Origin: a virus
Direction: 5' to 3' (one strand)
IMG/VR virus record: IMGVR_UViG_3300045996_001242
Span: 13,645-77,644 of that record
DNA: 64,000 nucleotides
Below, in pieces: positions 1-64,000 of this stretch. Numbering within the stretch: the stretch's first letter is position 1; the number at the start of each line of letters is the position of its first letter. The position numbers were made by a program, and so were the translations under genes. Under the pieces are notes generated by a model. The model did no database searches, was not told the origin of the DNA, and was given only the letters and a program-made list of their open reading frames with translations.

Positions 1-618
1 GGCATCTGGAAGAAGATGTACTCCGGGATGCCGGAGTTCATCGGCAGCAGCAACGCCATCCAGAATGTGAGCGGCGGCACCTGCACCTATGCGGCCGGCA
101 CCACGACGGGTGACCTCCTCATCTGCGTCATCGCCTGCGACGACTCCGAGAACAACAGCGGCCCCGCCGGCTGGACCTTCCTCGGCCGAGACACCGACGT
201 CACGGAAGTCGCCGTGTGGGCGAAGGACTGCGCCGGCGAAACATCGGTGTCGATCCCTGGCTCGACCGGCGGCGGCGGCCCTTCGACCGTGGCCGAGGTC
301 TACACCTTCCGGGGTGCGAACGTCGCCGGCATCACTGGCGTCAATACCGGCACGAACAGCCCCGCTAACACACCGGTCGACAACTGCCTGGTCTTCTGCG
401 TCCGCGGCAACACGCTCAACACCAACTCCGACAACCAGACGAGCTGGGGCACGGGCAACCTCGAGAACCCGGTCGAGGTCGGCGACTACTCCTACAACGA
501 CGGCTGGGACGTCGGCTTTGCTGCGCTGTACGGCGAGATGCAGACCGCCGGAGATCCAGGCTCGGTCACCAACAGCGCCGGCGCCGCCTACCTCAATTTT
601 ACCATCCAACCCCTTTAA
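1..618 (+). CDS. Virion/tail-associated protein, probably 5'-truncated (frame is open from base 1)
   Basis: G/T/N/S-rich beta-type sequence; the frame reads GIWKKMY from position 1; it precedes tail fibre and lysis genes. Confidence 0.5.
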   Translation, partial: GIWKKMYSGMPEFIGSSNAIQNVSGGTCTYAAGTTTGDLLICVIACDDSENNSGPAGWTFLGRDTDVTEVAVWAKDCAGETSVSIPGSTGGGGPSTVAEVYTFRGANVAGITGVNTGTNSPANTPVDNCLVFCVRGNTLNTNSDNQTSWGTGNLENPVEVGDYSYNDGWDVGFAALYGEMQTAGDPGSVTNSAGAAYLNFTIQPL

Positions 619-633
619 TAAGGTCCTGTTATT

Positions 634-1077
634 ATGAGCAAATTTACCGGACAGCTGTCTGTCAATTACCACGACAATATCTACGGCCAACTGGCCATCC
701 TCAACGAGCCCCTGGTCTGGGAGTGCGACGAAAAGGGCAGCGGCCTCACCGTCACGATCCCGGCCGGCTATGTCAGCGATGGCGCCACCGTGCCCCGGAT
801 CTTCTGGTGGTTTATGCCCCCGTGGGGTCACCGCGGCACCCGGGCGGCGCTCGTCCACGATTACCTCCTCGAGATGCTGGTCGATAAGCGCACCCCGGTA
901 GCCGGCATCGACACTCGCTCGAAATGCGACTGGCAGTTCTTCCTGGCTCTCAAGGCGCTCGGCGTTCCGGACTGGCGGGCTCGCCTCACTTTCTGGGGCG
1001 TCACAGCCTTCACGGCGCTGTGGTCGGTCTCGAGGCAGCTCTCTTCCTGGTTCCCTGCCATCCCAGCGTTGCGATAA
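634..1077 (+). CDS. DUF1353-like phage protein
   Basis: IPAGYVSDGATVPR...AALVHDYL...CDWQF motif pattern typical of DUF1353. Confidence 0.7.
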   Translation: MSKFTGQLSVNYHDNIYGQLAILNEPLVWECDEKGSGLTVTIPAGYVSDGATVPRIFWWFMPPWGHRGTRAALVHDYLLEMLVDKRTPVAGIDTRSKCDWQFFLALKALGVPDWRARLTFWGVTAFTALWSVSRQLSSWFPAIPALR

Positions 1078-1149
1078 TCTACAAAATCCGGTTGGTAATC
1101 CCAGCCGGATTTTGGTATGGATATTTCAGAAAATACGAGGTGACTCTTC

Positions 1150-1422
1150 ATGACCACGACTGTCCGCGTCTCCAACATCGATAGCGAAGGCTGGACCGAG
1201 CTTGCAGACGGCTCGGCCAATGTGACCGTCGACCATGATCGCGAGCTCTCATCTGATGTCCTCATCTGGATCGGTGCGGCTGATCCTACGGCGGCCGTCA
1301 ATGACGGGTTCCGCCTCACCAGCAAGCGGCCTACGTTCGCGATCGCTGGCCTGGAGGCCGGCGACAAGGTCTTCGCCCGTTCGACGGATGCGGAGCTCTC
1401 AGTCCTCGTCGCCAAGAGCTGA
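1150..1422 (+). CDS. Hypothetical small virion-associated protein
   Basis: GAGGTG RBS, phage-like codon usage, precedes tail fibre-like gene. Confidence 0.55.
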   Translation: MTTTVRVSNIDSEGWTELADGSANVTVDHDRELSSDVLIWIGAADPTAAVNDGFRLTSKRPTFAIAGLEAGDKVFARSTDAELSVLVAKS

Positions 1423-1431
1423 TCCCGCCAA

Positions 1432-2556
1432 ATGTCCGAGCTGCTGTGCTTCGGCCCTGTATCGACAATCGGGCAGGGCCTCGCCTTTGGCCCCGACCCA
1501 GCCGCTGGGGGCCCGGCTGGGCCCGCACAGTTCGGTACTGGCGATTGGTCTGTATCTGACCTCAACACGGTCGACGGCGCCCGTATCACGATCTCCGCGC
1601 TGCCTGACGACGGCGGCTCGGCGATCACCGACCTCGAGTACCAGGTCGACGGTGGCGCATGGATCTCGCTGGCCGGCACCACCGCCGACGCCTACGACGT
1701 CGCCGATCTCGCCTTCAACACAGCGCAGGCGATCGCGATCCGGGCAATCAACGCCTTGGGCAATGGCACGGCCAGCGCCACCAAGAGCGTGACGCCCACT
1801 GGCTCGGCTGACACCGATGCCCTCAATGCCCGCTTCACGACGCCGATGACGACGCCCAGGGCCAAGCTCTACCAGGCGCTCTATGCGTCACTCCGTAACG
1901 GCGCCACGAGCGGCACCGACATCCTCTCCAAGATGGACTATTTCTACGTCCTCGGCGCAGCTAATGCCCAGGCGGCGCAGCGAAATCTCGTCCAGGACGC
2001 CTACAATCTCTCGCCGGTCAATTCCCCGACCTTCACGGCTGACCGCGGCTACCAGGGCGACGGCTCGACGAGTTATCTGAATACGGGATTTGACTGCACG
2101 TCAGCTGTCGGCCGCAAGATTGCGCAGGACGATGCCCATAGGGGGCTTTGGCTCCGGACCGACCTGGCCAATGGCGCTGGTGTGAGTTTCGACTTTGGTG
2201 CGCCATCGAACAGCTATATCGGGCGCAACAACACCGCTGCAGGGCGGATGGTCACCCGCGCCAACTCGGCCACCGCGGTCAGCGTTGACAGCGTGTTCCC
2301 TGGTTATGGCGCATGGACCCGCGGCTCCTCGACCGTCATTCGGCGTTACGATGACGGCGCCCCGGCCAGTGGAAATCCGCTGTCGAATACCAGCGCGGCA
2401 CTCTCGGCGGGGACCGATCGCATCCTCGCAATGAACGCCTCCTCGTTCGGTGCCAACCAAGTCCTGTTCGCCCATGCGGGCTCGACGCTCACCGATGCGG
2501 AGATCCTCGACCTCTACAACGCCCTCAACACCTTCAAGACTGCAATCGGAGCCTAA
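1432..2556 (+). CDS. Tail fibre/receptor-binding-like protein with N-terminal FN3-like domain
   Basis: DDGGSAITDLEYQVDGGAW...IRAINALGNG is FN3-like; C-terminal beta-rich domain. Confidence 0.6.
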   Translation: MSELLCFGPVSTIGQGLAFGPDPAAGGPAGPAQFGTGDWSVSDLNTVDGARITISALPDDGGSAITDLEYQVDGGAWISLAGTTADAYDVADLAFNTAQAIAIRAINALGNGTASATKSVTPTGSADTDALNARFTTPMTTPRAKLYQALYASLRNGATSGTDILSKMDYFYVLGAANAQAAQRNLVQDAYNLSPVNSPTFTADRGYQGDGSTSYLNTGFDCTSAVGRKIAQDDAHRGLWLRTDLANGAGVSFDFGAPSNSYIGRNNTAAGRMVTRANSATAVSVDSVFPGYGAWTRGSSTVIRRYDDGAPASGNPLSNTSAALSAGTDRILAMNASSFGANQVLFAHAGSTLTDAEILDLYNALNTFKTAIGA

Positions 2557-2560
2557 GCAC

Positions 2561-2875
2561 ATGGCCACTCAGAACTATTTCATCCTCACCTCTGCCCAGC
2601 GCACCGCGGCAATGGCCTTCAATGACCCGTCTGCGAGCATCGACCCGCGCGCTATTGATAGCGCCACTCCTGGCTCGGGCATCAACCTCAACGAGAACGC
2701 TGACGGCTTTGCCGCCGGCGCCGCGGTGACTCTGACGGACAAGTTCGTCGCCCCGGTCCGCATCATGAACGACCCCGCCTACCTCAGTGAGGTGCCGGAC
2801 ATGATCGCCTACCTGCTCGACCTGCCGTGGTGTCTCCTGGAAGACGAGACGATCTTCCTGCCCTCCCAGGCCTAG
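2561..2875 (+). CDS. Hypothetical protein (possible tail fibre partner)
   Basis: ATG 5 nt after the upstream stop (MATQNYF...); the ORF-track start at 2450 overlaps the previous gene. Confidence 0.6.
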   Translation: MATQNYFILTSAQRTAAMAFNDPSASIDPRAIDSATPGSGINLNENADGFAAGAAVTLTDKFVAPVRIMNDPAYLSEVPDMIAYLLDLPWCLLEDETIFLPSQA

Positions 2876-2963
2876 CATATTCACTGATAATCCCTGTGGT
2901 AATGCCCGCAGGATTTTGTTAGGTTGGTTCCAGAAAATTCCCAAAGTGATTTTGGAACCATTT

Positions 2964-3755
2964 ATGGAAAACTCGATTCCGGCCGGAGCGATGGTTTTGC
3001 TCCGGTTCATCGCCGAGACCGAAACCGGCCGTGAGCCCCCCGAGTGCTACGAGGTCGTCTTCGGGCACAACCAGCGCAAGATGAAGAAGCCGCTGACCCA
3101 GATGACGCTCGACGAGGTCGAGGCGGATGGGCCGCGTCGTACCAAGGCCTATGGCTCCTCGGCCGCCGGCGCCTACCAGTTCATGCGTGACACGCTCGAC
3201 AAGCCCGGCACCCTCCAGGATCTCGAGGGCGAGCTCAAGCTCACCGGCAAGGAGATCTTCAACAGCGAGCTCCAGGATCTGCTGGGCTACCACCTGCTCA
3301 AGCGTCGCGGCTATATCGACTTCGTGCGCGGCAAGATCGGCAGGGTGGCCTTCGCCAAGCGGCTGGCCCAGGAATGGGCCTCATTCCCCGTGCTCACCGC
3401 GACCAAAGGCGCCCATCGCCAGCTGACCCGCGGCCAGAGCTACTATGCCGGCGACGGCCTCAACAAGGCGCTGATCAGCCCCGAGAAGGTCGAGAAGATC
3501 CTCAACCAGGTCCTCGCGGTGCATAGCCACGCCGAGCCTGCCCCCATACCGGCTCCGCGGCCGGCACCCGCCCCAGCTCCTCAGCCTGTGCCTGAACCCG
3601 CGGTAGCCGGCCCTCAATCCCAGGCCACCCCCGAGAAGACGGCCGACGTCAGAGATCCGCTCGTCGGCATCCTGCTGCTCGCCATCGCCGCCATGTCCGG
3701 AGTCTTCGCCTGGCTCGCCCTACTCCCCTGCAATCTCTTCAAGCTCTGGTGCTAA
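2964..3755 (+). CDS. Endolysin (lambda-lysozyme-like muramidase) with Pro-rich linker and C-terminal transmembrane segment
   Basis: Catalytic-type ETE, SAAGAYQFM and LAQEWASFP motifs; PAP-repeat linker; hydrophobic C-terminus. Confidence 0.8.
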   Translation: MENSIPAGAMVLLRFIAETETGREPPECYEVVFGHNQRKMKKPLTQMTLDEVEADGPRRTKAYGSSAAGAYQFMRDTLDKPGTLQDLEGELKLTGKEIFNSELQDLLGYHLLKRRGYIDFVRGKIGRVAFAKRLAQEWASFPVLTATKGAHRQLTRGQSYYAGDGLNKALISPEKVEKILNQVLAVHSHAEPAPIPAPRPAPAPAPQPVPEPAVAGPQSQATPEKTADVRDPLVGILLLAIAAMSGVFAWLALLPCNLFKLWC

Positions 3756-3759
3756 GCTC

Positions 3760-3975
3760 ATGTGGAAAAAGATCAAATCCTTGTTCAAGAACAGCGAGAC
3801 CATCTTCCTCGCCCGCATCCAGGTCCTGGCCGGCACTGTCGTCCAGGTCGTCGCTACGACTGAGCCGCAGATCCTCGCCGGCCTCATCGGTGCCCAGTAC
3901 CTGCCTTGGGTCCTGATCGGCCATGGCGTCCTGCTCGAATACCTGCGCCGGCGTGGCGCCACCGACCTGAAGTAA
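3760..3975 (+). CDS. Holin-like small membrane protein
   Basis: 71 aa, two hydrophobic segments, basic C-terminus, directly after the endolysin. Confidence 0.6.
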   Translation: MWKKIKSLFKNSETIFLARIQVLAGTVVQVVATTEPQILAGLIGAQYLPWVLIGHGVLLEYLRRRGATDLK

Positions 3976-4102
3976 CGCAAGGGGGCCAGCGCCCCCTTCA
4001 GCGTATCCACCCGCAGCGGCGCTCAAATTTCCGCAGCCGCTGTTTTCAAATAATCAACAAGCTATTATCTCGATAATCGCTCAGAAGCGGAACTGAGATC
4101 CC

Positions 4103-4453
4103 ATGACCGGAAACATCACCTGGGAGATGCTCCTCGGCCTATTCGCCATCGCCAGCTTCGTTGGCGGTGTCTGGTGGCGCGTGGAAGGCAAGATCAAGGC
4201 GGCCGAAGACGCCGCAAGCCAGCGCGCGGCAGCTGCGCAGATCAAGGCGGACCAGATCGCCGTCGACCTGGCCAAATACCAGCTCCACGTCGTCGAGACC
4301 TACGCCAGCAGGGAAGGCGTCAACCGCCAGTTCGAGCAGGTATCGACGACCATCAAAGAGGTCGGCGATCGCATGGATAAGCGGCTCGACGGCGTCCATG
4401 AGCGGCTCGATCGCTTCCTGGATCCCAGCAAGCTGGGCGGGGGCGCTCGCTGA
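4103..4453 (+). CDS. Membrane-anchored coiled-coil protein (lysis-associated?)
   Basis: N-terminal TM helix followed by a heptad-rich region. Confidence 0.55.
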   Translation: MTGNITWEMLLGLFAIASFVGGVWWRVEGKIKAAEDAASQRAAAAQIKADQIAVDLAKYQLHVVETYASREGVNRQFEQVSTTIKEVGDRMDKRLDGVHERLDRFLDPSKLGGGAR

Positions 4454-5709
4454 TGACCCAGCCCAACGTCCACTCCAAGGCAGTCTACTCCCAGATCTGG
4501 GAGCTCTCGCGCACCGTCCTCAAGATTGACGGCAAGCCGAACTGCAGCCGCATTGGGCAGATGGTCGGTGTCTCCAAGGATACCGTTGCCCGCACGCTGC
4601 TGAAGCCCGAGCTCGATTTTCGCAACCCGGGCACCTACGACAGCGAGGTCCTCGAGGCGGCGGCTGCCGGCGGCATCGAAGATCCGCGCAACCTCAGCCA
4701 CTTCTGGAAGATCATCAAGGACGAGGACGGCAACGGCTATTCGCTCTTCGTCAAGAACCCCAAGACCGGCCGGGACGTCTCGATCTATGACCTGGTTCGG
4801 GAGTCGGTGCTCGAGGCGCCAGTGCGCCCGATCGCGCTCCCCAAGCGAGAAGCGGCGACAGGCGACCACCTCCTGGTCATCGACCTCGCCGACGTCCACT
4901 TCCTCAAGCTCTGCGTCAAGGCCGAGACCGGCCACGAGTACAATCGGGAGGTGGCCCGGCATCGAGTGATCGAGGGCACCAAGGCTCTCCTGCGCCTGGC
5001 CAAGCCCATGGGCATCGGCCGCATCCTCTTCGTCCTCGGCAACGACATCCTCCACGTCGACAACCCTCGTGCGACGACGACGTCGGGCACCTTCCAGGAC
5101 ACCGATGGCACGATCTTCCAGGGCTTCAAGGATGCCGCTGATGCGATCGAGATCGCCATCAACGAATGCACCAAGGTGGCTGACGTCGACCTGGTTCACT
5201 GCATGTCGAACCACGACTGGCTCATGGGCTGGGCGCTTTCCCAGGCCGTCGCCGGCCGGCTCCGCGGCAACGATCGTGTCCGGGCCAGCGAGTACAACCT
5301 CTCGGAAGCGCACCGCAAATACTACCGCTTCGGCGGCAACCTCTTCGGGCTCACGCATGGCGATGGAGCCAAGGAAGAGAAGCTCTACGGCCTCATGGTC
5401 AAGGAAGCCCGCGAGCACATCTCCGAGTGCCTCAACCTCTACTGGTTCCTCCACCACGTCCACCACAAGGACCGCAAGACCCGGGGCGAGTTCGCCTACC
5501 TGCGCGAGAAGGACCACAACGGCATGACCGCCCATATCGGCGGCAGCCTCAAGGTCGAGGGCGCGCATCTCAACATCGAATACGTCCGCTCTCCGTCAGC
5601 TCCTGACGGCTGGCACGATCGCAATGGCTACGTGAACCGGCAGGGGGTCGAGTGCTTCGTCTACCACCCCGAGCTCGGCCAGCGGGCCCGCTTCACTGAA
5701 TGGTTCTGA
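4453..5709 (+). CDS. Calcineurin-like metallophosphoesterase with N-terminal HTH-like segment
   Basis: Motifs LADVH, LGND, SNHD, THGD, HHVHH; N-terminal CSRIGQMVGVSKDTVARTL is HTH-like. Confidence 0.75.
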   Translation: MTQPNVHSKAVYSQIWELSRTVLKIDGKPNCSRIGQMVGVSKDTVARTLLKPELDFRNPGTYDSEVLEAAAAGGIEDPRNLSHFWKIIKDEDGNGYSLFVKNPKTGRDVSIYDLVRESVLEAPVRPIALPKREAATGDHLLVIDLADVHFLKLCVKAETGHEYNREVARHRVIEGTKALLRLAKPMGIGRILFVLGNDILHVDNPRATTTSGTFQDTDGTIFQGFKDAADAIEIAINECTKVADVDLVHCMSNHDWLMGWALSQAVAGRLRGNDRVRASEYNLSEAHRKYYRFGGNLFGLTHGDGAKEEKLYGLMVKEAREHISECLNLYWFLHHVHHKDRKTRGEFAYLREKDHNGMTAHIGGSLKVEGAHLNIEYVRSPSAPDGWHDRNGYVNRQGVECFVYHPELGQRARFTEWF

Positions 5710-5720
5710 GGACCGCGGCC

Positions 5721-7913
5721 ATGACCACCGAGACCACCTTTAATTCCGACCAGCCGATCAACGGGGCCCAGGCACCCAAGCTGACGGACTGGGCGAACGA
5801 GCCGACGGCCATGCGGCTGCAGGAGGACCTCGAGGCCTCCCGTCCGGCGCATGATACGTTCGTCCAGAAGGTCAAGCACTGGAACGAGCTCAACACCGTC
5901 ACCGGTGCGGCCAAGCCCAAGAAGGTCAAGGGGCGCTCCGAGATCCAGCCCAAGCTGATCCGTCGCCAGGCGGAGTGGCGCTACTCGGCGTTGAGCGAGC
6001 CGTTCAACTCGTCCGAGAAGCTCTTCGACGTCAAGCCGGTGACCTTCGAGGATACCAAGTCTGCCCGGCAGAACGAGCTCGTCCTCAACTGGCAGTTCCG
6101 CAGCAAGATCAACCGCGTCCACTTCCTCGACAACTACGTGCGCGCCTGCGTCGACGAGGGCACCGCCGTCGTCCGCACCGGCTGGAGCCGTCTCACCAAG
6201 GAAGTCGAGGAAGACGCCCCCACCTGGGAATACCGCCGTCCGAACACGGCCGAGGAGATCGAGGCGCTCGAGATGGCCGAGCAGCTTCGCCAGACCAATC
6301 CCAACGAGTATGCCAAGCTCGATCCGGCGCTCGTTGCTGCCTGCCAGTTCTTCCAGGAAACCGGCGAAGCCAACGTCGCCGTCCAGATCGGCACCGAGAA
6401 GGTCAAGGTCAAGAAGGTCATCGAGAACCGTCCGACCGTCGACCTCATCAACCTCGAGAACCTCTACTTCGACCCGAGCTGTGGCGGCGACATCGAGAAG
6501 GCCGGCTTCGTCGTCTTCTCCTTCGAGACCTCGCAGGCCGAGCTCCGCAAGCAGCCCAAGCGCTACAAGAACCTCAAGTACGTGGATTGGGAGGGCGCTT
6601 CGGCGATCCTCGAGCCCAACCATGCGCCGCAGTCGACTGACATCAACTTCAATTACAAGGATCCGCTCCGCAAGCGCGTCGTCGCCTTCGAGTATTGGGG
6701 CAACTACGACATCCACGGCAACGGCGAGCTCGTGCCGATCGTCGCCACCTGGATCGGTAGCGTTCTCATCCGTCTCGAGGAGAACCCGTTCCCGGACAAG
6801 GCCCATCCTTTCATCCTGGTTCCTTACATGCCGGTCAAGCGCCAGGCCCTGGGCGAGCCGGATGCTGAGCTGCTCGAGGACAACCAGAAGGTCCTCGGCG
6901 CCGTCACTCGTGGCATGATCGATCTCCTGGGTCGTTCGGCCAACGGCCAGCAGGGCTTTGCCAAGGGCATGCTCGACGTCCTCAACAAGCGCCGCTTCGA
7001 GTCGGGCCAGGACTACGAGTTCAATCCGAACCTGCCGCCGCAGCAGGGCCACATGGAGCACAAGTATCCCGAGATCCCGCAGTCGGCGATCGTGGTGATG
7101 CAGATGCAGAACCAGGAAGCCGAAGCCCTCACGGGTGTGAAGGCGTTCTCCGGCGGACTTTCGGGTGAGGCATTCGGCGACGTCGCCGCCGGCATCAAGG
7201 GCATCCTCGATGCGGCGTCCAAGCGCGAGATGGCGATCCTACGCCGGCTCGCCGCTGGCCTGGTGGCGATCGGCAAGAAGTTCATCGCCATGAACGCCGA
7301 GTTCCTCTCCGAGGAAGAGATCATCCGGGTCACCAACGAGGAGTTCGTCACTGTCCGCCGTGACGAGCTGCCGAGCGTTGCCGGCAGCTTCGACATGAAG
7401 GTCGACATCTCGACGGCCGAGATCGACTCCAACAAGTCCCAGGATCTGGCGTTCATGCTCCAGACCGTGGGTCCGAACCTGGGCTTCGAATTCGTCCAGA
7501 TGATCCTCATCGAGATCGCCAGGCTCAAGCGCATGCCCGAGCTCGAGAAGATGATCCGCGATTACAAGCCGCAGCCCGATCCGCTCGAGCAGCGCCTCAA
7601 AGAGGCCGAGATCAAGAAGGCCGAAAAGGAAGTCGAGAAGCTCCAGTCGGAGATCAATCTCAACAACGCCAAGGCCCAGAGGGAAATGGTCGGTGCCGAG
7701 CAGGATGCGCTCGATGCCCTCGAGCAGGAGACCGGCACCAAGCATGCCCGCGAGATGCAGAAACAGGTCGCCCAGTCGGAAGGCAACCAGAGCCTTGAGA
7801 TCACCAAGGCCCTCCTGAAGCCGATCAAGCCGGAAGAGAGCAAGCCCAACGTCGAGGCCGCGGTCGGCTTCAACGAGCTGAGCAAGCTGGGTCGGGACCC
7901 ATTAAGGAACTGA
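5721..7913 (+). CDS. Portal protein (N4 gp59-like)
   Basis: KLTDWANEP...GRSEIQPKLIRRQAEWRYSALSEPF signature of N4-like portals; synteny. Confidence 0.9.
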   Translation: MTTETTFNSDQPINGAQAPKLTDWANEPTAMRLQEDLEASRPAHDTFVQKVKHWNELNTVTGAAKPKKVKGRSEIQPKLIRRQAEWRYSALSEPFNSSEKLFDVKPVTFEDTKSARQNELVLNWQFRSKINRVHFLDNYVRACVDEGTAVVRTGWSRLTKEVEEDAPTWEYRRPNTAEEIEALEMAEQLRQTNPNEYAKLDPALVAACQFFQETGEANVAVQIGTEKVKVKKVIENRPTVDLINLENLYFDPSCGGDIEKAGFVVFSFETSQAELRKQPKRYKNLKYVDWEGASAILEPNHAPQSTDINFNYKDPLRKRVVAFEYWGNYDIHGNGELVPIVATWIGSVLIRLEENPFPDKAHPFILVPYMPVKRQALGEPDAELLEDNQKVLGAVTRGMIDLLGRSANGQQGFAKGMLDVLNKRRFESGQDYEFNPNLPPQQGHMEHKYPEIPQSAIVVMQMQNQEAEALTGVKAFSGGLSGEAFGDVAAGIKGILDAASKREMAILRRLAAGLVAIGKKFIAMNAEFLSEEEIIRVTNEEFVTVRRDELPSVAGSFDMKVDISTAEIDSNKSQDLAFMLQTVGPNLGFEFVQMILIEIARLKRMPELEKMIRDYKPQPDPLEQRLKEAEIKKAEKEVEKLQSEINLNNAKAQREMVGAEQDALDALEQETGTKHAREMQKQVAQSEGNQSLEITKALLKPIKPEESKPNVEAAVGFNELSKLGRDPLRN

Positions 7914-8009
7914 TTTTCGAGATAATCGAGGAAAATGGTTGACCTGCTATTATTGGAAAGGGTAAACGGATAATCGCCACAAACCCCAACCCAATAATAG
8001 GATTTGATA

Positions 8010-8360
8010 ATGTCGGATATCCAAGACCTGGAACAGCACATCAAGGACGCTGAGTTTCTCATCGAGCGTCGGAAGATGGCCATCAGGCTTTCCGAGAACC
8101 ACGATTTTCGCGTTCTCTTCCACGAGGGCTATTTCAAGGAAGACGCTGCTCGCCTGGTCCAGCTGGCCGGAGACCCGGCCTGCGACCCCCAGCAGCGGGC
8201 TGACGCTCTCGAGATGGCCAAGGCCACCGGCCACGCCAAGCGCTACCTCTCGATGGCGATCCAGATGGGCTTCCACGCCGAGCGTGAGCTCCCCGAGATG
8301 CACTCGACGCTCGCCGAGCTCCGTGCCGCCGAAGACGCCGGCGACGATAACGAGGAGTGA
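8010..8360 (+). CDS. N4 gp58-like conserved protein
   Basis: Lies between portal and scaffold; EGYFKEDAARLV motif. Confidence 0.65.
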   Translation: MSDIQDLEQHIKDAEFLIERRKMAIRLSENHDFRVLFHEGYFKEDAARLVQLAGDPACDPQQRADALEMAKATGHAKRYLSMAIQMGFHAERELPEMHSTLAELRAAEDAGDDNEE

Positions 8361-8365
8361 GAGCC

Positions 8366-9655
8366 ATGACCACCGAAGCCACGGAAACCAAAGACTACCT
8401 CGGGATGTCCGACGCCGACTTCCTGAACCTCAACGCGCCGGCCGAAGCGACGCCGGCTCCGGCTTCGGACGACAACAAGACCCAGGAGGCAGCTCCTGGG
8501 TCCGTTGCCGCCGAGGAACAGACCCAGAACGCCGAGCAGACCGCCGATGATGCTGCTGCCGAGACTGATGAGCAGAAGGCCGCCCGTGAAGCCGAAGAGG
8601 CCGCAAAAGCTGCCGCTCCTCCCGCTGATGCCGACCCCGCTGCTGAAAAGCCCGCTGGGGATCCTGCTCCTGGTTCCGCTGACGCAGCTGCTGCCGATCC
8701 GGCAAAAGTCGAAGCGGACAAGGCGGCGGCAGACGCTAAGGCAGACCCGAAAGCTGCGCCAGCGGCTGACGCCACCAAGAAGGACGAGCCCAAGGCGGAC
8801 GCAAAGCCGGTAGACCTCGAGGCCTTCTACAAGCAGGTCATGGCGCCGTTCAAAGCCAACGGCCGCACGATCGAGATCAAGTCGCCCGAGGAGGTCATCC
8901 GCCTCATGCAGATGGGCGCGGGGTTCGGCCGCAAGCTCCAGAGCCTGCAGCCGGCGCTCAAGACGCTGAAGATGCTCGAGAAAGCCGACCTGCTCGACGA
9001 GGGCAAGCTGTCGTTCCTCATCGACATTAACAACAAAAATCCCGACGCGATTAAGAAATTAATCAAGGATTCGGGTATCGACCCTCTTGACTTGAATATC
9101 GGAGATAATGCATCTTACACCCCGAAGAGCCACGCTGTCAGTGACAAGGAGATGGCGTTTCACTCCGCCCTGGAGGACGTGCAGTCCCTCCCAGGGGGTA
9201 ATGAGACGGTCCGAATTGTCAACCAGACGTGGGACAAGGAGAGCAAGGCTGCTCTCTGGGAATCGCCCGAGCTCCTCGGCGTCATCCAATCCCAGCGCGA
9301 GAATGGTATCTACGACCAGATCGCTGCTGAGATCGACCGCCAGAGACTTCTAGGCCAGATCCCCGCGAATACACCGTTCCTCAAAGCTTACAAGCTCGCC
9401 GGGGATCACTTGCAGGCCACCAATGGCTTCAAGCTCCCACAGGCGCAGGCGCCGATCGACAAGTCGGGGGATACCCCGCAGCCCCAAGTGATCGCGACTC
9501 GCACGGCAGCCCCGAAGCCCCAGGTGCAGAACGGTGAGAAGGCTGAAGCAGCAGCGTCGACGAAAGTCACGCCGAAGCGGGCAGCCAGTGCGCCCATCAA
9601 TCCGCTGCAGATGGCGGACGATGAGTTCCTGAAGCAATTCGAGGGTCGCCTCTAA
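8366..9655 (+). CDS. N4 gp57-like scaffold/head assembly protein
   Basis: Acidic Ala/Pro-rich N-terminus; APFKANGRTIEIKSPEEVIRLMQMG; immediately upstream of MCP. Confidence 0.75.
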   Translation: MTTEATETKDYLGMSDADFLNLNAPAEATPAPASDDNKTQEAAPGSVAAEEQTQNAEQTADDAAAETDEQKAAREAEEAAKAAAPPADADPAAEKPAGDPAPGSADAAAADPAKVEADKAAADAKADPKAAPAADATKKDEPKADAKPVDLEAFYKQVMAPFKANGRTIEIKSPEEVIRLMQMGAGFGRKLQSLQPALKTLKMLEKADLLDEGKLSFLIDINNKNPDAIKKLIKDSGIDPLDLNIGDNASYTPKSHAVSDKEMAFHSALEDVQSLPGGNETVRIVNQTWDKESKAALWESPELLGVIQSQRENGIYDQIAAEIDRQRLLGQIPANTPFLKAYKLAGDHLQATNGFKLPQAQAPIDKSGDTPQPQVIATRTAAPKPQVQNGEKAEAAASTKVTPKRAASAPINPLQMADDEFLKQFEGRL

Positions 9656-9693
9656 ACCCCTAGCTGGGTCGGCGCCCAAAAGGTTTTTCCAAA

Positions 9694-10893
9694 ATGTTGA
9701 ACTATAACGCTCCGACCCAGTCGGCCGCCGGTACGGCCTCCGACATCGAAGGCTCTGGCTCCAGCCAGATGCAGACCTTCTTCTGGCTGAAGAAGGCCCT
9801 CATCGAGGCCCGCAAAGAGCAGTATTTCATGCCGCTCGCCAATGCGGTCAATATGCCCAAGCACTTCGGCAAGACCATCAAGGTCTACGAGTACGTGCCC
9901 CTGCTCGACGACCGCAACATCAACGACATGGGCCTCGACGCGGCCGGTGCCACGATCGCGGACGGCAACCTCTACGGTTCGTCCAAGGACATCGGCACGA
10001 TCACGTCCAAGCTCCCGACCCTGACCGAGAGCGGCGGCCGTGTGAACCGCGTTGGCTTCACCCGTCTGACCCGTGAAGGCACGATCAGCAAGTTCGGCTT
10101 CTTCACCGAGTTCACCCAGGAGAGCCTGGACTTCGACTCGGACGCCGAGCTGATGGACCACCTGAGCCGCGAGCTCATGAACGGTGCCGTGCAGATCACC
10201 GAGGCTGTCCTCCAGAAGGACCTGCTCTCGAACGCCGGCGTGATCCTGTACGCAGGTGACGCGACGTCGAATGGCACCATCACTGGTGAAGGCGCCACGC
10301 CCTCCGTCGTCAACTACGACGACTTCGTGCGTCTCGACCAGCTGCTCACGGACAACCGTACTCCGAAGCAGACCAAGGTCATCACTGGTTCGCGCCTGGT
10401 CGACACCAAGACGCTGCCGGCGGCCCGCATCATGTTCATCGGTTCGGAGCTCGCTCCGCTGGTGAAGAAGCTGGTCGACTCGTTCAGCAACCCGGCGTTC
10501 ATCCCCGTGCAGCAGTACGGCGATGCCGGCACGATCCTCAACGGCGAGATCGGCACCGTCGATGCGTTCCGCATCATCCAGGTTCCGGAGATGCTGAACT
10601 GGGCTGGTGTTGGTGCCGCGGTTACGGACAACGACGGCTACCGCGAGACGGGCGACAACTACGACGTCTACCCGATGCTCGTGGTCGGCGACGACTCGTT
10701 CTCGACGATCGGCTTCCAGACCGATGGCAAGACGGTGAAGTTCTCGGTCATGACCAAGATGCCGGGCAAGGAAACCGCGGATCGCAACGATCCCTACGGC
10801 GAGACCGGCTTCAGCTCGATCAAGTGGTACTACGGTGTCCTGATCAAGCGGCCCGAGCGTATCGGCCTCATCAAGACCGTCGCCCCGATCTAA
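9694..10893 (+). CDS. Major capsid protein (N4 gp56-like)
   Basis: [41 protein letters not shown]; 399 aa; strongly biased codons. Confidence 0.93.
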
Positions 10894-10924
10894 TCGGCGG
10901 CCCGGCTGAGTAGCGCAAGTATCT

Positions 10925-10957
10925 GGGAGGAGGAGCTTCACTCCTCCTCCCTTTTTC
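10925..10957 (+). terminator. Rho-independent terminator after MCP
   Basis: GGGAGGAGGAG-cttca-CTCCTCCTCCC followed by TTTTT. Confidence 0.8.
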
Positions 10958-10988
10958 CATCCAAACCCAGAGATCCAAGGAAATTCAA

Positions 10989-11783
10989 GTGACCGACACG
11001 ACCATTCCCAACGTCTTCGCCAACCTGCCGCTCAAGGGTGAGACTGCAGCCGAGACCCCGGCTCCGACCGTCAACGAGCCCGAGGCCGATGAAGACGACG
11101 AGACCGAGACTGCCGCCCCCAAGGGCGACGAGCTCTCCCTGCTCAAGCAGCGCGCCACGCTAATGGGCATCAAGTTCTCGAACAACATCGGCGTTGATTC
11201 GCTGCGCGCGAAGATCAAGGCCAAGCTTGAAGCAGAAGATCCGGCCGAGCAAGAAGATGACGGTGACGATGGGGTCGAGGTTGTTCTTACCGAAGATCCG
11301 GCAGCGGCCAAGATCCGTGCGCTCGAGGCGCAGATCGCCTCTCTCCAGGCTGGCACGGCTTCGGCTCCGGTCTCTGCCGAAGTGAAGCCGGTCTCCAAGC
11401 TGGCCGCGAAGAAGAACAAGCGTGCGGCAATGCGCAAGGAGCAGATGCGCCTGGTTCGCCTTCGCATCACCAACCTCAACCCGGCCAAGAAGGATCTCCC
11501 TGGCGAGATCTTCACCTTCGCCAACAGCGTGCTCGGCGCCGTCCGCAAGTTCGTCCCCTACGGCGAGGCGACCGACAACGGCTACCACGTTCCCTACTGC
11601 ATCTATCAGCAGCTCAAGGAGCGTGAGTTCCTGCAGATCAAGACCAGCAAGGACAGCCGCGGTCGCGAGAAGATCGACACCAAGTGGGTCCGTGAGTTCG
11701 CTCTCGAGGAGCTCCCGCAGCTCACCGAAGTCGAGCTCGCCCGCCTCGCTGCCCAGCAGGCAGCCGCCAAGGGCATGGACTAA
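10989..11783 (+). CDS. N4 gp55-like protein
   Basis: LKQRATLMGIKFSNNIG, LVRLRITNLNPAKKDLPGEIFT; synteny. Confidence 0.75.
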   Translation: MTDTTIPNVFANLPLKGETAAETPAPTVNEPEADEDDETETAAPKGDELSLLKQRATLMGIKFSNNIGVDSLRAKIKAKLEAEDPAEQEDDGDDGVEVVLTEDPAAAKIRALEAQIASLQAGTASAPVSAEVKPVSKLAAKKNKRAAMRKEQMRLVRLRITNLNPAKKDLPGEIFTFANSVLGAVRKFVPYGEATDNGYHVPYCIYQQLKEREFLQIKTSKDSRGREKIDTKWVREFALEELPQLTEVELARLAAQQAAAKGMD

Positions 11784-11807
11784 GACTACGACTAGGGAGT
11801 AGCTGCC

Positions 11808-12413
11808 ATGGCCGTCGTGAAGATCGCATTCACGGACCTGACCACCGGTGTCCCCGTATCGGGCACCGGCGTCTTCGACAAGCTGATGGTGAGCCTCACG
11901 GCTCACCTCAAGGTCGAGTATGAAGCCAACCGGATCTCCGGTGCCGAATACACCAAGGCGTATATCGGGATCGTCAGTGCCGCTCTTCAGACGGCCAGCA
12001 GCTTCCTCGTCGCTGCCGAGCAGACCTATTGGCAGGCTCAGGTGCAGGAAGCGCAGATGAACAACCTCATCGCGCAGGGCGAGGGCATCGACTACACCAA
12101 CACTAATATCCTGCCGCAGCAGCTGGCGCTCCTCGAGGAGCAGACCGAGGTGCAGCGGGCCCAGACGCTGAACACCCGCACGGATGGTGTGACCACCGTC
12201 GTCGGTGTGCTGGGCAAGCAGAAGGATCTCTACAGCCAGCAGATCACCTCCTATCAGCGGGACGCCGAGACCAAGGCGGTGAAGATCTTTTCCGACGCCT
12301 GGATCACCCAGAAGACGATCGACGAAGGTCTTGTGGCGCCGACCCACTTCACGAACACCGAGATCAACGAGGTGCTCGGGGTTCTCCGGACGAACCTCAA
12401 CCTGGGCAGCTAA
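11808..12413 (+). CDS. N4 gp54-like structural protein
   Basis: GTGVFDKLMVSL...HLKVEYEANRISGAEY, DAWITQKTIDEG. Confidence 0.75.
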   Translation: MAVVKIAFTDLTTGVPVSGTGVFDKLMVSLTAHLKVEYEANRISGAEYTKAYIGIVSAALQTASSFLVAAEQTYWQAQVQEAQMNNLIAQGEGIDYTNTNILPQQLALLEEQTEVQRAQTLNTRTDGVTTVVGVLGKQKDLYSQQITSYQRDAETKAVKIFSDAWITQKTIDEGLVAPTHFTNTEINEVLGVLRTNLNLGS

Positions 12414-12416
12414 ACC

Positions 12417-14480
12417 ATGGCCGAGGAAGTCGCCGTCGCTTCCGTCGTCTACAACATGGCCGGCGACGAAGCCGATCGACCAAGCTACCTCAAGAGCCTG
12501 GTCATCCAGCAGCAGTTCGGCCGCTACAAGAGCTCGATCAGCGAGGCAATCACGAGTGGCCTCCTCAATGGGCCGGCGATGCGCTTGCGCTCCTTCTTTC
12601 GTTGGGCTCGAGACAACGGCGACTTCGACCTGATCGGGCTCCCATCAGGGGAGCTCGAACGATCGACGGAAGCCGACGAACCTCTGCTCATCGCGGCAAT
12701 CGAGGAGGACAACCCGACCATTGTTGTCGACGACATCACAGAATCCGCAACTGGCGCTCCGTCTCCGCTCTGGTGGGCCGCGCGATGGATCCTGGAAGAA
12801 CTGGGGGAAGCCTGGCTCTCAAGTGAGTGGAGCGCCTCGATCGACTCCGCCGGCGAATTCATCACGATCATCGTCGAAGGAGAGGTGGCCGATGTCATTG
12901 CGGCCGTCGATCCAGTCTATGACTCGACGGCGTGGTATGCCTACGCCATGTACGAGATCAACCCGAGCGGGGTTGGGGTCTGGATCTACAAGGAGGGTGG
13001 GGGTCACCCCGAGATCGATGCCCTCGTCGGAGCTGGCCTCGACATGGGCAGCTTCTTCCCACACATACCGGTCCGGCTGAACAACAACTTCCTGTCACCA
13101 AGCTTCGGCCCGCTCACGTATGCGGCGGCCTCCGCGGCCTATAAGAAGGCGACGGGTGGCGCCAAGTTCGACGAGCTCGTCGACATCATCGCCGACAACG
13201 AGGATATCGGTGACATCGACCACGCCTATATCGTCTTCGGCGTCTCGCTCAACGTCCTCGAGAACCAGTGTCGGAAGTACCTCTACCAGTTCTTCGAAAC
13301 CCTGCGCGGCTCGCAGTCCGGTGGGGCCAGTGCCTATGACGACTGGGTTGCCCGGGGAAAGACGGACACGCCGCTGAACAGCCTCAAGGTGAGGACCTCT
13401 ATCACTGGCACGGCGCCCTTCGATTTCCGGATCAGGTGGCGGTTCATCACCGAGATCACCGGCAGCGGGCTCGGCAAGGTCGACGCTGAAGTTGGTGACT
13501 ACTGGGTCCAAAAAGCCGGCACCGTCGACGGCTACCTGAATGCCCGCATTTACTGGCAAGAGACCGCGAGCTCATATCGCTATCTCTCGCTGCTGGGCAT
13601 GGAGCACCGCAACTACGTCTACGGCTCCTCGGCTGTGGTCATCACCACTCACCAGGCGATCGACGACCTGGAGGACTCGGGCTTCATCGTCCCCCTCAAC
13701 TACGAGCTCTGGCGGGAGATGAGCCTGGTGTCGACGTCGCAGATGGCGACGGCGTGCATGTTCATCGTCTTCAACTGCTTCGAGGTCCACGTCCAGCAGT
13801 GGTACGAGACGTTCCTCTTCAAGATCCTGCTGGTCGTCGTCATCGCCGTTGTCAGCGTGGTGCTCACCGGTGGCGTCGGCACAGTCGGCCTCCTGGGCAG
13901 TGCTCTCTCGCTTGGTTCCGCCCTGGGCTTCACCGGCATCACCGCGGCGATCGTCGGCTCGGTCGTCAATGCCCTGGCGGCAATGCTCCTGGTCTCGCTG
14001 CTGCAGCCGTTCCTCGAGCAGGTTGCAGGTCCCCTGGCTCCCGTCGTCATGGCGGTCCTGATGTTCGCCATCGGCCAGGCGGCCGGATCCCTGACGCAGA
14101 CCGGCGTCCTCTCCATCAACTGGGCGGATCTGCTTAGGGTCGACAACCTCCTGGCAATGACCAGCGCCGTGGGCCAGGGCGTCACCAATGCCATCAACGC
14201 CGACACCCTGGCGCTCCAGCAGCAGGCCCTCGATATTATGCAAAATGCCGAGGCTGAAGCGCTGAAAATACAGCAAGCATTTTTCGATAAATTCGGCTAT
14301 GGTGCTGCGGCTATAGATCCTCTCCTCTTCGTCGACGCCCTCAAGGCGCCCGTCGCAGAGAGCTCCGACACCTTCCTCCACCGGACCCTGATGACCGGAA
14401 GCGAGATTGCGGAGATGTCACGAGAGCTCCTCTATGACTTCCCGACGTACAGCCTGAAGCTGCCCGACGCATTTACCTGA
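12417..14480 (+). CDS. N4 gp53-like structural protein with hydrophobic C-terminal region
   Basis: VASVVYNMAGDE start, multi-TM C-terminal third, synteny. Confidence 0.7.
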   Translation: MAEEVAVASVVYNMAGDEADRPSYLKSLVIQQQFGRYKSSISEAITSGLLNGPAMRLRSFFRWARDNGDFDLIGLPSGELERSTEADEPLLIAAIEEDNPTIVVDDITESATGAPSPLWWAARWILEELGEAWLSSEWSASIDSAGEFITIIVEGEVADVIAAVDPVYDSTAWYAYAMYEINPSGVGVWIYKEGGGHPEIDALVGAGLDMGSFFPHIPVRLNNNFLSPSFGPLTYAAASAAYKKATGGAKFDELVDIIADNEDIGDIDHAYIVFGVSLNVLENQCRKYLYQFFETLRGSQSGGASAYDDWVARGKTDTPLNSLKVRTSITGTAPFDFRIRWRFITEITGSGLGKVDAEVGDYWVQKAGTVDGYLNARIYWQETASSYRYLSLLGMEHRNYVYGSSAVVITTHQAIDDLEDSGFIVPLNYELWREMSLVSTSQMATACMFIVFNCFEVHVQQWYETFLFKILLVVVIAVVSVVLTGGVGTVGLLGSALSLGSALGFTGITAAIVGSVVNALAAMLLVSLLQPFLEQVAGPLAPVVMAVLMFAIGQAAGSLTQTGVLSINWADLLRVDNLLAMTSAVGQGVTNAINADTLALQQQALDIMQNAEAEALKIQQAFFDKFGYGAAAIDPLLFVDALKAPVAESSDTFLHRTLMTGSEIAEMSRELLYDFPTYSLKLPDAFT

Positions 14481-14490
14481 TGGTGTGACC

Positions 14491-14922
14491 ATGACCCCCA
14501 ACGACCTGAACTTCGGACTTCCTGCCTGGGGCGCTGGCGCTTCCAACCCGGTGGCTGCCTGGATGCAGGCTTCCGCGAGCCCGAGCGCAGCTCCTGCGGC
14601 TTCGACCCCCAACTGGCTCACGGGCTCCAGCCCGGGCGGCATGGGCGGTCTCGGCTTCAACCTCGACACCGGCAAGCTGGTCCTTGGTGGGCTTCAGACC
14701 ATTGGCTCCCTCTGGCAGGCTTTCGAGGCCAACAAGCTGGCCAAGGAGCAGTTCAAGTTCGGCAAGGACTTCGCTAACGTGAACCTCGCGAATTCCATCC
14801 AGTCTTACAACACCCAGGTCGACAACATCGGCCGCTCCCGCGCCGTGACCGAAGGTCAGTCGCCCGAGCAGGCCGCAGCCTGGCTCGCCACCAACAAGCT
14901 TCCCGATCGCAAGATCGGCTAA
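14491..14922 (+). CDS. N4 gp52-like small ejection/structural protein
   Basis: Gly-rich, NLANSIQSYNT; precedes gp51-like gene. Confidence 0.7.
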   Translation: MTPNDLNFGLPAWGAGASNPVAAWMQASASPSAAPAASTPNWLTGSSPGGMGGLGFNLDTGKLVLGGLQTIGSLWQAFEANKLAKEQFKFGKDFANVNLANSIQSYNTQVDNIGRSRAVTEGQSPEQAAAWLATNKLPDRKIG

Positions 14923-14936
14923 TCCAGGACACGAGA

Positions 14937-17057
14937 ATGGCCCCGCTCACCTGGCGCGAAGTCGCCGCCCCCAACTTCGCCGGCGTCTCCGAGTCGCAGC
15001 GCCTTGCCGGCACGCTCCTGAACACGGGCTTCGACAGCGCCATCAAGGCGCTCGAGGGCTTTGGCACCGCCCAAGGCAAGGCAGTGGACAGCGAGTTCAT
15101 GTCGCGCATTGCCAGCTACGGCAACGACACCAAGAGCCTGTTCCGCGACCTCAATAACGGCACGATCTACGACGGCCTGACTCGGGGCGGCATCTCGGCG
15201 GATGCCTATAAGTTCGGCCTGGGTCGGGAAGCCGACGTCCTTGCCAACACCCAGACGGGTGTCCAGACCGAGGGCATGCGGCTCAACAACCAGAACCAGG
15301 GCCTGGTCAACGACCAGCTCGCCTTCAACAACCAGACGCTCCGCGGCTATGAAGCGGCCCGGCCGGCGGCTGTGGACCTGGTCAACCAGATCCGCACGTT
15401 CTCCGCTGACGGCACCCCCGAAGGCCGAGCCAAGGCCCGGGAGCTCACTCTCGCTGGATCCAAAGTGCTGGCCGACGCCGGCTATACGACTGACGACATT
15501 GCCGGCCTCATCAACGGCAACCTCTCGACGACCGAGGCGGGCGTTGGGACCAATACGACCCTGCGCAACCAGGGTGATGCGGTCCGCCTGCATGGCGAGG
15601 AGGCCGAGGCCCGGAACCTCTATGAGCAGGTGATCCAGGCCGCCGGCGGCGACGTCGGTGCAGCCGAGCGCCTCATCCGGGAGAACCTGGGGAGCATCAA
15701 CCCGCAGGTGGCGACGCTTACCCTCTCCATGCTTGGCTCCGATGGCGCCAAGCTCCTCCAGAGCCCCGACACCAATGCGGCGTCCTACCTGCTGCAGGCG
15801 ACGGTCGATGCCCAGCAGAGCGGTAACTCCGCCGCCCCGCTTCAGGGCCTTATCGTCGGCACCGAAAGCGGCCGCGGTGGCTACTCGGCCCTCTATGGCC
15901 AGGCGCAGGAACCCGGCGGCGCTTTTGCGGGCGCCGACGTCACCAAGATGACGCTGGACCAGATGGACCAGTTCGAGCAGAGCGGCTACGGCGACTGGGT
16001 CAAAGACCAGGTCGGCCGTACGGCTACGCCGGCGGGGATGTACCAGATCGTGGGCGACACCCGCCGCCAGGTTGCCAAGGAAATGGGCCTGTCGGGCGAC
16101 ACCCTGTTCAACCAGGCGACCCAGGATGCGATGTTCCAGCACCTGGTCAATAAGCGCCTCTCTAGCGCCGACAGCATGGCAGGCAAGATGGCCGGCCTTC
16201 GCCAGGAATGGGAGGGTTTCAAGCAGGTTCCCGATCGTGAGCTCCGTGCGGCCATTGAGGCCTACGAGAGTGGCGATCGCAATGCCCTGACCGGCGCCTC
16301 GCCACTCGGGCCTGATCCACGTGAAACCGTCGCGGCTTTCGACGCAGCGTTGAACAAACGCGGCGCATTGTCCACGAATGAGAACGAGGCCCTTTTCACG
16401 GGCGCCCAGGAGCTCGCCAATCAGGCCGCTTCGGTCATGGACGCGATGACGGTCGACGGGCTGTTCGGGACCAGTGCCCTGGCCTCGAACCTGCTCGACC
16501 CCTCCCTGGCTCGCGAGAGCCAGTCCTCCAGCGTTGCCCGCGTCCGGGCCGCCCTGGGCGAGGGGATCGACATCGCCGATCCGGAGCTCACGGACAACAT
16601 CAACCAGATCAAGGACCGGTATGGCCTTTCCTTCGGCCAGGCCGCGGTCATCCTCGAGAACTCCGTCCATCAGGAGCCGTGGGTCCTCAAGTGGATCCAG
16701 GGCAATGCCAACGTCGACTTCGGCAAGGAGATGGATGCTCTCGTCAACCAGGTCTACAATAAGGACGGCAAGACCAAGGGCCAGAAGTTTGCCCCGGCCA
16801 TGGATCTTCTCGAGACCGCCCGGGCCAAGGAGAATGCTGCCTCCACCCTCGAGCAGACCCAGGGGCTCGTGCAGGCGGCGCAGCAGCGCTACGTCAACCT
16901 TCTCAATTCCGTGCGAACCCGCCGGAACCCGACGCCGCTCCTGCAGCAGGAGCTTGAGCGGGCGCAGCTCGAATACCAGGCGCTGCTTGGCCAGCTCGAG
17001 CAGACGATCAGCCGGATCGACAGCGATCCCACGGTCGGTTTCAACATCCAGGAATAA
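14937..17057 (+). CDS. N4 gp51-like ejection protein with internal muramidase domain
   Basis: MAPLTWREVAAPNF start; internal GTESG..Y, TPAGMYQIVGDT, FNQATQD, LRQEWEGF. Confidence 0.75.
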   Translation: MAPLTWREVAAPNFAGVSESQRLAGTLLNTGFDSAIKALEGFGTAQGKAVDSEFMSRIASYGNDTKSLFRDLNNGTIYDGLTRGGISADAYKFGLGREADVLANTQTGVQTEGMRLNNQNQGLVNDQLAFNNQTLRGYEAARPAAVDLVNQIRTFSADGTPEGRAKARELTLAGSKVLADAGYTTDDIAGLINGNLSTTEAGVGTNTTLRNQGDAVRLHGEEAEARNLYEQVIQAAGGDVGAAERLIRENLGSINPQVATLTLSMLGSDGAKLLQSPDTNAASYLLQATVDAQQSGNSAAPLQGLIVGTESGRGGYSALYGQAQEPGGAFAGADVTKMTLDQMDQFEQSGYGDWVKDQVGRTATPAGMYQIVGDTRRQVAKEMGLSGDTLFNQATQDAMFQHLVNKRLSSADSMAGKMAGLRQEWEGFKQVPDRELRAAIEAYESGDRNALTGASPLGPDPRETVAAFDAALNKRGALSTNENEALFTGAQELANQAASVMDAMTVDGLFGTSALASNLLDPSLARESQSSSVARVRAALGEGIDIADPELTDNINQIKDRYGLSFGQAAVILENSVHQEPWVLKWIQGNANVDFGKEMDALVNQVYNKDGKTKGQKFAPAMDLLETARAKENAASTLEQTQGLVQAAQQRYVNLLNSVRTRRNPTPLLQQELERAQLEYQALLGQLEQTISRIDSDPTVGFNIQE

Positions 17058-17160
17058 TCAGATAATCGCCAGACGATTTTCTTCTGGCGTAAATCACGGA
17101 TTTAGGTAAAAGTGGGGGCTCAAAAGGTCCCCACATTTTCCTTATAATCCAGAGCGGGTA

Positions 17161-20100
17161 ATGGCCGACTTCAACATCCTCGATCCGTCGACGTGGCTCC
17201 CTTCGCAGGCCCCGGCGGCGCCAACGCCTGCCAATGCAGTGATCAACGGCGTCGAGGACCCCGGTCTTCCCCTTCCTGGTTCCGTCGCAGCGCCCGCGCC
17301 GGCTCCCGCCGCCCCAGTCCAGCCGCAGATGTCCGAAGCCGATAAGCTCCGGGCCGACATGCTGCAGATCAACGCGGCGCTCGGGGATCCGGACGCCATG
17401 GCGGCGCTCGCCCTGTCCGAGCAGCGGGGCAACGGCCTCACTGCCAACAACCAGCTGCTCAACGACTTCGAAGGACTGACCCCGGTCCAGTTCCAGCAGA
17501 AGTACGGCGTCGGCACCTATCGGCGCCTGGTGACGTCCCGCATGCGTTCCCGCGAGGTTGTGGCCGATGCCAATCCCGATAGGGATCTCACCACGACGCT
17601 GTCCGACATCGGGATCGATGCCCTCGAGGGCGTGAACCAGACGGCCTATGGGGTCGCCGCAGCCGCCGTGCAGGCAGGTCTCGGACCTGGTCGTCCCAAG
17701 GACTGGCTACTCGAGCAGATCTCCGGGCTCTCCGCGGACCAGACGGCCCGTACCCGCCGGCTCGAAAGCGAGGAGCTCGCCGAGCACCGCCGTTATGACT
17801 CGATCCGTACGGCGCTCGATGATCTCGATGCCAAGGTGGCCAGCGGAGCCGACCACGCCGACGACAGCAACTTCATCGACAATCTAGCCAGCTACGGCCG
17901 AGACTACCTCCGGGGCGCCGTCGATGCCGGCGGTCGCCTCATCGAAGATCCGACCATGGCTGGAGCCCTGGCGGCTGAGGGCGTTGGTTCCCTCGCCGTG
18001 GGCGGGCCGCTCGCCAAGACCCTTTCGACGACTGCCCGGGCTGCAGGCCTCGCCGGCCGCGGCGCCGCCGAGCTGAGTGAAGAGGCGCTCACCAGGGCCA
18101 TGTTCCCGGGTGGCATTGCCGCCATGGAAGCAGGCGGTGCTGCGATGCAGGCCGAGCAGGAAGTGCTCGCCATGACCGAGGGCCAGCTCCTCGAGAGCCC
18201 CAACTATCGCGAGCTCCTCCAGAACGGGTACACTCCCGAGGAAGCCCGGGCCCGGCTTGCGACGATCGCTGGCTCCATTGCTTCGGTGCCGGCGGCGCTC
18301 ACCGGCGCCCTGACCGGTAAGCTCGTCGAGGGGATCGAACTTCGTCCTTTGCGTGCCGCTGGCCCGGCCGGCCTTGCCGTCAATGCCGGCAAGGAGACCG
18401 TCGAGGAAAGCATCCAGTCGACTGTCGGCCAGCTGGCCAGCAACACCGGTGTGGCGCTCTCCGGCGCCGACCCCGACAAAGATCTCGGCGAAGGACTGGG
18501 CCGGGCCACCGTCGAGGGTGCAGTTGCCGGTGCCGGCACGACGCTCCTGACGCAGGGACCTGGCGTTGCTCTTTCGACAGCAGCCAAGTCGATCGGCGCC
18601 ACCATCACGTTCCCGGCCAAGGTCATCCGCGGCCTTGGCGAACGCAATCTCGCCGAGCGGGCTGCTGCGTCGCCGGTCTCCGCAGAGAGCATGGCTCCTG
18701 CCGTGCAGACGGCTGCCGAGCAGGCGCCGGCTGTGGCCGAGACGCTGCGCACCGTGGCCACTGAGCAGGGAGCCAGTGGAGCGGAAGTCGATAGCTACAT
18801 CGAGAGCGTCCAGCAGGCTTCGCAGATCCAGCAGGCCGATGCTGCAATGATGCCGGCCATTCTCAAGGCCAAGCTCAAGGAAGCCCGTGATGTGCTGGGC
18901 AGGCTGCCCAACCGCTTCGAGGCGCTCCATGTCGCGGCGGTCCTCGCCGGCGACAAGTCGGCCGACCAGGACGATCGTACCGCAGCGGCGACCTTCATCC
19001 TCAAGAACATCGAGGCGAACCGGAAGCTCTTTGGCGAGCTCCCCACCTTCCTCGAGAACATCCCGTCCGATCGCCCGGAGTTCAAAGCCTTCAGCGATTA
19101 CGCGGCGACGCTCGTCGCAATCGACCAGGAACCCGCTGTCCGCGATGCGGTGAAGTGGGCCCAGGAGGAGATGCAGCAGGCCGACCGGGATCTCTCCGCG
19201 GTCGATCTCAAGACGCCCGAAGGCCAGACCATCGTCGCCCAGGCTGTGCAGATGGCAGCGGTTGCACCGCAAGCGGTGAGCCCCAACGTCGCCGACCAGA
19301 TCCTGCATCAGGCCGAGAAGGGCACGGCAACCCTCACCCCCGAGCAGCGCCGCATTCTTGCCGGTGCCTCGGCGATGAAGAAGGCCTCCGCTACCGCAGC
19401 CCAGGAGCTCGATGAAGATCCGGTCCAGCTGGTGGGCCGCCAGATCGAAACCGAGGGCGGAACTAAAGCCCATCAGATGGCCCTAGTTCAGCACGTCGCT
19501 GGCATCAATGAGGCTGTCGAGGCCGGCGACACGAAGACGGCGCAGGCTCGCATCAACTCGCTGGGCATGTTTGCGCGCTCGATGCGCAACAAGGTTCAGG
19601 CGTTCAACACCGCGATCCAGAACGGCGATCGCAAGCGTGTGCCGTATCAGTCACTGGGTCGGGACGGCTGGCTGCCGAAGGACGAGTATTTCAGCGTCTT
19701 CTTCAACCCTGGCTCCGAGGCCTCCGAGCGCCTGGCTCGCCGGGTCCATGCCGAGGCGGCAATGATCGCAACCGTCGCCAACGAGTACGCCCGCCAGTTC
19801 CCCGAGCTGGGGATCCAGGAGGTGGCAATCCCGGCGCTCCGTCCGATGCCGGCCAAGGCCGAGTCGGCGGTTGAGAAAAATGATAAAAGGGGAGGCGCGA
19901 CGTCGGAGGCGGCTGCTCCGTCCCAGGCTACCACGTCCAGGACAGAGGCCGCTCCCAAGCAGTCGGAGCCTCCCCTTCAGCCACCTGCGCCGACCAGGGA
20001 ACCCGAGACGGCCGCTCCGGCTGTGGAGCCAGTCGCCTCAGAGGATTCTACCAATCAGCGTCAGGATGACGAACAGCCGGCCGAACCCCAGGTGGAGGTC

Positions 20101-23100
20101 GTTGCTGAGCCTGAGACCCAGCCGGCTGAAACAGTTTCGCAGGTTTCGGAGCCAGTTGCTACCAAACCCGAAGAAACCGCTGACGCTACGCCAGCGGCGA
20201 TTGATGAGTTCGTGGATCCGCCGCCGTTCGTCGAGCCTACGATCGAGCAGCTGTTCCCGAACCTGGTTCAGCCCAAGGGCCGGAACTTCTTCCTCAAGGC
20301 CTTCCGCCTCCCGCAGGTACGGGCATCCCGTATCCTCGGCATGACGGCGCCGCTGCGTGAGTTCATCGGGGCCCTCTCGGATGGCGGCCGCCTGGTCGAG
20401 TGGCTGGGCGCCGATCGCAACGCCAACCTCAAGTATCGCGTGGATCCAGAGGACCGCGCCAACCTCGGCCAGCTGATGAAGATCGGCGTCGAGGTCCGCA
20501 CCCTGATGCGGGATCGCCTCTTCAAAGTGCTCACCAGCCAGGAGGAGAAGGGCAAGCCGACCTACGTCGAGATGCTGGCTTCCGGCCGGGAGATCAACCA
20601 GTGGCGCCGCTTCCGTGCCCTGAACATTTTCGAGAAAACCGAAAAGGGTTATCTCTATAATCAGTCCCTGGTCGAGGGGGCGATCCTCGCCGGCTTCGAC
20701 TGGCTCCTCAATGCCGCCGATCGCAGCGTGCCCATGACCCGGCAGGATGTGGCGCAGCTGCTCGGGATCGATGAGGACACGGTCACCGATGACCAGGTCA
20801 AGGCGCTCAATAACGGCCTCTCGCTCGACATGGCGGTGCGCTCGCTCGCTGACAACATCCGCAAGTTCTGGGGTGTCGAAGCCAACAAAGACATGCCCGA
20901 GGATTACGTACGCGGGATCCCGCAGGCTGTGGCGCTCGAGGTGCTGCACGCCTTCGCCGAGATCGAGGTCAACATCGGGGAGGAGTCCTCTCCGCTTCTC
21001 GAGCTCGGCATCAAGTTCAGCGACGACAACGACAAGCGTCTGGCCTTCCCCGACGTCACCCACAAGAAGTTCAACCGGGTCTACTTCGACAAGCGCTCCG
21101 ATGGCCTGAAGGAATACCTCCAGTCCCTCAACGGCGTCAGCAACCTGATCGCCGACATGGCGCTCATCGGGCGTGAGGTCGAGGGCTTCGCCTTCGAGCC
21201 GATCACTGAGGTCGACCAGGCCCAGTTGCGCAATCACCTGGTTCCGACCACGGCGCAGCAGAAGCAGGCCCTGGCCAATACCCAGGCAGCGCCGCACTAC
21301 CCGAACCTGCCGATGTTCGACTTCATCACGGCGATGGGCGAGGAAGCCTTCGTCACGCTGATGAGCAAGCGGCCCTACAAGAAGGGCGACCTCAAAAAGA
21401 CCCATCGCGATATGGGCCTCAACAAGAACCACTGGAGCTCGCTCCAGGGCCTGCAGCGCCAGCTCGCATCTTCGTTCGAGCATGTGGCCAAGCAGATGGC
21501 GCAGCTCCAGAAGCACGGCGCCGATGCCGCGGTCTACTACAAGCACCACGTCAACAAGCTCGGCCGCCTGCAGATGGCGGGCCTCAGCAATCCGCAGAGC
21601 GACAAGCTCGCTCGCGAGATCTTCATGCCGACCCGGACCAGGCTCGATCTTTCCAAGCCCGGGAACGGAGACTTCCTCAAGTTCCTGATGACGATCGGCC
21701 AGGGCATCGGCCTGAAGACCGAGAAGGAGCCCCGGCGGGCCATCCTCAAGAAGGTCGTCGAGTCGACGATGACCGACGATGGAGCGCTGCGTCCTCTGGT
21801 CCTGGCTCTCAAGACCTGGCTCGAGGCTCGTGCCGCCGGCCAGGATACGACGATCCCGGCAGCGACCACTGAGCTGCTGACGGCGGCCGGGCTCTCGATG
21901 CACGGCATCCACTCGCTCATCACCGTCGCCCGCTACGAGCTCGATCGCGATGCTGGTCGGGACCTGACCCAGTTCGAGACGATGACCTACCTCGAGGCCG
22001 ATGGCAAAACCAACGGCCCGATCAATTCGCTGATGCTCTACGGCAACGACGAGATCACTCCCACCTGGCTCAAGACCGTGGCCAAGGGCGGTGCCTTCTT
22101 CGGGAAGCTGGGCAAGACGCTCAACTCCCACACGGAAGATGGCGAGGCCTTCAAGGATCTCTACGAGGAAGGCGCGCTCGGCACCAACGATCGTGTAGCC
22201 GATCTCGGCCGTGCCATCCAGGCGAACGGCAACACCGCCGCCGGCGATCTCTTCAAGTCGTTCCAGCGGGTGCTGGCGGCGCTCGACGCCAACGTCGAGG
22301 TCGATCCCACGACCAAGGAGATCACCATCAAGCGTGGGATCACCAAGAACCCGCTGACGATCACCATCTATGGTTCCGGCGCCAAGGGCATCGCCGGCAA
22401 GATCACCGACGAGCTGCTCGCTGCAATGTACGAGGCGCTATCGGCCTCGACCGAGAAGGACAGCCCCCGGGCCGGTGAGCTCATCTACGAGGGCGTCGAA
22501 GGCGCCGACTTCACGTCGGACCTGCAGGCGCTTCTCTCGGGTGTGCTCCGCAAGAACAAGAAGGGCGAGTATTTCGTCGGCCGGGACAACGATCCCGATC
22601 TCAAGATCCGCGGCAATGCGCTCGACTTCACCCTGAGCCGCAAGCAGCGCGAGAACCTCCGGGCCAACATCCAGGCGATGCTGGTGAAGCCGATGCGTGA
22701 GGCGATCAACGAGACGGTCACGACGCACGTGAGCGCCGTCACGGACTCGATGCAGCAGGCGACGCAGATCCAGTCTGTGTTCCTGCGCGCCATGTTCATC
22801 GACAAGCTCACGCACCGGCTGGCCATGAAGCAGGCCAGCCCGGAGAAGTTCGGCTACATCAAGGGCGAGTTCCTCTCCCAGGCCGAGCTCGACGACATCA
22901 TCAAGAGCCTGATGCCGTTCTCGCCGGTCATGAGCACCGGCACCCAGAGCTACTTCCTTTCGGGTGGCGAGACGTCGAACCTGCTCTCCCGCGAGGAAGA
23001 GCAGGCGGACGGGACGACCAAGACGATCCACGTCAAGATCGAGATCGCCGGCCAGGAGTTCGAGGTCCCGATGCCGGAGACCTTCGCCCGCTCGCTGACT

Positions 23101-26100
23101 GACGACATGTCGACGCCGGCCTTCACCTATGGTCCGACCCAGGCCGGCGTTAAGGCGATCCCGACGATCGTCGTCGGCTCGGGCGATGGGCAGATGATGC
23201 TCAACCTCCTCGCCGATCATCCCGACGTCGCCAAGCGTGTCGAGCACGTCTTCGATGGTCTCGACATGCCGGCCGATGCGATCGACGACTATTCGCGCCT
23301 GGTGAACGAGGCGGTCTTCAAGACCTGGACCAGCAATGGCAACCCGGTCCGTGCCGCCTATGAAAGCTTCAAGACGTTCCTCGATCGCAATCCGATCGAT
23401 GGGCTCTTCGGTGAAGCCAGCAAGCTCAACGAATACCAGCAGCAGGCGATGCAGGATCTCGTCCGTGCTATGGGTCTTGACGAAGGCACCGAGGACACGC
23501 AGCTGGTGCAGGTCACCATGGACAGCCTGCTCGCCCGCATGAGCCAGCTGGCCGACGAGACCGATGCCCGGCGCCTCACGTATGCCGAGTTCCCGTTCTC
23601 CGTCGACCAGATGGCGAGCGCGGAATCCCCGTATGTGAACCAGGGTTCCATCACGATCGACGAGAACGCTACCTACGAGCAGATCGCCGATGCGATGAAC
23701 GAGCGGTATCGCTTCCACCTGGCTCAGATCCAGGCGGCCAGCAAGGATGCGCCGGCGCCCAATTCGATCCAGGAACAGGTGACTGCAGCGGCCGATGAGT
23801 TCGGCGTGCAGGTCATGCCGGCAACCGAGCTCGAGGACCTCTACAAGAAGCTCCGCGAAAAGCTCAACCCGACCCAGAAGGAGATGATGCGCCAGGCCGC
23901 CAAGCTCCTGAAGGACTCGGGGTATCGTCTCGGCTTCGGCACGAGCTCGCAGCTCGACGCCTGGGAACAGGCGAACAACGCTGATCGCTTCATCCCTGGC
24001 TCCAACAGCCACCGCGGCAAGATCGATCCGGTCTCGAAGCTGATCCTCATCTCGAGCATGGAAGCCGAGACGGTCATCCACGAGCTGGTCCACGCAGCTA
24101 CGATCGACAAGGTGCGGGCCTACTATGCCGATCCCAAGACGCTCGCTCCCGAAGAGCGGGATGCCGTCGTTCGCCTCGAGGGGCTGATGGAAGATTGGCT
24201 CGACCAGGATCCCGGCAAGGAGACTGCCGAAGGGCAGGATGCTCGCGCTCTGGCCGAGGCCGAGATCGCCAAGTGGCAGGACAAAGGCCGCAAGGCCGAA
24301 GCGCTCAACGAGTTCATGGCCTGGGTGCTCGGCAACCAGGACCTCGCCGAGCGGGCCCAGAAGATCAAGATCAAGAACCCGGTGCTGCGTGTCGTGAGCG
24401 AAGCGCTGGCGGCGCTGAAGTCGCTGCTCTGGGGCGCCAAGAACAAGGGTCCCCGTGTCGGTGACTCGCTGCTCTCGAACCTGCGCTTCAACACCCGCGT
24501 GCTGATGAACGGGCCGACCTCGATCGAGAGGCTCAAGGCGGACAGCGCCGCAGTGGCGCTCTACCAGTCGAGCTCGTTTGGCGACAATCCGCGGCTCACG
24601 GCGCTCCGCCAGAAGATCCACAATCGTGTCATCTCCTGGATCGACAGCGCTACCGATCCGCTCGCCAAGAGCCGCCGGCAGGTTGACACCTTCAACCAGG
24701 GTCTTCTCGCCGATCAGCTGACCGGTGAGTTCGCCTATCACTTCGAGGATCTCGGGACGCTGCAGGCCAAGGGCACGTTCTCGGAGATCCAGCTGATGCT
24801 GATGACCGAGGCCGAGCTCAACCCCAGTGCGCTTTCGCGCATGGAGGATCTCTATACGCACGTCATCGGGCAGCTGAAGTTCGAGGACTTCCTCGCCGAT
24901 CGCAATGCATCGCCGCGGGATCCCAACGACGAACGCCAGGCCCAGGACAAGCTCAAGGTGCTGCAGGGCAAGACGATGACCGTGACTGACAAGTCCGGCC
25001 GCTCCTCGCTGCTCTCTTCGTTCCTGGCTCTGGCGATGACCAGCGACCAGTTCCGCACCATCCTATCCGGCATCCAGAAGCCGGCGTCGGACAAGAGCGA
25101 TGCCAAGGGCTTCGATGCCGTGCTCGAGAACGCAGCGACCGCTGCGATCGACCGGCTCGGGATCCTGATGTCGGGGGAGAAGGGCAAGGACGGCAACGTC
25201 CGTGACGCCCTCGACCGGCTGATGTACGCCATGATCGAGAACGTGGGCGACCAGCGCACTCACATCGAGCGCAAGATCGAGCACGGCTTCGAGAAGATCG
25301 AGACGCTTGTCGCCGATCAGATCCAGGAGAAGAGCGCTCTCGTCGCCGAGAAGGCGAAGGACATTCGCGCCAATTCCAGGAGCCGCGTCGTCAAGGCCGG
25401 CGCTACCCTGGTTGGGTTCGTGGCCGACATGGTCAACGAGGAGAATGCCGCCGAAGCGCAGATGGGCATGGTCCACTGGCTCAACAAGCACAAGGGCTTT
25501 GAGAGCGTCCGGGCCCTGGTCAACGACGTCGTCGGCCGCACTCGCGAGAATGCGCCGGTCTTCGACATGATCTCCAAGGTCCGCGCCACCGTGCAGCAGG
25601 TCCGCCAGCAGTTCCGCGACGAGCTGCCGGTGAAGCTCAATCGCATGTTCGAGAAGCCTGTCTCGGAGGCGAAGTGGACGGCGATGTTCAAGACGCTGGG
25701 TCGGACCGACCTCGCTGCTCTGACCGGCGCCTATGGCGTCGACGGTGCGCTCGAGATGGTTTCCAACCAGCAGCGCCGGGAGACCGAGATCCGCACCCTC
25801 GAGGGCAAGTTCGATCCGCGCTTCCACGAGAAGGCCAAGCAGCTCGCCCACTTCATGGTGAGCGGTGAGCATGGCACGAAGCTCTTGCGCAATGCCTATG
25901 CGATCGCTGCCTTGACGATCCCCGGGATCAAGAACCTGAACCCCACTCAGGAGATGGTCGACGAGCTCGACCGCCTGGTGACGCTCTACGCTATCGAGGA
26001 GACCGACCAGGCCAGCAAGGATGCCGTCATCGAGCTGATGCGGGACGAGGAAGCCGGCGTCGAGTTCGTCACCAGCTACCTGATGGGCCAGCGAGTCGAT

Positions 26101-27912
26101 GAGCTCGCCAAGGTCGCAATGACGCCGGTGGCGAAGATCAACCACTACAAGGGCCATCTCCCCTCCGAGGCGCAGAAGGGCGGCTCGCTGATCATCGCTT
26201 CGGACACCGAGAACGCGACGCTCATCAGCCGCGGCTACACCCGGGTCATGGATTACGGCGGCTCCTCGGCCGATCGTCTCCTGGGCCGGCGTGGCTACTA
26301 TTTCGCGCCTGTCTCGGGCCGCGCTCCCTTCACGCAGGGTGTGCTGCAGACCGTCCATCAGACGGCCTCGGGTGTGGATCCGGAAACCGGATTTACGGTT
26401 GGCGAAGTCATGGCCGGGCGGATCGAGGATCCTCGTGAGATCCAGGTCATCGAGCGCTTGCTCCGCAACCAGAGCCAGACGAGCGAGAACCTCCTTCCCG
26501 TCTTCGACGACAAGGGCAGGATCGTCGCCTTCGAACGTGCGGCCGATCCCAGCCAGCTGCAGAAGCTCAACCGCTCGACGGACCTTGCGGCAATGATCGG
26601 CGTGTGGCGTGGTCGCCAGGCCGAGGAGCTGCTCGCCCAGGAGGTGAACAAGCAGCTGGTCGACAATCTCTACGAGATCTGGAAGCAGGGGGAGAGGGAA
26701 GGTCGCAAGGGTGAGTTCGTGAACATCGCGAAGCTCGATCCGCGCACCGACGATCGCGTGCTCATCGAGGCGGTCAACCTCATCCCGAACCAGGCAGCGT
26801 CCTACATCAAGTCGGTCTTCGGGCCTGATCGTTTCATGGTTCGCCGTGACATGCTGCTCGACACCTTCGGCGCCCGCCAGGCGTCGGTCGGGGATCTCTT
26901 CTCGGGGCATACCCGCTGGAGCCCCAAGATCGCCAGCGAGTTCGAGAAGTACGCTGCCGGCATCATGGGCAAGAAGGCCTACCCGATCCTCGTCGGCGGC
27001 GAGAAGAACATCCAGGAGCTGGTCTCGAACGTGAAGACCATGATCGTGGTGAAGTCGGTCATCGTGCCGGCGGCCAACATGGTCTCCAACATGTTCCAGC
27101 TTCTGGCTCGAGGTGTGCCGGTGCGTTCCATCATCCACGGCGTCGGCGCCAAGACGGCTGAGATCAGCACCTACGTGAAGCGTCGCCAGCAGGAGATCGA
27201 CCTCGAGGCGGATCTGCGTGCCGCTCGCGGCAAGGGTGACTTCATCGCCGAGCGTACGATCGAGGCGAAGATCCAGTCGATCCAGGACAGCTACAAGCGC
27301 ATGGCCATCTGGCCGCTCATCGAAGCCGGTGAGTTCTCGGCGATCTCCAATGGCCAGGTGACGGCCGAGGACCTGTCGCTCGCCAACGGCACCTGGACGG
27401 ACTGGGTCGAGCGCAAGGTGAACCAGCTCAGGGAGCCGCTACGAACGCCGGCGCGGTATGCGCTCATCACTCGCGACACCACTCTGTTCCAGGGCCTCGC
27501 TCGTGCGGTCCAGTACGGTGACTTCGTCGCCAAGGCGGTACTCTACGATGACCTGACCAAGCGCAAGAAGATGACTCAGAAGGACGCCATAGCCACGGTG
27601 AATGAGGCCTTCGTGAACTACAACCGGCTCGCCGGCCGCGGCCGTCAGTATCTCGAGAGCGTCGGCCTGCTCTGGTTCTACAACTACAAGCTTCGCATCC
27701 TCAAAGAGGCGGCCTATCAGCTGCGTCACAATCCGCTCCGTTCCCTGATGGCGGTCGCTGTCCCGGGCCTGCCGCTGATCGGCGACATCGGCACTCCGGT
27801 GACCGACAACATCCTGGCGTTGTTCAATGATGGGAAGCTCGGCTACTCGATCGGCCCCGGTATGGGCCTCGGCAGCTGGCAGCTCAACCCCTGGCTCAAC
27901 CTCGCCAGGTAA
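17161..27912 (+). CDS. Virion-encapsidated RNA polymerase (N4 gp50-like vRNAP)
   Basis: 3583 aa; T7-type motifs LEADGKTNGP (A), RGITKNPLTITIYGSG (B), VFDG (C); no Cys seen on reading. Confidence 0.95.
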   Translation: MADFNILDPSTWLPSQAPAAPTPANAVINGVEDPGLPLPGSVAAPAPAPAAPVQPQMSEADKLRADMLQINAALGDPDAMAALALSEQRGNGLTANNQLLNDFEGLTPVQFQQKYGVGTYRRLVTSRMRSREVVADANPDRDLTTTLSDIGIDALEGVNQTAYGVAAAAVQAGLGPGRPKDWLLEQISGLSADQTARTRRLESEELAEHRRYDSIRTALDDLDAKVASGADHADDSNFIDNLASYGRDYLRGAVDAGGRLIEDPTMAGALAAEGVGSLAVGGPLAKTLSTTARAAGLAGRGAAELSEEALTRAMFPGGIAAMEAGGAAMQAEQEVLAMTEGQLLESPNYRELLQNGYTPEEARARLATIAGSIASVPAALTGALTGKLVEGIELRPLRAAGPAGLAVNAGKETVEESIQSTVGQLASNTGVALSGADPDKDLGEGLGRATVEGAVAGAGTTLLTQGPGVALSTAAKSIGATITFPAKVIRGLGERNLAERAAASPVSAESMAPAVQTAAEQAPAVAETLRTVATEQGASGAEVDSYIESVQQASQIQQADAAMMPAILKAKLKEARDVLGRLPNRFEALHVAAVLAGDKSADQDDRTAAATFILKNIEANRKLFGELPTFLENIPSDRPEFKAFSDYAATLVAIDQEPAVRDAVKWAQEEMQQADRDLSAVDLKTPEGQTIVAQAVQMAAVAPQAVSPNVADQILHQAEKGTATLTPEQRRILAGASAMKKASATAAQELDEDPVQLVGRQIETEGGTKAHQMALVQHVAGINEAVEAGDTKTAQARINSLGMFARSMRNKVQAFNTAIQNGDRKRVPYQSLGRDGWLPKDEYFSVFFNPGSEASERLARRVHAEAAMIATVANEYARQFPELGIQEVAIPALRPMPAKAESAVEKNDKRGGATSEAAAPSQATTSRTEAAPKQSEPPLQPPAPTREPETAAPAVEPVASEDSTNQRQDDEQPAEPQVEVVAEPETQPAETVSQVSEPVATKPEETADATPAAIDEFVDPPPFVEPTIEQLFPNLVQPKGRNFFLKAFRLPQVRASRILGMTAPLREFIGALSDGGRLVEWLGADRNANLKYRVDPEDRANLGQLMKIGVEVRTLMRDRLFKVLTSQEEKGKPTYVEMLASGREINQWRRFRALNIFEKTEKGYLYNQSLVEGAILAGFDWLLNAADRSVPMTRQDVAQLLGIDEDTVTDDQVKALNNGLSLDMAVRSLADNIRKFWGVEANKDMPEDYVRGIPQAVALEVLHAFAEIEVNIGEESSPLLELGIKFSDDNDKRLAFPDVTHKKFNRVYFDKRSDGLKEYLQSLNGVSNLIADMALIGREVEGFAFEPITEVDQAQLRNHLVPTTAQQKQALANTQAAPHYPNLPMFDFITAMGEEAFVTLMSKRPYKKGDLKKTHRDMGLNKNHWSSLQGLQRQLASSFEHVAKQMAQLQKHGADAAVYYKHHVNKLGRLQMAGLSNPQSDKLAREIFMPTRTRLDLSKPGNGDFLKFLMTIGQGIGLKTEKEPRRAILKKVVESTMTDDGALRPLVLALKTWLEARAAGQDTTIPAATTELLTAAGLSMHGIHSLITVARYELDRDAGRDLTQFETMTYLEADGKTNGPINSLMLYGNDEITPTWLKTVAKGGAFFGKLGKTLNSHTEDGEAFKDLYEEGALGTNDRVADLGRAIQANGNTAAGDLFKSFQRVLAALDANVEVDPTTKEITIKRGITKNPLTITIYGSGAKGIAGKITDELLAAMYEALSASTEKDSPRAGELIYEGVEGADFTSDLQALLSGVLRKNKKGEYFVGRDNDPDLKIRGNALDFTLSRKQRENLRANIQAMLVKPMREAINETVTTHVSAVTDSMQQATQIQSVFLRAMFIDKLTHRLAMKQASPEKFGYIKGEFLSQAELDDIIKSLMPFSPVMSTGTQSYFLSGGETSNLLSREEEQADGTTKTIHVKIEIAGQEFEVPMPETFARSLTDDMSTPAFTYGPTQAGVKAIPTIVVGSGDGQMMLNLLADHPDVAKRVEHVFDGLDMPADAIDDYSRLVNEAVFKTWTSNGNPVRAAYESFKTFLDRNPIDGLFGEASKLNEYQQQAMQDLVRAMGLDEGTEDTQLVQVTMDSLLARMSQLADETDARRLTYAEFPFSVDQMASAESPYVNQGSITIDENATYEQIADAMNERYRFHLAQIQAASKDAPAPNSIQEQVTAAADEFGVQVMPATELEDLYKKLREKLNPTQKEMMRQAAKLLKDSGYRLGFGTSSQLDAWEQANNADRFIPGSNSHRGKIDPVSKLILISSMEAETVIHELVHAATIDKVRAYYADPKTLAPEERDAVVRLEGLMEDWLDQDPGKETAEGQDARALAEAEIAKWQDKGRKAEALNEFMAWVLGNQDLAERAQKIKIKNPVLRVVSEALAALKSLLWGAKNKGPRVGDSLLSNLRFNTRVLMNGPTSIERLKADSAAVALYQSSSFGDNPRLTALRQKIHNRVISWIDSATDPLAKSRRQVDTFNQGLLADQLTGEFAYHFEDLGTLQAKGTFSEIQLMLMTEAELNPSALSRMEDLYTHVIGQLKFEDFLADRNASPRDPNDERQAQDKLKVLQGKTMTVTDKSGRSSLLSSFLALAMTSDQFRTILSGIQKPASDKSDAKGFDAVLENAATAAIDRLGILMSGEKGKDGNVRDALDRLMYAMIENVGDQRTHIERKIEHGFEKIETLVADQIQEKSALVAEKAKDIRANSRSRVVKAGATLVGFVADMVNEENAAEAQMGMVHWLNKHKGFESVRALVNDVVGRTRENAPVFDMISKVRATVQQVRQQFRDELPVKLNRMFEKPVSEAKWTAMFKTLGRTDLAALTGAYGVDGALEMVSNQQRRETEIRTLEGKFDPRFHEKAKQLAHFMVSGEHGTKLLRNAYAIAALTIPGIKNLNPTQEMVDELDRLVTLYAIEETDQASKDAVIELMRDEEAGVEFVTSYLMGQRVDELAKVAMTPVAKINHYKGHLPSEAQKGGSLIIASDTENATLISRGYTRVMDYGGSSADRLLGRRGYYFAPVSGRAPFTQGVLQTVHQTASGVDPETGFTVGEVMAGRIEDPREIQVIERLLRNQSQTSENLLPVFDDKGRIVAFERAADPSQLQKLNRSTDLAAMIGVWRGRQAEELLAQEVNKQLVDNLYEIWKQGEREGRKGEFVNIAKLDPRTDDRVLIEAVNLIPNQAASYIKSVFGPDRFMVRRDMLLDTFGARQASVGDLFSGHTRWSPKIASEFEKYAAGIMGKKAYPILVGGEKNIQELVSNVKTMIVVKSVIVPAANMVSNMFQLLARGVPVRSIIHGVGAKTAEISTYVKRRQQEIDLEADLRAARGKGDFIAERTIEAKIQSIQDSYKRMAIWPLIEAGEFSAISNGQVTAEDLSLANGTWTDWVERKVNQLREPLRTPARYALITRDTTLFQGLARAVQYGDFVAKAVLYDDLTKRKKMTQKDAIATVNEAFVNYNRLAGRGRQYLESVGLLWFYNYKLRILKEAAYQLRHNPLRSLMAVAVPGLPLIGDIGTPVTDNILALFNDGKLGYSIGPGMGLGSWQLNPWLNLAR

Positions 27913-27918
27913 GAGAAA

Positions 27919-28285
27919 GGCCAGGGAGGTCTCTCGCGAGATCGGTCTCCCTGGCCCCTCCAGGCCGGTTGCAACATCCGACATCGCCCACCGTGGATGC
28001 GGGAGCTACCCAGACCACGGGTCGGTTAAGGGACGGCCTGAACTGAAGAGCCCCCGACGCGAGCTGAGGGGGGCAGCGCGTCGGGGGCGGACGTCAGGAT
28101 CGAAGGTCGCACTGGGGGGGCAAAGCAGGGCGTTGGAGGACCTACCTAGCTGCCCGCCATCGATCCTGGCGCGGGAGGAGCTGCAGCGAAGCTTCATGGT
28201 CGTCCGCCCATGAGCCAGGTGAGAGTGCATCGCCGCAACGGGAGCCGTAACTGTGATCCCGACTCATCGGTTCCGAACAATTTTA
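27919..28285. ncRNA. Putative structured ncRNA at the convergence of the late and middle blocks
   Basis: Four consecutive long stem-loops (27919-27956, 27961-28040, 28050-28088, 28093-28170); no credible ORF. Confidence 0.45.
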
Positions 28286-28286
28286 G

Positions 28287-28406
28287 CTACTCGGGATCCT
28301 GCTGAGCTCGTTGCTCGATATCCTTGACCACCCACATGGCCCACATGCCGATCAGGAAACCCAGCGCGAGGCCGACAATCACGCCTCCGATGAACCATTC
28401 GATCAT
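28287..28406 (-). CDS. 39-aa single-pass membrane protein (MIEWFIGGVIVGLALGFLIGMWAMWVVKDIEQRAQQDPE)
   Basis: Translated by hand; GAGGGGG RBS; below the ORF-track cutoff. Confidence 0.55.
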   Translation of the reverse strand: MIEWFIGGVIVGLALGFLIGMWAMWVVKDIEQRAQQDPE

Positions 28407-28430
28407 ATATTCGTGCCCCCTCGAACCCGG

Positions 28431-28793
28431 CTAAGCGACGTCACCAGTTAGCAAAAACGACCTGAAGGCCGCAGTAAACTGTCCGTTATCCTCGAAGACC
28501 TCTATTTCGAGATCCTCGTCCGGGTAGGCCCAGAGCGGGTACGGCCGGCGGGCATTGAGCGGGCGCATCAGACGCACGAACTTGCCGCGGACCTTGAGCT
28601 GGACGTGGCCCATGGAGAGCGAGCCATCGGCTGGATCCTGGCGGATCCACCAACCTTGCTCGCTGCCGTCGCTGAGATCCTGGAGGCACTCCTCCATGTG
28701 CAGCTTCTCGAGGTTGAGGTAGAGCTGGCCCATGCACTTGAGGAGATTCCCCTCGTTGAAGAGGTCCCGGGGGATGACGCGGTTGTAGGTCAT
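28431..28793 (-). CDS. Hypothetical phage protein
   Basis: RVIPRDLFNEGNLLKCMGQL; ATGA overlap with upstream gene. Confidence 0.65.
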   Translation of the reverse strand: MTYNRVIPRDLFNEGNLLKCMGQLYLNLEKLHMEECLQDLSDGSEQGWWIRQDPADGSLSMGHVQLKVRGKFVRLMRPLNARRPYPLWAYPDEDLEIEVFEDNGQFTAAFRSFLLTGDVA

Positions 28794-29176
28794 GTCAGTG
28801 GATCCAGTATCACGTCCCTGCGTGCGTCCTCAATTTGGACCGCCCGCAGAGCCTTGATGATGCGAATGTAGTAGCCCCTCGTGCCGACGACTCCGAATTC
28901 GCGGCCGATGGCGCCCTTCAGCACCTCTATCTCGGCAGCTGACGGCTCATAATCCGAGGTCAGCCGGCCGGTGTCATCGCGCTCGAGGTGGTTGAGGATC
29001 GTCGCAATGGTGCGGGCCTGGTAGTCGGCTTCGATCTCGGCCTTCTTGTCGGCGATCTGCTCGTCGGACATGTTGGTCGGACAGAAGGCAGCGAACTCCC
29101 CGCCGAGTCCGAAGCCTCGGGTCTTGGCACGGCCGAAGACCTCGCCGTTGACCCAGAAGAGGGGTTTAAGCTTCAT
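28790..29176 (-). CDS. Hypothetical protein
   Basis: Start MKLKPLFW directly after the dUTPase stop. Confidence 0.55.
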   Translation of the reverse strand: MKLKPLFWVNGEVFGRAKTRGFGLGGEFAAFCPTNMSDEQIADKKAEIEADYQARTIATILNHLERDDTGRLTSDYEPSAAEIEVLKGAIGREFGVVGTRGYYIRIIKALRAVQIEDARRDVILDPLT

Positions 29177-29177
29177 C

Positions 29178-29636
29178 TCACTTCCCCGTGGATCCAAGGC
29201 CGCCGGCATCACGCTGGGTGTCGCCGAGCTCGGGTACGTCGACGAAGACCGCCCGGAAAATCGGGACGATGACCAGCTGGGCGATGCGGTGACCAAAGTC
29301 GACGGTGAAATCCTGCGAGCTATGGTTGATCAGGATCACCTTGATCTCGCCGCGGTAATCGCTGTCGATGGTCCCGGGGGTGTTATTGATGCTGATGCCA
29401 TGTTTGGCCGCCAGCCCGGAGCGGGGGCGGACCTGTGCCTCGAAGCCGAGGGGCAGCTCAATGGCGATGCCAGTGCCCACTACCCGCTGTCCGCCGGCTG
29501 GGATGACTGTACGCTCACTTGCGAAGAGATCGGCGCCAGCGGCCTCGGCTGAGGCGTAGAAGGGTACGTGAGCGTCCGAGTTCAGCCTCTTGAAGCGAAC
29601 GTTGACGGTCGCGAGACCGTCGAGGGGGTTCCACAT
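29178..29636 (-). CDS. dut: Trimeric dUTPase
   Basis: Motifs AGADL, RPRSGLA, GTIDSDYRGEI, RIAQL, RDAGGLGSTG. Confidence 0.95.
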   Translation of the reverse strand: MWNPLDGLATVNVRFKRLNSDAHVPFYASAEAAGADLFASERTVIPAGGQRVVGTGIAIELPLGFEAQVRPRSGLAAKHGISINNTPGTIDSDYRGEIKVILINHSSQDFTVDFGHRIAQLVIVPIFRAVFVDVPELGDTQRDAGGLGSTGK

Positions 29637-29672
29637 TGTAACGATCCTGAAACGATGTTGTAACGCTGGGGC

Positions 29673-29855
29673 CTAGCGTGGAGGCCCCAGCTCTCTGCTC
29701 TGTTCGTCCTGATTTTCCCTCAAAACCGCGTAGACGATTCCGGAGATAATCGAGGTGATTATCAGGAAAATCATTATCGGGATTAGGGCGAAGAAGGCGA
29801 ACAGTCCGGCGGTGATGAGGCCCCCAATAACGAGGGCCCTGAGAAGGAGGTTCAC
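29673..29855 (-). CDS. Small membrane protein
   Basis: 60 aa, long hydrophobic stretch. Confidence 0.5.
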   Translation of the reverse strand: MNLLLRALVIGGLITAGLFAFFALIPIMIFLIITSIISGIVYAVLRENQDEQSRELGPPR

Positions 29856-29865
29856 CTGGGCCGGC

Positions 29866-30393
29866 TTAGTTCGGCTTGCCGAGGTTGGCGAACAGTGACT
29901 TCGCCTTCACGGTCGGATCGACTTCCGCGGCCGGCGGGGGCGGCGGTGCCGAGGTCGAGACGTCAGGGAAGATCTTCGTCGTGGCCGTGACAGGCTTGGC
30001 CTTCGCTGGCTCCTGGACCGGCGCCGTCTCAGGCTTCGGCGGATCCACGTCGAACGGGGGTTCGTCCTTTACCTCTGGCTCAGGAGCTGCCTCGATCGTC
30101 GCGGCCGGCAGGGGTGCCGGAGCCGGAATGGGCTTGGTCGACCGGGGCTTGGAAGCCGGCTTGGTTGTGGGAGCGGGCTTCTCGGCCGGCAGATCCCCAG
30201 CCGTGCTGGTGATGTCGATGAAGCCGGCAAGGTCGCCCTTGTCGTCGTCGGCGAATTCGACGTCGATCTTGGCATCCGGTGCGGCTGCCAGCTCGACCTT
30301 GGCTTTGATAAAGGCGAGGACAGCTTCCTTGAGCTCATCCTGGTTCAGGATGACCTGGGTGACCGTCACGACGCGGGCGGTGGAAATTTGCAT
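29866..30393 (-). CDS. Hypothetical protein with Pro/Ala-rich C-terminal half
   Basis: Follows the resolvase as in N4-like phages; ends KSLFANL. Confidence 0.6.
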   Translation of the reverse strand: MQISTARVVTVTQVILNQDELKEAVLAFIKAKVELAAAPDAKIDVEFADDDKGDLAGFIDITSTAGDLPAEKPAPTTKPASKPRSTKPIPAPAPLPAATIEAAPEPEVKDEPPFDVDPPKPETAPVQEPAKAKPVTATTKIFPDVSTSAPPPPPAAEVDPTVKAKSLFANLGKPN

Positions 30394-30398
30394 TGGGT

Positions 30399-30956
30399 TC
30401 AGACCTCTTTGAAGAGTCGCATCAGCTGTTGGAACATGGGCGTTCGCACGCCCGAATGGATGGCGGCAATGGCATCGGCCAGATGCTCGGCTTTATCAGG
30501 GATTTTCCCGGCGTGCCACGGCCAATTCGCGTCAGGGTAAAGCTCATAACCCCTGTCGATCATTTGCCGCTTGGTGGCGTTTTTGTCGCCGGCGAGGAGA
30601 AGCTTGCTCTCCGAGGCAGTGACCTCGATGATGGATATGCCGAGAGCACGAACCGCCCCCAGGATGCCCACACAGATGCCGTAGCTGGCCATCGCCCTGG
30701 CCGACTGGGAGCCGACCGGGACTTCGACGAAGATCGCCTTGGCCTTTCGTGCTGCGGCGATGACGGGCCCTGCCAGCTGTTCGGCCCGGTGGAGGTCGTT
30801 GGAATTGACGCGCACCTGCTTGCCCGCCAGGTCCATGGGTTGAACCAGGGACAGGGTCGGGCTCGCAAGTACGCCGGTCTCGAGACAGAGGGACGCCTCG
30901 GCAAGGCCCCAGTTTTTGAGACTTGGATCCATGCCGAGGACGTTGATCAGCATCAT
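30399..30956 (-). CDS. RuvC-like Holliday junction resolvase
   Basis: VLGMDPSLKNWG, FVEVPVGSQSARAM, HLADAIAA acidic catalytic pattern. Confidence 0.8.
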   Translation of the reverse strand: MMLINVLGMDPSLKNWGLAEASLCLETGVLASPTLSLVQPMDLAGKQVRVNSNDLHRAEQLAGPVIAAARKAKAIFVEVPVGSQSARAMASYGICVGILGAVRALGISIIEVTASESKLLLAGDKNATKRQMIDRGYELYPDANWPWHAGKIPDKAEHLADAIAAIHSGVRTPMFQQLMRLFKEV

Positions 30957-30973
30957 CGAGCCCCCAAGGCTGA

Positions 30974-31756
30974 TCAGTTAGCGCCGCCGAACAGCGACGT
31001 CGTGGGCTTGGCGGCCCCGTTCGCTTTCGGAGGACCGCCGGCACCGTTCGGACGGCCGCTACGGCCACCCTGGGCGCTGGCACCGTCCTTGATCGAACGG
31101 CGGTCCAGCGTGTTGCCGGTGTTGCGCTCGACCCAGGCGCCATAGAAGGTCGCCGTCTGGATGCCCTTGCGGGCCTCGACGACGGTCAGCTTTGAGGGCG
31201 AGTGGAAGATCTTGTCGATCGCGTTCTCCTCGCGGCTGTCGGCGGTGTCCTCGTACTCACCAGACGTGGCGTTCCGCACCTGCTTGTTGCGGAGCACCTT
31301 CTGGATGCCGAGGATGACCTCCTTGCCGAGCAGCTCGACGAGCATGGGGACGGCGGTCGGGACTTCCTTCTTCTGGTCGAAGTCGTAGATGTTGACCATC
31401 TTCTCCTCGGCCGGCTGCTCGGAGAGCGGCTTGTTGGTGGTCACGAGGCAGAGGTCCTCGATGACCGTGAAGCCGGGCAGTGGGAACTTCTTTTTGCTGT
31501 CGTCGCCCTTGCCCATGTAGAAGTTGAGGTCGTCCTTGTTGGTGACCCAGAAGGTCTCCCGGTATTCGCCGTCGCCGAGATCGACCACGATCGTGACGCT
31601 GCGTGCCTTGGAGTTGGCGGACTTGCCGGCGTAGGCCAGCTTGATCGTCCCGAGGTAGGCGCCGGACTCACGGACCCGGAAGCCGCCGATGCGGTCCTGG
31701 GATTCCTCGAGGCCGTCGTTGTTGAGATTGCCGAAAACGTTGGTCATCAGATGCAT
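30974..31756 (-). CDS. Single-stranded DNA-binding protein (N4 gp45-like)
   Basis: YRETFWVT, LPGFTVIEDLCLVT, C-terminal SLFG tail; synteny. Confidence 0.8.
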   Translation of the reverse strand: MHLMTNVFGNLNNDGLEESQDRIGGFRVRESGAYLGTIKLAYAGKSANSKARSVTIVVDLGDGEYRETFWVTNKDDLNFYMGKGDDSKKKFPLPGFTVIEDLCLVTTNKPLSEQPAEEKMVNIYDFDQKKEVPTAVPMLVELLGKEVILGIQKVLRNKQVRNATSGEYEDTADSREENAIDKIFHSPSKLTVVEARKGIQTATFYGAWVERNTGNTLDRRSIKDGASAQGGRSGRPNGAGGPPKANGAAKPTTSLFGGAN

Positions 31757-31791
31757 TCTTTCCTTGGTTCTGATGGTGGATCCTGGATCGA

Positions 31792-32523
31792 TCAGGCGTA
31801 GAACTGGCGCAGATGATCCAGGAGGAGCTGCGCGTCGTTGTCCATGTAGGTCTGCTTCGGGGTGAAGAGGCCCATGGGAGAGCGGATGCGTTCGCCGACC
31901 GTGCCTTTGGTCAGCCGGGTCTGGAAGACGTGCTTGTAGCCAAGCTCGCGGTCCTCATCGGTGATGGTGAGGAGATCCGACCCGTACTTCTCGAGCTCGC
32001 GGAGATCGACCTTCTTGGTCGACACCACGGTCGAGAAATAGGCTTCGATGCCGTTGTTCTTGAGCGCGCCCTTGATGGGGACGGCCCGTTCCATGATGTG
32101 GCTCGACTCGTTGAGCTCGGCCCTGGTGTGACCCAGGATGATGACGGGCTTGCCGAAGTTGACGACCTTGTCCTGCATCAGGTTCTTGAAGAACTGGGCA
32201 TAGGCCGACCACTGCTTCTGGGTGTCCGCGGCGCCGATGATGTAGACGCTCTCGAACATGTCCATGAGGAAGGTCGCGGTGTCGATGATGACGCCGTCCA
32301 CCTTCTCGGGCACGTTCACCATGGCGTGGTCGAAGGCCTCGTAGACCTGGTAGGGGTCGACGATCTTCAGGCTCCAGAACTTGTTCTGGAACGGTAGGCG
32401 CTTCCCGGCCTCGCAGTTGAGGTACATCCACCTCTCCTGGTTCGGGATGTTGCGTAAGCTCGCCGACTTGCCGGATCCCGACTCGCCTGAGATGAGTACG
32501 AGCTGGGTGTTAATCTCTTCCAT
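31792..32523 (-). CDS. AAA-family ATPase (N4 gp44-like)
   Basis: Walker A GESGSGKS, IIDT Walker B, NNGIEAYFSTVV. Confidence 0.85.
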   Translation of the reverse strand: MEEINTQLVLISGESGSGKSASLRNIPNQERWMYLNCEAGKRLPFQNKFWSLKIVDPYQVYEAFDHAMVNVPEKVDGVIIDTATFLMDMFESVYIIGAADTQKQWSAYAQFFKNLMQDKVVNFGKPVIILGHTRAELNESSHIMERAVPIKGALKNNGIEAYFSTVVSTKKVDLRELEKYGSDLLTITDEDRELGYKHVFQTRLTKGTVGERIRSPMGLFTPKQTYMDNDAQLLLDHLRQFYA

Positions 32524-32584
32524 AGTTTCCTCAGTGTTGCGGGGGTATCGGCGATGCGAAGCCCAGAAAAGGAAGCCTGATTGC

Positions 32585-34753
32585 TCAGGCTTCTCCCTGA
32601 TACTTCTTGGCGACGGTGATCATGATGGTCGAGTCTACCTCTTGTTCGTCCATCGGGCTCGCCAATTTCTTGTTGAACGCATGAACTTGATCACGCACGG
32701 CGGGGAGCTCCCAGCCGGAGTCGACCAGGCAGAGGGCATACTTGATCATCTGGTTGTTACGGTTGCCGTTGCCGATGCGTTCGGCGAACCAGCGTTCCAG
32801 ATTGTCGAGCGAGTCGAGCTGCTGGCTCTGCTTGCGCCGCTCTTCGTTCCGGCTCGTCTTGGGGATGAAGTAGGAGGCGTCGAGGAGCTTGCCCTCGTTG
32901 TAGTGGTAGGAGCCACCGTGGAACGACTCCGACTTCTTCTCCCGCTTGATGTAGCTCTCGTCGGTCCCGAAGGGGAGCCATGCGAAGATCCCTCGCATGA
33001 ACTCCTTGTATTCCTCGTTGTCGAGCTCGAGCCGGTAGTTGATCGGCAGCAGCATCCGGAAGCGATCGCGGACCTCGCCATTCTCGTCCGGCACCTGATG
33101 ACGCTTCGTCGTGTAGGTCAGGAACCTATAGTCCGCCATCAGCTCCTGAGCTGCCTGGAGGGAGATCCCTTCATCCACGTCGATGGCGATCATGTTGAAG
33201 CCGGCGATGACGTTCTCTTCGGCCCGGTGACCTTGCTTGAAGTGATGGTTGACCCAGTGCTTGCCCTCGGCTTGCGTGAGGACGTGCAGCTGGTCGAACG
33301 GCACCTCTTCGGTGAGATAGTCGTAGGCCCAGTGGTCCGAGTAGGAGACCACCATCTTCGATAGATCGGTCTCCTCGAGCGTCTCGCCCTTGAAGAACTC
33401 GATGCCGTCGACGAACGTCTTCTTGATGATGACGTTGTTCCGGTAGCCCCAGCCCATCGCCAGCATCATCATGTCGTTCCGCGGGCTCTGGGCCCTCGGG
33501 TAGAAGGGAAGTTTCTCGTGGATGTCGGCGTGGGTCTGCTCCATGCCGACCTGGGCGATGTACTTGGCGAGCTTCACGTAGGTCATCTCGCGGCTGAGGA
33601 TCTTCTGGAAGGCTGCCCCCGACTCCTCGACGAGCTTGATGGCTGCGTGGAGGTGGCTGAGCTCGATCAGCGTGGACCCATCGACGAAGGCGAAGGCGCC
33701 GGCGAGCTTGAGGGCCTTGGAGTGACGATGCTCCATCTCGGCCTTCTTGATCTCCTCGTGCTCGCCCATCTCGTGCGACAGCTTGAGGCAGTTGTCGTGG
33801 TATTCGATGAGCTCGATGCCGACGTCGTCGATGACTTCGACACGCCAGCCGAAGATCGCCGGATCCGCGAGCTTCTCGAACACCTGATACCACTTGTTCA
33901 CGGCCGCGCTGTTGGCCGGATCGATACGCATGGCGTACTTCTCCGCGGCCGAGAGCTGACCGCCGGCGAGCGACTTGGTGCCCATCCCGAAGATGCAGCG
34001 GCGGGCATAGCCGGTCTCGAGGAGCGAGTAGAACTCGGTCTCGGTCTGGCCGCCGTCGAAGAGCTTCGAGGGGGTGCCGAACAGCAGCATGTTGGTCGGG
34101 GTGGAGCCATCGAGCTCCTCGCCACGCTGGTTGTCGGAGGTGTTCTTCACCAACTTGATGTTGATGAGCCCGTTGTCATAGAGCTCGAGGAAGGCGGTGA
34201 GGACTTCCGTCTCGCGCAGGAGGTTCGAGCCGATCTCGTCGATCTGCATGTTGATCGATCCGGCGCCGGCGATGAGCAGCTTCTGACGCAGCTGCTTGAC
34301 GGCAGGGGTGGTGCCCGAGTCGAAGGTGAAGGGGTAGGCGCCGTAGGAGCGGTACTCCTTGTTGACCTTGTCGAATTCTTCCTGCTGGTCGGTGCCGTTG
34401 CGGGCCGCCCGGTTGTTGGCGAGGACCCACATGTTCTGCTCGGCGATGACCGGCAGGGTGTCCTCCATGAAGCGGGTTTTGAAGCCCTTGAGGAGCTCGT
34501 TCTCCATCACATGGATCGAGTGACCCTTGCCGAAGCCGGATGGAGCCAGGCCAAGCGCATAGACGTTGACCGGCATCTCGCCGCGGTCCTTGGTGATGAT
34601 CGTCGCACGCATGGTGCCGGCGATCTTGCCAATGAAGTAGGCGACCTCGGCCTGGAAGAAGCTACGGTCCTCCTGCTGGGTCTTGGCGCAGAGAACGTCG
34701 ACGGTCTCGGTGATGACCGGGTGGTGCTGAACGGTGGCGAGATCAGGCAACAT
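32585..34753 (-). CDS. N4 gp43-like primase/replication protein
   Basis: SGFGKG P-loop, DEIGSNL, C-terminal GNRNNQMIKYA primase C-terminal-like motif. Confidence 0.8.
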   Translation of the reverse strand: MLPDLATVQHHPVITETVDVLCAKTQQEDRSFFQAEVAYFIGKIAGTMRATIITKDRGEMPVNVYALGLAPSGFGKGHSIHVMENELLKGFKTRFMEDTLPVIAEQNMWVLANNRAARNGTDQQEEFDKVNKEYRSYGAYPFTFDSGTTPAVKQLRQKLLIAGAGSINMQIDEIGSNLLRETEVLTAFLELYDNGLINIKLVKNTSDNQRGEELDGSTPTNMLLFGTPSKLFDGGQTETEFYSLLETGYARRCIFGMGTKSLAGGQLSAAEKYAMRIDPANSAAVNKWYQVFEKLADPAIFGWRVEVIDDVGIELIEYHDNCLKLSHEMGEHEEIKKAEMEHRHSKALKLAGAFAFVDGSTLIELSHLHAAIKLVEESGAAFQKILSREMTYVKLAKYIAQVGMEQTHADIHEKLPFYPRAQSPRNDMMMLAMGWGYRNNVIIKKTFVDGIEFFKGETLEETDLSKMVVSYSDHWAYDYLTEEVPFDQLHVLTQAEGKHWVNHHFKQGHRAEENVIAGFNMIAIDVDEGISLQAAQELMADYRFLTYTTKRHQVPDENGEVRDRFRMLLPINYRLELDNEEYKEFMRGIFAWLPFGTDESYIKREKKSESFHGGSYHYNEGKLLDASYFIPKTSRNEERRKQSQQLDSLDNLERWFAERIGNGNRNNQMIKYALCLVDSGWELPAVRDQVHAFNKKLASPMDEQEVDSTIMITVAKKYQGEA

Positions 34754-35723
34754 AGTAGAGATCTTTCTGCTTGCAGGCGTTGAACGCCGGGCAGAACTCG
34801 CAGGCCCGCACCTCACCAGGGACGGCGATGACGGTGCCCTTACCCTTGCTCGCCAGGAAGGCGTGGGCTTCGGCTTTGTCATCGAAATTCTTGGTGGAGC
34901 GGCCCGAGGTTTTGCTCGCGTCGGCGTAGTATTTGTAGACGGTCTCCCCACGCCAAAGCTCCTTATCGGTGCATTGCGGGATCTGCTCGTCCGGGGCGTT
35001 CTGGTACTTCCTGAGCTCGCGCAGCTTGGCGATGATGAACTGCTCGGTGGCCTCGATCGAGGGCAGCTCGACCGGGTACTCGATCGCCTTGGTCTGCGGG
35101 TAGTCAGGGTCGTTACGGGCCCGGGCCTTCTGCCAGTCGGTGAAGATGAACTGGATGTAGATGTGGTCCGAGGTGATCAGCTCAGGGTTGAGCCAGCGAT
35201 AGATGCCGCCCTGCCAGGCGTAGTCGTCGTCCTTGCGACCCAGGAGGTAGGCGTAGACCGACGTCGACTTGGCATCGAACAGCCGGCCCTCGAGCACGAG
35301 GTCGTACTTGCCGCCGATCTTGTAGGTGACGCCGTCGACCTCGATCTCGCGGAAGGCCCGCTGCTCCATCCAGACCGGCACGATCGCCGGATTGGCGGCC
35401 ACCTGTTCAGGTGTCGGGTTGACGATGATGTTGTTGGCGATGTGGTCGGGGTAGCCGAGCTTCTTCATCGCCCTGGTTCCCGAGACGGTCCACGCCTTCT
35501 CGATCGAGTCGTGGATGGCAGTGCCCATCCGCGAGGCAAGAAAGGCGCTGATGTCGAGCTCGCGCTCGTCCTGGTTCACCCGCCGGCCGAGGACCAGCTG
35601 ACGAGTGCTCTTCAGCATGCTCGTCGCCGAGATGTAATTCGGCTCGTCGATGTAGTCGTATTCGTCGTGGAGGAGCCACACGGCGAGCGGCAGGCTGATG
35701 CCGTGGATGTTCGTCAGTTTCAT
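34743..35723 (-). CDS. PD-(D/E)XK Cas4-like nuclease (N4 gp42-like)
   Basis: GTAIHDSIE, GGKYDL..FDAKSTS, C-terminal CEFCPAFNAC. Confidence 0.8.
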   Translation of the reverse strand: MKLTNIHGISLPLAVWLLHDEYDYIDEPNYISATSMLKSTRQLVLGRRVNQDERELDISAFLASRMGTAIHDSIEKAWTVSGTRAMKKLGYPDHIANNIIVNPTPEQVAANPAIVPVWMEQRAFREIEVDGVTYKIGGKYDLVLEGRLFDAKSTSVYAYLLGRKDDDYAWQGGIYRWLNPELITSDHIYIQFIFTDWQKARARNDPDYPQTKAIEYPVELPSIEATEQFIIAKLRELRKYQNAPDEQIPQCTDKELWRGETVYKYYADASKTSGRSTKNFDDKAEAHAFLASKGKGTVIAVPGEVRACEFCPAFNACKQKDLYYVA

Positions 35724-35747
35724 TGAGGCCTCGAGCTAGACCGGGAT

Positions 35748-35832
35748 TGGTGGAAAGCCGTGGTTCCGCCCCACTCCCCCGTAGGGATCGGATTTACAAT
35801 CCGATTGCCGAAACTACCGGCTTTGGCTTTCC
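35748..35832 (-). tRNA. Non-canonical tRNA-Tyr(GTA)-like cloverleaf
   Basis: GGAAAGCC/GGCTTTCC acceptor plus ACCA; GCCG/CGGC D stem; ATCGGA-TTGTAAA-TCCGAT anticodon arm; CCC/GGG variable arm; GTGG-GGCGGAA-CCAC T arm; 85 nt. Confidence 0.7.
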
Positions 35833-35908
35833 TGGATTTGGAGGGCACGAAGCCAGGGGGCGAAACGCCCCCTGACGTCATGGTGATTTTCTTGATAATC
35901 GGGTGGGA

Positions 35909-36460
35909 TTAAGGGTCCACCCAGGCGCCCCGTGGGAGAGGCAGGTTGAACTCTTTCTCGAGCTCTTCCTGCAGGAGCGCCAAAGCCCTCCAAGCCAAAG
36001 CAGCGCTCTCCCGGGTGTCCCCGTCGAAGCCGCCGCGGCCGGCGAGGTGCCTCATGATGCAGTCGGCATGGTCCATGGACTTGCCGCGGGAGTGGTGCAT
36101 CGGCTGGCCGGGATTATGCTTCTGGTTCCCGAGGTAGGAGATCCTGGCGACCTCGGCCAAGGCGTCCGGGAAATAGTCGAGGAGCCCAGCGGCCATCGGA
36201 TACTGTTTGCGCTCGGCGCTGGTCGTCTCGAGGAGACGCTTACGCTGCGGAGCTGCCGGGGTGACGAGCGTCGGAGGAGTAATCTCCCCCTGGTAAACCG
36301 GCTCCATGTTGGCATGGTTCAAGGTGTCCTGGATCAGCTGCTCATTGAGCACGTCCAGCTTGATCCCGAGCACCGGCGGCTCACGATCGCGGCCGCACTC
36401 CAGGCATTTCCCATTAGCCCAGATGCAGTGGCCGTTGCAGTCATCAGCCTTGGCCATCAC
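35909..36460 (-). CDS. DUF5664-like dATP/dGTP diphosphohydrolase-domain protein with N-terminal Cys cluster
   Basis: FPDALAEVARISYLGNQKH...DCIMRHL...AWRALALLQ. Confidence 0.7.
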   Translation of the reverse strand: MMAKADDCNGHCIWANGKCLECGRDREPPVLGIKLDVLNEQLIQDTLNHANMEPVYQGEITPPTLVTPAAPQRKRLLETTSAERKQYPMAAGLLDYFPDALAEVARISYLGNQKHNPGQPMHHSRGKSMDHADCIMRHLAGRGGFDGDTRESAALAWRALALLQEELEKEFNLPLPRGAWVDP

Positions 36461-36750
36461 TTCGGCTCCCCGGCTTCAGTCGCGAAAGAGCCCTCGAATT
36501 GCTCTTCGGTCATCTCCCCGAGGTGGCTGACCGAGAGCAGGAAGACGTCGACGATCTTGCCGCCCTTCTCCTGCGGGGTCTCGCTGACGAAGCGGCGCAT
36601 CAGGCCGTCCTGGGCCGCGGCCATGTCCTCGCGGGCGAAGAATGGCTGGGTGGTTCGGACCAGGGTGTTGAGGCCCTTCTGGCCGATCTGCCCCTTGGGT
36701 CCGGCGGCAAGGACGTTGCCCGCGACGAGCCAATAGTGCTTGGCGCTCAT
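36457..36750 (-). CDS. Conserved N4-like hypothetical protein
   Basis: HYWLVAGNV...VSHLGEMTEEQF; downstream of the DNA polymerase. Confidence 0.6.
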   Translation of the reverse strand: MSAKHYWLVAGNVLAAGPKGQIGQKGLNTLVRTTQPFFAREDMAAAQDGLMRRFVSETPQEKGGKIVDVFLLSVSHLGEMTEEQFEGSFATEAGEPK

Positions 36751-37023
36751 GGTGGAATTCTCTCCGGGATTTACGACAGAACCGATCGGCGAGTCGCTGT
36801 GGCACGACTTGTAATCGATCAGAGTTTCTATCATAGGGGATTATCTCGAAACTGACCACAATTAAGTGTGGTGATTTTCAGAGAAAATCAGGAGCTACTA
36901 GATCTAGTGGGTTGGCCGTCTCTCCGGCCTGTCACGCGCTCTGTTCGTCGGCGTTCACGTCCGGTTGCTCCGCATTTGATTCCGCTGCAGCAACCGGCAA
37001 GGAGCCCGGAATTCCTAGCCCGC

Positions 37024-39708
37024 CTAAGCGGCGAGCTTCATCACGTGTCCCTCGAAGGCCTCGTAGATCTGAGCCTGGGAGGCATTGTTGGGGATCGAGA
37101 TCTCCGAGCTCCAGTCGGGGTAGAAGATCGAGAACTCGCCCCCGAGCTTCACCTCCTCGTGCCAGATGTCCGGGTGGTTCTGCCACTCGCACGCCTTGAC
37201 CAGGTGAGTGTTGGTGTACTCGATGGCGTCGACGTTGTCCCGGACCAGGCAGTAGTTGGCGTCGTGGATCTGGGCGCACGGCCGGATGTCGTGGCGGAAC
37301 TCGCTCTTGCGGACCTTGCCGTAGAACTCAGAGCCCGCTCTCGAGTTGAGCAGGCACCAGGACTGCCCGAGGGCGTTCCCCGCTGTACGGCCTTCCGCTT
37401 CAGCCTGGTAGGGCGTTTTGGTCGTGCCGAGCACCGTACGGTGCAGGAGCGGCGTCCGTACCCTCAGCCCGAAGGCCACGGTCACATAGCCGTCCTTGCA
37501 GGCCTGAGCCAGCTTCGCCTGGATCCAGTTGTCCGAGACCACGTAGAGCTCGTGGTAACTCTTCTCGACCGCCTTGGCTTTCGCTTCCGGCCAGCCTAGG
37601 GCGTTCATGATCCCCATATAGGTCCCGCCGTAGGTCAGGAGAAACGTCGGCACCTTCGAGTCCTGGCGCAGCGCCGGGTACTTCTCCTGGATCGAGTTGA
37701 TCAGCTCGACCGTCATGTCGAGGTTCAGGAACGCCGGCATCTGGTCGGCGAAGTAGCTGTGGGCCCGCAACGAGTGGCCGTCATAGCCATCCGTATAGAC
37801 CTTGAGCTTGTTCGGGTCCTTCGTGGTGAGCGCCGAGATCCGGTCCTCGAGGGATGCGAAGTCGATGCCGCAGAAGAACCAGCCCGGAGGCGCCTGGAAG
37901 CAGTATTTGATCAGCTTGCCCAGGCTCAGCTTGCCCTTCTTGGCGTACCGCTGGAGGAGCGGGAAGCGATCGAGGAGCGCCTGCATGATCTTCATCTCGA
38001 CGTTGGCCGGGATGTTCTGGAGGTTCGGGTCGCTCGACGAGAGCCGTCCGGAGACGGTGCCGCCGAGGTTGAAGTTCCCGAACAGCCAGTGCCACCCGTC
38101 AGGCCCCAGCTGGGCGCCTTTGAGGGCCGGGATGAAGGTCTCGAGGATGGTTGCGACAGCGCTGTATTCCATCAGCGCGGTCAGGAAGTCCTTCACCTCC
38201 TGGCTCTGGGCATGGTTGATCAGCTTCTCGAGAGTCTTGCCGCCGGTCGCCGGCTGCTTGGTGTCCGTCCGGTCGATGACCGGCAGCCCCAGGTCTTCGT
38301 AGAGGAGCTTCTGCAGCTGCGGACCCGAGTTCGGGTTGAACGTCACCTCTTTGCGAGTCGGCTCGTGGGTCTTGGCGAGCTCGCCCATCTCGGCGACGGT
38401 CATGCGCTTCTTGACCCACTCGGCGTTCATCTTCGCCGTGTAGGCCTCGAGACGCTGGTACTCGAACTGCTGGATCATCGGCAGCTGCAGCATCCTGGCC
38501 CGGGCGTCTTCGGAGAGCGTGAGCAGGATCTCTTCGACCTGCAGCACCCGCTCCATGTTGACGGGCATGCCGGTCAGCTGCATCTGGATGATGTCGACGA
38601 TCGCCGGCTTGAAGATCGTCTCGTAGATCTCGAGCTGGTTGTCCTTGACCATCCGCTGGTAGTGCTTCTCGTGGACGAACCAGGTCGAGAGACCATCGAC
38701 GAGATTGTACTGCAGCAGCTGCGGCAGCGGGATCTTGCGGATGTCCTTGATGTCTTCCTGGGCATAGTCCCCGGCGTATTCCTGGGCCTGGATCTTGAGC
38801 TTGAGCTCGTTCTTGCCGGCGCAGGAATTGGTGGCCAGGTACGTGATGAGCTTAGTGTCGTCCCAGTTGCGCAGCATCACCTCGAGCCCATGCAGGAGCC
38901 CCTCGTTGTCGAGCAGGTCCTTCATGAACAGCTGGTAGATCAGCACGTAAACGTCGAAGCTGATGTTGTGGTAGATGGCCTTGCGCTTGAAGCGCTCGAA
39001 GAAGCTCCTCAACAGGGTCCGGCAGGCCGCCGAGTAGGCAGGGTCGTCGAGGATGTCGACCGGGAAGCAGATCCCCTCTGACTTCGACCAGGAGAACGAG
39101 ATCGTCCCGATGCCGGCCGAGTAGTGCTTGAGCGAGAAGGTCTCGGTGTCGATTGCCAGGTCTTTGTCCATGTCGAGCAGGCGCTCGAGCCAGAGGGAGA
39201 TCTCCTGGATCGTCTGGGGGTACTCGCAGAACTTGATGATATCGATGCCGGGATCGGTGTAGGTCCCCAGCATCCAGCGGATCAGGGCGTTGATGCTGGT
39301 GTTGATCTTTTGGGGCACCTTCACCGGATCGTAGTAGATCGAGAGGTAGGCGGGCACGTAGACCAGGTGCCAGTCGCCGAACTCGGTAGCGAAGACGTAG
39401 CCGAGCACCGGGTCGATCTTCTGGACCTTGGTGAAGGTCTTGAAGTAGTCGCCGTCAGCGACGATGAGGTACTGGACGCCGAGCCCCTCGAGGGTCGGCT
39501 TGAGCTCGTCGAGGATGTACTGCTTGCGCTCGGCGGCCGGGGTGCTCTTCTTGCCGGGGCTCTGGTGGAGGGTGATGACGATGATGTCGTCTTCCCTGAG
39601 CCCGTAGGGCGTCACGTATGCCCGGAGGATTTCGTCCCTTTTGATCTCGTTGACGAGGATGGCGATCTTGTAGGTGGGCCGCTCAGGGCCGAAAGTCAGG
39701 TATCGCAA
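37024..39708 (-). CDS. DNA polymerase family A (N4 gp39-like), TTG start
   Basis: Exo DTETFS; SGRLSSSDPNLQNIP; motif A DFASLEDRI; motif B RQDSKVPTFLLTYGG; motif C QIHDA. Confidence 0.95.
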   Translation of the reverse strand: MRYLTFGPERPTYKIAILVNEIKRDEILRAYVTPYGLREDDIIVITLHQSPGKKSTPAAERKQYILDELKPTLEGLGVQYLIVADGDYFKTFTKVQKIDPVLGYVFATEFGDWHLVYVPAYLSIYYDPVKVPQKINTSINALIRWMLGTYTDPGIDIIKFCEYPQTIQEISLWLERLLDMDKDLAIDTETFSLKHYSAGIGTISFSWSKSEGICFPVDILDDPAYSAACRTLLRSFFERFKRKAIYHNISFDVYVLIYQLFMKDLLDNEGLLHGLEVMLRNWDDTKLITYLATNSCAGKNELKLKIQAQEYAGDYAQEDIKDIRKIPLPQLLQYNLVDGLSTWFVHEKHYQRMVKDNQLEIYETIFKPAIVDIIQMQLTGMPVNMERVLQVEEILLTLSEDARARMLQLPMIQQFEYQRLEAYTAKMNAEWVKKRMTVAEMGELAKTHEPTRKEVTFNPNSGPQLQKLLYEDLGLPVIDRTDTKQPATGGKTLEKLINHAQSQEVKDFLTALMEYSAVATILETFIPALKGAQLGPDGWHWLFGNFNLGGTVSGRLSSSDPNLQNIPANVEMKIMQALLDRFPLLQRYAKKGKLSLGKLIKYCFQAPPGWFFCGIDFASLEDRISALTTKDPNKLKVYTDGYDGHSLRAHSYFADQMPAFLNLDMTVELINSIQEKYPALRQDSKVPTFLLTYGGTYMGIMNALGWPEAKAKAVEKSYHELYVVSDNWIQAKLAQACKDGYVTVAFGLRVRTPLLHRTVLGTTKTPYQAEAEGRTAGNALGQSWCLLNSRAGSEFYGKVRKSEFRHDIRPCAQIHDANYCLVRDNVDAIEYTNTHLVKACEWQNHPDIWHEEVKLGGEFSIFYPDWSSEISIPNNASQAQIYEAFEGHVMKLAA

Positions 39709-39717
39709 TGTGGTTTC

Positions 39718-39859
39718 CCCCGGAGGTACGACGGGTCACGAAGGGCGGGCGGCCCTTGCGCGCCGAGCCCTGTCCTCCCCAGTGATCGGTTGAGGAGGGC
39801 GGACCCTCGGTCTCTCACCGGCAGAGGGGGAGTAAGCCCGACCTTCGAAACCCGTCGTG
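39718..39859 (-). promoter_or_regulatory. Structured 5' leader of the DNA polymerase gene
   Basis: Nested helices ACGACGGGT/ACCCGTCGT, CGAAGG/CCTTCG and CGGGC/GCCCG closing inner hairpins. Confidence 0.45.
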
Positions 39860-39871
39860 GGTGGCGATTAT

Positions 39872-40381
39872 CTAGTAAAGCAGACGAGACGCCACGTAAA
39901 ATTCGATCTTATCCCGGAGCATCATATACTGAGAATATGCCCGGGGATTATCGCGGAGCGTGTAGGCTTCCTCTCTGGTTCGCGCAAGCCCTTTGGCAGT
40001 CGGAACCAGGTCCTGGAGGCAGTTGGGCAGAGCATCACGCACATCTTGTGGGGTGCGGGTGTCCTTGAGGACCAGATAGAGGGCCTGCTGGATCCTGGAC
40101 CGGTCGGCCTCGATGACCCGGCGGACGGTCATTATCGAGCTCGCCTCGGGAGCCAGGTCAGAAGAGAGCCGATCGTATTTGCCGCGGGAAATGGCAGCAC
40201 CCGTCAGCTGGGTGTAGACCTTCCCCATGTGCTTGAACCCGTCTCTCGATCCGCCCGCCGCCATGTGCTTGGCGACGAGCTTCTCCTCGCGTTGACGGAG
40301 ATGCGCCTCCTCCCGTTCGAACAGGAAGTTCACGATGGTGTGGATGCTGTAGTAGAGGGCGCTTTGAGGGCTGTAAGCCAT
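39872..40381 (-). CDS. N4 gp38-like hypothetical protein
   Basis: QDVRDALPNCL motif; between helicase and polymerase. Confidence 0.65.
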   Translation of the reverse strand: MAYSPQSALYYSIHTIVNFLFEREEAHLRQREEKLVAKHMAAGGSRDGFKHMGKVYTQLTGAAISRGKYDRLSSDLAPEASSIMTVRRVIEADRSRIQQALYLVLKDTRTPQDVRDALPNCLQDLVPTAKGLARTREEAYTLRDNPRAYSQYMMLRDKIEFYVASRLLY

Positions 40382-40394
40382 GGGGAAGATCCTC

Positions 40395-41759
40395 TTAGGG
40401 GAGGGCGAGCCCTCCGTATTTGGCGGCCAGGTCCCCATAGAGGAAGACCCGGGTGCGGGCCCGAGAGAACGCTACGTAGAGCATACGGGCGACCTGCTGG
40501 GGCTGGTGGCAGGTGCTGATGTTGCCGAGGTCGACGAACACCGTGTCGTAGGTCGAGCCCTGCGACTTATGCACCGTCGCCGCGTCTCGCGGGCGAAGGT
40601 CCGCGATGTTGTTCTTGAGGTAGAAGTACGGCGTCCATTGCTTGGTGCGGGAGTAGTACCGAACCAGATCGTCGAAGTGCTGACGATCGGTCATCACCGG
40701 GACCTCATAATAGGAGTTCCCCAGGGAGTCCTGGATGTCGACGTGGTCGATATCGAGGTAGACGTCGTGGGTCTTGTCGATGAGGATCTTGCTGGCGCCG
40801 CGGTTGCGGAGGACCTCGACCTCAGTCTCGATCGGGACCTGGCCCCGCTTGTGGTGGATGACTGAGCTCGTGACCAGGTATTCGCCCTTGGTGTAGCTAT
40901 CCGGCAGCTGGCGGATCGAGCGGATGTGGTTGTTGTACTCGATCACCCGCTTGTTGGTGTAGGCGAGGATGCGGGCCGCATGCGTCTGCTTCCCGAACTG
41001 TGCCTGGATCTCGGCCTGCATCTGCGCTCCATCGAGCAGGTCGATGACGCCGGGAACCACCTGGATCGGATTGAACTGGCCGGTCGCCACGGTGTCTCTC
41101 AGCTGCTGGCAGATGCCCATCAGTGCCGGCTGGCCGGCATTGCGGACGGGCTCGAGTAGCTCGACCATCGGCGAGTCGTGCTTGTAGACCGGCGACAGGT
41201 CCTCCTGGACGGGAGCCAGCTGATGGCGATCCCCGACATAGACGAGCTTGCAGTTGATGGTGCCTTCGTGGAGCATCTTCCAGAGCTCGGTGTCGATCAT
41301 CGAGCTCTCGTCGATGAAGATGATCTTGCCGTGGTGGACCATCCAGCGGTTGGTCTTCTTGACGATCGACTTGCCCGTCGAATAGTCGTCCTTGACCGTG
41401 AGGTTGAAGAACGAATGCACGGTCCCCGCCGGCCGGCTGACGCTCTGCGAGAGCACCTCGGCCGCCTTGTTCGTGGTCGCTGTCATGACGACGCCATCGA
41501 ACAGGGGGTGGATCCCGACCAGCGCGCACATCTCGTGGTAGCGCGGCATCGTGTTGTCGATGATGTAGTTCATCAGGTAGGTCTTGCCGACGCCGGCGGG
41601 CCCCGAGATGATGAATTCCTTGTCCTCGCTGAAGAGGAACTCCATGAAGGCGTCGGCGGCTGCCTTCTGCCCCTGGTTCAGATTGTACTGCTTGGGTGCC
41701 GGAGGAGCTGCGACGCCCGGGTAGGTCATCGCGATGGTGCTGGCGGTGGCGGAGGGCAT
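40395..41759 (-). CDS. Dda/RecD-like SF1 DNA helicase
   Basis: GPAGVGKT, IDESSMI, VGDRHQLAPV, TVHKSQGSTY, LYVAFSRAR. Confidence 0.92.
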   Translation of the reverse strand: MPSATASTIAMTYPGVAAPPAPKQYNLNQGQKAAADAFMEFLFSEDKEFIISGPAGVGKTYLMNYIIDNTMPRYHEMCALVGIHPLFDGVVMTATTNKAAEVLSQSVSRPAGTVHSFFNLTVKDDYSTGKSIVKKTNRWMVHHGKIIFIDESSMIDTELWKMLHEGTINCKLVYVGDRHQLAPVQEDLSPVYKHDSPMVELLEPVRNAGQPALMGICQQLRDTVATGQFNPIQVVPGVIDLLDGAQMQAEIQAQFGKQTHAARILAYTNKRVIEYNNHIRSIRQLPDSYTKGEYLVTSSVIHHKRGQVPIETEVEVLRNRGASKILIDKTHDVYLDIDHVDIQDSLGNSYYEVPVMTDRQHFDDLVRYYSRTKQWTPYFYLKNNIADLRPRDAATVHKSQGSTYDTVFVDLGNISTCHQPQQVARMLYVAFSRARTRVFLYGDLAAKYGGLALP

Positions 41760-41849
41760 TAAAGGCTCACATTATCTTGTGGGTTGGTCCGAAAATGGAA
41801 AACCCCGGGGTTAACCGGGGCTTCCTACTTGATCAGGATTTGTCTGGGC

Positions 41850-42035
41850 CTAGAGCGTGTCGTAGATCCTCTCGACGTCCTCACGGGCCATCTCGGGGTG
41901 CGACAGCATCATCTGCCCGATGACCCATGATCGCCTCTGAGCGTCGATCTCGGCCTTGGTCATCGGCGGCCTGTTCCGAACCTCGGCCAGCAATCGAGCC
42001 AGCTCGGGGTCCATTGGAATGGGCTCACTCAGCAT
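41850..42035 (-). CDS. Hypothetical protein
   Basis: 61 aa, MTKAEIDAQRRSWVIG; overlaps the H-NS stop. Confidence 0.5.
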   Translation of the reverse strand: MLSEPIPMDPELARLLAEVRNRPPMTKAEIDAQRRSWVIGQMMLSHPEMAREDVERIYDTL

Positions 42036-42459
42036 CGGCGATCAGGAACTGCTCGCGGTCTTTGCCGCGGATCCAGACGGGCTCTTTGCCGCGGCCCGAC
42101 CAGGTCGCCCCGCTGGCGGGATCCCGGTACTTCTGGATCGCCTTCTGGCCCTTGCGCTTGATCTTGAGACCGCCCAGGGCGTCGACGAGCTCGTCGATCG
42201 GGATGTCGTAGCTATGGACGACGCTCACGATCTGCTCGATGACGGCCCGCTTCTCGGCCTGCTGCTTCTCGAGGATCTTCCGCTGGATCTCGTCCTGCTG
42301 ACGTTGCAGGTCCTCGAGGGTCATGTCAGAGGTCGGGTCGTCAGGCGCTTCCATCTGTACCTCCTTCATGTTGCTGGGGGTGGTGGTTGCCTCGTCGGCG
42401 TTGAAGACGAGGCGCTGCGTGCGGACGGCAGGTTCTTCACGAACTTCTTGCTCGGTCAT
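42025..42459 (-). CDS. hns: H-NS family nucleoid-structuring protein
   Basis: Coiled-coil N-terminus plus KYRDPASGATWSGRGKEPVWI DNA-binding signature; GGAG RBS. Confidence 0.88.
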   Translation of the reverse strand: MTEQEVREEPAVRTQRLVFNADEATTTPSNMKEVQMEAPDDPTSDMTLEDLQRQQDEIQRKILEKQQAEKRAVIEQIVSVVHSYDIPIDELVDALGGLKIKRKGQKAIQKYRDPASGATWSGRGKEPVWIRGKDREQFLIADAE

Positions 42460-42577
42460 TTGTTGCTCCTGGCCTACGTGGCCGTGGCAGATAAGTCGGT
42501 TTCTGAGACGCACCCTTTTCGGGTTTCGATTTTGGAGTCAAGAGATATTCGAGATATCTCTTAAACTTTCCTGAAAA

Positions 42578-42889
42578 TCAGGCCGTGACCCCCGCCGCCG
42601 TAGTTCGGTTCACGTATTCCTTGATCAACAGGGCACGGACAAAGTCCTTGACCGTGTAGCCTGGGCCGAGCTGCTGGATCAGCCACTCCTGCTGGGCAGG
42701 GGCCAGGGCTTCGAAGATGTCCTCCATGAAGGCTCGCCGGGTATCGATGGGGTCGATCCGCAGTTCTTTCAGCCGGTTGGAAACGGTAGTCGGGTGGACG
42801 TTGAGGCGTTCACCAATGCCGGTCAACGACAGGCCTAGGTTGTTGAATTCGATGATCTTTCTGTCATCGGCTTTGCGCTGGTAAGGCAT
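42578..42889 (-). CDS. HTH DNA-binding protein
   Basis: GLSLTGIGERLNVHPTTVSNRL helix-turn-helix. Confidence 0.7.
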   Translation of the reverse strand: MPYQRKADDRKIIEFNNLGLSLTGIGERLNVHPTTVSNRLKELRIDPIDTRRAFMEDIFEALAPAQQEWLIQQLGPGYTVKDFVRALLIKEYVNRTTAAGVTA

Positions 42890-42973
42890 GGGTCGGGTTC
42901 CGTGATTATCCACCATTAACTCGGGGACCATTTTATTGATTATTGCACGGATTTTCAAGATACCCTTCTCAAG

Positions 42974-43146
42974 AAAAAGGACCCCCCGTTCACTGGCCAA
43001 GAGAACGGAGGATCCCACCAAATCCCCTCCCGGAAGAGGCGTCCGGCTCTGTGGAGTACCGTGTGCGATAGTGGGTTTCGCCTACGCCGCGGGGCGTCGC
43101 TGCGCATGCCCCGCTCTGACCACGTCACCAGAACTAACGGGAACCC
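42974..43146 (-). ncRNA. Putative ~170-nt sRNA with upstream promoter-like motif and intrinsic terminator
   Basis: CTTGAC-N13-CCATTT at 43172-43148; internal hairpins; terminator stem 42979-43015 followed by TTTTT. Confidence 0.45.
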
Positions 43147-43252
43147 AAAATGGTTTCATTGCGTCTGTCAAGCGGTAACGTACGAAAAAATGCGTACAAC
43201 CCCTTGATATTATTAGGAAAATCGCCACCGGATTATGACGATTCGGGTGTGT

Positions 43253-43492
43253 TTATTTTTCGAGTTTCTCCCGGACGGTCAGCTCCAGGCCCAGGACATT
43301 GAGGCAGGCATCGAGGTTACCGATGGTCGGCTCGGTCCTGGTCCGCCAGTCCTTGAAGGTGTTTTTGTTGATGCCGGAGCGGTCTGCCATGTCGATCGGG
43401 CCGACCTGCTGGGCATTCATCTCGACGAAGAGCCGGCGAACCAGGGGATGCGTCGAGTCGGGGATCGAGACCGGGCGAAAGCGGCGGATCAT
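43253..43492 (-). CDS. XRE/Cro-like HTH protein
   Basis: DMADRSGINKNTFKDWRTRTEPTIGNLDACLNVLGLEL. Confidence 0.75.
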   Translation of the reverse strand: MIRRFRPVSIPDSTHPLVRRLFVEMNAQQVGPIDMADRSGINKNTFKDWRTRTEPTIGNLDACLNVLGLELTVREKLEK

Positions 43493-43713
43493 TGGTCGTC
43501 AGGATCCCCTGGTTCGATGACTGTGCCATCGTCGCGCAGGATCTCGTGATAGAGGACCTCGACGCCCTGGCCGTCGCCGCAGAAGTCGTGAATCGGGTCC
43601 TGGGAGGCGTTCCACGTCTCGCGGGCCAGCTCCTCAGCCTTGTCGCCGTCTTCGGCTTCAACCTCGACTTGGTAACGGACGGTCTCGACCAGCATCACTA
43701 GGAATTTGGTCAT
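43489..43713 (-). CDS. DpnD/PcfM-like small protein
   Basis: VETVRYQVEVEAEDGDKAEELARE pattern. Confidence 0.5.
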   Translation of the reverse strand: MTKFLVMLVETVRYQVEVEAEDGDKAEELARETWNASQDPIHDFCGDGQGVEVLYHEILRDDGTVIEPGDPDDQ

Positions 43714-43715
43714 CG

Positions 43716-43925
43716 TCAGAACCCCAGGATCCGCATGAACCACATCTCGATGCCCTTGCCGTTGGCCTTGCGGAACTTCTCCGCGCGGGCATGGCCCTGC
43801 TCTTTGATCACGAGCTTCTTGGGCGCTCTCAGGATGTGGGTGAGCTCGCCATCGAGGTAGACGTGGACATGTCCCTCGTCGCGGATGTCGATCTCGACGA
43901 GGCCGGCGGTAATTTCAGTGGTCAT
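43716..43925 (-). CDS. Hypothetical protein
   Basis: Tightly packed minus-strand operon. Confidence 0.5.
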   Translation of the reverse strand: MTTEITAGLVEIDIRDEGHVHVYLDGELTHILRAPKKLVIKEQGHARAEKFRKANGKGIEMWFMRILGF

Positions 43926-44236
43926 TGGCTATTGGTCCATTCTTCGATTTCAGTGACCTGGGCGATCGTCAGCCCGCCATGCTTGGCGATGATGTCGATG
44001 GCTTCCCAGACTGGTTCCTCAGCGCGGTTGCGCTTGCGCTCGGGGCGGCTGCGTTCGTAGGCGTCCCAGCACTTTTCGTTGAGCTCGTCGGCGCAGGCTT
44101 TGGCGTCCGACTGCCTGGCGAATTTGACGGGCCACCTGGGGGCGGCCGGATCCTTGAAGACGTGCAGGAACGTCTCGCCGGCACGAAGGCAGAGCCGCCA
44201 GGTGCCGTCGTCGTGTTGTCGATTGGAGAAGGCCAT
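43922..44236 (-). CDS. Hypothetical protein
   Basis: Start MAFSNRQHDD overlaps the upstream stop. Confidence 0.5.
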   Translation of the reverse strand: MAFSNRQHDDGTWRLCLRAGETFLHVFKDPAAPRWPVKFARQSDAKACADELNEKCWDAYERSRPERKRNRAEEPVWEAIDIIAKHGGLTIAQVTEIEEWTNSQ

Positions 44237-44358
44237 CAGGGCAACAAGCTCCAGAACAGGGCCCCGACTAGGAGCACGGCGCCCAGGGCTATGAAGCCGG
44301 CCCACAGGTAGAGCGGCCACATCGATTGAGCGGTGAGGCAGGCAGCGTCGCAGAGCAT
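44236..44358 (-). CDS. 40-aa membrane peptide
   Basis: Translated by hand: MLCDAACLTAQSMWPLYLWAGFIALGAVLLVGALFWSLLP; GAAGGA RBS. Confidence 0.45.
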   Translation of the reverse strand: MLCDAACLTAQSMWPLYLWAGFIALGAVLLVGALFWSLLP

Positions 44359-44368
44359 AGTGAGTCCT

Positions 44369-44509
44369 TCAGGAGAGGAAGTTCCAGACCAGCTGGGCGC
44401 CATAGACGATCCCAGTCGCGGTCTCGATCATGGCGATCGCGATCACGCCGCCGGCGATCGCGCAGAACAGGGTGAACCCTGCGATCTCGAGGGAGCGCCT
44501 AAGCCGCAT
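44369..44509 (-). CDS. 46-aa membrane peptide
   Basis: Translated by hand: MRLRRSLEIAGFTLFCAIAGGVIAIAMIETATGIVYGAQLVWNFLS; GGAG RBS. Confidence 0.45.
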   Translation of the reverse strand: MRLRRSLEIAGFTLFCAIAGGVIAIAMIETATGIVYGAQLVWNFLS

Positions 44510-44771
44510 CCGGTAGCTCCAGCGGGATGATCTCCAGCGTCGTCCGCGGGAAGTTCTGCGTGACCCGAATCGTGAACGGCATGCCGCCGGGGTAGTCGTT
44601 CTGCCATTCCATGAGCATGGTCTCTATGTTGCTCAGGATCTCGGGCACACGGGCCTCGTTGTGGAACTCCCTCGAGAGCGGGCCGAGGTTGAGGCGGGCT
44701 TGCTTCCGCCTCTCGTATGGGTCGACGTAGCCGGCCTCCTTGGCGAGTGCCAAATCCTCGTTGAAGCTCAT
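44499..44771 (-). CDS. Hypothetical protein
   Basis: AAGGAG RBS; ATGA overlap with the GcrA-like gene. Confidence 0.55.
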   Translation of the reverse strand: MSFNEDLALAKEAGYVDPYERRKQARLNLGPLSREFHNEARVPEILSNIETMLMEWQNDYPGGMPFTIRVTQNFPRTTLEIIPLELPDAA

Positions 44772-45364
44772 CGACTGGTTCTCCTTGTCTGGAATAGGCG
44801 GCCCCGATGGTTGGGGCAGTAGCGTGGGTGGCCTTCGGTCCCGTGGCCGCAGAAGAGGTGCCGTTCCCCTGGAGCTGGTTCGTTGATGCCCCAGTGGCAC
44901 TGGTTGGGGCCGAGCTCCCAGAGTGCGAGCTTGAGCGCCGTCCGGTCATAGGCGAGGTTGACCTCGGCGACCGGCACCTTGGCCGGCTGCTGGACCTCGC
45001 CCCGCACGTAGTTGAGCTTCTTGCGCTTGCGCTTCTCGAGGCGCGGAGCGTGCTGGCGAGGCAGCTTGTTGCCGTGCTCGTCTCGCAGCTGGCGCTGACC
45101 GGGCACACCACCTCCGCCCAGCGGATAGCTGATCCTGAGCTCGGGAACGCGGGTGTAGAAGCCCATGATCGAGTTGCGGGTCACCTGCGAGCCGGTGAGC
45201 TTGGTGAGGGTGACCGCAAGGGTCTTGGCGGAACAATTCTCGTTCCAGTTTTCGGTGATGAGCGCGACGCGATCTTCGCGGCTCAGGTCTGGCCAATGCA
45301 ACATCTGGTCATTCGATTTCTGGAGTGGGGGAGGCCCGGCAGAAACCGCCGGGTGGTTGATCAT
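44768..45364 (-). CDS. gcrA: GcrA-like transcriptional regulator
   Basis: N-terminal W..SAKTLA...VTRNSIMG HTH; C-terminal LWEL...CHWGINEP...FCG...YCPNH motif of the GcrA family. Confidence 0.75.
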   Translation of the reverse strand: MINHPAVSAGPPPLQKSNDQMLHWPDLSREDRVALITENWNENCSAKTLAVTLTKLTGSQVTRNSIMGFYTRVPELRISYPLGGGGVPGQRQLRDEHGNKLPRQHAPRLEKRKRKKLNYVRGEVQQPAKVPVAEVNLAYDRTALKLALWELGPNQCHWGINEPAPGERHLFCGHGTEGHPRYCPNHRGRLFQTRRTSR

Positions 45365-46575
45365 TCGTGTAGGTGGACGATGGTCCCGTGCGGCACTTCG
45401 GCCTTCCGGTTATTGAGGGCGACCCAGATGATCGGGACGTGCGCCAGGTCCGCGGGAAGCGGGTGCATGGGATCGCACTGCAGGTCCGAGAAGATGACGA
45501 CAGCGGTCGGCTTGTGCTCGATGATGTGCTCGCGCACGCAGACCAGCGAGGTGCCGCCGCGGCCGACGATCTTCACCTCGTCGACTTCGTCCTCCTCGAG
45601 GAAGACGTCTTCCTTCTGGATCTGCTCGTCGAACTGGACCATCGTCATCTTCTTCGGCTTGAAGTAGTCGTGGACGTACTTGAATTCCGAGTTGAATCTG
45701 ATGGCGTCGCCGTCCGAGATCGAGCCGGAGACGTCCTCATAGTAGATGACGTGGTCGAGGCCGTTGTACTCTTCCATGAGGTCCGGCAGGTACATGTCCT
45801 GGTAGCGCCGGTTGGGGCGGGCCCAGCTGTAGTCGTGGCCGCCCAGCTCGTTGAAGAACTGGAAGAGCGCCTTGTCCCAGTCGATCTTGGGAGCAAGGAA
45901 GCGCTTCAGCGTCGTCTCGATCTCTCCGGGGATGCTGCCGCCGGCGAGCTGTGCCTGGTGGGCGGCCGAGATGACGTTGTTGAGGACCTGATGCTGCAGC
46001 GCGGCTGCGACGTCGACCTCATCTGGCTCCACGAGGTCGCCGACAAGATCGCCGAGTCCGGTCTCCGGGTTGGTCAGCCAGGGAGTTGACCAGGGCATGG
46101 CGGGGGCATTGCCCTGGCCTTGGGCCTGGTGTTTGGCGATGAGCTCGTCGCGGATCCTGACGATGTCGTCATAGACGTCCTCGGTGACCCAGCCCTCGTA
46201 GTCGAAGTTGAACCAGGGCTTGAAGCCTTTGAAGCTCTTGCCCTCGCGGATCAGTGTGTTGTTGATCAGGATGTCGGCCGCGTAGTTCCAGATCTCATGC
46301 TCCCTGGATCCACAGCGCAGCATGTCAAGCCGCGCTGGGTGCCAGAGCTCATGGAGGAGGATGGTCTCGCGGACCTCCGGCAGCAGCGAGAGGAAGAACC
46401 GAGGGTTCCACCAGAGCGTCACGCCGTTGGTGCAGGCCGTCTGTATGTCCTCGACCCAGGAGAAGTTCATCGAGCACATCAGCGGGCCGAGGAAGGCGGC
46501 GTTGCTGTTGAGGAACACCTTGGTCTTGGTGCGGTCGAACTCACGTTCGAGCAGCGTGTAGTCGATCTCGGTCAT
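45361..46575 (-). CDS. Metallopeptidase plus vWA domain protein (N4 gp25-like)
   Basis: TACTNG, HELWH (HExxH), WNYAADILIN, DVSGS MIDAS, GRGGT, FSDL. Confidence 0.85.
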   Translation of the reverse strand: MTEIDYTLLEREFDRTKTKVFLNSNAAFLGPLMCSMNFSWVEDIQTACTNGVTLWWNPRFFLSLLPEVRETILLHELWHPARLDMLRCGSREHEIWNYAADILINNTLIREGKSFKGFKPWFNFDYEGWVTEDVYDDIVRIRDELIAKHQAQGQGNAPAMPWSTPWLTNPETGLGDLVGDLVEPDEVDVAAALQHQVLNNVISAAHQAQLAGGSIPGEIETTLKRFLAPKIDWDKALFQFFNELGGHDYSWARPNRRYQDMYLPDLMEEYNGLDHVIYYEDVSGSISDGDAIRFNSEFKYVHDYFKPKKMTMVQFDEQIQKEDVFLEEDEVDEVKIVGRGGTSLVCVREHIIEHKPTAVVIFSDLQCDPMHPLPADLAHVPIIWVALNNRKAEVPHGTIVHLHE

Positions 46576-48014
46576 TTCCTGTCCTTCTTCTTGAGCCAGG
46601 GCTTATGACCCTCGCCCGCCATGATGGTGCCGGCCGGGATGACCTCGTCGACGATGGTGGCGAGATCGAACTTCGTGATCTGGCGACGCACCTCATCGGG
46701 CCGCTTGTAGGCACTGGGCAGCTCCGAGATGTCGGGCTTGCCGCAGTAGAAGCGGACGTCGAGGCCCTGCGTCTCACGGTCGATGATCGTCTGCAGGTCT
46801 CGTGGCGAGATCCCTCGTGCGTCGGACGGGAACTCCTCGAGCAGGCGCTTCATGTGCGCGGTGCGCGAGAGGTTCCTGCCGGCGCCGTGTGGTGCGAAGC
46901 CCAGACCGTCGATCGGTCGGCGATCGTTCGGCATGGTGATCAGGATCGGCTGCCCCATGTTCAGTGGGATCAGCATCTGCCCGCAATCGTCATTGGCGTA
47001 GCCGTAGTAGGACGGCGTCGAGCCCTTGGCATGATAGAAGAGCCCGTCGGCCCGTCTGAAGACGAAGTTGTGCTCGTTCCAGAAGCGGCCGACGATGGCG
47101 TTGCCAAGTCGCTGCTGCATGGCGTCGTGGATCGCGTAGTGGTTGAGCTTGGTCCACTCGCGGACCAGCTGCAGGGCTTCCCAGTAGTCGTGGCCTTCCT
47201 GCGAGTTGGCATCGATCCAGGCTGCTGCCTTGGGCGTCCGTGGCGAGACGATCGAGGTGTGCTTCTCGGCCACAGCTTTACCACGGCGATAGACCTCGGC
47301 GCCGAAGCCTCGAGATCCATGGTGGGTGACGATCGCCAGCTGTCCGGTCGACTTGAGGTGGCCCACGAAAAAGAAGTGGTTGCCATCGCCCTGGGTCATA
47401 AATTGGCCAATGGCACGGTCCTCGAGCCCGGCAGTGAAGCGGTTTTCTGGCAGGCGGTCGATCAGCCCGGCGAACTGGGTGTCCCGGCCGTAGGCGGCCA
47501 ACTGCTGCCGCGGCTGGTTGCCGAAGTGCGTCGTCTGCATGGCGACGTCGAGGACCCGGCTGACGTCCATGTCCCGCTTGAAGACGGTGATGGCCATCGA
47601 GCAGCAGGCGTCCTCGGAGTGGAAGCCCGGATGGATCGCGTCTTTGGTTGCAACCACACCACCAACCGGGATGACGCCGGCAGCCGGACAGGCATCCGGC
47701 ATGACGGCGGCGTGCATCACGGTGGGGGTGCGGACGAGCTCGTCCATCTGCCGGACGACGCCGGCGTAGTTGACCACCTCGTCGTCGGTCTCGGCCTCGA
47801 GGAAGATGCCGAAGGGGATCGAGTTGGTGCGCAGCTGCAGCGCAGGGTCGAGTTCAGGCTCGCGAGGCTTGTAGTTGTTGGAGATGAACTCGCGGATCTC
47901 GTCGAGGGGGTACTTCCCCAAGACAGTGTTGCCGAATTCGATCGCCTCTTTGAACCAGGGGCCAGGCTTGAAGCCCCAGGCGATGAGCGTCTCGCCGGTG
48001 ATCTTATCGGTCAT
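46572..48014 (-). CDS. rtcB: RtcB family RNA ligase
   Basis: MPDAC, DACCSM, GDGNHF, HHGSRG, EHNF, HAKG, PHGAGR, ELPSAYK. Confidence 0.9.
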   Translation of the reverse strand: MTDKITGETLIAWGFKPGPWFKEAIEFGNTVLGKYPLDEIREFISNNYKPREPELDPALQLRTNSIPFGIFLEAETDDEVVNYAGVVRQMDELVRTPTVMHAAVMPDACPAAGVIPVGGVVATKDAIHPGFHSEDACCSMAITVFKRDMDVSRVLDVAMQTTHFGNQPRQQLAAYGRDTQFAGLIDRLPENRFTAGLEDRAIGQFMTQGDGNHFFFVGHLKSTGQLAIVTHHGSRGFGAEVYRRGKAVAEKHTSIVSPRTPKAAAWIDANSQEGHDYWEALQLVREWTKLNHYAIHDAMQQRLGNAIVGRFWNEHNFVFRRADGLFYHAKGSTPSYYGYANDDCGQMLIPLNMGQPILITMPNDRRPIDGLGFAPHGAGRNLSRTAHMKRLLEEFPSDARGISPRDLQTIIDRETQGLDVRFYCGKPDISELPSAYKRPDEVRRQITKFDLATIVDEVIPAGTIMAGEGHKPWLKKKDRK

Positions 48015-48232
48015 TGGGTTTCCTCTTTGATGACGGCCTCGACCTTGGCGATGGCAGCCTCGAGCGTGTCGAAGGTGCCCATCTGCGGGTTCACGGGCAG
48101 CCCAGCGTGATCGTTGACGATGAACCGTCCGTGGTAGACCTGGATGCTCAGGTGCGGGTGTTCGACGCACTGGTAGGTATCGTCGACCGAGTCATCCTCG
48201 GCGGGGGTGAAGACGTAGGTCGGCCGACTCAT
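48011..48232 (-). CDS. Hypothetical protein
   Basis: ATGA overlaps on both sides. Confidence 0.55.
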   Translation of the reverse strand: MSRPTYVFTPAEDDSVDDTYQCVEHPHLSIQVYHGRFIVNDHAGLPVNPQMGTFDTLEAAIAKVEAVIKEETQ

Positions 48233-49302
48233 GCTGCCACTGCGGTCGGAGTCGTGGTCGGCAGATCGTCGTGCAGATACCTCGAGATATCGACCAGGGA
48301 GCGCCGCCAGGCCGGGTGCAGCTTCAGGTCGGGCTTCTGAATCATCAGCCCGCGGAAGAAGATCACCCGCATCTCGGCGGTGAACTTGGCGATGTAGGTG
48401 GAGACCGCGTCGAAGCTGTCCCCATCGACGTGTTCGATCAGATGGGTGACCGTCGCCCAGCGGGTCGCGGCATCTTGCGGCACGTCGATCCCGTTCGGGT
48501 CCCTGACGATCTCCTGGAATCTCGGCAGAGTGGCATAGACCTTGGTGAAGGTGATGAACTCGACGGCAACGCCCGAGGTGATGGCGCCGGCATAGAGAGC
48601 TGCATCAGCTTCGACGACCTCCTGATCCTTGATCAGCTTGTTCATGAACTCCCAGGTCCGCGGCGAGCAGAAAGTCTTCTCGTTGTGGTCGGGCCGGAAG
48701 TCGTGTAAGGCGCCCTTTTTGTAGTTGAGGTAGGCGATGATGCGGCTGTCCCAGCGCTGGGGAAGGGCCACGTCCTCCATGAACTCCTGATGGTCGAGGA
48801 TCATCTCGAGGGTGATGAGGCGGCTCTGCATGGCCGTCGAGAGCGGATTGACGATCGCCCGGTCGGTGGTGAGGTTGCCGGCGGCGACGATCACCACGTT
48901 GGGGTGGAGCTTGGCCAAGCCGACCATCTTATCGAGGACGAGCTTATAGGCCGCGGCCTGCACCATCTTGCTGGCCGAGTTGAACTCGTCGAGGAAGATC
49001 ATCCAGCCCTGGTAACCGTCCGGGATCTTCGTGCCTTCAGTCGGGAAGGTATCGAACGGCGCGAAGGTGGCGGTGCCGTCCTCCTTGAACCTGGGGAGAC
49101 CGGTGAGATCCTCCGGCGCCGAGGTCGAAAGTCGATGATCGATCAGCTTGAGGCCGTACTCGTCGGCGATCGACTTGACGACGGCGCTCTTGCCGATGGC
49201 CGGCGAGCCCTGGAGGAAAGGAACCAGGCCCGCCAGCATGCAGCGGACGATGAACCTGCGTGCCTGGCGAGGTGTGACTTTGTAGGCGGAAATGCCCGAC
49301 AT
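48229..49302 (-). CDS. MoxR-like AAA+ ATPase (N4 gp24-like)
   Basis: GSPAIGKS, IFLDEFNSA, AAGN, SPRTWE. Confidence 0.88.
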   Translation of the reverse strand: MSGISAYKVTPRQARRFIVRCMLAGLVPFLQGSPAIGKSAVVKSIADEYGLKLIDHRLSTSAPEDLTGLPRFKEDGTATFAPFDTFPTEGTKIPDGYQGWMIFLDEFNSASKMVQAAAYKLVLDKMVGLAKLHPNVVIVAAGNLTTDRAIVNPLSTAMQSRLITLEMILDHQEFMEDVALPQRWDSRIIAYLNYKKGALHDFRPDHNEKTFCSPRTWEFMNKLIKDQEVVEADAALYAGAITSGVAVEFITFTKVYATLPRFQEIVRDPNGIDVPQDAATRWATVTHLIEHVDGDSFDAVSTYIAKFTAEMRVIFFRGLMIQKPDLKLHPAWRRSLVDISRYLHDDLPTTTPTAVAA

Positions 49303-49333
49303 GGGTTTTCTCTCTTGGTTCGAACGAAGGAGG

Positions 49334-51025
49334 TCAGTGCTCGTCGGACGGCAGCGGGTAGAGCCGCTTCAGCGTCTCGACGGTGAAGGGATCCGGCACG
49401 ATGAGATCGAGCTCTTCGCCGAGCTCGAGGACGTACCGGGCGTAGTCCTCGCCGGCATCGAAGGCAGCACGAGCCGCCTCGGGGTCGTCATCGATCAGCT
49501 CCGGGTAACCCCAGAGTCGGCCGGCAGCCCGCTTGGCATTGGCCTTCCACTTATCGAAGGGGGTCATCAGGCGGCCTTTACGATGATGGTGACGGTGGGG
49601 GTGAACGGGCCCTTGCGAGCCGCCACCAGCTTCCTGGCGAGGATGCTGACCCTCTGCATGCGCCTGACCTCGCTAGGGCTCAGTCCGCTGCCTTGGGTCC
49701 GATATTTGAGGTAGGCGAGCTCCTCGGCGCCGATCCAGCTGATCAGGTGGTCGAGCTCGTGGTCGTCGAGTTCAAGGGTGGCCATCAGGCAGCCTCCTCG
49801 ATGCGAACCAGCTTCCCGTTTTCGAAGCGGTAGTTGACGGGGTCCTCGCTCTCGACGACGCGATAGTCGTGGACGAGTGTCCAGCGAAAGGCGAGGTCGA
49901 TGACCTGAGCCAGGGCCTCTTCCTTGGTGGCGAAGCGCAGGGCGTTGCCGTACCATTTGCCGGTGCTGTCGGTTTTGACTTCGGGCTTCCAGCTCATGGG
50001 ATCAGCTCCACCATTTCGTCGTTGGGTTCGTCGTTGCCAGCCTCGTGGATGCAGTGGTCCTGCAGCTGTTCGATGAGGCCGCAAAAATAGCGATCGTACT
50101 TCTCAGCACGGTCGCGAAGGTGCGTGGGGATGGGCTTCCCCTTGGATCCATCGCGCTTGCGCCAATAGATCTCGACGATCTCGGCGAAGCCCTCGCCGTC
50201 CCAGGGGCTATGGCCCCAGTAGACGTCGGCGATGACGGGCAGCCCGCCGAGGATCGTGCCCTCGCCGGTGTAGTGGGAGCCCGGCATCAGGCGATCTTCC
50301 CAGTCAGCCGGGACAGCATGATCTCGAGTGCCGCCTCGAATGTCGGGCGGGCATCGATGGCGCCGGTGCGGGGCCAGACGATGAAGGTCGCGTTGTCGCT
50401 GGCAGCAGTGATGCTGCCGTGATGCGACCAGTGGCTGCGTTCGCCCTTCGGGTAGACCTCCCAGTTGTGGCGGCCGTCCTTGTGGGGGCGATAACGGAAG
50501 GACCAGTTGCCGACTCTGAAGTCGCTGCACTTCATATGTTGATCCTCTCGCAGAGAGCGTCGATCGCCTCAGCCTCGAGCATGACGTTGTCATCGCCGCT
50601 GGCGATCTTCTCGAGTGCGGCGCCTTGTTCGCTCTCGAAGATCAAGACCTCGCCGTAGAGGTAGCCCTGCCAAAGACGGAGGGCGGCTAGGACGGTGTCG
50701 CGCTCCTCGTAAGTGAGCCAGAAAGGCATCCCCTTCTCGGACATCAGCCCATCTCCTCGCTGTGGTCTTCCTCACCCTCTTCGACGTTATCGTCGTCGAG
50801 CGGCGTGAGCTGGTCCCAGGTCCACTCGTTGCCGTCCTCGTCGAGGTAGAGCATCTGACCTTTGTCGTTGGTGACGGTCTTCTGCTCGTCCCACCAGATC
50901 TCGGTCTCGCCCTGGTAGTTGGGCTCGCCGGTCTCGTCGAACTCGTAGGCGAGTGCGCAGCCGGAGAGCGTTTCGAGGGTCCCCTTGATCTCGGACCCAT
51001 TGGGGGATTGCATGCGCGGCATCAT
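49334..51025 (-). CDS. Run of seven small overlapping hypothetical genes (49334-49567, 49567-49785, 49785-49997, 49994-50287, 50287-50535, 50532-50744, 50744-51025)
   Basis: Consecutive TGATG/ATGA overlaps and GGAG RBSs. Confidence 0.55.
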
Positions 51026-51264
51026 TCGCTCTCCTGGTTCGTGCGCTTGGGGCGGATGGCGAGCTCGAGGCCGAGCACATCGAGCGCAGCCTCCATGTTG
51101 AGGACGCTCGCGGAGGCCTTGCCCATGCGCCAGTTGTAGAAGGTGTTGACGTGGTGGCCGCTCAGCTTGGCCACCTGACGCGGGGTCAGCGGCGAGGCGT
51201 TAAGGGCGTCAAAAAAAGCGCGAGTGACGGCGGATGCCGTCCTCGGGTCGAGGGTGTCGGGCAT
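51022..51264 (-). CDS. XRE/Cro-like HTH protein (paralog of 43253-43492)
   Basis: QVAKLSGHHVNTFYNWRMGKASASVLNMEAALDVLGLEL. Confidence 0.75.
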   Translation of the reverse strand: MPDTLDPRTASAVTRAFFDALNASPLTPRQVAKLSGHHVNTFYNWRMGKASASVLNMEAALDVLGLELAIRPKRTNQESE

Positions 51265-51316
51265 TGTGGTAGCTCAGTCTGTGGTTGGGCTAGTTCGGGT
51301 TACGTTCTGGGGGGTC

Positions 51317-51524
51317 TTCCCCACACGTTCCCCACATGAAATAGCGTGAACGAATCGCGATTATGAACGACTATCGTTCACAAAAAACCCTGAGTATCCG
51401 GGCGTTTCAAGGGAACCCCCACCGCTCATAACGGTCTGGTTGCAGGTTCGAGTCCTGCCGGGCCCACCAATCTTTTCAATCACTTAGTACCCCCATTGGT
51501 TTTCTTCCCACAAGTTTCCCCACA
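51317..51524 (+). repeat. Integrase arm-type direct repeats flanking the att core
   Basis: TTCCCCACA at 51317 and 51328; TTCCCACA at 51505 and TTCCCCACA at 51516; 11-bp spacing within each pair. Confidence 0.7.
51421..51469 (+). mobile_element. attP core: 3' half of a tRNA with CAT anticodon (probably tRNA-Ile2)
   Basis: ACCG-CTCATAA-CGGT anticodon arm, GCAGG-TTCGAGT-CCTGC T arm, CGGGCCC-A-CCA end; no 5' half upstream; adjacent to the integrase 3' end. Confidence 0.88.
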
Positions 51525-51526
51525 GT

Positions 51527-52675
51527 TTAGGCCGCTTTTTTAGGCCTAAAACCACGGGCAGCATTTTTCTGGAAATCTGGATGATGGTGGCCGTAAACGT
51601 CCTCCAGCACCTTCTGACTCATGCCGAGAAAACCGGCTGCCTCGTACATCGGGACGCCGTTGAGCATGAGCCAGGTTGCAGCCGTATGGCGCAGGGTGTG
51701 CGGCGTCGCATGCTCGAGGCCGGCCCCTTCGATGGCTGATGCGAAAGCGGTCTTCACGGAGGCGACAGGTTCACCGTTCCACTCGATGAAGAATTCGGGG
51801 ACCCGACCATCGGCATCGGGGCGAGCCCAGCGACGAAGAAACCCAAGCAAATGAGACGGCAGTCTCACCGGCGGCTGGCGCTTGTTGGTCTCCTTCTTGC
51901 CGACCTTGCGGCGATGAAAGACGCCATGCTCGAGATCGACCCAGGCGCGGTCCTTCTCGCGCTTCGGAGACGCAGCTGCGATAGCGGCGGCACGAGTGCC
52001 GGTATAGAGCCCGAGCAGGATGAAGCGAGCCAGGTGGCGAAGCGGCCGACGCTTGGTCGGGAACACCTCGCCGCGATGCGGTCCGCGGGTGATGGTCATC
52101 ATCTCGCGCTTCCGCCAGCAGTACCAGAGGAGCTGCGCTGCCTCGTCGCGAGTGAACCAGCGATCGCGAGCTTCGCCCTTGTCGGGTAGGTGGACGAAGA
52201 CGACGCCTTTGTGGAGGCCCTTCTTGGCGTGATGGATGATGGCGGCACGCAGGACCTCGAGATCCCGCCTGGCACCGCCAGGCGAGCCCCGGGACTTGGT
52301 GTACGCATAACAACTATCACCGTCGACCTCGGAGAGGGTCTTGCTCCCCCACCATTCGTTGATCCGTTTGAGTGAGCCCTGGTAGACACGCTGGTTCGCG
52401 TGCTTGGCACCCTTGTCTTCGTCGTAGATGAGCAACACATCGGCAATCGGAAGCTTCTCTATGTCCTGCTCGCGACGAGGAGCTCGGTATTGCGTCGTGA
52501 GGTACTCGGCGAGCTTGAGCTGCGCTGCGCCAATCTCAACCTCAGCGCATCCTGTGGGGTGGCGCTTGTCGCCGTCGATGATGATCCAGGTGCCGCTCTC
52601 TTTGAGCTTGCCGGTGGCTGGGTCTCGACGTTCCTTCCGGAACCAGAGATGCGGTCCTTTGCTTTTGCGCGGCAT
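51527..52675 (-). CDS. int: Tyrosine recombinase/integrase
   Basis: LYTGTR (R), KKETNKR (K), HTLRHTAATWL (H-x-x-R), FLGMS...VYGHH (Y). Confidence 0.93.
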   Translation of the reverse strand: MPRKSKGPHLWFRKERRDPATGKLKESGTWIIIDGDKRHPTGCAEVEIGAAQLKLAEYLTTQYRAPRREQDIEKLPIADVLLIYDEDKGAKHANQRVYQGSLKRINEWWGSKTLSEVDGDSCYAYTKSRGSPGGARRDLEVLRAAIIHHAKKGLHKGVVFVHLPDKGEARDRWFTRDEAAQLLWYCWRKREMMTITRGPHRGEVFPTKRRPLRHLARFILLGLYTGTRAAAIAAASPKREKDRAWVDLEHGVFHRRKVGKKETNKRQPPVRLPSHLLGFLRRWARPDADGRVPEFFIEWNGEPVASVKTAFASAIEGAGLEHATPHTLRHTAATWLMLNGVPMYEAAGFLGMSQKVLEDVYGHHHPDFQKNAARGFRPKKAA

Positions 52676-52869
52676 AGATCCCTCATTGCCTGGATCGCGC
52701 GGAGCGTGGTGAAGTGCTTGCCCGCGGTCAGTTCGACAGCAAGGTTGCCCCTGCTGATCTCGCGACGCAAGCCGCTCACTGTCATGCCGCCTAGAGGGTA
52801 CGCTAGTCTGAGGGCGTCCTCGAGCCGCAGCGGGTCATCGAGGCCGATACTGGGAGAACACGTGTTCAC
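52459..52869 (-). CDS. Excisionase-like HTH protein overlapping the integrase 5' end
   Basis: PLRLEDALRLAYPLGGMTVSGLRREISRGNL...GKHFTTLRAIQAMRDLC; GTG start overlaps the upstream TGA. Confidence 0.7.
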   Translation of the reverse strand: MNTCSPSIGLDDPLRLEDALRLAYPLGGMTVSGLRREISRGNLAVELTAGKHFTTLRAIQAMRDLCRAKAKDRISGSGRNVETQPPASSKRAAPGSSSTATSATPQDALRLRLAQRSSSSPSTSRRNTELLVASRT

Positions 52870-53075
52870 GCTGCCTCGAATGATGAGAGAGTGGCTTCGA
52901 GGAGATCGAGGGCGGCTTCTTCGAGGATGAGGATCTCGGCGTGGCAGACGAGGGCCTGCCAGAAGCGTTTTCCGGAGATTCTTTGGTTCGGCCGCAGGCC
53001 ACAACGTTCCATCACCTCTGGCGGGAATTCGAACTCGACTCCCTTACGGAAAACAGTTTGCAGCGTCATGGTCAT
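52866..53075 (-). CDS. Hypothetical protein in lysogeny module
   Basis: 69 aa; GGAG-type RBS absent but coupled to the xis-like gene. Confidence 0.45.
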   Translation of the reverse strand: MTMTLQTVFRKGVEFEFPPEVMERCGLRPNQRISGKRFWQALVCHAEILILEEAALDLLEATLSSFEAA

Positions 53076-53208
53076 GAGAGGCTCATTATTGAAGGGAGGG
53101 TCACAATATCGTTTGGTAGAGGTGACTATGGGAAGCCGTATATCCGGCTCCCTAGGGGGCGCAAATTACCACTTATCCATTTTGGATAGATTTAATGGAA
53201 CTTTTTCG

Positions 53209-53664
53209 TTATCCGTTTAAGTGGTTCAACTTATTGAGCTCGCGGGTGGCCTTGCGCAGGGCCCGGTCGATCTCCGAATAGGCCTGGGAGATGGTGGGGT
53301 CCTCTTCGCCGCCATGGTTCGGCCGCAGCACGACACGCTTGCCTTTGGCCTCGGCCAGGATGAACTCGCGCTTCCTAAGCCGCTGCAGGTAACGATGACT
53401 TGATGCGAACGGGAGCGCGGCCGTTTCGGCGACGCTGCTGATGTCCATCGGCTTGCCTTCAAGCTGCCCGAGTCGGACGGCCATCGCCGCAATCACCTCC
53501 TCATAGGAGAGATCGGCCTCTTTTGCGGCCTTGCTGATGGCACGGCGAATTTCCATGAAGGTGCGGATCGCTATGAGGCGGCGCTGGGGATCCCGTGAGC
53601 CGGGCATGGTGTTGGTCCTTGCAAGAGTGGCTGATGCTGATTGCAACTCGTGAGTTGCGTTCAT
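53209..53664 (-). CDS. Winged-helix (MarR/IclR-like) regulator, repressor candidate
   Basis: GKPMDISSVAETAALPFASSHRYLQRLRKREFI wHTH. Confidence 0.65.
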   Translation of the reverse strand: MNATHELQSASATLARTNTMPGSRDPQRRLIAIRTFMEIRRAISKAAKEADLSYEEVIAAMAVRLGQLEGKPMDISSVAETAALPFASSHRYLQRLRKREFILAEAKGKRVVLRPNHGGEEDPTISQAYSEIDRALRKATRELNKLNHLNG

Positions 53665-53831
53665 GGTTCGTATTTCTCGTTAAATTCATCAAACTCTGGA
53701 TGCAATTCCCTTGCCCGTAAGGCTTTTTGCTTACGGACCAAGGTCCGATGGGCAACAGCCACGGCTGCGAACAAGAGCGCGCCGAGCACAATCGCCGCAA
53801 TTACGGCGAGGGCGGGAGTAACGATGGGCAT
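53661..53831 (-). CDS. 56-aa single-pass membrane protein
   Basis: Translated by hand (MPIVTPALAVIAAIVLGALLFAAVAVAHRTLVRK...); GAGGAGG RBS; ATGA overlap with the wHTH gene. Confidence 0.6.
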   Translation of the reverse strand: MPIVTPALAVIAAIVLGALLFAAVAVAHRTLVRKQKALRARELHPEFDEFNEKYEP

Positions 53832-53942
53832 TCGATGGCCTCCTCTGGGCAGGATTTAGATGTGATTTTCGATTCATCTGGAAGTCCCGGTATTGGAAAA
53901 TTATCCACAATATCCTGTGGTGCCGGGAACAAACCACAGGCC

Positions 53943-53988
53943 AAAAAAGTTAGGGCCTATCCCTCGATTATGAGGAATAGGCCCTGAC
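53943..53988 (-). terminator. Terminator after the decoration-protein gene
   Basis: AGGGCCTATTCCTC/GAGGGATAGGCCCT stem followed by ACTTTTTT on the minus strand. Confidence 0.65.
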
Positions 53989-54010
53989 TATATTCGTGAT
54001 AATTCGCTGA

Positions 54011-54523
54011 TTAGGCGGCGGTGACCGTAATAGCGCAGTCGACGGTGGCGCCGGTGTGCTTGTGAGTCGCCGTGACGACCGTTTCGCCTTCGGCCACAGC
54101 GGTCACGACGCCGGTGGACGCAACCGTGGCGATGAGCTCGTCGGCCGATTCGTAGGTCCAGTCGGCATTGGTCGCCGCCATCTCGTCAGCATAGACGATG
54201 TCGACGGTGTCGGTCGCGGCTTCCACGATGGAGAGGGCCGCGGCAGTGGCCTGGCCGCCGGCCAGAGCGCCGCTGGGGACGATCGAGATGTTCTGCATGT
54301 TCTGCAGGCCGAGCTGGCGGTAGAGGGCGTCCTGGACGTCGTGGTAGAGGACGTGGTTGTCCGGATTGTCGTGGACGCCGTCGCCGGTTGCGGCCGAGCC
54401 ATCGGCACCCTCGTGGGTGACGTCGGTGAGGGTCGTGCCGGCGGTGACCGGGAGTGCGTCGCTAAGGCAGGTGACCCAGACGATGGTCTGGGCGGTGTTG
54501 ATCCGGAGGTTGAGATTGCTCAT
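54011..54523 (-). CDS. Capsid decoration protein with Ig-like (Big_2) domain (N4 gp17-like)
   Basis: NHVLYHDVQDALY; C-terminal WTYESADELIATVASTGVVTAVAEGETVVTAT Ig-like; follows RNAP2. Confidence 0.75.
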   Translation of the reverse strand: MSNLNLRINTAQTIVWVTCLSDALPVTAGTTLTDVTHEGADGSAATGDGVHDNPDNHVLYHDVQDALYRQLGLQNMQNISIVPSGALAGGQATAAALSIVEAATDTVDIVYADEMAATNADWTYESADELIATVASTGVVTAVAEGETVVTATHKHTGATVDCAITVTAA

Positions 54524-54620
54524 GCTGTCGTTTTCCTGAAAAAAGGAGGGGCCCGCTCCCCAAAATCAGGAAGCGAGCCCACCATACATTATCTCCGATA
54601 ATCAGGAAATCCCCAGCCGG

Positions 54621-54986
54621 TTACCCGTGGAGGAGTCGGACTACCGTGTAGGTGGTACGGACGTCCAAGGCGGCCTCCATCTTACCGTAGGCTCGAGCCA
54701 GGTCCTCAATGAGGGTGGTCTCGATCCGCGGATCGTTCATGCGGACGGCGAAGTTCTCGGTCACTAGCTCGCGACGAGCGAGAAGCCGCCACAGCGGACC
54801 GCTCACCGTCTCGACGACCCTGGCGGTCATCGAGAAGTCACTGTCCTCTTCACCAAGGGTGAGCTCGTCGCCAGGGCGCAGATAGGCCCATTTCGTGCCG
54901 AGTCGGTAGGTGTTGAAGATGATGCCCGGCGTCGTGAGGGCTAGGACGTTCTTGGGAAAGAGCATTGGGATGTTCGGATGGTTCAT
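54621..54986 (-). CDS. Hypothetical protein (possible ASCH/PUA-like)
   Basis: FNTYRLG...LRPGDELTL pattern; GAGG RBS. Confidence 0.45.
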   Translation of the reverse strand: MNHPNIPMLFPKNVLALTTPGIIFNTYRLGTKWAYLRPGDELTLGEEDSDFSMTARVVETVSGPLWRLLARRELVTENFAVRMNDPRIETTLIEDLARAYGKMEAALDVRTTYTVVRLLHG

Positions 54987-55000
54987 GCGGTTCCTCGTTG

Positions 55001-56203
55001 TTAGGAGAGAGCGTAGTTGGCCTGGCGAATGTCGTTTGCCAGGGAAGGATCGAGCTTGTTCGCCGTCACCGGCCGGCGGCAGATCTGGCTGACCAGGTAG
55101 CCGAGCAGGCTCGATTCTGCGATCTCCGCCAGCAGGTTGTTGTACTGCCGGCGAAGGTCATTGCCATAGTTGGGGAGAACCCGGAAGCAGTCGTGGATCG
55201 TGATGACCTCGAACGGCTTCTTGGGGAGGCTGTTGATCAGCTCCTGGATCACGCGCCATTCGACGAGGCCCAGGTTGAGGTTGTCGAGGTAGTTGAGGAT
55301 CCGGGCCGAGAGGAAGCCCGAATTCTGGTAGTGGCCCCAGAGGGTCAGCACCATTTCGTCCTGGGGACGCTTGACCAGCCTCCCGAACTGCTTGTTCAGG
55401 GCCCAGGTGGAGAGCTGGGCGATGTGCTTGGGGTCGTAGTTGCAGCGCCACTGCATCTCGCGAACCACCATGCCGTCGATCGAGTGGACCATGTTGGCGC
55501 CGAGCGACCTGCCGCCCTTGATGGGCTTGTTGACGTGGTAGGTCACCTCGAAGGGCTCGTTGAGGAAGTGGACGGTCTCGGAGGCCTCGCCCATGACCTT
55601 GATCCGGACATGGAAGTTGTCCGGCAGGACCCAGGAGTTCTCGAGCGCCTTCTCGTCCCAGATGGCGAGCATGGTCTTGTTGATCTCCCAGGCACCGGGA
55701 GCGTTCTGCTCGACGGTGTCGTAGAAGACCTGCAGGAGATCGCCCTCGCCGAAGACGCGCTTGGGCACTGCGGTCGAGCTGTAGAAGGCTGTCATGATCG
55801 CCTGTTTGGTGAGCTTGCGATCGATCTTGGCGGTGCCTCCGAGCTGGTTCACCATGTCCTGGTAGATCGAGACGTAGGCGTCTTCCCGCTTGCCGGTGTC
55901 GACGACGTTGCAGATCTCGGCCGCCTTACGATCGCAGGCGAGGGCGGCGAGGATCTGGATGCCCGAGCAGGTGGCATCGAGGGAGATGGGGTAGCCCGAT
56001 GGCTTGTCGGCCTTGGCCTTCTCCCAGGCAAGAACGCCGGCGTAGAAGAGAGCTGGCTCCTCGGCCTGCGACACGAGATCGTGCAGCTGATGTTCGTTGG
56101 CGTCGAACCAGGCGATGCGAGCGTCCCAGTTGGCCTTGTCGAAGCCGAAGGAGCTCGCGATGTCGATCTTGAGATACTCTTTGCCCGTGAAAGTCTGAAA
56201 CAT
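55001..56203 (-). CDS. RNA polymerase II subunit 2 (N4 gp16-like)
   Basis: YLKIDIAS, LDATCSGIQIL, KQAIMTAFY, ANMVHSIDG, IHDCF. Confidence 0.93.
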   Translation of the reverse strand: MFQTFTGKEYLKIDIASSFGFDKANWDARIAWFDANEHQLHDLVSQAEEPALFYAGVLAWEKAKADKPSGYPISLDATCSGIQILAALACDRKAAEICNVVDTGKREDAYVSIYQDMVNQLGGTAKIDRKLTKQAIMTAFYSSTAVPKRVFGEGDLLQVFYDTVEQNAPGAWEINKTMLAIWDEKALENSWVLPDNFHVRIKVMGEASETVHFLNEPFEVTYHVNKPIKGGRSLGANMVHSIDGMVVREMQWRCNYDPKHIAQLSTWALNKQFGRLVKRPQDEMVLTLWGHYQNSGFLSARILNYLDNLNLGLVEWRVIQELINSLPKKPFEVITIHDCFRVLPNYGNDLRRQYNNLLAEIAESSLLGYLVSQICRRPVTANKLDPSLANDIRQANYALS

Positions 56204-56232
56204 GTGGTAGCTCCAGTTGGGTGAGTGATGGG

Positions 56233-56496
56233 TCAGTAGACGTAGAAGAGGGCGCGGCAGAGATCCGCATCCCCTTTGTCCTGGAAGAAGACGTAGCCCA
56301 GCGTGAAGCTGATGAAGTACGTCTTCTGCCCGTTGTGATTAGGCTCGAAGTTCTCCTGCAGCATGAGCCTCAGTTTCTCGCTGTTGTAGCTCGGCGGGAT
56401 CTCGGTGAATGGGTAGTGCTTGAGTAGGCACTGCAGCTCGATGCTCCCATTCGCGTTTCGACCATCCCGCCAGATGTCGATATCGATGTCGACCAT
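56233..56496 (-). CDS. Hypothetical protein
   Basis: GAGG RBS; between the RNAP subunits. Confidence 0.5.
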   Translation of the reverse strand: MVDIDIDIWRDGRNANGSIELQCLLKHYPFTEIPPSYNSEKLRLMLQENFEPNHNGQKTYFISFTLGYVFFQDKGDADLCRALFYVY

Positions 56497-56631
56497 GTGC
56501 CTCTTCTCTGGATCGAGGGTTGGGTCTATGCTGCCAGCTGGCTTTACGGATCGGTGCCCTGCCACGTCATGACGCCGTGGGCCACAACAGGGTATGCCCC
56601 GAACCGAGGGCCTGTTGCCGGAGGCGTAGTC

Positions 56632-56865
56632 CTAGCCCGAGTGCGCTTCCGGCTCACCTGCGACTACGTTCTCCTCGATGGCGTGTATGTAGAGCTGGCC
56701 CAGGTAATCCTGGAGCTGCTCGATGCGGCGCTGGGTAGCGAGCCCGAGGTCGACGACAACCTGCGGGACGCTGCCAGGAAGATCCTGGGTCACAACCAGG
56801 TGGTCCTTCTCGTCGATGCCGAAGCTAGCGTTGTTGCCGAGCGTGATGTAGATCACTGCGGCCAT
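56632..56865 (-). CDS. Hypothetical protein
   Basis: AAGGAG RBS. Confidence 0.55.
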   Translation of the reverse strand: MAAVIYITLGNNASFGIDEKDHLVVTQDLPGSVPQVVVDLGLATQRRIEQLQDYLGQLYIHAIEENVVAGEPEAHSG

Positions 56866-57103
56866 GGGAATTCTCCTTCAGATGGAAGAAGCCCCTCTTT
56901 CGAGGGGCTCCAAGGTGTGGGTTTGGGTCTACGTGCAGCCGCCGGGTTCTAGGGAATTGCAGAGGGCGGTAGCTGGGTCCGTCTTCGACGGGTGAGAGCG
57001 AGTGAGCCGAAGCCGAACCAGGTCTGCATGATTATCTCCATCGTTGAGACGAGATTATGCTAGGCGATTATCTCAGCCTTTGCCAGAGGATTTTCTCCCC
57101 TGA

Positions 57104-57910
57104 TTAAGCCGTCACCTCTTGATTTGCGAACTCGATGACGGCCTTGTTCCAGGCGGTCCCCTGGTAATTGACGACGTAGCCCTGGCAATAGGTTCGCCCG
57201 CGCTTGTCGACCTTGTGGGTGAGGTAGAACTCGCCCTCGGTTGCGAGGCCGAGATGGTCCATGACGTCGAAGGCCGTCCGATCGTACTTCTCGAAGGCCT
57301 TGACCCGCTTCTGGTACTCGCTGAGCTCCTCGTCCTCCTTTGGCTTGTCGAGGTTGCGCCAGCGATTCTTGACCGTCTTCGCCACGTCCTGGTTGATGCG
57401 GAACCTGGTCCTGTTCACCTGGTTCAGGGCGTCGAGGCAGATGTCGTCGTCGTGATAGTTGTCGCGCAGGATCGCCGAGTTCCGGCTGGTGTAATAGCCG
57501 GTGTCGTGATTGCTCTCGAGCTCCTTGGGCGGCACCACCATCGGCAGCGGATACTGGTAGCGATCGAGATCCGCTTGGACGTCGGGTGTGATCCCGAACT
57601 TGATGATGAACTGCCGAGTGATCGGCGACCAGTCGACGAGGTCGGCCATGACGGCCTTCACGAGCTCGTCGGCCGTCTTCTGGCAGTCATCGTTGAAGTG
57701 CTTGCGGAGGGTGCCGACGAGCACGGGCAGGATGGCCCGCTTGTGGAGGACCATCTGGACCAGGAGATCCATGCCGAACTCGACGTTGATGTCGCGCTCG
57801 GACATGTACTTGGGGAAATCGAACTCGCAGTCCTCGAACTCCCCCCTGATGCGGGGGAAGAGCTGGTTTTTGTGGAACAGCTTCTCGATCTCGATCTGGA
57901 ACTCGAGCAT
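57104..57910 (-). CDS. RNA polymerase II subunit 1 (N4 gp15-like)
   Basis: YQYPLPMVVPP, HDDDICLD, FYLTHKVDKRGRTYCQGYVVNYQG; AAGGAG RBS. Confidence 0.93.
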   Translation of the reverse strand: MLEFQIEIEKLFHKNQLFPRIRGEFEDCEFDFPKYMSERDINVEFGMDLLVQMVLHKRAILPVLVGTLRKHFNDDCQKTADELVKAVMADLVDWSPITRQFIIKFGITPDVQADLDRYQYPLPMVVPPKELESNHDTGYYTSRNSAILRDNYHDDDICLDALNQVNRTRFRINQDVAKTVKNRWRNLDKPKEDEELSEYQKRVKAFEKYDRTAFDVMDHLGLATEGEFYLTHKVDKRGRTYCQGYVVNYQGTAWNKAVIEFANQEVTA

Positions 57911-58065
57911 CTTTGTCTCCTTCGTTGGCTCAATGGGTATGAGCATCGAGCGCAGTGGCGATGTGGTAGCGGGGAGATGCAAGAAAGGCCGCTGATCTCT
58001 CAGCGACCCGATGATGTGGATGAGCGACAGGCCGAAGCCTAGCGCTCTGAGGATGTGCGGCCAGA

Positions 58066-58476
58066 TCACAGTTTCCCCTCGATGTAGGCTCGCACGTCTG
58101 GATCCTCGATGGCCTCGAAGCCAATTGAGGAACAGATCGCGAGGGGCCCGCCTTCGGCCGGCTCGTCGACCCAGATGAGATCTCCGACGTCCATCGAGCG
58201 GTTGGGTCGGCGCATCAGGATCTTGACCTGCGGGGCGTAGTCCTTGCCGATGTGGACGTCGTTCTGGAGGGCTGTCCAGACCTGCTCGCAGTTATCGGCC
58301 TCGATCTCGGCCATCTTGACGTAAAGGTCCGCCTCCATAGCTGGGTGAAGGTTTCTCTCGCCGATAAATTTGACGTCGAGGTACGCCTTGCCGAGCGGGC
58401 AGTCCCAGCCCTTGGCGTTGATCTCGGCGACCTGCTCGTTGGTGAGCATGAGGTAGAAGACGGTGAACTTGGGCAT
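58066..58476 (-). CDS. Hypothetical protein
   Basis: RSMDVGDLI motif; GGAG RBS. Confidence 0.55.
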   Translation of the reverse strand: MPKFTVFYLMLTNEQVAEINAKGWDCPLGKAYLDVKFIGERNLHPAMEADLYVKMAEIEADNCEQVWTALQNDVHIGKDYAPQVKILMRRPNRSMDVGDLIWVDEPAEGGPLAICSSIGFEAIEDPDVRAYIEGKL

Positions 58477-58638
58477 CTGGATCTCCGGAAATTGAATGGG
58501 AGGGGAGTTGCAGCTCCCCTCCCGTGAGCCATCAGGGCAGAAGGAGTATGCTGCCCCTGACCCTGCGGGTGTTGTTTCTGGCCGTCATGACCGCCCGCTG
58601 CACGACGGGCCGGGACGCCTACTAGATCCCGGCCACCG

Positions 58639-60382
58639 CTACCCCTCGCGGGGAATCGGTTCTGGTCGATAGCGCTTCAGCAGCGCGTGGAGCTTCGGCA
58701 GGGAGAACCCTGGCGAGAGATAGTGCGAGCCATTGGGGCCGAAGCGGACGCCGCCGGTGAGCGTTGGACCAGTGAGGATGTAGGCGTCGAGCTTGTCCCC
58801 ATACTGGATCCAGTAGGCGATCTCGTCGACCATGGTCCAAGGGCTGCGAGGATCGATGGCGCCCATCGTGCAGGAAGCGAGCGCCACGAGCGGCACGTAG
58901 ACGATGTGGTCCTTCCAGGGGTTGTGCTCGTGCCAGTGGGGTGTGGGGACCTCAAGCATCATCGGCTGTCGGCCTGATGACGCCGCTCTCGGCGAGCTCC
59001 TCCTCGACTTCCTTATCCACGGCCTCGTTGAAGGCAGTGGTGAGGACCTCGCGAATGGTGTGGTAGCTCCTCACGTCAGGCCAGAGGTTCTTGTTGACGT
59101 CGAGGATCTCGAGAGCCCTCTCGATTTTGTTGATGTCTGCCATATCTGGCTCCTCAGTGGAGACGGGCCTGGCGAGCTCCGGCGTAGGCGCTGCCGTGCA
59201 ACAGGCCGGTCTGGTAGAAGTTATCGATCGAGGCGATGGTTGCCGGATCTGCCGGGCTCTCGCCGGCAAGGAAGGCAGCCACGTAGTTGACCAGGAGAAC
59301 GCGGCCGAGAGGTGCCTCCTCGAAGCTCACGTGCTTCTCTGAGCCATCGGGATTGGGCTCGGGATGGACAATGAGCTGGCGGCCCATGTCCTCGTGGATC
59401 TTGTCCAGGAGGGCGTTGAGGGCGATCCGGTTGTTGTCGATCGCCTCGAGCAGCACCCGGGATTCTAGCGCCGTCCGTGCTTGTTCGTGGTGCTGGATGC
59501 TCATGGTCATTCGTCCTCAGTGGTGTCGCCGTAGAGGCGAAGGAACATTTCTTCGGTCCCATGATCCTGCTCGAGGGTCACGGATCGCAGATCGGCGACC
59601 TGGTCGATGCCAGTCACATCATTGGTGATCGTGAGCAGGATCGGCGTGTTCCAATTGGCGATCTTGTTGAGTGCCTCGAGGAGCTCTCGGATGGTCATCG
59701 AGTATCTCCGTACTGCACTATGAAGCAGATCTTGGGTTCGCCGAATTGCTCACACGCCCGATTAATGTCTCGGGCGCAGTGCTCGCAATAGAAGGCTCGG
59801 GTTGAAGTGTTGAACCACGTTGCCCCCGGTTTCTGACAGGCTGTCCGGTTGCAATTGCCGTTGAAGATGCCTTTAAGCCTCTGCCGCTCGGCGATGCCAT
59901 TCTTGGCGATCCGCTTGTCGCGGAAGCGATCGTCGAGTCGGCTCATTTGAACTGGATCCTGTCCTGGCGTTTCTCACGCGCAATGGCTGCAGCCTCGTCG
60001 GCTGCAGTGATGGGCACGATCCCCTTGCGGGTAAGGCGCCCGATGAGGCGACCGCCTGGACGTGACACCCGGCGATAGCCATCGGTCGCATCGGCAGCAG
60101 CGATGTGGGCCGAGCGGGCTTCGGCATAGGTAGGCGTCCAGGCAGCGTTCATTTGCTCGATACCTCGAATTGTTGGAAGCCCTCGAAGACAGTCTCGATG
60201 GCTTTGCCGTGGATGGCGGTGATGCGAAAGTTGCGGCCCGGCTCATCGGTGGCGAACCATTTGCCGATGATGTCCCCGACCTGGGGTTCCTTGCCTTCGA
60301 TCAGTACGAGCTCATCGAAGATGAAGGTGTAGGGGTCGCCGGGCTTGAGCTTCTTGCGGCCAGGGGTCTTGTCGAGGATCAT
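58639..60382 (-). CDS. Run of small early hypothetical genes (58639-58962, 58952-59143, 59154-59510, 59507-59698, 59695-59946, 59943-60152, 60149-60382)
   Basis: Mostly overlapping start/stop codons and RBSs; 59695-59946 has a CxxxxC...CxxC Zn-finger pattern. Confidence 0.55.
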
Positions 60383-60960
60383 TTGAGGATGTCCTCCACG
60401 ATCGCCCAGATGTCAGACTCGCTGACGTCGTAGCGGGTGAACTCGTTGTCCGGCTGCTTGCCCAGGGGGACCAGCACACGCGGGGTGATCTGATAGGTCT
60501 GGCCCTTGGTGATGAGTGTCGCCGTAGGCTCGTTGACCATGGTCTCGTGGAAGACGCCGGCCACCGAAAAATAACTGTTGGCCGTCATCTCGGGCGTGAA
60601 CATCTGCACCCGCACGGGCTCGACGCGGATCTGTCGCCCGGTTGGCTCGAGCTTGGTGTCCTCGCCCTGGCGGAAGACGGGCGTGTAGATCTCGAAGTCG
60701 CGCCCTTCCCCCCAGGTCTCGTAGTAGGTGACGTTGACGATCGAGCCACGCAGCACACGACTCGAGAAGTCGAAGCGATGGTCATGGATGGGTGTCGCCG
60801 AGGACTGGCGAGGAATGGCGTGGTGGCCCCAGAAGTGAGCCCGCCGGTCGCCCGGCAGGTCTATCTGGATGAAGCCGTTGCCATGCACCCTGGGGTGCGT
60901 GCCGAAGGCCCGCAGGTAATCGATATCCGGGTTAACCGGCAGCTCGACGTGCTGGTTCAT
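60379..60960 (-). CDS. Cupin-fold-like protein
   Basis: HGNGFIQ, IHDHRFDFSSRVLRG, VFHET. Confidence 0.5.
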   Translation of the reverse strand: MNQHVELPVNPDIDYLRAFGTHPRVHGNGFIQIDLPGDRRAHFWGHHAIPRQSSATPIHDHRFDFSSRVLRGSIVNVTYYETWGEGRDFEIYTPVFRQGEDTKLEPTGRQIRVEPVRVQMFTPEMTANSYFSVAGVFHETMVNEPTATLITKGQTYQITPRVLVPLGKQPDNEFTRYDVSESDIWAIVEDILK

Positions 60961-61223
60961 CAGGAGAGGCCTCCATCCCAATCATGGTCGTCGTCGAACT
61001 CGTCTTCATCGTCGTCGAGGAACTCTTCGTCGTCGTCTGGGTCATCCCAGTCGTCGTCTTCTTCGATCGTGACGTGGTCGACGTCGGCCGAGATCGTCTC
61101 GCAATCGATGGTGTCGCCGCTCTGGGCTTCAGCGATTGCGAGCTCTCGGGCCTGATCTATGTCGTCTGCCTCGACCTTCACGCTCTTGCGGACGGTGACT
61201 TCGATTTGATAGGTGCCCATCAC
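60960..61223 (-). CDS. DpnD/PcfM-like protein with highly acidic tail
   Basis: VKVEADDIDQARELA; C-terminal D/E run. Confidence 0.5.
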   Translation of the reverse strand: MMGTYQIEVTVRKSVKVEADDIDQARELAIAEAQSGDTIDCETISADVDHVTIEEDDDWDDPDDDEEFLDDDEDEFDDDHDWDGGLS

Positions 61224-61540
61224 GCAGCCTTTCTTGCCGGCGCAGGAGCTGGGAGCCCGAGGCGAGTTGCATCTTTGCCCATCAGCATCTTGAAGTTGGG
61301 ACCATCGCCGACAGCGAGAGCTCCGGTAGGCGTGCGCCAGAGGCTGTCGCCGTCCCAGGCTAGGGTGTCGATGCGGATCTTCGAGGATGAGGTGCTGCCA
61401 TCGTACATCAGCTTGACAAAGCCGCCGGCGACCTTCGCGTAGAGAAGGCCGTTGCGGGTGTACAGGTCCACTTGCTGGTAGAGCCCGCCTGAGCGTGACA
61501 GGACAGCAGCCTCACCCTCGATCTTCTGAAACAGCCCCAT
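61220..61540 (-). CDS. Hypothetical protein
   Basis: AAGGAG RBS; GLYQQVDLYTRNGLLYAKVAGGFVKL. Confidence 0.55.
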   Translation of the reverse strand: MGLFQKIEGEAAVLSRSGGLYQQVDLYTRNGLLYAKVAGGFVKLMYDGSTSSSKIRIDTLAWDGDSLWRTPTGALAVGDGPNFKMLMGKDATRLGLPAPAPARKAA

Positions 61541-62141
61541 GGCTGATTGTCTCCTTCTTGAACTGGTTCTGGATCCGATCGATCTCGAGCACGAGCATCT
61601 CGAGCTCAGTGGCATTGGTGGCCGTGCCGAGGTTGATGATCGGGATGCCGCAGGCGTGGGCGATACGCAGTGCCTGCCCGGTGCCGCCTATCGTCTGACC
61701 GTTCTCGGTCCAGCAAACCGCGAACTTGGATGGTACGACCTTGTCACCGCAGAGTTCTTTGCAGCCGATGAACTGCCGCACGTTGCGCTGATGGAGGAGC
61801 TTGGCCGAGGGTGAGCAGCGATCCCAGGCTGGGTGCAGCTCCGCGGAGAGACGCATCTCCTGGTCGGTGAAGGGAATGTTGCGCGGATGGAGCGTCGAGG
61901 GATGGTTGTTGAAGCCCACCCACGGCAGGTAGATCTCCTTCCAGTGACGCTTGCCCTGGCTGATGGTCACGGCCAGCTGGGCATCGACCCCATCTTCGAA
62001 GGCGGTGTCGGCGCCAGGTGCAGCTCCGGATCTCAGCACCCATCCCTGCTCGCAGAGGTAGGCGCCGATGTCGCGCATGATGTTCTGGATGTGGGTTGGG
62101 GTCTTCCGGGCACCGATGCCGGCGTAGGCGAGATAGGTCAC
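61512..62141 (-). CDS. SLOG/DprA-like Rossmann-fold protein
   Basis: YAGIGARKTP, LRSGAAPGADTAFE, GGTGQALRIA. Confidence 0.75.
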   Translation of the reverse strand: MTYLAYAGIGARKTPTHIQNIMRDIGAYLCEQGWVLRSGAAPGADTAFEDGVDAQLAVTISQGKRHWKEIYLPWVGFNNHPSTLHPRNIPFTDQEMRLSAELHPAWDRCSPSAKLLHQRNVRQFIGCKELCGDKVVPSKFAVCWTENGQTIGGTGQALRIAHACGIPIINLGTATNATELEMLVLEIDRIQNQFKKETISHGAVSEDRG

Positions 62142-62422
62142 TGCTTGTTCTCCTCGAGAGCCTTGATGGTGCGCGGGATCGCGATGCAGGTGTCGTTGAG
62201 CTTCGCGAAGTCCTGGAAGGCGATGAGCATGACGCCAGGCATCATCGCGTCGATGATCTCGGCCGCGTCCTTGAGCACCTGGATCGCCTGGTCGACCAGG
62301 TCAGCCCGGACATAGGCGACGTCCTCATCGTTGATGCGCTCGTCGCACCAGGTATGGCCGCCTTCGCTGGTCTCGAAGAGCTGCAGGTAGATGCGTTCGG
62401 AGGTCTCTTCCTCGCGTGCCAT
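62138..62422 (-). CDS. Hypothetical protein
   Basis: ERIYLQ...TWCDERINDEDVAYVRADL; GGGAG RBS. Confidence 0.55.
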   Translation of the reverse strand: MAREEETSERIYLQLFETSEGGHTWCDERINDEDVAYVRADLVDQAIQVLKDAAEIIDAMMPGVMLIAFQDFAKLNDTCIAIPRTIKALEENKQ

Positions 62423-63012
62423 AAGCTTCAGGCTCCCTCTAGCCGATTATGAAGAAAATGTCGGATTGGTTTTTAGAAAGTAGGATGGTGAGTTGAACTC
62501 GTCCTACTTTTGGCTCCTTGGTTCGCTCAACCTAATTCGAAGTTCCCTTGCCCATCGACCGAGCCCAAAATCGGAGGAGATGCGTCGAGGCAGCGTCGTT
62601 CAAACCTCGGGCATCTCCTCCAAGTAGGGAGTCGACAGGAAGCTGGTTACGCCAGCCAGGCGGATGCTCTATGCGCTGGAGCATCAATCGCACGGCCCCC
62701 TGTAACACTGGGAAGCATGGCGCCAAGTTTCGGTCGTGGGAGACCCGCGTTCAGCGAACGATTATCGAGCACTAGGCCGTGTATTCGGTAATAGCCTTGG
62801 CCGATGGAGATGGGTTTATCTCAGTGGTTTGCGCCTGAATATGGGGATAATCCCCAAAATGTTGTGAGGGCGCTATGGCCGTAATTAGATTCGCATTCCT
62901 GGCTCCTGGGTCGCAGGGCGTCGTCGAGCGCTCCAGTGGCTCTCAGACCATCGAAAAAGACAATGCATGAGGACACCAGGCTAATGCCCAGTGTCCCCAC
63001 GCGAATGTGCCG

Positions 63013-63450
63013 TTAGCTGGCGGCGACGAGATCGTCCTCCGGCTCTTCGGCGAGCAGCGAACGAGCGTCGATGACGAACTCGTTCTCGTCCCGGCTGACC
63101 TCGACCGGCGTATGGACGCGGCGCAGACGGACCTCGAGGTTGAGCGTGCGCTCCTCACCCGGCTGGAACTTGAAGCCCAGCTTCTGGAGGGCGGCGAGCA
63201 GCTCGTTCTCGGCCGCAACCTGCTTGGCGAACTCAGGGTTCTGGCCACGCATCTCACGCGGATACATGGTGTCGATGCCCTGGCCGAGCGGCAGCTTGAT
63301 GAAGGTCCCGTTGACGGTCCGGCCGACATCCAGCCACAGCTGGCTCTTCGGCTTGTCGCCATTCGGGGTATTCTGGCCGGCGAACGGCGTGCTGCGACGG
63401 CCGTTCTGGGGCTGGGTATTCTGCTGGTTGAAGTCGATCGTAACGCCCAT
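63013..63450 (-). CDS. N4 gp2-like ssDNA-binding RNAPII activator
   Basis: KSQLWLDVG...FIKLPLGQGIDTM...LQKLGFKFQPGEE..LEVRLRRV. Confidence 0.75.
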   Translation of the reverse strand: MGVTIDFNQQNTQPQNGRRSTPFAGQNTPNGDKPKSQLWLDVGRTVNGTFIKLPLGQGIDTMYPREMRGQNPEFAKQVAAENELLAALQKLGFKFQPGEERTLNLEVRLRRVHTPVEVSRDENEFVIDARSLLAEEPEDDLVAAS

Positions 63451-63524
63451 GGTGTGGTAGCTCCTGTGGTGGCGTGTTGGATGGATCTGAGGCGTCGAAG
63501 CGCCCCAGCAAAGCGAATTGTGGG

Positions 63525-63829
63525 TTAGCCGTGGACTAGGCGCCGAAGACGGGCTTGGCGTTCTTTGCGACGGCGGTTGTTCCAACGCTCACGTTTAGCG
63601 TCGGCGTTGATGTAGCTCACGATCCCGATGACGGCCGCGGTGAGGACGCAGCCGATCAGGAACGCAGTGAAGGTCCAGACGAAGAGGACTGGAACATCGG
63701 CGATGATGCTCATGATGCCTGGTTCTCCTGGATCTGGGCCAGCACTGCGTCGCCGACCCATACCGCCGAAGCGATGATGCCGAGCGAGAGTGCAAGTGCG
63801 ACAAGGATGTAGCGCAGGTTACCAGACAT
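63525..63829 (-). CDS. Two small early membrane proteins (63525-63713, 63710-63829)
   Basis: Hydrophobic segments and ATGA overlap. Confidence 0.45.
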
Positions 63830-64000
63830 GGCCTGCGTCCCTGATCTGGCGATCGTCGTCCACGAGCTCGAGGCCGTGGAAGTCGTTGAGCTCATCAGCC
63901 CGGAACGCGTCCCAGTCCTCTTCGAGGATGAGCTCGTCGGGATCAGAGACAACGGCGACCTCGGACACGGCGGCAACAAGCGCTGCGATTGCGATAGAGC

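Follow-up and report, generated by a model that had tools for sequence, protein, structure and literature searches.

A phage family of candidate tyrosine tRNA genes with an 8/4 cloverleaf and its representative in an N4-like phage

Transfer RNAs in which the 12-bp acceptor/T branch is split as 8/4 have been described among the allo-tRNAs, and 8/4 tRNA-Ser and tRNA-His genes are known from tRNA clusters of alpha-proteobacterial phages (Mukai, 2017, NAR; PMC5389517); the main text of that paper reports no 8/4 tRNA-Tyr. Extended acceptor stems are also found in tRNA-Sec and in the selC* tRNA-Cys, which have 8/5, 9/4 or modified 8/4 layouts. Phage-encoded tRNA-Tyr has been studied for a different reason. 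The PtuAB nuclease of Septu and retron-Eco7 cleaves tRNA-Tyr in the variable loop, and a phage tRNA-Tyr rescues infection from either system (PMC13096335, PMC11555353). Resistance of the T5 tRNA-Tyr to cleavage has been ascribed to its distinctive variable loop (PMC13096335). Here, we analyzed an element that joins an 8/4 cloverleaf to the identity nucleotides of tRNA-Tyr.

The virus record is 77.6 kb long, and the window, that is, the whole stretch of DNA analyzed, covers 64 kb of it. The element is an 85-nt segment of its minus strand (Table 1), first proposed as a tRNA-Tyr-like gene by a sequence-only reading. The minus-strand letters are identical to those of that reading, and the minimum-energy fold is the cloverleaf it had drawn, with an acceptor stem of 8 bp, a T stem of 4 bp and an anticodon stem of 6 bp. 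The folding energy is -40.8 kcal/mol compared to -26.3 +/- 3.3 for shuffled sequences (z = -4.45), and none of 200 shuffles folded equally well. The folding program extends the anticodon stem in silico through U32/U33-A37/A38. The structure has the marks that define a tRNA: four arms, a 12-bp acceptor and T stack (8+4), a 7-nt anticodon loop UUGUAAA with U33 and a purine at 37, a discriminator and CCA. From the canonical elbow set (G18 G19 / T54 Psi55 C56 ... A58), only the equivalents of G19 and C56 are kept.

Table 1. Positions of the element, its parts and neighboring features in the window
Feature	Position	Strand	Basis or remark
Non-canonical 8/4 tRNA-Tyr(GUA) gene, complete, CCA encoded	35748..35832	-	sequence; fold; sole match of model R2
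Acceptor stem, 5' strand, nt 1-8 (8 bp)	35825..35832	-	full pairing with 35752-35759; nt 8 is C, partner G65
AAA linker from acceptor to D stem, where U8/N9 would sit	35822..35824	-	same in 28/28 family members
D arm: 4-bp stem GCCG/CGGC, loop GTAGTTT	35807..35821	-	AG replaces G18G19; 3/4 stem pairs covary
Anticodon arm: 6-bp stem, loop TTGTAAA, GTA at 35795-35797	35787..35805	-	5/6 stem pairs covary
Variable region of 12 nt with a mini-stem of 2-3 bp; ends C...GGA are conserved	35775..35786	-	C:G invariant, Y:G kept across family
T arm: 4-bp stem GTGG/CCAC, loop GGCGGAA (G55, no TTC)	35760..35774	-	sequence
Acceptor stem, 3' strand (35752-35759), discriminator A (35751), CCA (35748-35750)	35748..35759	-	A73 and CCA invariant in family
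Downstream gene, N4 gp42-like PD-(D/E)XK exonuclease	34743..35723	-	phrog_2139, E 1.5e-132
Upstream gene, dATP/dGTP diphosphohydrolase N-terminal domain	35909..36460	-	PF18909, 36 bits; phrog_27780
GC-rich hairpin, 9-bp stem, TTT loop, no T tail	35854..35874	-	21 nt upstream of tRNA
Near-palindrome ATTATC-N2-GAAAAT, just past the stop of the upstream gene	35886..35899	-	sequence
RtcB RNA ligase gene, 11 kb away	46572..48170	-	PF01139, 100 bits

The sequence-only reading had pointed to related phages as the place to look for compensatory changes. At least 27 further distinct homologues were recovered, which together with the window copy make a family of 28 distinct sequences. Alignment A1 contains 27 of them (the window copy and 26 others), and alignment A2 and the covariance model R2 were built without the window copy. 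Under the 8/4 structure, 98.9% of the pair cells of A1 pair, compared to 78.2% in shuffled alignments and 39-53% when the partners are slid. Compensatory changes, with both sides changed, are found in 15 of the 24 pairs, and the covariation score of A1 is 0.613 (vs 0.188). Seven of the eight acceptor pairs show such changes across the family, and the sixth pair of the anticodon stem (27:43-like) occurs as GU, AU, GC or CG; the invariance of the GTGG/CCAC T stem is a product of the search patterns, which required it. Random decay was not seen in the homologues. Combined, these results confirm that the element is an intact non-canonical tRNA gene under selection, as had been argued from its perfect stems.

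The layout of the branch was decided by the partner of nt 65. Pair 8:65 is formed in 25 of the 27 sequences (UA in 19 and AU, CG and GC in two each), whereas the canonical pair 49:65 is formed in only two, because nt 49 is almost always an A facing an A. This establishes the 8/4 geometry of the family, with an acceptor of 8 bp, a T stem of 4 bp and nt 65 paired to nt 8, and no candidate was dropped from the family for having a 7/5 layout. The claim that the gene has no U8 holds in that no U8 is free; it is better put that nt 8, a U in most members, has been recruited into the acceptor stem, where it pairs with nt 65.

The search patterns came from the window copy, which biases the breadth and the host range of the family. 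A scan of viral contigs with a 15-mer of the D arm gave one true homologue amid chance matches (locus L100, continued in L140); its acceptor stem is wholly different in sequence yet fully paired, and the GUA anticodon is kept. Scans with a T-arm pattern and with a general pattern gave dozens more viral matches. The general Tyr pattern is not specific for 8/4 genes and also collected canonical 7/5 tRNA-Tyr, the two being sorted by 8:65 versus 49:65 pairing; among the matches listed, the family accounted for 35 of 125 viral and none of 113 bacterial ones. Using blastn, copies were located in Rhodobacter phage RcXuper (OP186293.1:8140-8224) and in 18 records of the Caulobacter phiCbK group (e.g. 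NC_019405.1:51541-51625), all of them without annotation. The hosts named to date are thus alpha-proteobacteria (Caulobacter, Rhodobacter), and the other members lie in uncultured viral contigs. The family model gave no match in 151 Pseudomonadota genomes, a weak search in which 30 candidates per genome were scored. Combined, the family looks phage-specific. Several searches gave few or no members: the six loci obtained with the first pattern (anticodon loop, GGCGGAA and ACCA) were chance matches without a fold, and those of a D-loop/anticodon pattern were mostly chance matches in AT-rich DNA. A metagenome scan for the T-arm variant of the window copy returned only a D-armless RNA of the L207 type from one phage and no close relative, and blastn of the window element against GenBank phages returned only anticodon-arm matches to ordinary tRNA-Tyr.

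The prediction that standard scanners would miss the gene proved correct. ARAGORN reported no tRNA gene in the window or in the entire 77.6-kb genome and missed the element even at 80% stringency. No Rfam family matched the element at its gathering score, and RF00005 gave no match on a 301-base region at E <= 10 or on the genome at E <= 0.01. The element hence falls outside what RF00005 and ARAGORN define as a tRNA. In contrast, the R2 model, for which the 27 homologues in other phages were used, had a single match in the 64 kb, and this was the element (88.7 bits, E 6e-25). This match excluded a chance origin. ARAGORN misses 24 of the 28 family members; the four that it types as 'tRNA-Tyr(gta)' combine a canonical elbow with a D loop of 8 nt. 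The failure of scanners is due mainly to the 8/4 layout.

The elbow of the window copy had been described as rewritten, and the loops GUAGUUU and GGCGGAA indeed lack the D-loop GG and the TTC sequence. T loops in the family are TTCGAGT-like, ATCGAAA-like, AGCGTAA or, in the window copy, GGCGGAA. Their second position is linked to the D loop: all 15 members with G55 have UAG in the D loop and all 13 with U55 have GG. Among 836 distinct phage tRNAs called by ARAGORN in the fetched loci, 760 of the 769 with U55 have GG, and 24 of the 31 with G55 have AG without GG. The tRNAs behind the latter rule are those for Ile, Val, Met, Phe, Glu, Leu, His, Gly, Ala, Arg and Cys, and the loop GGCGGAA itself is also found in the tRNA-Phe of locus L233 and in other tRNA-like phage genes. 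Because the G55 T loop always comes with an AG D loop, the elbow points to a coordinated alternative rather than to decay. Judged from these linked loops, an A18:G55 contact appears to recur among phage tRNAs as an alternative to G18:U55. Among the papers covered, with PMC5389517 taken by its main text, none was found to describe an 8/4 tRNA-Tyr or an A18/G55 elbow.

The bacterial TyrRS recognizes A73, G1:C72 and G34-U35. The sequence-only reading had credited the element with the whole identity set, including a long variable arm. The nucleotides stand: G1:C72, A73, CCA, the loop sequence UGUAAA (U33-G34-U35-A36-A37-A38) and its GUA anticodon are invariant in the 28 members, so that the tyrosine identity nucleotides G34 U35 A36, A73 and G1:C72 are all present. 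The window copy has U at position 32, where the other 27 members have C. As to the variable arm, an extra arm is there, with just 12 nt in the window copy and 10-14 nt in the family.

The place of the gene in tRNA arrays agrees with this identity. In locus L100, the element lies inside an array with tRNA-Leu on one side and tRNA-Gly on the other. Locus L206 holds 25 tRNAs called by ARAGORN that cover 19 amino acids, and Tyr alone is missing. ARAGORN detected no other tRNA-Tyr in four further loci with 20 (L199), 26 (L200), 21 (L191) and 24 (L231) tRNAs, nor in the three tRNA-bearing regions of phiCbK. On the complete genomes of phiCbK and of a 360-kb phage (G007), model R1 gave no canonical-Tyr-like match beside the 8/4 gene; the loci are partial, and the absence of another tRNA-Tyr is firm for these two complete genomes only. 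A canonical tRNA-Tyr was present in 1 of 10 arrays with the element versus 7 of 9 arrays without it (Fisher p = 0.005), the latter being a comparison set retrieved by the same T-arm pattern. RcXuper and locus L189 carry both the 8/4 and a canonical tRNA-Tyr, and because of this coexistence the two forms may not be simply redundant or fully equivalent. Combined, sequence and array context suggest that the family serves as the tRNA-Tyr of the phages that carry it. The proposal of a non-ribosomal aminoacyl donor lost its place as the leading reading, as the same gene fills the missing Tyr in ordinary tRNA arrays.

Comparison with described tRNAs sets the family apart on several points. Like canonical class II tRNA-Tyr (RF00005), it has a YUGUAAA loop, G1:C72, A73, CCA and an extra arm before the T arm, but it is 8/4 instead of 7/5, has no free U8 and has a much shorter extra arm; the window copy furthermore lacks G18 and T54-Psi55. 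With the 8/4 tRNAs of PMC5389517 it shares the 8/4 split of a 12-bp branch, the occurrence in phage tRNA clusters, notably those of phages of alpha-proteobacteria, and the tendency to be missed by ordinary finders. As far as the main text of that paper goes, the family differs in its Tyr identity (GUA, A73, G1:C72), in a variable region of 10-14 nt instead of a long SerRS-type arm, in its 4-bp D stem with a 7-8-nt loop and invariant AAA linker, and in the non-TTC T loop found in about half of the members including the window copy. On the same basis, 8/4 phage tRNAs were already known for Ser and His, and it is the Tyr identity, the short arm, the AAA linker and the altered elbow that differ. 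The label 'allo-tRNA-like' fits only the geometry. An identity of the SerRS type would need a longer variable arm, and the element departs from the definition of an allo-tRNA (long variable arm, SerRS identity, anticodon unrelated to identity). Similarity to tRNA-Sec and selC* tRNA-Cys is confined to the extended acceptor stem and the 6-bp anticodon stem, as these tRNAs differ by a branch that has 13 bp or a bulge, by 6 bp in the D stem and 4 nt in its loop, by a long variable arm, and by their anticodons and identities.

The genome carries the replication module of an N4-like podovirus (DNA polymerase, primase, Dda-like helicase, SSB, Sak4 and gp42-like exonuclease), and the nearest DNA matches of the window are N4-like phages. 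It also encodes a GcrA-like regulator, whose family is characteristic of alpha-proteobacteria and of phages that infect them, and a tyrosine integrase adjoining a tRNA-Met-like 3' piece (51.4 kb) that is probably attP. The element occupies a 185-nt gap and is co-oriented with both flanking genes. Neither a sigma-70-like promoter of its own nor a terminator was seen in this gap on the strand of the element. The near-palindrome listed in Table 1 may, from its sequence, be a phage promoter or operator driving the tRNA and the exonuclease gene. Hairpins comparable to the one upstream of the tRNA are also present in the same intergenic region of relatives. From its context, RtcB is a possible partner in tRNA repair. 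With no other gene found by ARAGORN or RF00005, the element is the sole tRNA gene of this temperate N4-like soil phage. In the 80 related loci retrieved through the exonuclease (up to 87% protein identity), none had the element upstream of the gene, and no tRNA was found at the site in the first 60 of them that were scanned. The element is also absent genome-wide from four complete N4-like relatives. Nor is there a Tyr among the typed tRNAs of relatives: G002 has a single tRNA, for Ser(GCU), and of the six RF00005 matches in G004, ARAGORN assigned five, to Pro, Asn, Arg, Leu and Gln. As it is the only tRNA gene of the phage and is absent from four complete relatives, the element was probably acquired horizontally. 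The sequencing runs that contain its sequence are soil-metagenome DNA only, with no RNA run listed; two such runs cover the region in part, with short contigs that gave nothing more.

In our judgment, the element is probably an intact gene of the expressed type encoding a tyrosine-decoding tRNA of unusual architecture. The acceptor/T stack keeps its standard 12 bp as 8+4 instead of 7+5, because nt 8 pairs with nt 65; the invariant AAA linker stands in for U8/N9, and the variable arm is shortened to 10-14 nt. In the window copy, the elbow would be held by A18-G19 with G55-C56 in place of G18-G19 with U55-C56. The gene is predicted to be transcribed together with the replication-module genes, and RNase P and 3' exonucleases would trim the transcript to the encoded CCA. 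Host TyrRS would then charge the tRNA through G34-U35, A73 and G1:C72, and the ribosome would use the charged tRNA, the 8/4 split preserving the 12-bp stack that it needs. No member diverges more than the window copy, which is the only one with U32 and, within the 8/4 family, the only one with the GGCGGAA T loop; for these reasons it is the member least certain to be fully active.

In bacteria, both Tyr codons are read by a single isoacceptor. Compensation for rare codons hence does not apply to a lone tRNA-Tyr, and its advantage must come from how much tRNA-Tyr there is in total or from how robust it is. The likeliest benefit would be to sustain Tyr decoding when nucleases of the PtuAB type (Septu / retron-Eco7) deplete host tRNA-Tyr, and the altered shape and short variable arm might make the 8/4 tRNA-Tyr a poor PtuAB substrate. 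A role against tRNA-targeting defences is thus possible, and by analogy we tentatively suggest one that combines supply with evasion, conceding that the odds are somewhat against it. Such a role would agree with the reshaped body of the tRNA, with its minimal variable arm and with the presence of RtcB in the same phage. By the same analogy, the tRNA-Tyr of T5, SP15 and T6 is a plausible functional counterpart for a phage with tRNA-Tyr alone. It is likewise phage-encoded, with a distinctive variable loop in T5 (PMC11555353, PMC13096335), but it is canonical 7/5 and its rescue of infection has been proven experimentally, whereas here the architecture is changed and the gene is known from sequence alone. 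A bolder version, which we regard as rather unlikely, is a 'stealth' tRNA that TyrRS, EF-Tu and the ribosome accept and to which PtuAB-type nucleases or sensors of the canonical tRNA-Tyr shape are blind. Phages of alpha-proteobacteria would have re-engineered the whole body of tRNA-Tyr, giving it the 8/4 split and the AAA linker, reducing the variable arm to a minimum and, in one branch, introducing the A18:G55 elbow, and the N4-like phage would have received the gene by horizontal transfer.

Readings without a part in ordinary translation were weighed against tyrosine decoding. The element could be a non-decoding mimic serving as decoy or sponge for a nuclease of tRNA-Tyr, a tRNA-sensing defence or a host factor that binds tRNA. 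The altered shape and elbow, the lone tRNA gene of an N4-like phage and the coexistence with canonical tRNA-Tyr in RcXuper and L189 would suit this reading, and overexpressed phage tRNA-Tyr partly suppresses the degradation of host tRNA-Tyr by Septu (PMC13096335). However, all translation features are conserved (12-bp stack, 7-nt anticodon loop with U33 and A37, A73, CCA), the gene fills the Tyr slot of arrays otherwise covering 19 amino acids, and a pure decoy would need neither G1:C72 and A73 nor the exact GUA loop. This loop is kept in 28/28 members, and ARAGORN, as noted, types four of them as tRNA-Tyr. The decoy, put forward in the sequence-only reading, is no longer a leading reading, and we consider it improbable. 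Non-ribosomal readings in general are less likely than ordinary decoding with a possible anti-defence benefit.

A tRNA that recodes is a still weaker candidate. It would receive some amino acid other than Tyr, attached for instance by SerRS as in allo-tRNAs, and would alter the meaning of UAY during infection. Allo-tRNAs, with which the element has the 8/4 geometry in common, are serylated despite non-Ser anticodons (PMC5389517, PMC7609411), and two phages have a canonical tRNA-Tyr as well. Against it, the variable region, with its 2-3-bp stem, is far below the long arm that SerRS needs, A73, G1:C72 and G34-U35 form the bacterial TyrRS set, and arrays with the gene are otherwise without any tRNA-Tyr; recoding is therefore very unlikely. 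We give as little credence to a tRNA-shaped 'punctuation' mark for RNase P and 3' nucleases, which would cleave the polycistronic transcript of the replication module there and release an RNA without a role. The 185-nt gap between same-strand genes, without a sigma-70-like promoter or terminator of its own, would allow for it. A processing signal does not require a conserved anticodon loop and identity nucleotides, though; the same gene is found in pure tRNA arrays, and close relatives have the same gene junction without the element. Finally, a decaying pseudogene, a captured fragment of a host tRNA, an att-site remnant or chance hairpins can be practically dismissed, even if scanners reject the element and the phage has a tRNA-derived attP elsewhere, since the element is full length with all stems perfect, keeps every position invariant in the family, is matched by an independent model and belongs to a family with compensatory changes throughout, and the attP-like tRNA-Met piece is a separate locus.

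A whole family of tRNA-Tyr genes is invisible to routine annotation, and phage tRNA inventories, with their gaps of 'missing Tyr', are consequently wrong for these phages. The amino-acid identities found with the 8/4 architecture now number three or four. Natural covariation further suggests that the near-universal G18-U55 contact of the elbow may be swapped for A18-G55, a change of interest for tRNA structure and for the design of orthogonal tRNA-Tyr scaffolds. Septu and retron-Eco7 have been proven to target tRNA-Tyr. A lone reshaped tRNA-Tyr together with RtcB makes a testable case of evasion by architecture, and cultured phage-host systems exist with phiCbK on Caulobacter and RcXuper on Rhodobacter. 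If a tRNA-Tyr body of this shape does escape such nucleases or sensors, a change in tRNA architecture, rather than mutation of the anticodon loop or overexpression, would be the strategy of immune evasion.

Unannotated 8/4 tRNA-Tyr(GUA) genes were identified in other phages, where they were mostly located within tRNA clusters. In addition to Caulobacter phage phiCbK and Rhodobacter phage RcXuper (coordinates of all features are listed in the table), 17 more records of the phiCbK group carry such a gene in their tRNA clusters. No second tRNA-Tyr was found beside the 8/4 gene in phiCbK; in RcXuper, an annotated canonical tRNA-Tyr is directly abutted by it. The L205 fragment provides a second case resembling that of the window phage, as its 8/4 tRNA-Tyr is the sole detectable tRNA and stands as a single gene in an intergenic gap.

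A GUA tRNA-like gene in the L207 phage, identical in sequence in three other loci (L509, L510 and L511), has the 8-bp acceptor stem, the 4-bp T stem and the T loop GGCGGAA in common with the window tRNA-Tyr. In contrast to the latter, it lacks a D arm, which is replaced by a long-range helix around the anticodon hairpin; an extra hairpin is also present. More generally, among the fetched viral loci L082-L383, T loops with G55 (variants AGCGTAA, AGCGTTA, TGCGAAT and GGCGGAA) were present in about 3-4% of the phage tRNAs called by ARAGORN, spread over many isoacceptors, and the D loop of these tRNAs nearly always carries AG instead of GG. This combination apparently constitutes an alternative A18:G55 elbow; a literature search did not find a published description of it.

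Features in the window (W) and in fetched loci
Feature	Location	Strand	Remarks
dATP/dGTP diphosphohydrolase N-terminal domain	W 35909-36460	-	PF18909; directly upstream of tRNA-Tyr
Near-palindrome ATTATC-N2-GAAAAT	W 35886-35899	-	~55 nt upstream of tRNA-Tyr
GcrA cell-cycle-regulator homologue	W 44768-45364	-	PF07750
DUF2201 metallopeptidase/vWA-like	W 45361-46575	-	one flank of RtcB
RtcB RNA ligase	W 46572-48170	-	PF01139, 100 bits
AAA ATPase	W 48229-49302	-	other flank of RtcB
tRNA-Met(CAT)-like piece	W 51396-51472	+	RF00005 20 bits, under cut-off
Tyrosine integrase	W 51527-52675	-	PF00589
8/4 tRNA-Tyr(GUA), phiCbK	NC_019405.1:51541-51625 = L505:3493-3577		unannotated, within tRNA cluster
8/4 tRNA-Tyr(GUA), RcXuper	OP186293.1:8140-8224 = L271:3995-4079		unannotated, within tRNA cluster
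8/4 tRNA-Tyr	L205:1952-2034	+	GC-rich (pro)virus fragment, 22.9 kb
GUA tRNA-like gene	L207:3808-3903	+	tRNA array of 205-kb phage
Example G55 phage tRNAs	L188:2561-2634, L210:9177-9250, L233:373-448
tmRNA	L195:9249-9607	-	phage tRNA array; ARAGORN
tRNA, anticodon CTA (amber-reading)	L195:10626-10701	-	same array; ARAGORN

In the window, the near-palindrome upstream of the tRNA-Tyr may act as a promoter or an operator of the phage; a similar AT-rich motif and hairpins occur at the equivalent intergenic position in the relatives (loci L001, L003 and L004). Diphosphohydrolases of the type encoded next to it are employed by phages with altered nucleotide pools. The tyrosine integrase gene adjoins the tRNA-Met(CAT)-like piece, in which the T arm, the 3' acceptor strand and the CCA are good and the 5' half is poor; this piece is probably the attP core of the temperate N4-like phage, and the near relative G001 is classified as a provirus. 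The GcrA homologue hints at an alpha-proteobacterial host. Finally, the presence of RtcB may place a tRNA-repair function alongside the lone tRNA-Tyr in one and the same phage.

Follow-up and report, generated by a model that had tools for sequence, protein, structure and literature searches.

A 16-3-type integration cassette in a free N4-like soil phage, with tRNA-Ile2(CAU) as its probable target

Genes of the cassette and the phage that carries it

The window, as we call the whole stretch of DNA analysed here, covers 64 kb of a 77.6-kb phage genome recovered from a metagenome (IMG/VR record IMGVR_UViG_3300045996_001242). Within it lies a compact cassette with the following features (a dot marks features without strand):

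51315..51336, + strand: P arm, two direct TTCCCCACA repeats 11 bp apart, putative arm-type integrase sites
51346..51383,.: inverted repeats GTGAACGA / TCGTTCAC and TTATGAACGA / TCGTTCACAA in the P arm
51421..51469, + strand: attP core, 49 bp equal to a host tRNA-Ile2(CAU) over its 3' part (anticodon stem through CCA)
51470..51487, + strand: P'-proximal box ATCTTTTCAATCACTTAG, of the type AT-N5-TCAAT-N2-CTTA, conserved beside the tRNA in integrated relatives
51503..51524, + strand: P' arm, direct repeats TTCCCACAA (degenerate) and TTCCCCACA, directly before the int 3' end
51527..52675, - strand: int, tyrosine integrase of the phage 16-3 Int family, 382 aa (PF00589, phrog_1)
52459..52872, - strand: xis, excisionase homologue, 137 aa, overlapping int by 217 nt
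52866..53075, - strand: orf69, first gene of the orf69-xis-int string, no family assigned
53076..53208,.: AT-rich intergenic region with a perfect palindrome, TATCCA-TTT-TGGATA (53174-53188), and further TTATCC half-sites
53209..53664, - strand: MarR-fold winged-helix regulator, 132 aa (M at 53607) or 151 aa (ATG at 53664)
53661..53831, - strand: orf56, small protein with one hydrophobic segment
53832..54010, - strand: intergenic region, a terminator followed by GGATA-N5-GGATAAT repeats upstream of orf56

The sequence-only reading had called this phage N4-like, and the gene content agrees. A 3583-aa ORF (17161-27912) matched phrog_2206, 'virion RNA polymerase' (vRNAP), over its whole length with 2292 bits. 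Matches to phrog_2166, phrog_2051, phrog_1357 and phrog_1216 identify the two-subunit RNAPII (RNAP1 and RNAP2), the N4-type capsid and the portal, and the DNA polymerase and primase match as well. RNAP2 is 64% identical to that of Sinorhizobium phage ort11. Phage genes flank the cassette on both sides, host DNA is absent from both ends of the record, and these ends are redundant (709 versus 1120 bp, at 96-97% identity and with an indel of 404 bp), the record being labelled 'linear' in IMG/VR. These features confirm the un-integrated attP form that had been claimed: the record is a complete N4-like (Schitoviridae) soil phage in its free form.

The integrase matched PF00589 (E 2.5e-8, 34.3 bits against a cut-off of 27.1) and phrog_1 (E 2.4e-30), and is 37% identical to the Int of phage 16-3. 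R228, K265, H326, R329 and Y361 are invariant in an alignment of 16 family members, all of which, 16-3 Int included, have Met352 in place of His or Trp at the fifth active-site position. With its full frame and its invariant catalytic residues, the enzyme is intact, as had been proposed. Its nearest relatives (68-73% identity) are known solely from metagenome contigs, and no N4-like phage in the GenBank phage set matched it.

The gene that had been described as xis-like encodes a homologue of 16-3 Xis (38% identity over 123 aa, E 7e-21), and an Xis homologue was found at 132 of 157 related integrase loci. The xis GTG start overlaps the orf69 stop, and the 3' third of xis overlaps int in another frame. 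For orf69 we obtained no family, no homologue and no convincing fold lead. A weak 35-aa match to orf69 occurs at the same position in L313, a relative that carries no int. All reading frames of the cassette are intact. Their GC3 (0.67-0.74) is lower than that of the backbone (0.8-0.9), which marks the cassette as a recent import.

The winged-helix regulator noticed in the sequence proved to have a MarR fold. Its AF2 model (pLDDT 94) shows a winged helix-turn-helix with N- and C-terminal dimerisation helices, with full-length Foldseek matches to SarZ, MarR, OhrR and MexR (TM 0.55-0.66). The protein itself matched no Pfam model at E 0.05, and a single-protein search with it found nothing; among its homologues, which sit in provirus immunity regions, 28 of 30 match HTH_IclR and 20 of 30 match MarR_2, and these 30 sequences diverge too far in their alignment to serve as a query for a locus scan. 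The possible ATG at 53664 overlaps the orf56 stop. Downstream of the regulator, the AT-rich region 53076..53208 is a candidate operator/promoter of orf69-xis-int, and in the intergenic region 53832..54010 a strong intrinsic terminator (53985-53952) ends the RNAP2-orf121-Big2 transcript. Neither the cassette nor the early region showed an excess of promoters in a sigma-70 consensus scan.

That no CI/LexA-type repressor is visible holds for the whole genome: a search of all 77.6 kb for Peptidase_S24 (PF00717) found none, while the positive controls matched. As to the switch parts put forward by the sequence-only reading, the MarR-like winged-helix protein does lie in the cassette, but the others lie outside it, and the 'Cro-like' orf80, which an integrase-less relative also has, belongs to the backbone.

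The attachment site and its tRNA target

The core consists of ACCG followed by 45 nt ending in CCA. It is not a complete tRNA, since ARAGORN predicts none in the 64-kb window. The 45-mer has exact matches at more than 120 alphaproteobacterial genome loci, each time as the 3' part of a 76-nt tRNA with a CAT anticodon, and in hosts with GACCG in the anticodon stem the identity covers the full 49 bp (49/49). Of the three kinds of CAT tRNA in Bradyrhizobium, the core represents the one that is left once the initiator and the elongator Met are set aside; over its full length the target tRNA is 80% identical to an E. coli CAT-anticodon gene annotated as tRNA-Ile. The 49-bp tRNA 3' core with CAT anticodon is thus borne out by exact host-gene matches, and these sequence comparisons support tRNA-Ile2(CAU) as the predicted integration target. 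Another E. coli 'tRNA-Ile' match was rejected, being an rrn-spacer tRNA-Ile followed by tRNA-Ala and not of the CAT-anticodon Ile2 type.

Comparison of the core was also meant to name the host. It did find the tRNA-Ile2 matches, but it did not fix a genus: the exact core is present in several families, with Bradyrhizobium, Methylobacterium, Microvirga and Devosia as examples, and with at most 3 mismatches it occurs in only 153 of the 401 sampled genomes of the order that includes Devosiaceae, so that the host genus can only be surmised. An Rfam search returned nothing meaningful; a sub-threshold match to the plastid ycf2 leader (22.5 bits, E 0.25) lies over the core on the opposite strand. Five large viral records with the same tRNA core are not N4-like.

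Exact copies of TTCCCCACA occur three times in the 64 kb (at 51317, 51328 and 51516), all inside 208 bp around the core, and a degenerate copy lies at 51505; the paired arm repeats reported on both sides of the core are therefore real, as three exact copies and a degenerate one. Relatives have tandem repeats with the same 11-bp spacing and a different sequence on the int-proximal P' arm, before the int 3' end. A remnant island in Devosiaceae (L099) and a viral contig (L149) have the same first 11 nt in the P'-proximal box. It is possible that the inverted repeats of the P arm form an accessory-protein site. Related integrases adjoin the same tRNA in Bradyrhizobium and other genomes; at 17 of 119 loci they lie 64-120 bp from the same tRNA end, and several of these show a whole tRNA at attL.

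The closest parallel is rhizobiophage 16-3 (NC_011103). In both phages the start of int shares about 220 nt with xis, and attP follows directly after int with a tRNA-derived core on the opposite strand. Phage 16-3, which its record classifies no further than Caudoviricetes, is a temperate phage of 60 kb that is not N4-like; it targets tRNA-Pro(CGG) and has its own repressors, whereas the present cassette sits in an N4-like podovirus backbone and copies tRNA-Ile2(CAU). The site-specific recombination system of 16-3 (int, xis and attP) was reportedly described by Semsey et al. 1999 (J Bacteriol 181:4185, as cited in PMC10460002). With the overlap, the attP position, the tRNA core and the arm repeats all present, the cassette is, by its sequence, a 16-3-type int-xis-attP module. 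The complete integration module that had been claimed is there in all its parts (core, arms, int, xis and regulator) and looks intact.

Sister prophages, searches for lysogens and rival readings

Two sister phages, G683 and G684 (records IMGVR_UViG_2881155292_000002 and IMGVR_UViG_2706794523_000001), are 81-85% identical in capsid and 71-73% in RNAP2, and both are classed as provirus in IMG/VR. Their RNAP2 proteins are identical to those of Mesorhizobium sp. M4B.F.Ca.ET.058.02.1.1 (on a 6.46-Mb contig) and LSJC255A00. The opening of the sister maps falls where the cassette lies here, exactly between the integrase and the gp24-like ATPase block. They share with our phage an integrase and a small upstream ORF in a common slot after RNAP2-Big2, but beyond the fold their integrase shows no relationship to ours (BLASTP E 0.46), they have neither the MarR-like gene nor orf56, and the trimmed records do not show their attachment site. 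The relative L313 has no cassette. The closest cultured relatives are ort11 (Huelvavirus) and other rhizobial N4-like phages; they share the gene order RNAP1, RNAP2, small ORF, Ig-domain protein and gp24-like ATPase and have no integrase, and ort11 carries only two small genes (gp041 and gp042) at the cassette position.

Because the sisters are integrated with an unrelated integrase and one relative has no cassette, this rhizobial N4-like lineage is truly temperate and its slot exchanges cassettes. The temperate lifestyle read from the sequence is in this way upheld at the level of the lineage, by sister phages integrated in Mesorhizobium. Since the sister integrase is unrelated, the sisters prove the lifestyle of the lineage and not the activity of this cassette, whose capacity to recombine we infer.

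N4-like phages have long been regarded as purely lytic; the cultured ones mostly are, and their transcription is started by an injected vRNAP. The novelty of a temperate N4-like phage, implied by the sequence-only reading, nevertheless does not stand, as integrase-bearing uncultured N4-like genomes and integrated N4-like proviruses were published in 2023 (Zheng et al. 2023, mSystems 8:e00197-23, PMC10654107). According to excerpts of that survey, mining of IMG/VR gave 54 genomes and 40 proviral regions, mostly in Moraxella, with the conclusion that lysogeny occurs in some N4-like viruses and that their integrases came by horizontal transfer. Common to the survey and the present case are the N4-like backbone with a lysogeny hallmark gene and the origin in IMG/VR. 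Those excerpts of the survey give counts and do not dissect att sites, whereas here the att sites and cassette parts are defined: the attP core, the arm sites, the tRNA-Ile2 target, Xis, the MarR-like regulator and the link to Mesorhizobium proviruses. Integrase-bearing N4-like phages are thus already known, and the present phage adds one more such virus.

The integrated copies and the attL/attR-spanning reads to which the sequence-only reading had looked did not turn up. No integrated copy of this phage was found in the host genomes searched, nor one of its integrase type on an N4 backbone; RNAP2 was not found in 243 Devosiaceae genomes, in the 401 sampled genomes of that order or in 44 genomes of another family. 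Scans of viral contigs with the integrase, alone or as an alignment, returned only non-N4 proviruses, at 59% identity or less, and in a metagenome scan the integrase relatives among the matches listed had at most 57% identity, none with backbone genes nearby. Of the read runs, the soil run X1 contains the phage as short contigs at a depth of about 2-4x, and X2 contains less of it; at these depths neither attL/attR junctions nor contigs bridging the core were seen. Loose contig ends at 51421/51469 are tRNAs of other organisms.

Could the cassette be a recently captured, non-working passenger in a virus that lives as a lytic N4-like phage? Its codon composition unlike that of the backbone would fit this, as would the cassette-free L313 and cultured relatives such as ort11, the searches that found no lysogen, and a genome with no recognisable classical repressor. 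We consider it unlikely, because the reading frames are intact with the catalytic residues kept, the 49-bp core is a perfect copy of the host tRNA end, arm repeats are retained on both arms, xis shows translational coupling and the same kind of overlap with int that the working 16-3 system has, and the sister phages lysogenise.

An assembly chimera, in which a fragment of an unrelated temperate phage or host island was joined to an N4-like contig at a tRNA-like sequence, is very improbable. The record does come from a metagenome, the depth in X1 is only about 2-4x, and no listed contig bridges the core, which draws many foreign tRNA contigs. However, backbone genes stand in the expected order on both sides, the sisters carry an integrase of their own in the slot, and a chimera would need two junctions where only one tRNA-like sequence is present. 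Moreover, an integrase 68% identical to ours (P0011) and an RNAP2 76% identical (P0167) have the same contig statistics (4 contigs, the longest 28,685 bp), and the pair P0005/P0183 likewise share theirs (19,840 bp); from these shared statistics we infer the same combination of int and RNAP2 in other samples, which also argues against a chimera. That the recombinase serves to resolve replication dimers or to mobilise the cassette alone, and not for lysogeny, is likewise very improbable: tyrosine recombinases also act as resolvases and the cassette behaves as a swappable unit in the lineage, but a tRNA 3' end with arm repeats and an Xis homologue is the integrative-phage attP design of 16-3, family members are integrated beside the tRNA, and the cassette has a single att site, not two.

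A model for integration and its implications

We therefore favour, as the probable reading of the sequence, a free N4-like soil phage with a working-looking 16-3-type site-specific integration cassette. In our model the linear genome would circularise via its terminal redundancy, and Int would bind the paired arm repeats and the core copying the 3' part of tRNA-Ile2(CAU), recombining attP with the host tRNA-Ile2(CAU) gene. The tRNA would be kept intact at attL because the phage brings an identical 3' part. For excision the phage would rely on Xis, encoded by the gene that overlaps int. The most likely controller of orf69-xis-int is the MarR-fold protein encoded just upstream, which would act through the TATCCA-N3-TGGATA palindrome.

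Integration would split the leftward array of early-to-middle genes, parting the RNAP2 block from the replication block. For the maintenance and the ending of lysogeny we offer a tentative and rather doubtful conjecture: lysogeny may be kept without a classical immunity repressor, the prophage being silent largely by default because the array is cut at attP and no injected vRNAP is there to start the cascade. The MarR-like protein would then gate only int and xis, and induction would proceed via a bootstrap of the RNAPII or vRNAP genes driven by the host RNAP.

Phage therapy and biocontrol favour N4-like phages on the assumption that these have a strictly lytic life, an assumption weakened by each well-documented temperate lineage. 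The present case contributes an attachment site dissected in full (tRNA-Ile2), evidence for the exchange of unrelated integration cassettes at one slot in a rhizobial N4-like lineage, and two named, culturable Mesorhizobium strains with sister prophages. These lysogens are a practical system for studying how a phage with an injected polymerase is silenced in, and restarted from, the chromosome; repressor-free default silence, if true, would be directly testable in them.

The N4-like genome

The IMG/VR virus record, of which the window covers positions 13645-77644, is 77,644 bp long and is rated complete by CheckV. Positions 1-1120 and 76936-77644 of the record (the latter being window 63292-64000; 709 bp) carry the same sequence at 96-97% identity with a 404-bp indel, and this terminal redundancy therefore implies either a contig that circularises or one with repeats at its termini. 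The redundancy is imperfect, and the 404-bp insertion in one copy could be explained by two variants in the sample or by an uneven terminal repeat. No host DNA is present in the record.

That the phage is N4-like, as proposed in the sequence-only reading, is beyond doubt: vRNAP, RNAP1, RNAP2, major capsid, portal, DNA polymerase and primase all match N4-type families. The early and middle genes lie on the minus strand and run leftwards from the window's right end, and the late genes, including vRNAP, are transcribed rightward.

RNA polymerase genes of the backbone (window coordinates)
17161-27912: vRNAP, 3583 aa, end-to-end match to phrog_2206 (virion RNA polymerase family), 2292 bits
55001-56203, minus strand: RNAP2, phrog_2051, 64% identity to the cultured Sinorhizobium phage ort11

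An RtcB RNA ligase gene (46572-48170) sits between the gp24-like ATPase and the vWA gene, which are adjacent or nearly so in L313, a relative that has no integration cassette, and in two Mesorhizobium proviruses. The hexamer GATAAT occurs 22 times in the whole record against 5.9 expected, and TTATC-N2-3-GATAA palindromes are found at five places (window 54589 and 4065, and three left of the window); these may represent a phage promoter or operator motif.

The integration cassette and its tRNA target

The integration cassette (attP, int, xis, orf69, a MarR-like gene and orf56) had been read from the sequence as an un-integrated attP with a 49-bp tRNA(CAT) 3'-half core, paired arm repeats, an intact tyrosine integrase and an xis-like gene, and all of these elements held up on analysis.

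Genes of the cassette (window coordinates)
51527-52675: int, tyrosine integrase, 382 aa, above the Pfam Phage_integrase threshold, matches phrog_1
52872 (GTG) to 52459: xis homologue, upstream of int, 137 aa, its GTG overlapping the orf69 stop
53209-53664: MarR-like regulator, with a small family of ~130-aa homologues beginning at its residue 20

ARAGORN found no tRNA gene in the window. The 45 nt CTCATAA...CCA (51425-51469) are matched exactly at more than 120 loci in a collection of species-representative genomes, all alphaproteobacterial apart from a handful of MAG contigs with other labels; represented are Bradyrhizobium, Methylobacterium, Microvirga, Devosiaceae, Rhodospirillaceae and Phenylobacterium. 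In the matching genomes they make up the 3' portion of a 76-nt tRNA whose anticodon is CAT; hosts with GACCG in the anticodon stem share four further bases, which brings the identity to 49 bp. The predicted target is tRNA-Ile2, not a methionine tRNA, because a complete Bradyrhizobium genome holds three kinds of CAT tRNA, namely the initiator (C1xA72 mismatch), a 77-nt elongator Met and the core-type tRNA, and the last is 80% identical over its full length to an E. coli CAT-anticodon gene that RefSeq calls tRNA-Ile. Among 401 genomes sampled from the order of Devosiaceae, the core was present within at most three mismatches in 153 and exactly in only about 20, so that its sequence is not universal.

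In an alignment of the integrase with fifteen relatives, among them those of phages 16-3 and phi3LM21, R228, K265, H326, R329 and Y361 are invariant, and Met replaces the usual His/Trp throughout the alignment, 16-3 included. The xis homologue is 38% identical over 123 aligned residues to the annotated 140-aa excisionase of 16-3 (E 7e-21), and it overlaps int by 217 nt, compared with 226 nt in 16-3. The mapped attP of 16-3 likewise follows int immediately, and its core reads from the other strand; the present cassette shares this architecture (16-3 int and xis: a 1999 paper, as cited in PMC10460002). The GenBank phage set contained no cultured N4-like phage with this integrase.

The 64-kb window holds three exact copies of TTCCCCACA; the core separates two of them (51317 and 51328) from the third (51516), and a copy lacking one base lies at 51505. 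In the integrase relatives, too, a pair of direct repeats spaced about 11 bp lies directly before the 3' end of int, but these differ in sequence from those of the present phage (CCGCACCAGA, CGCCCCAG, GCGGGCAGATA), as would be expected if arm-type sites co-vary with their integrase.

Related integrases (45-58% identity) accompanied by a Xis homologue were found at many genomic, metagenomic and proviral loci, the two genes being neighbours in 132 of 157. As in the present phage, the exact tRNA-Ile2 3' end lies past int on the opposite strand, at a distance of 64-120 bp, in 17 of the 119 loci with sufficient flank. The tRNA 5' half precedes the core in Bradyrhizobium (L061, L082, L096), a Nitrobacter MAG (L062), an unclassified alphaproteobacterial MAG (L017) and two viral records (L125, L134), and the whole tRNA at these loci is the attL of an integrated element. 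The left flank of the core in the present phage is phage sequence, the attP state. A Devosiaceae MAG (L099, 65-1063) holds a 925-bp remnant island flanked on one side by a tRNA-Ile2 gene and on the other by a partial, 35-nt copy of that gene's 3' end; the first 11 nt after the tRNA are identical to the phage P' arm. The island contains a single small ORF on the opposite strand. Two further loci look like tandem or decayed islands at tRNA-Ile2: Bradyrhizobium sp. WSM3983 (L040), with the tRNA-Ile2 gene and two more partial core copies in about 5.3 kb, and IMGVR_UViG_3300048599_000870 (L135), where one core is faced by two related integrases. None of the approximately 190 related integrase loci listed has N4-like genes nearby.

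Sister prophages and the slot downstream of RNAP2

When RNAP2 was the query of a protein search, relatives sharing 66-73% identity with it came from large Mesorhizobium contigs at NCBI, one of them a 6.46-Mb chromosome. Two records that IMG/VR labels proviruses, at 99-100% completeness, have RNAP2 proteins identical to those of Mesorhizobium sp. M4B.F.Ca.ET.058.02.1.1 and LSJC255A00, and their capsids are 81-85% identical to that of the present phage. Both maps start with the gp24-like ATPase block and end with RNAP2, an Ig-domain protein, a few small ORFs, a small ORF and a tyrosine integrase, and therefore each prophage is opened exactly at the position of the present phage's attP. The virion ends are joined inside these prophages. 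The lineage includes true lysogens. Their integrase is unrelated to that of the present phage. At the record end (L268:11200-16440 and L269:11200-14056) this different integrase has a small upstream ORF, and both proviruses share a conserved 211-aa ORF after the Ig-domain gene.

In L313, Big2, an orf69-like ORF, orf80, orf93 and the ATPase are consecutive, with no cassette, and ort11 has just two small genes at this position. Since the Mesorhizobium proviruses carry an unrelated integrase in the same slot and L313 and ort11 have no cassette there, the slot downstream of RNAP2 is a hot spot exchanging unrelated integration cassettes. The slot is also a cargo hot spot in a 68.5-kb relative (IMGVR_UViG_3300020213_000030; L267:11590-17500), in which tail-fibre-like ORFs of 595 and 1227 aa, with Phage_Tail_Tip and Peptidase_S74 chaperone matches, follow RNAP2 immediately in the early/middle region. 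The RNAP2 match of L313 (IMGVR_UViG_3300013132_000173, 4907-6428), the nearest cassette-less relative, falls in two parts (4907-5335 and 5637-6428), and the gap of about 300 bp could reflect an intron, an intein, an insertion or a frameshift.

Among metagenome proteins, an integrase relative (P0011, 68% identity) and an RNAP2 relative (P0167, 76%) agree in their contig statistics (four JGI contigs, the longest of 28,685 bp), and a second pair (P0005 and P0183) has a common statistic of 19,840 bp; this matching suggests that the cassette may also be present in other N4-like phages. Four Devosiaceae genomes (L173-L176) contain ORFs of 600-876 aa with weak matches to the RNAP2 query (E 1e-5 to 5e-7); these ORFs probably belong to other prophages and encode phage-type RNA polymerases of the single-subunit kind.

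Candidate switch elements and the predicted integrated form

The winged-helix regulator noticed earlier in the cassette proved to resemble MarR-family repressors, which its AlphaFold model (pLDDT 94) matches over the full length. The Pfam IclR-type winged helix is matched by 28 of 30 members of its family; the window's regulator gave no match to it. In three proviral contigs the homologues have regulators of the XRE and S24 types, or an integrase, as neighbours. No function could be assigned to orf69 or orf56. Three of the 11 TTATCC/GGATAA sites of the whole genome fall within the cassette's two AT-rich intergenic regions, one of them in the perfect palindrome TATCCA-TTT-TGGATA (53174-53188), and these sites are likely operators of the MarR-like protein. 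A strong intrinsic terminator at 53985-53952 would insulate the cassette from transcription of the RNAP2 operon.

The whole genome has no S24 peptidase domain, in agreement with the earlier remark that no CI/LexA-type repressor with a peptidase domain is visible, and only two HTH_3-like ORFs, both sub-threshold. One of these, orf80, is a backbone gene, because it is present in L313. In a consensus scan, sigma-70-like promoters were not enriched in either the cassette or the early region, and our literature search found no paper on the induction of N4-like prophages.

On integration, attL would again contain tRNA-Ile2 with its sequence unaltered. One end of the integrated prophage would then carry int, xis, orf69, the MarR-like gene and the RNAP2 block, and the other end orf80 through the replication genes.

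Integrase-bearing N4-like phages are a known kind (Zheng et al. 2023, PMC10654107), of which the present phage is a further, well-documented example. What is added here is a dissected tRNA-Ile2 attP with a 16-3-type cassette on an N4-like backbone, evidence for cassette exchange at one slot, and the naming of Mesorhizobium lysogens of sister phages.
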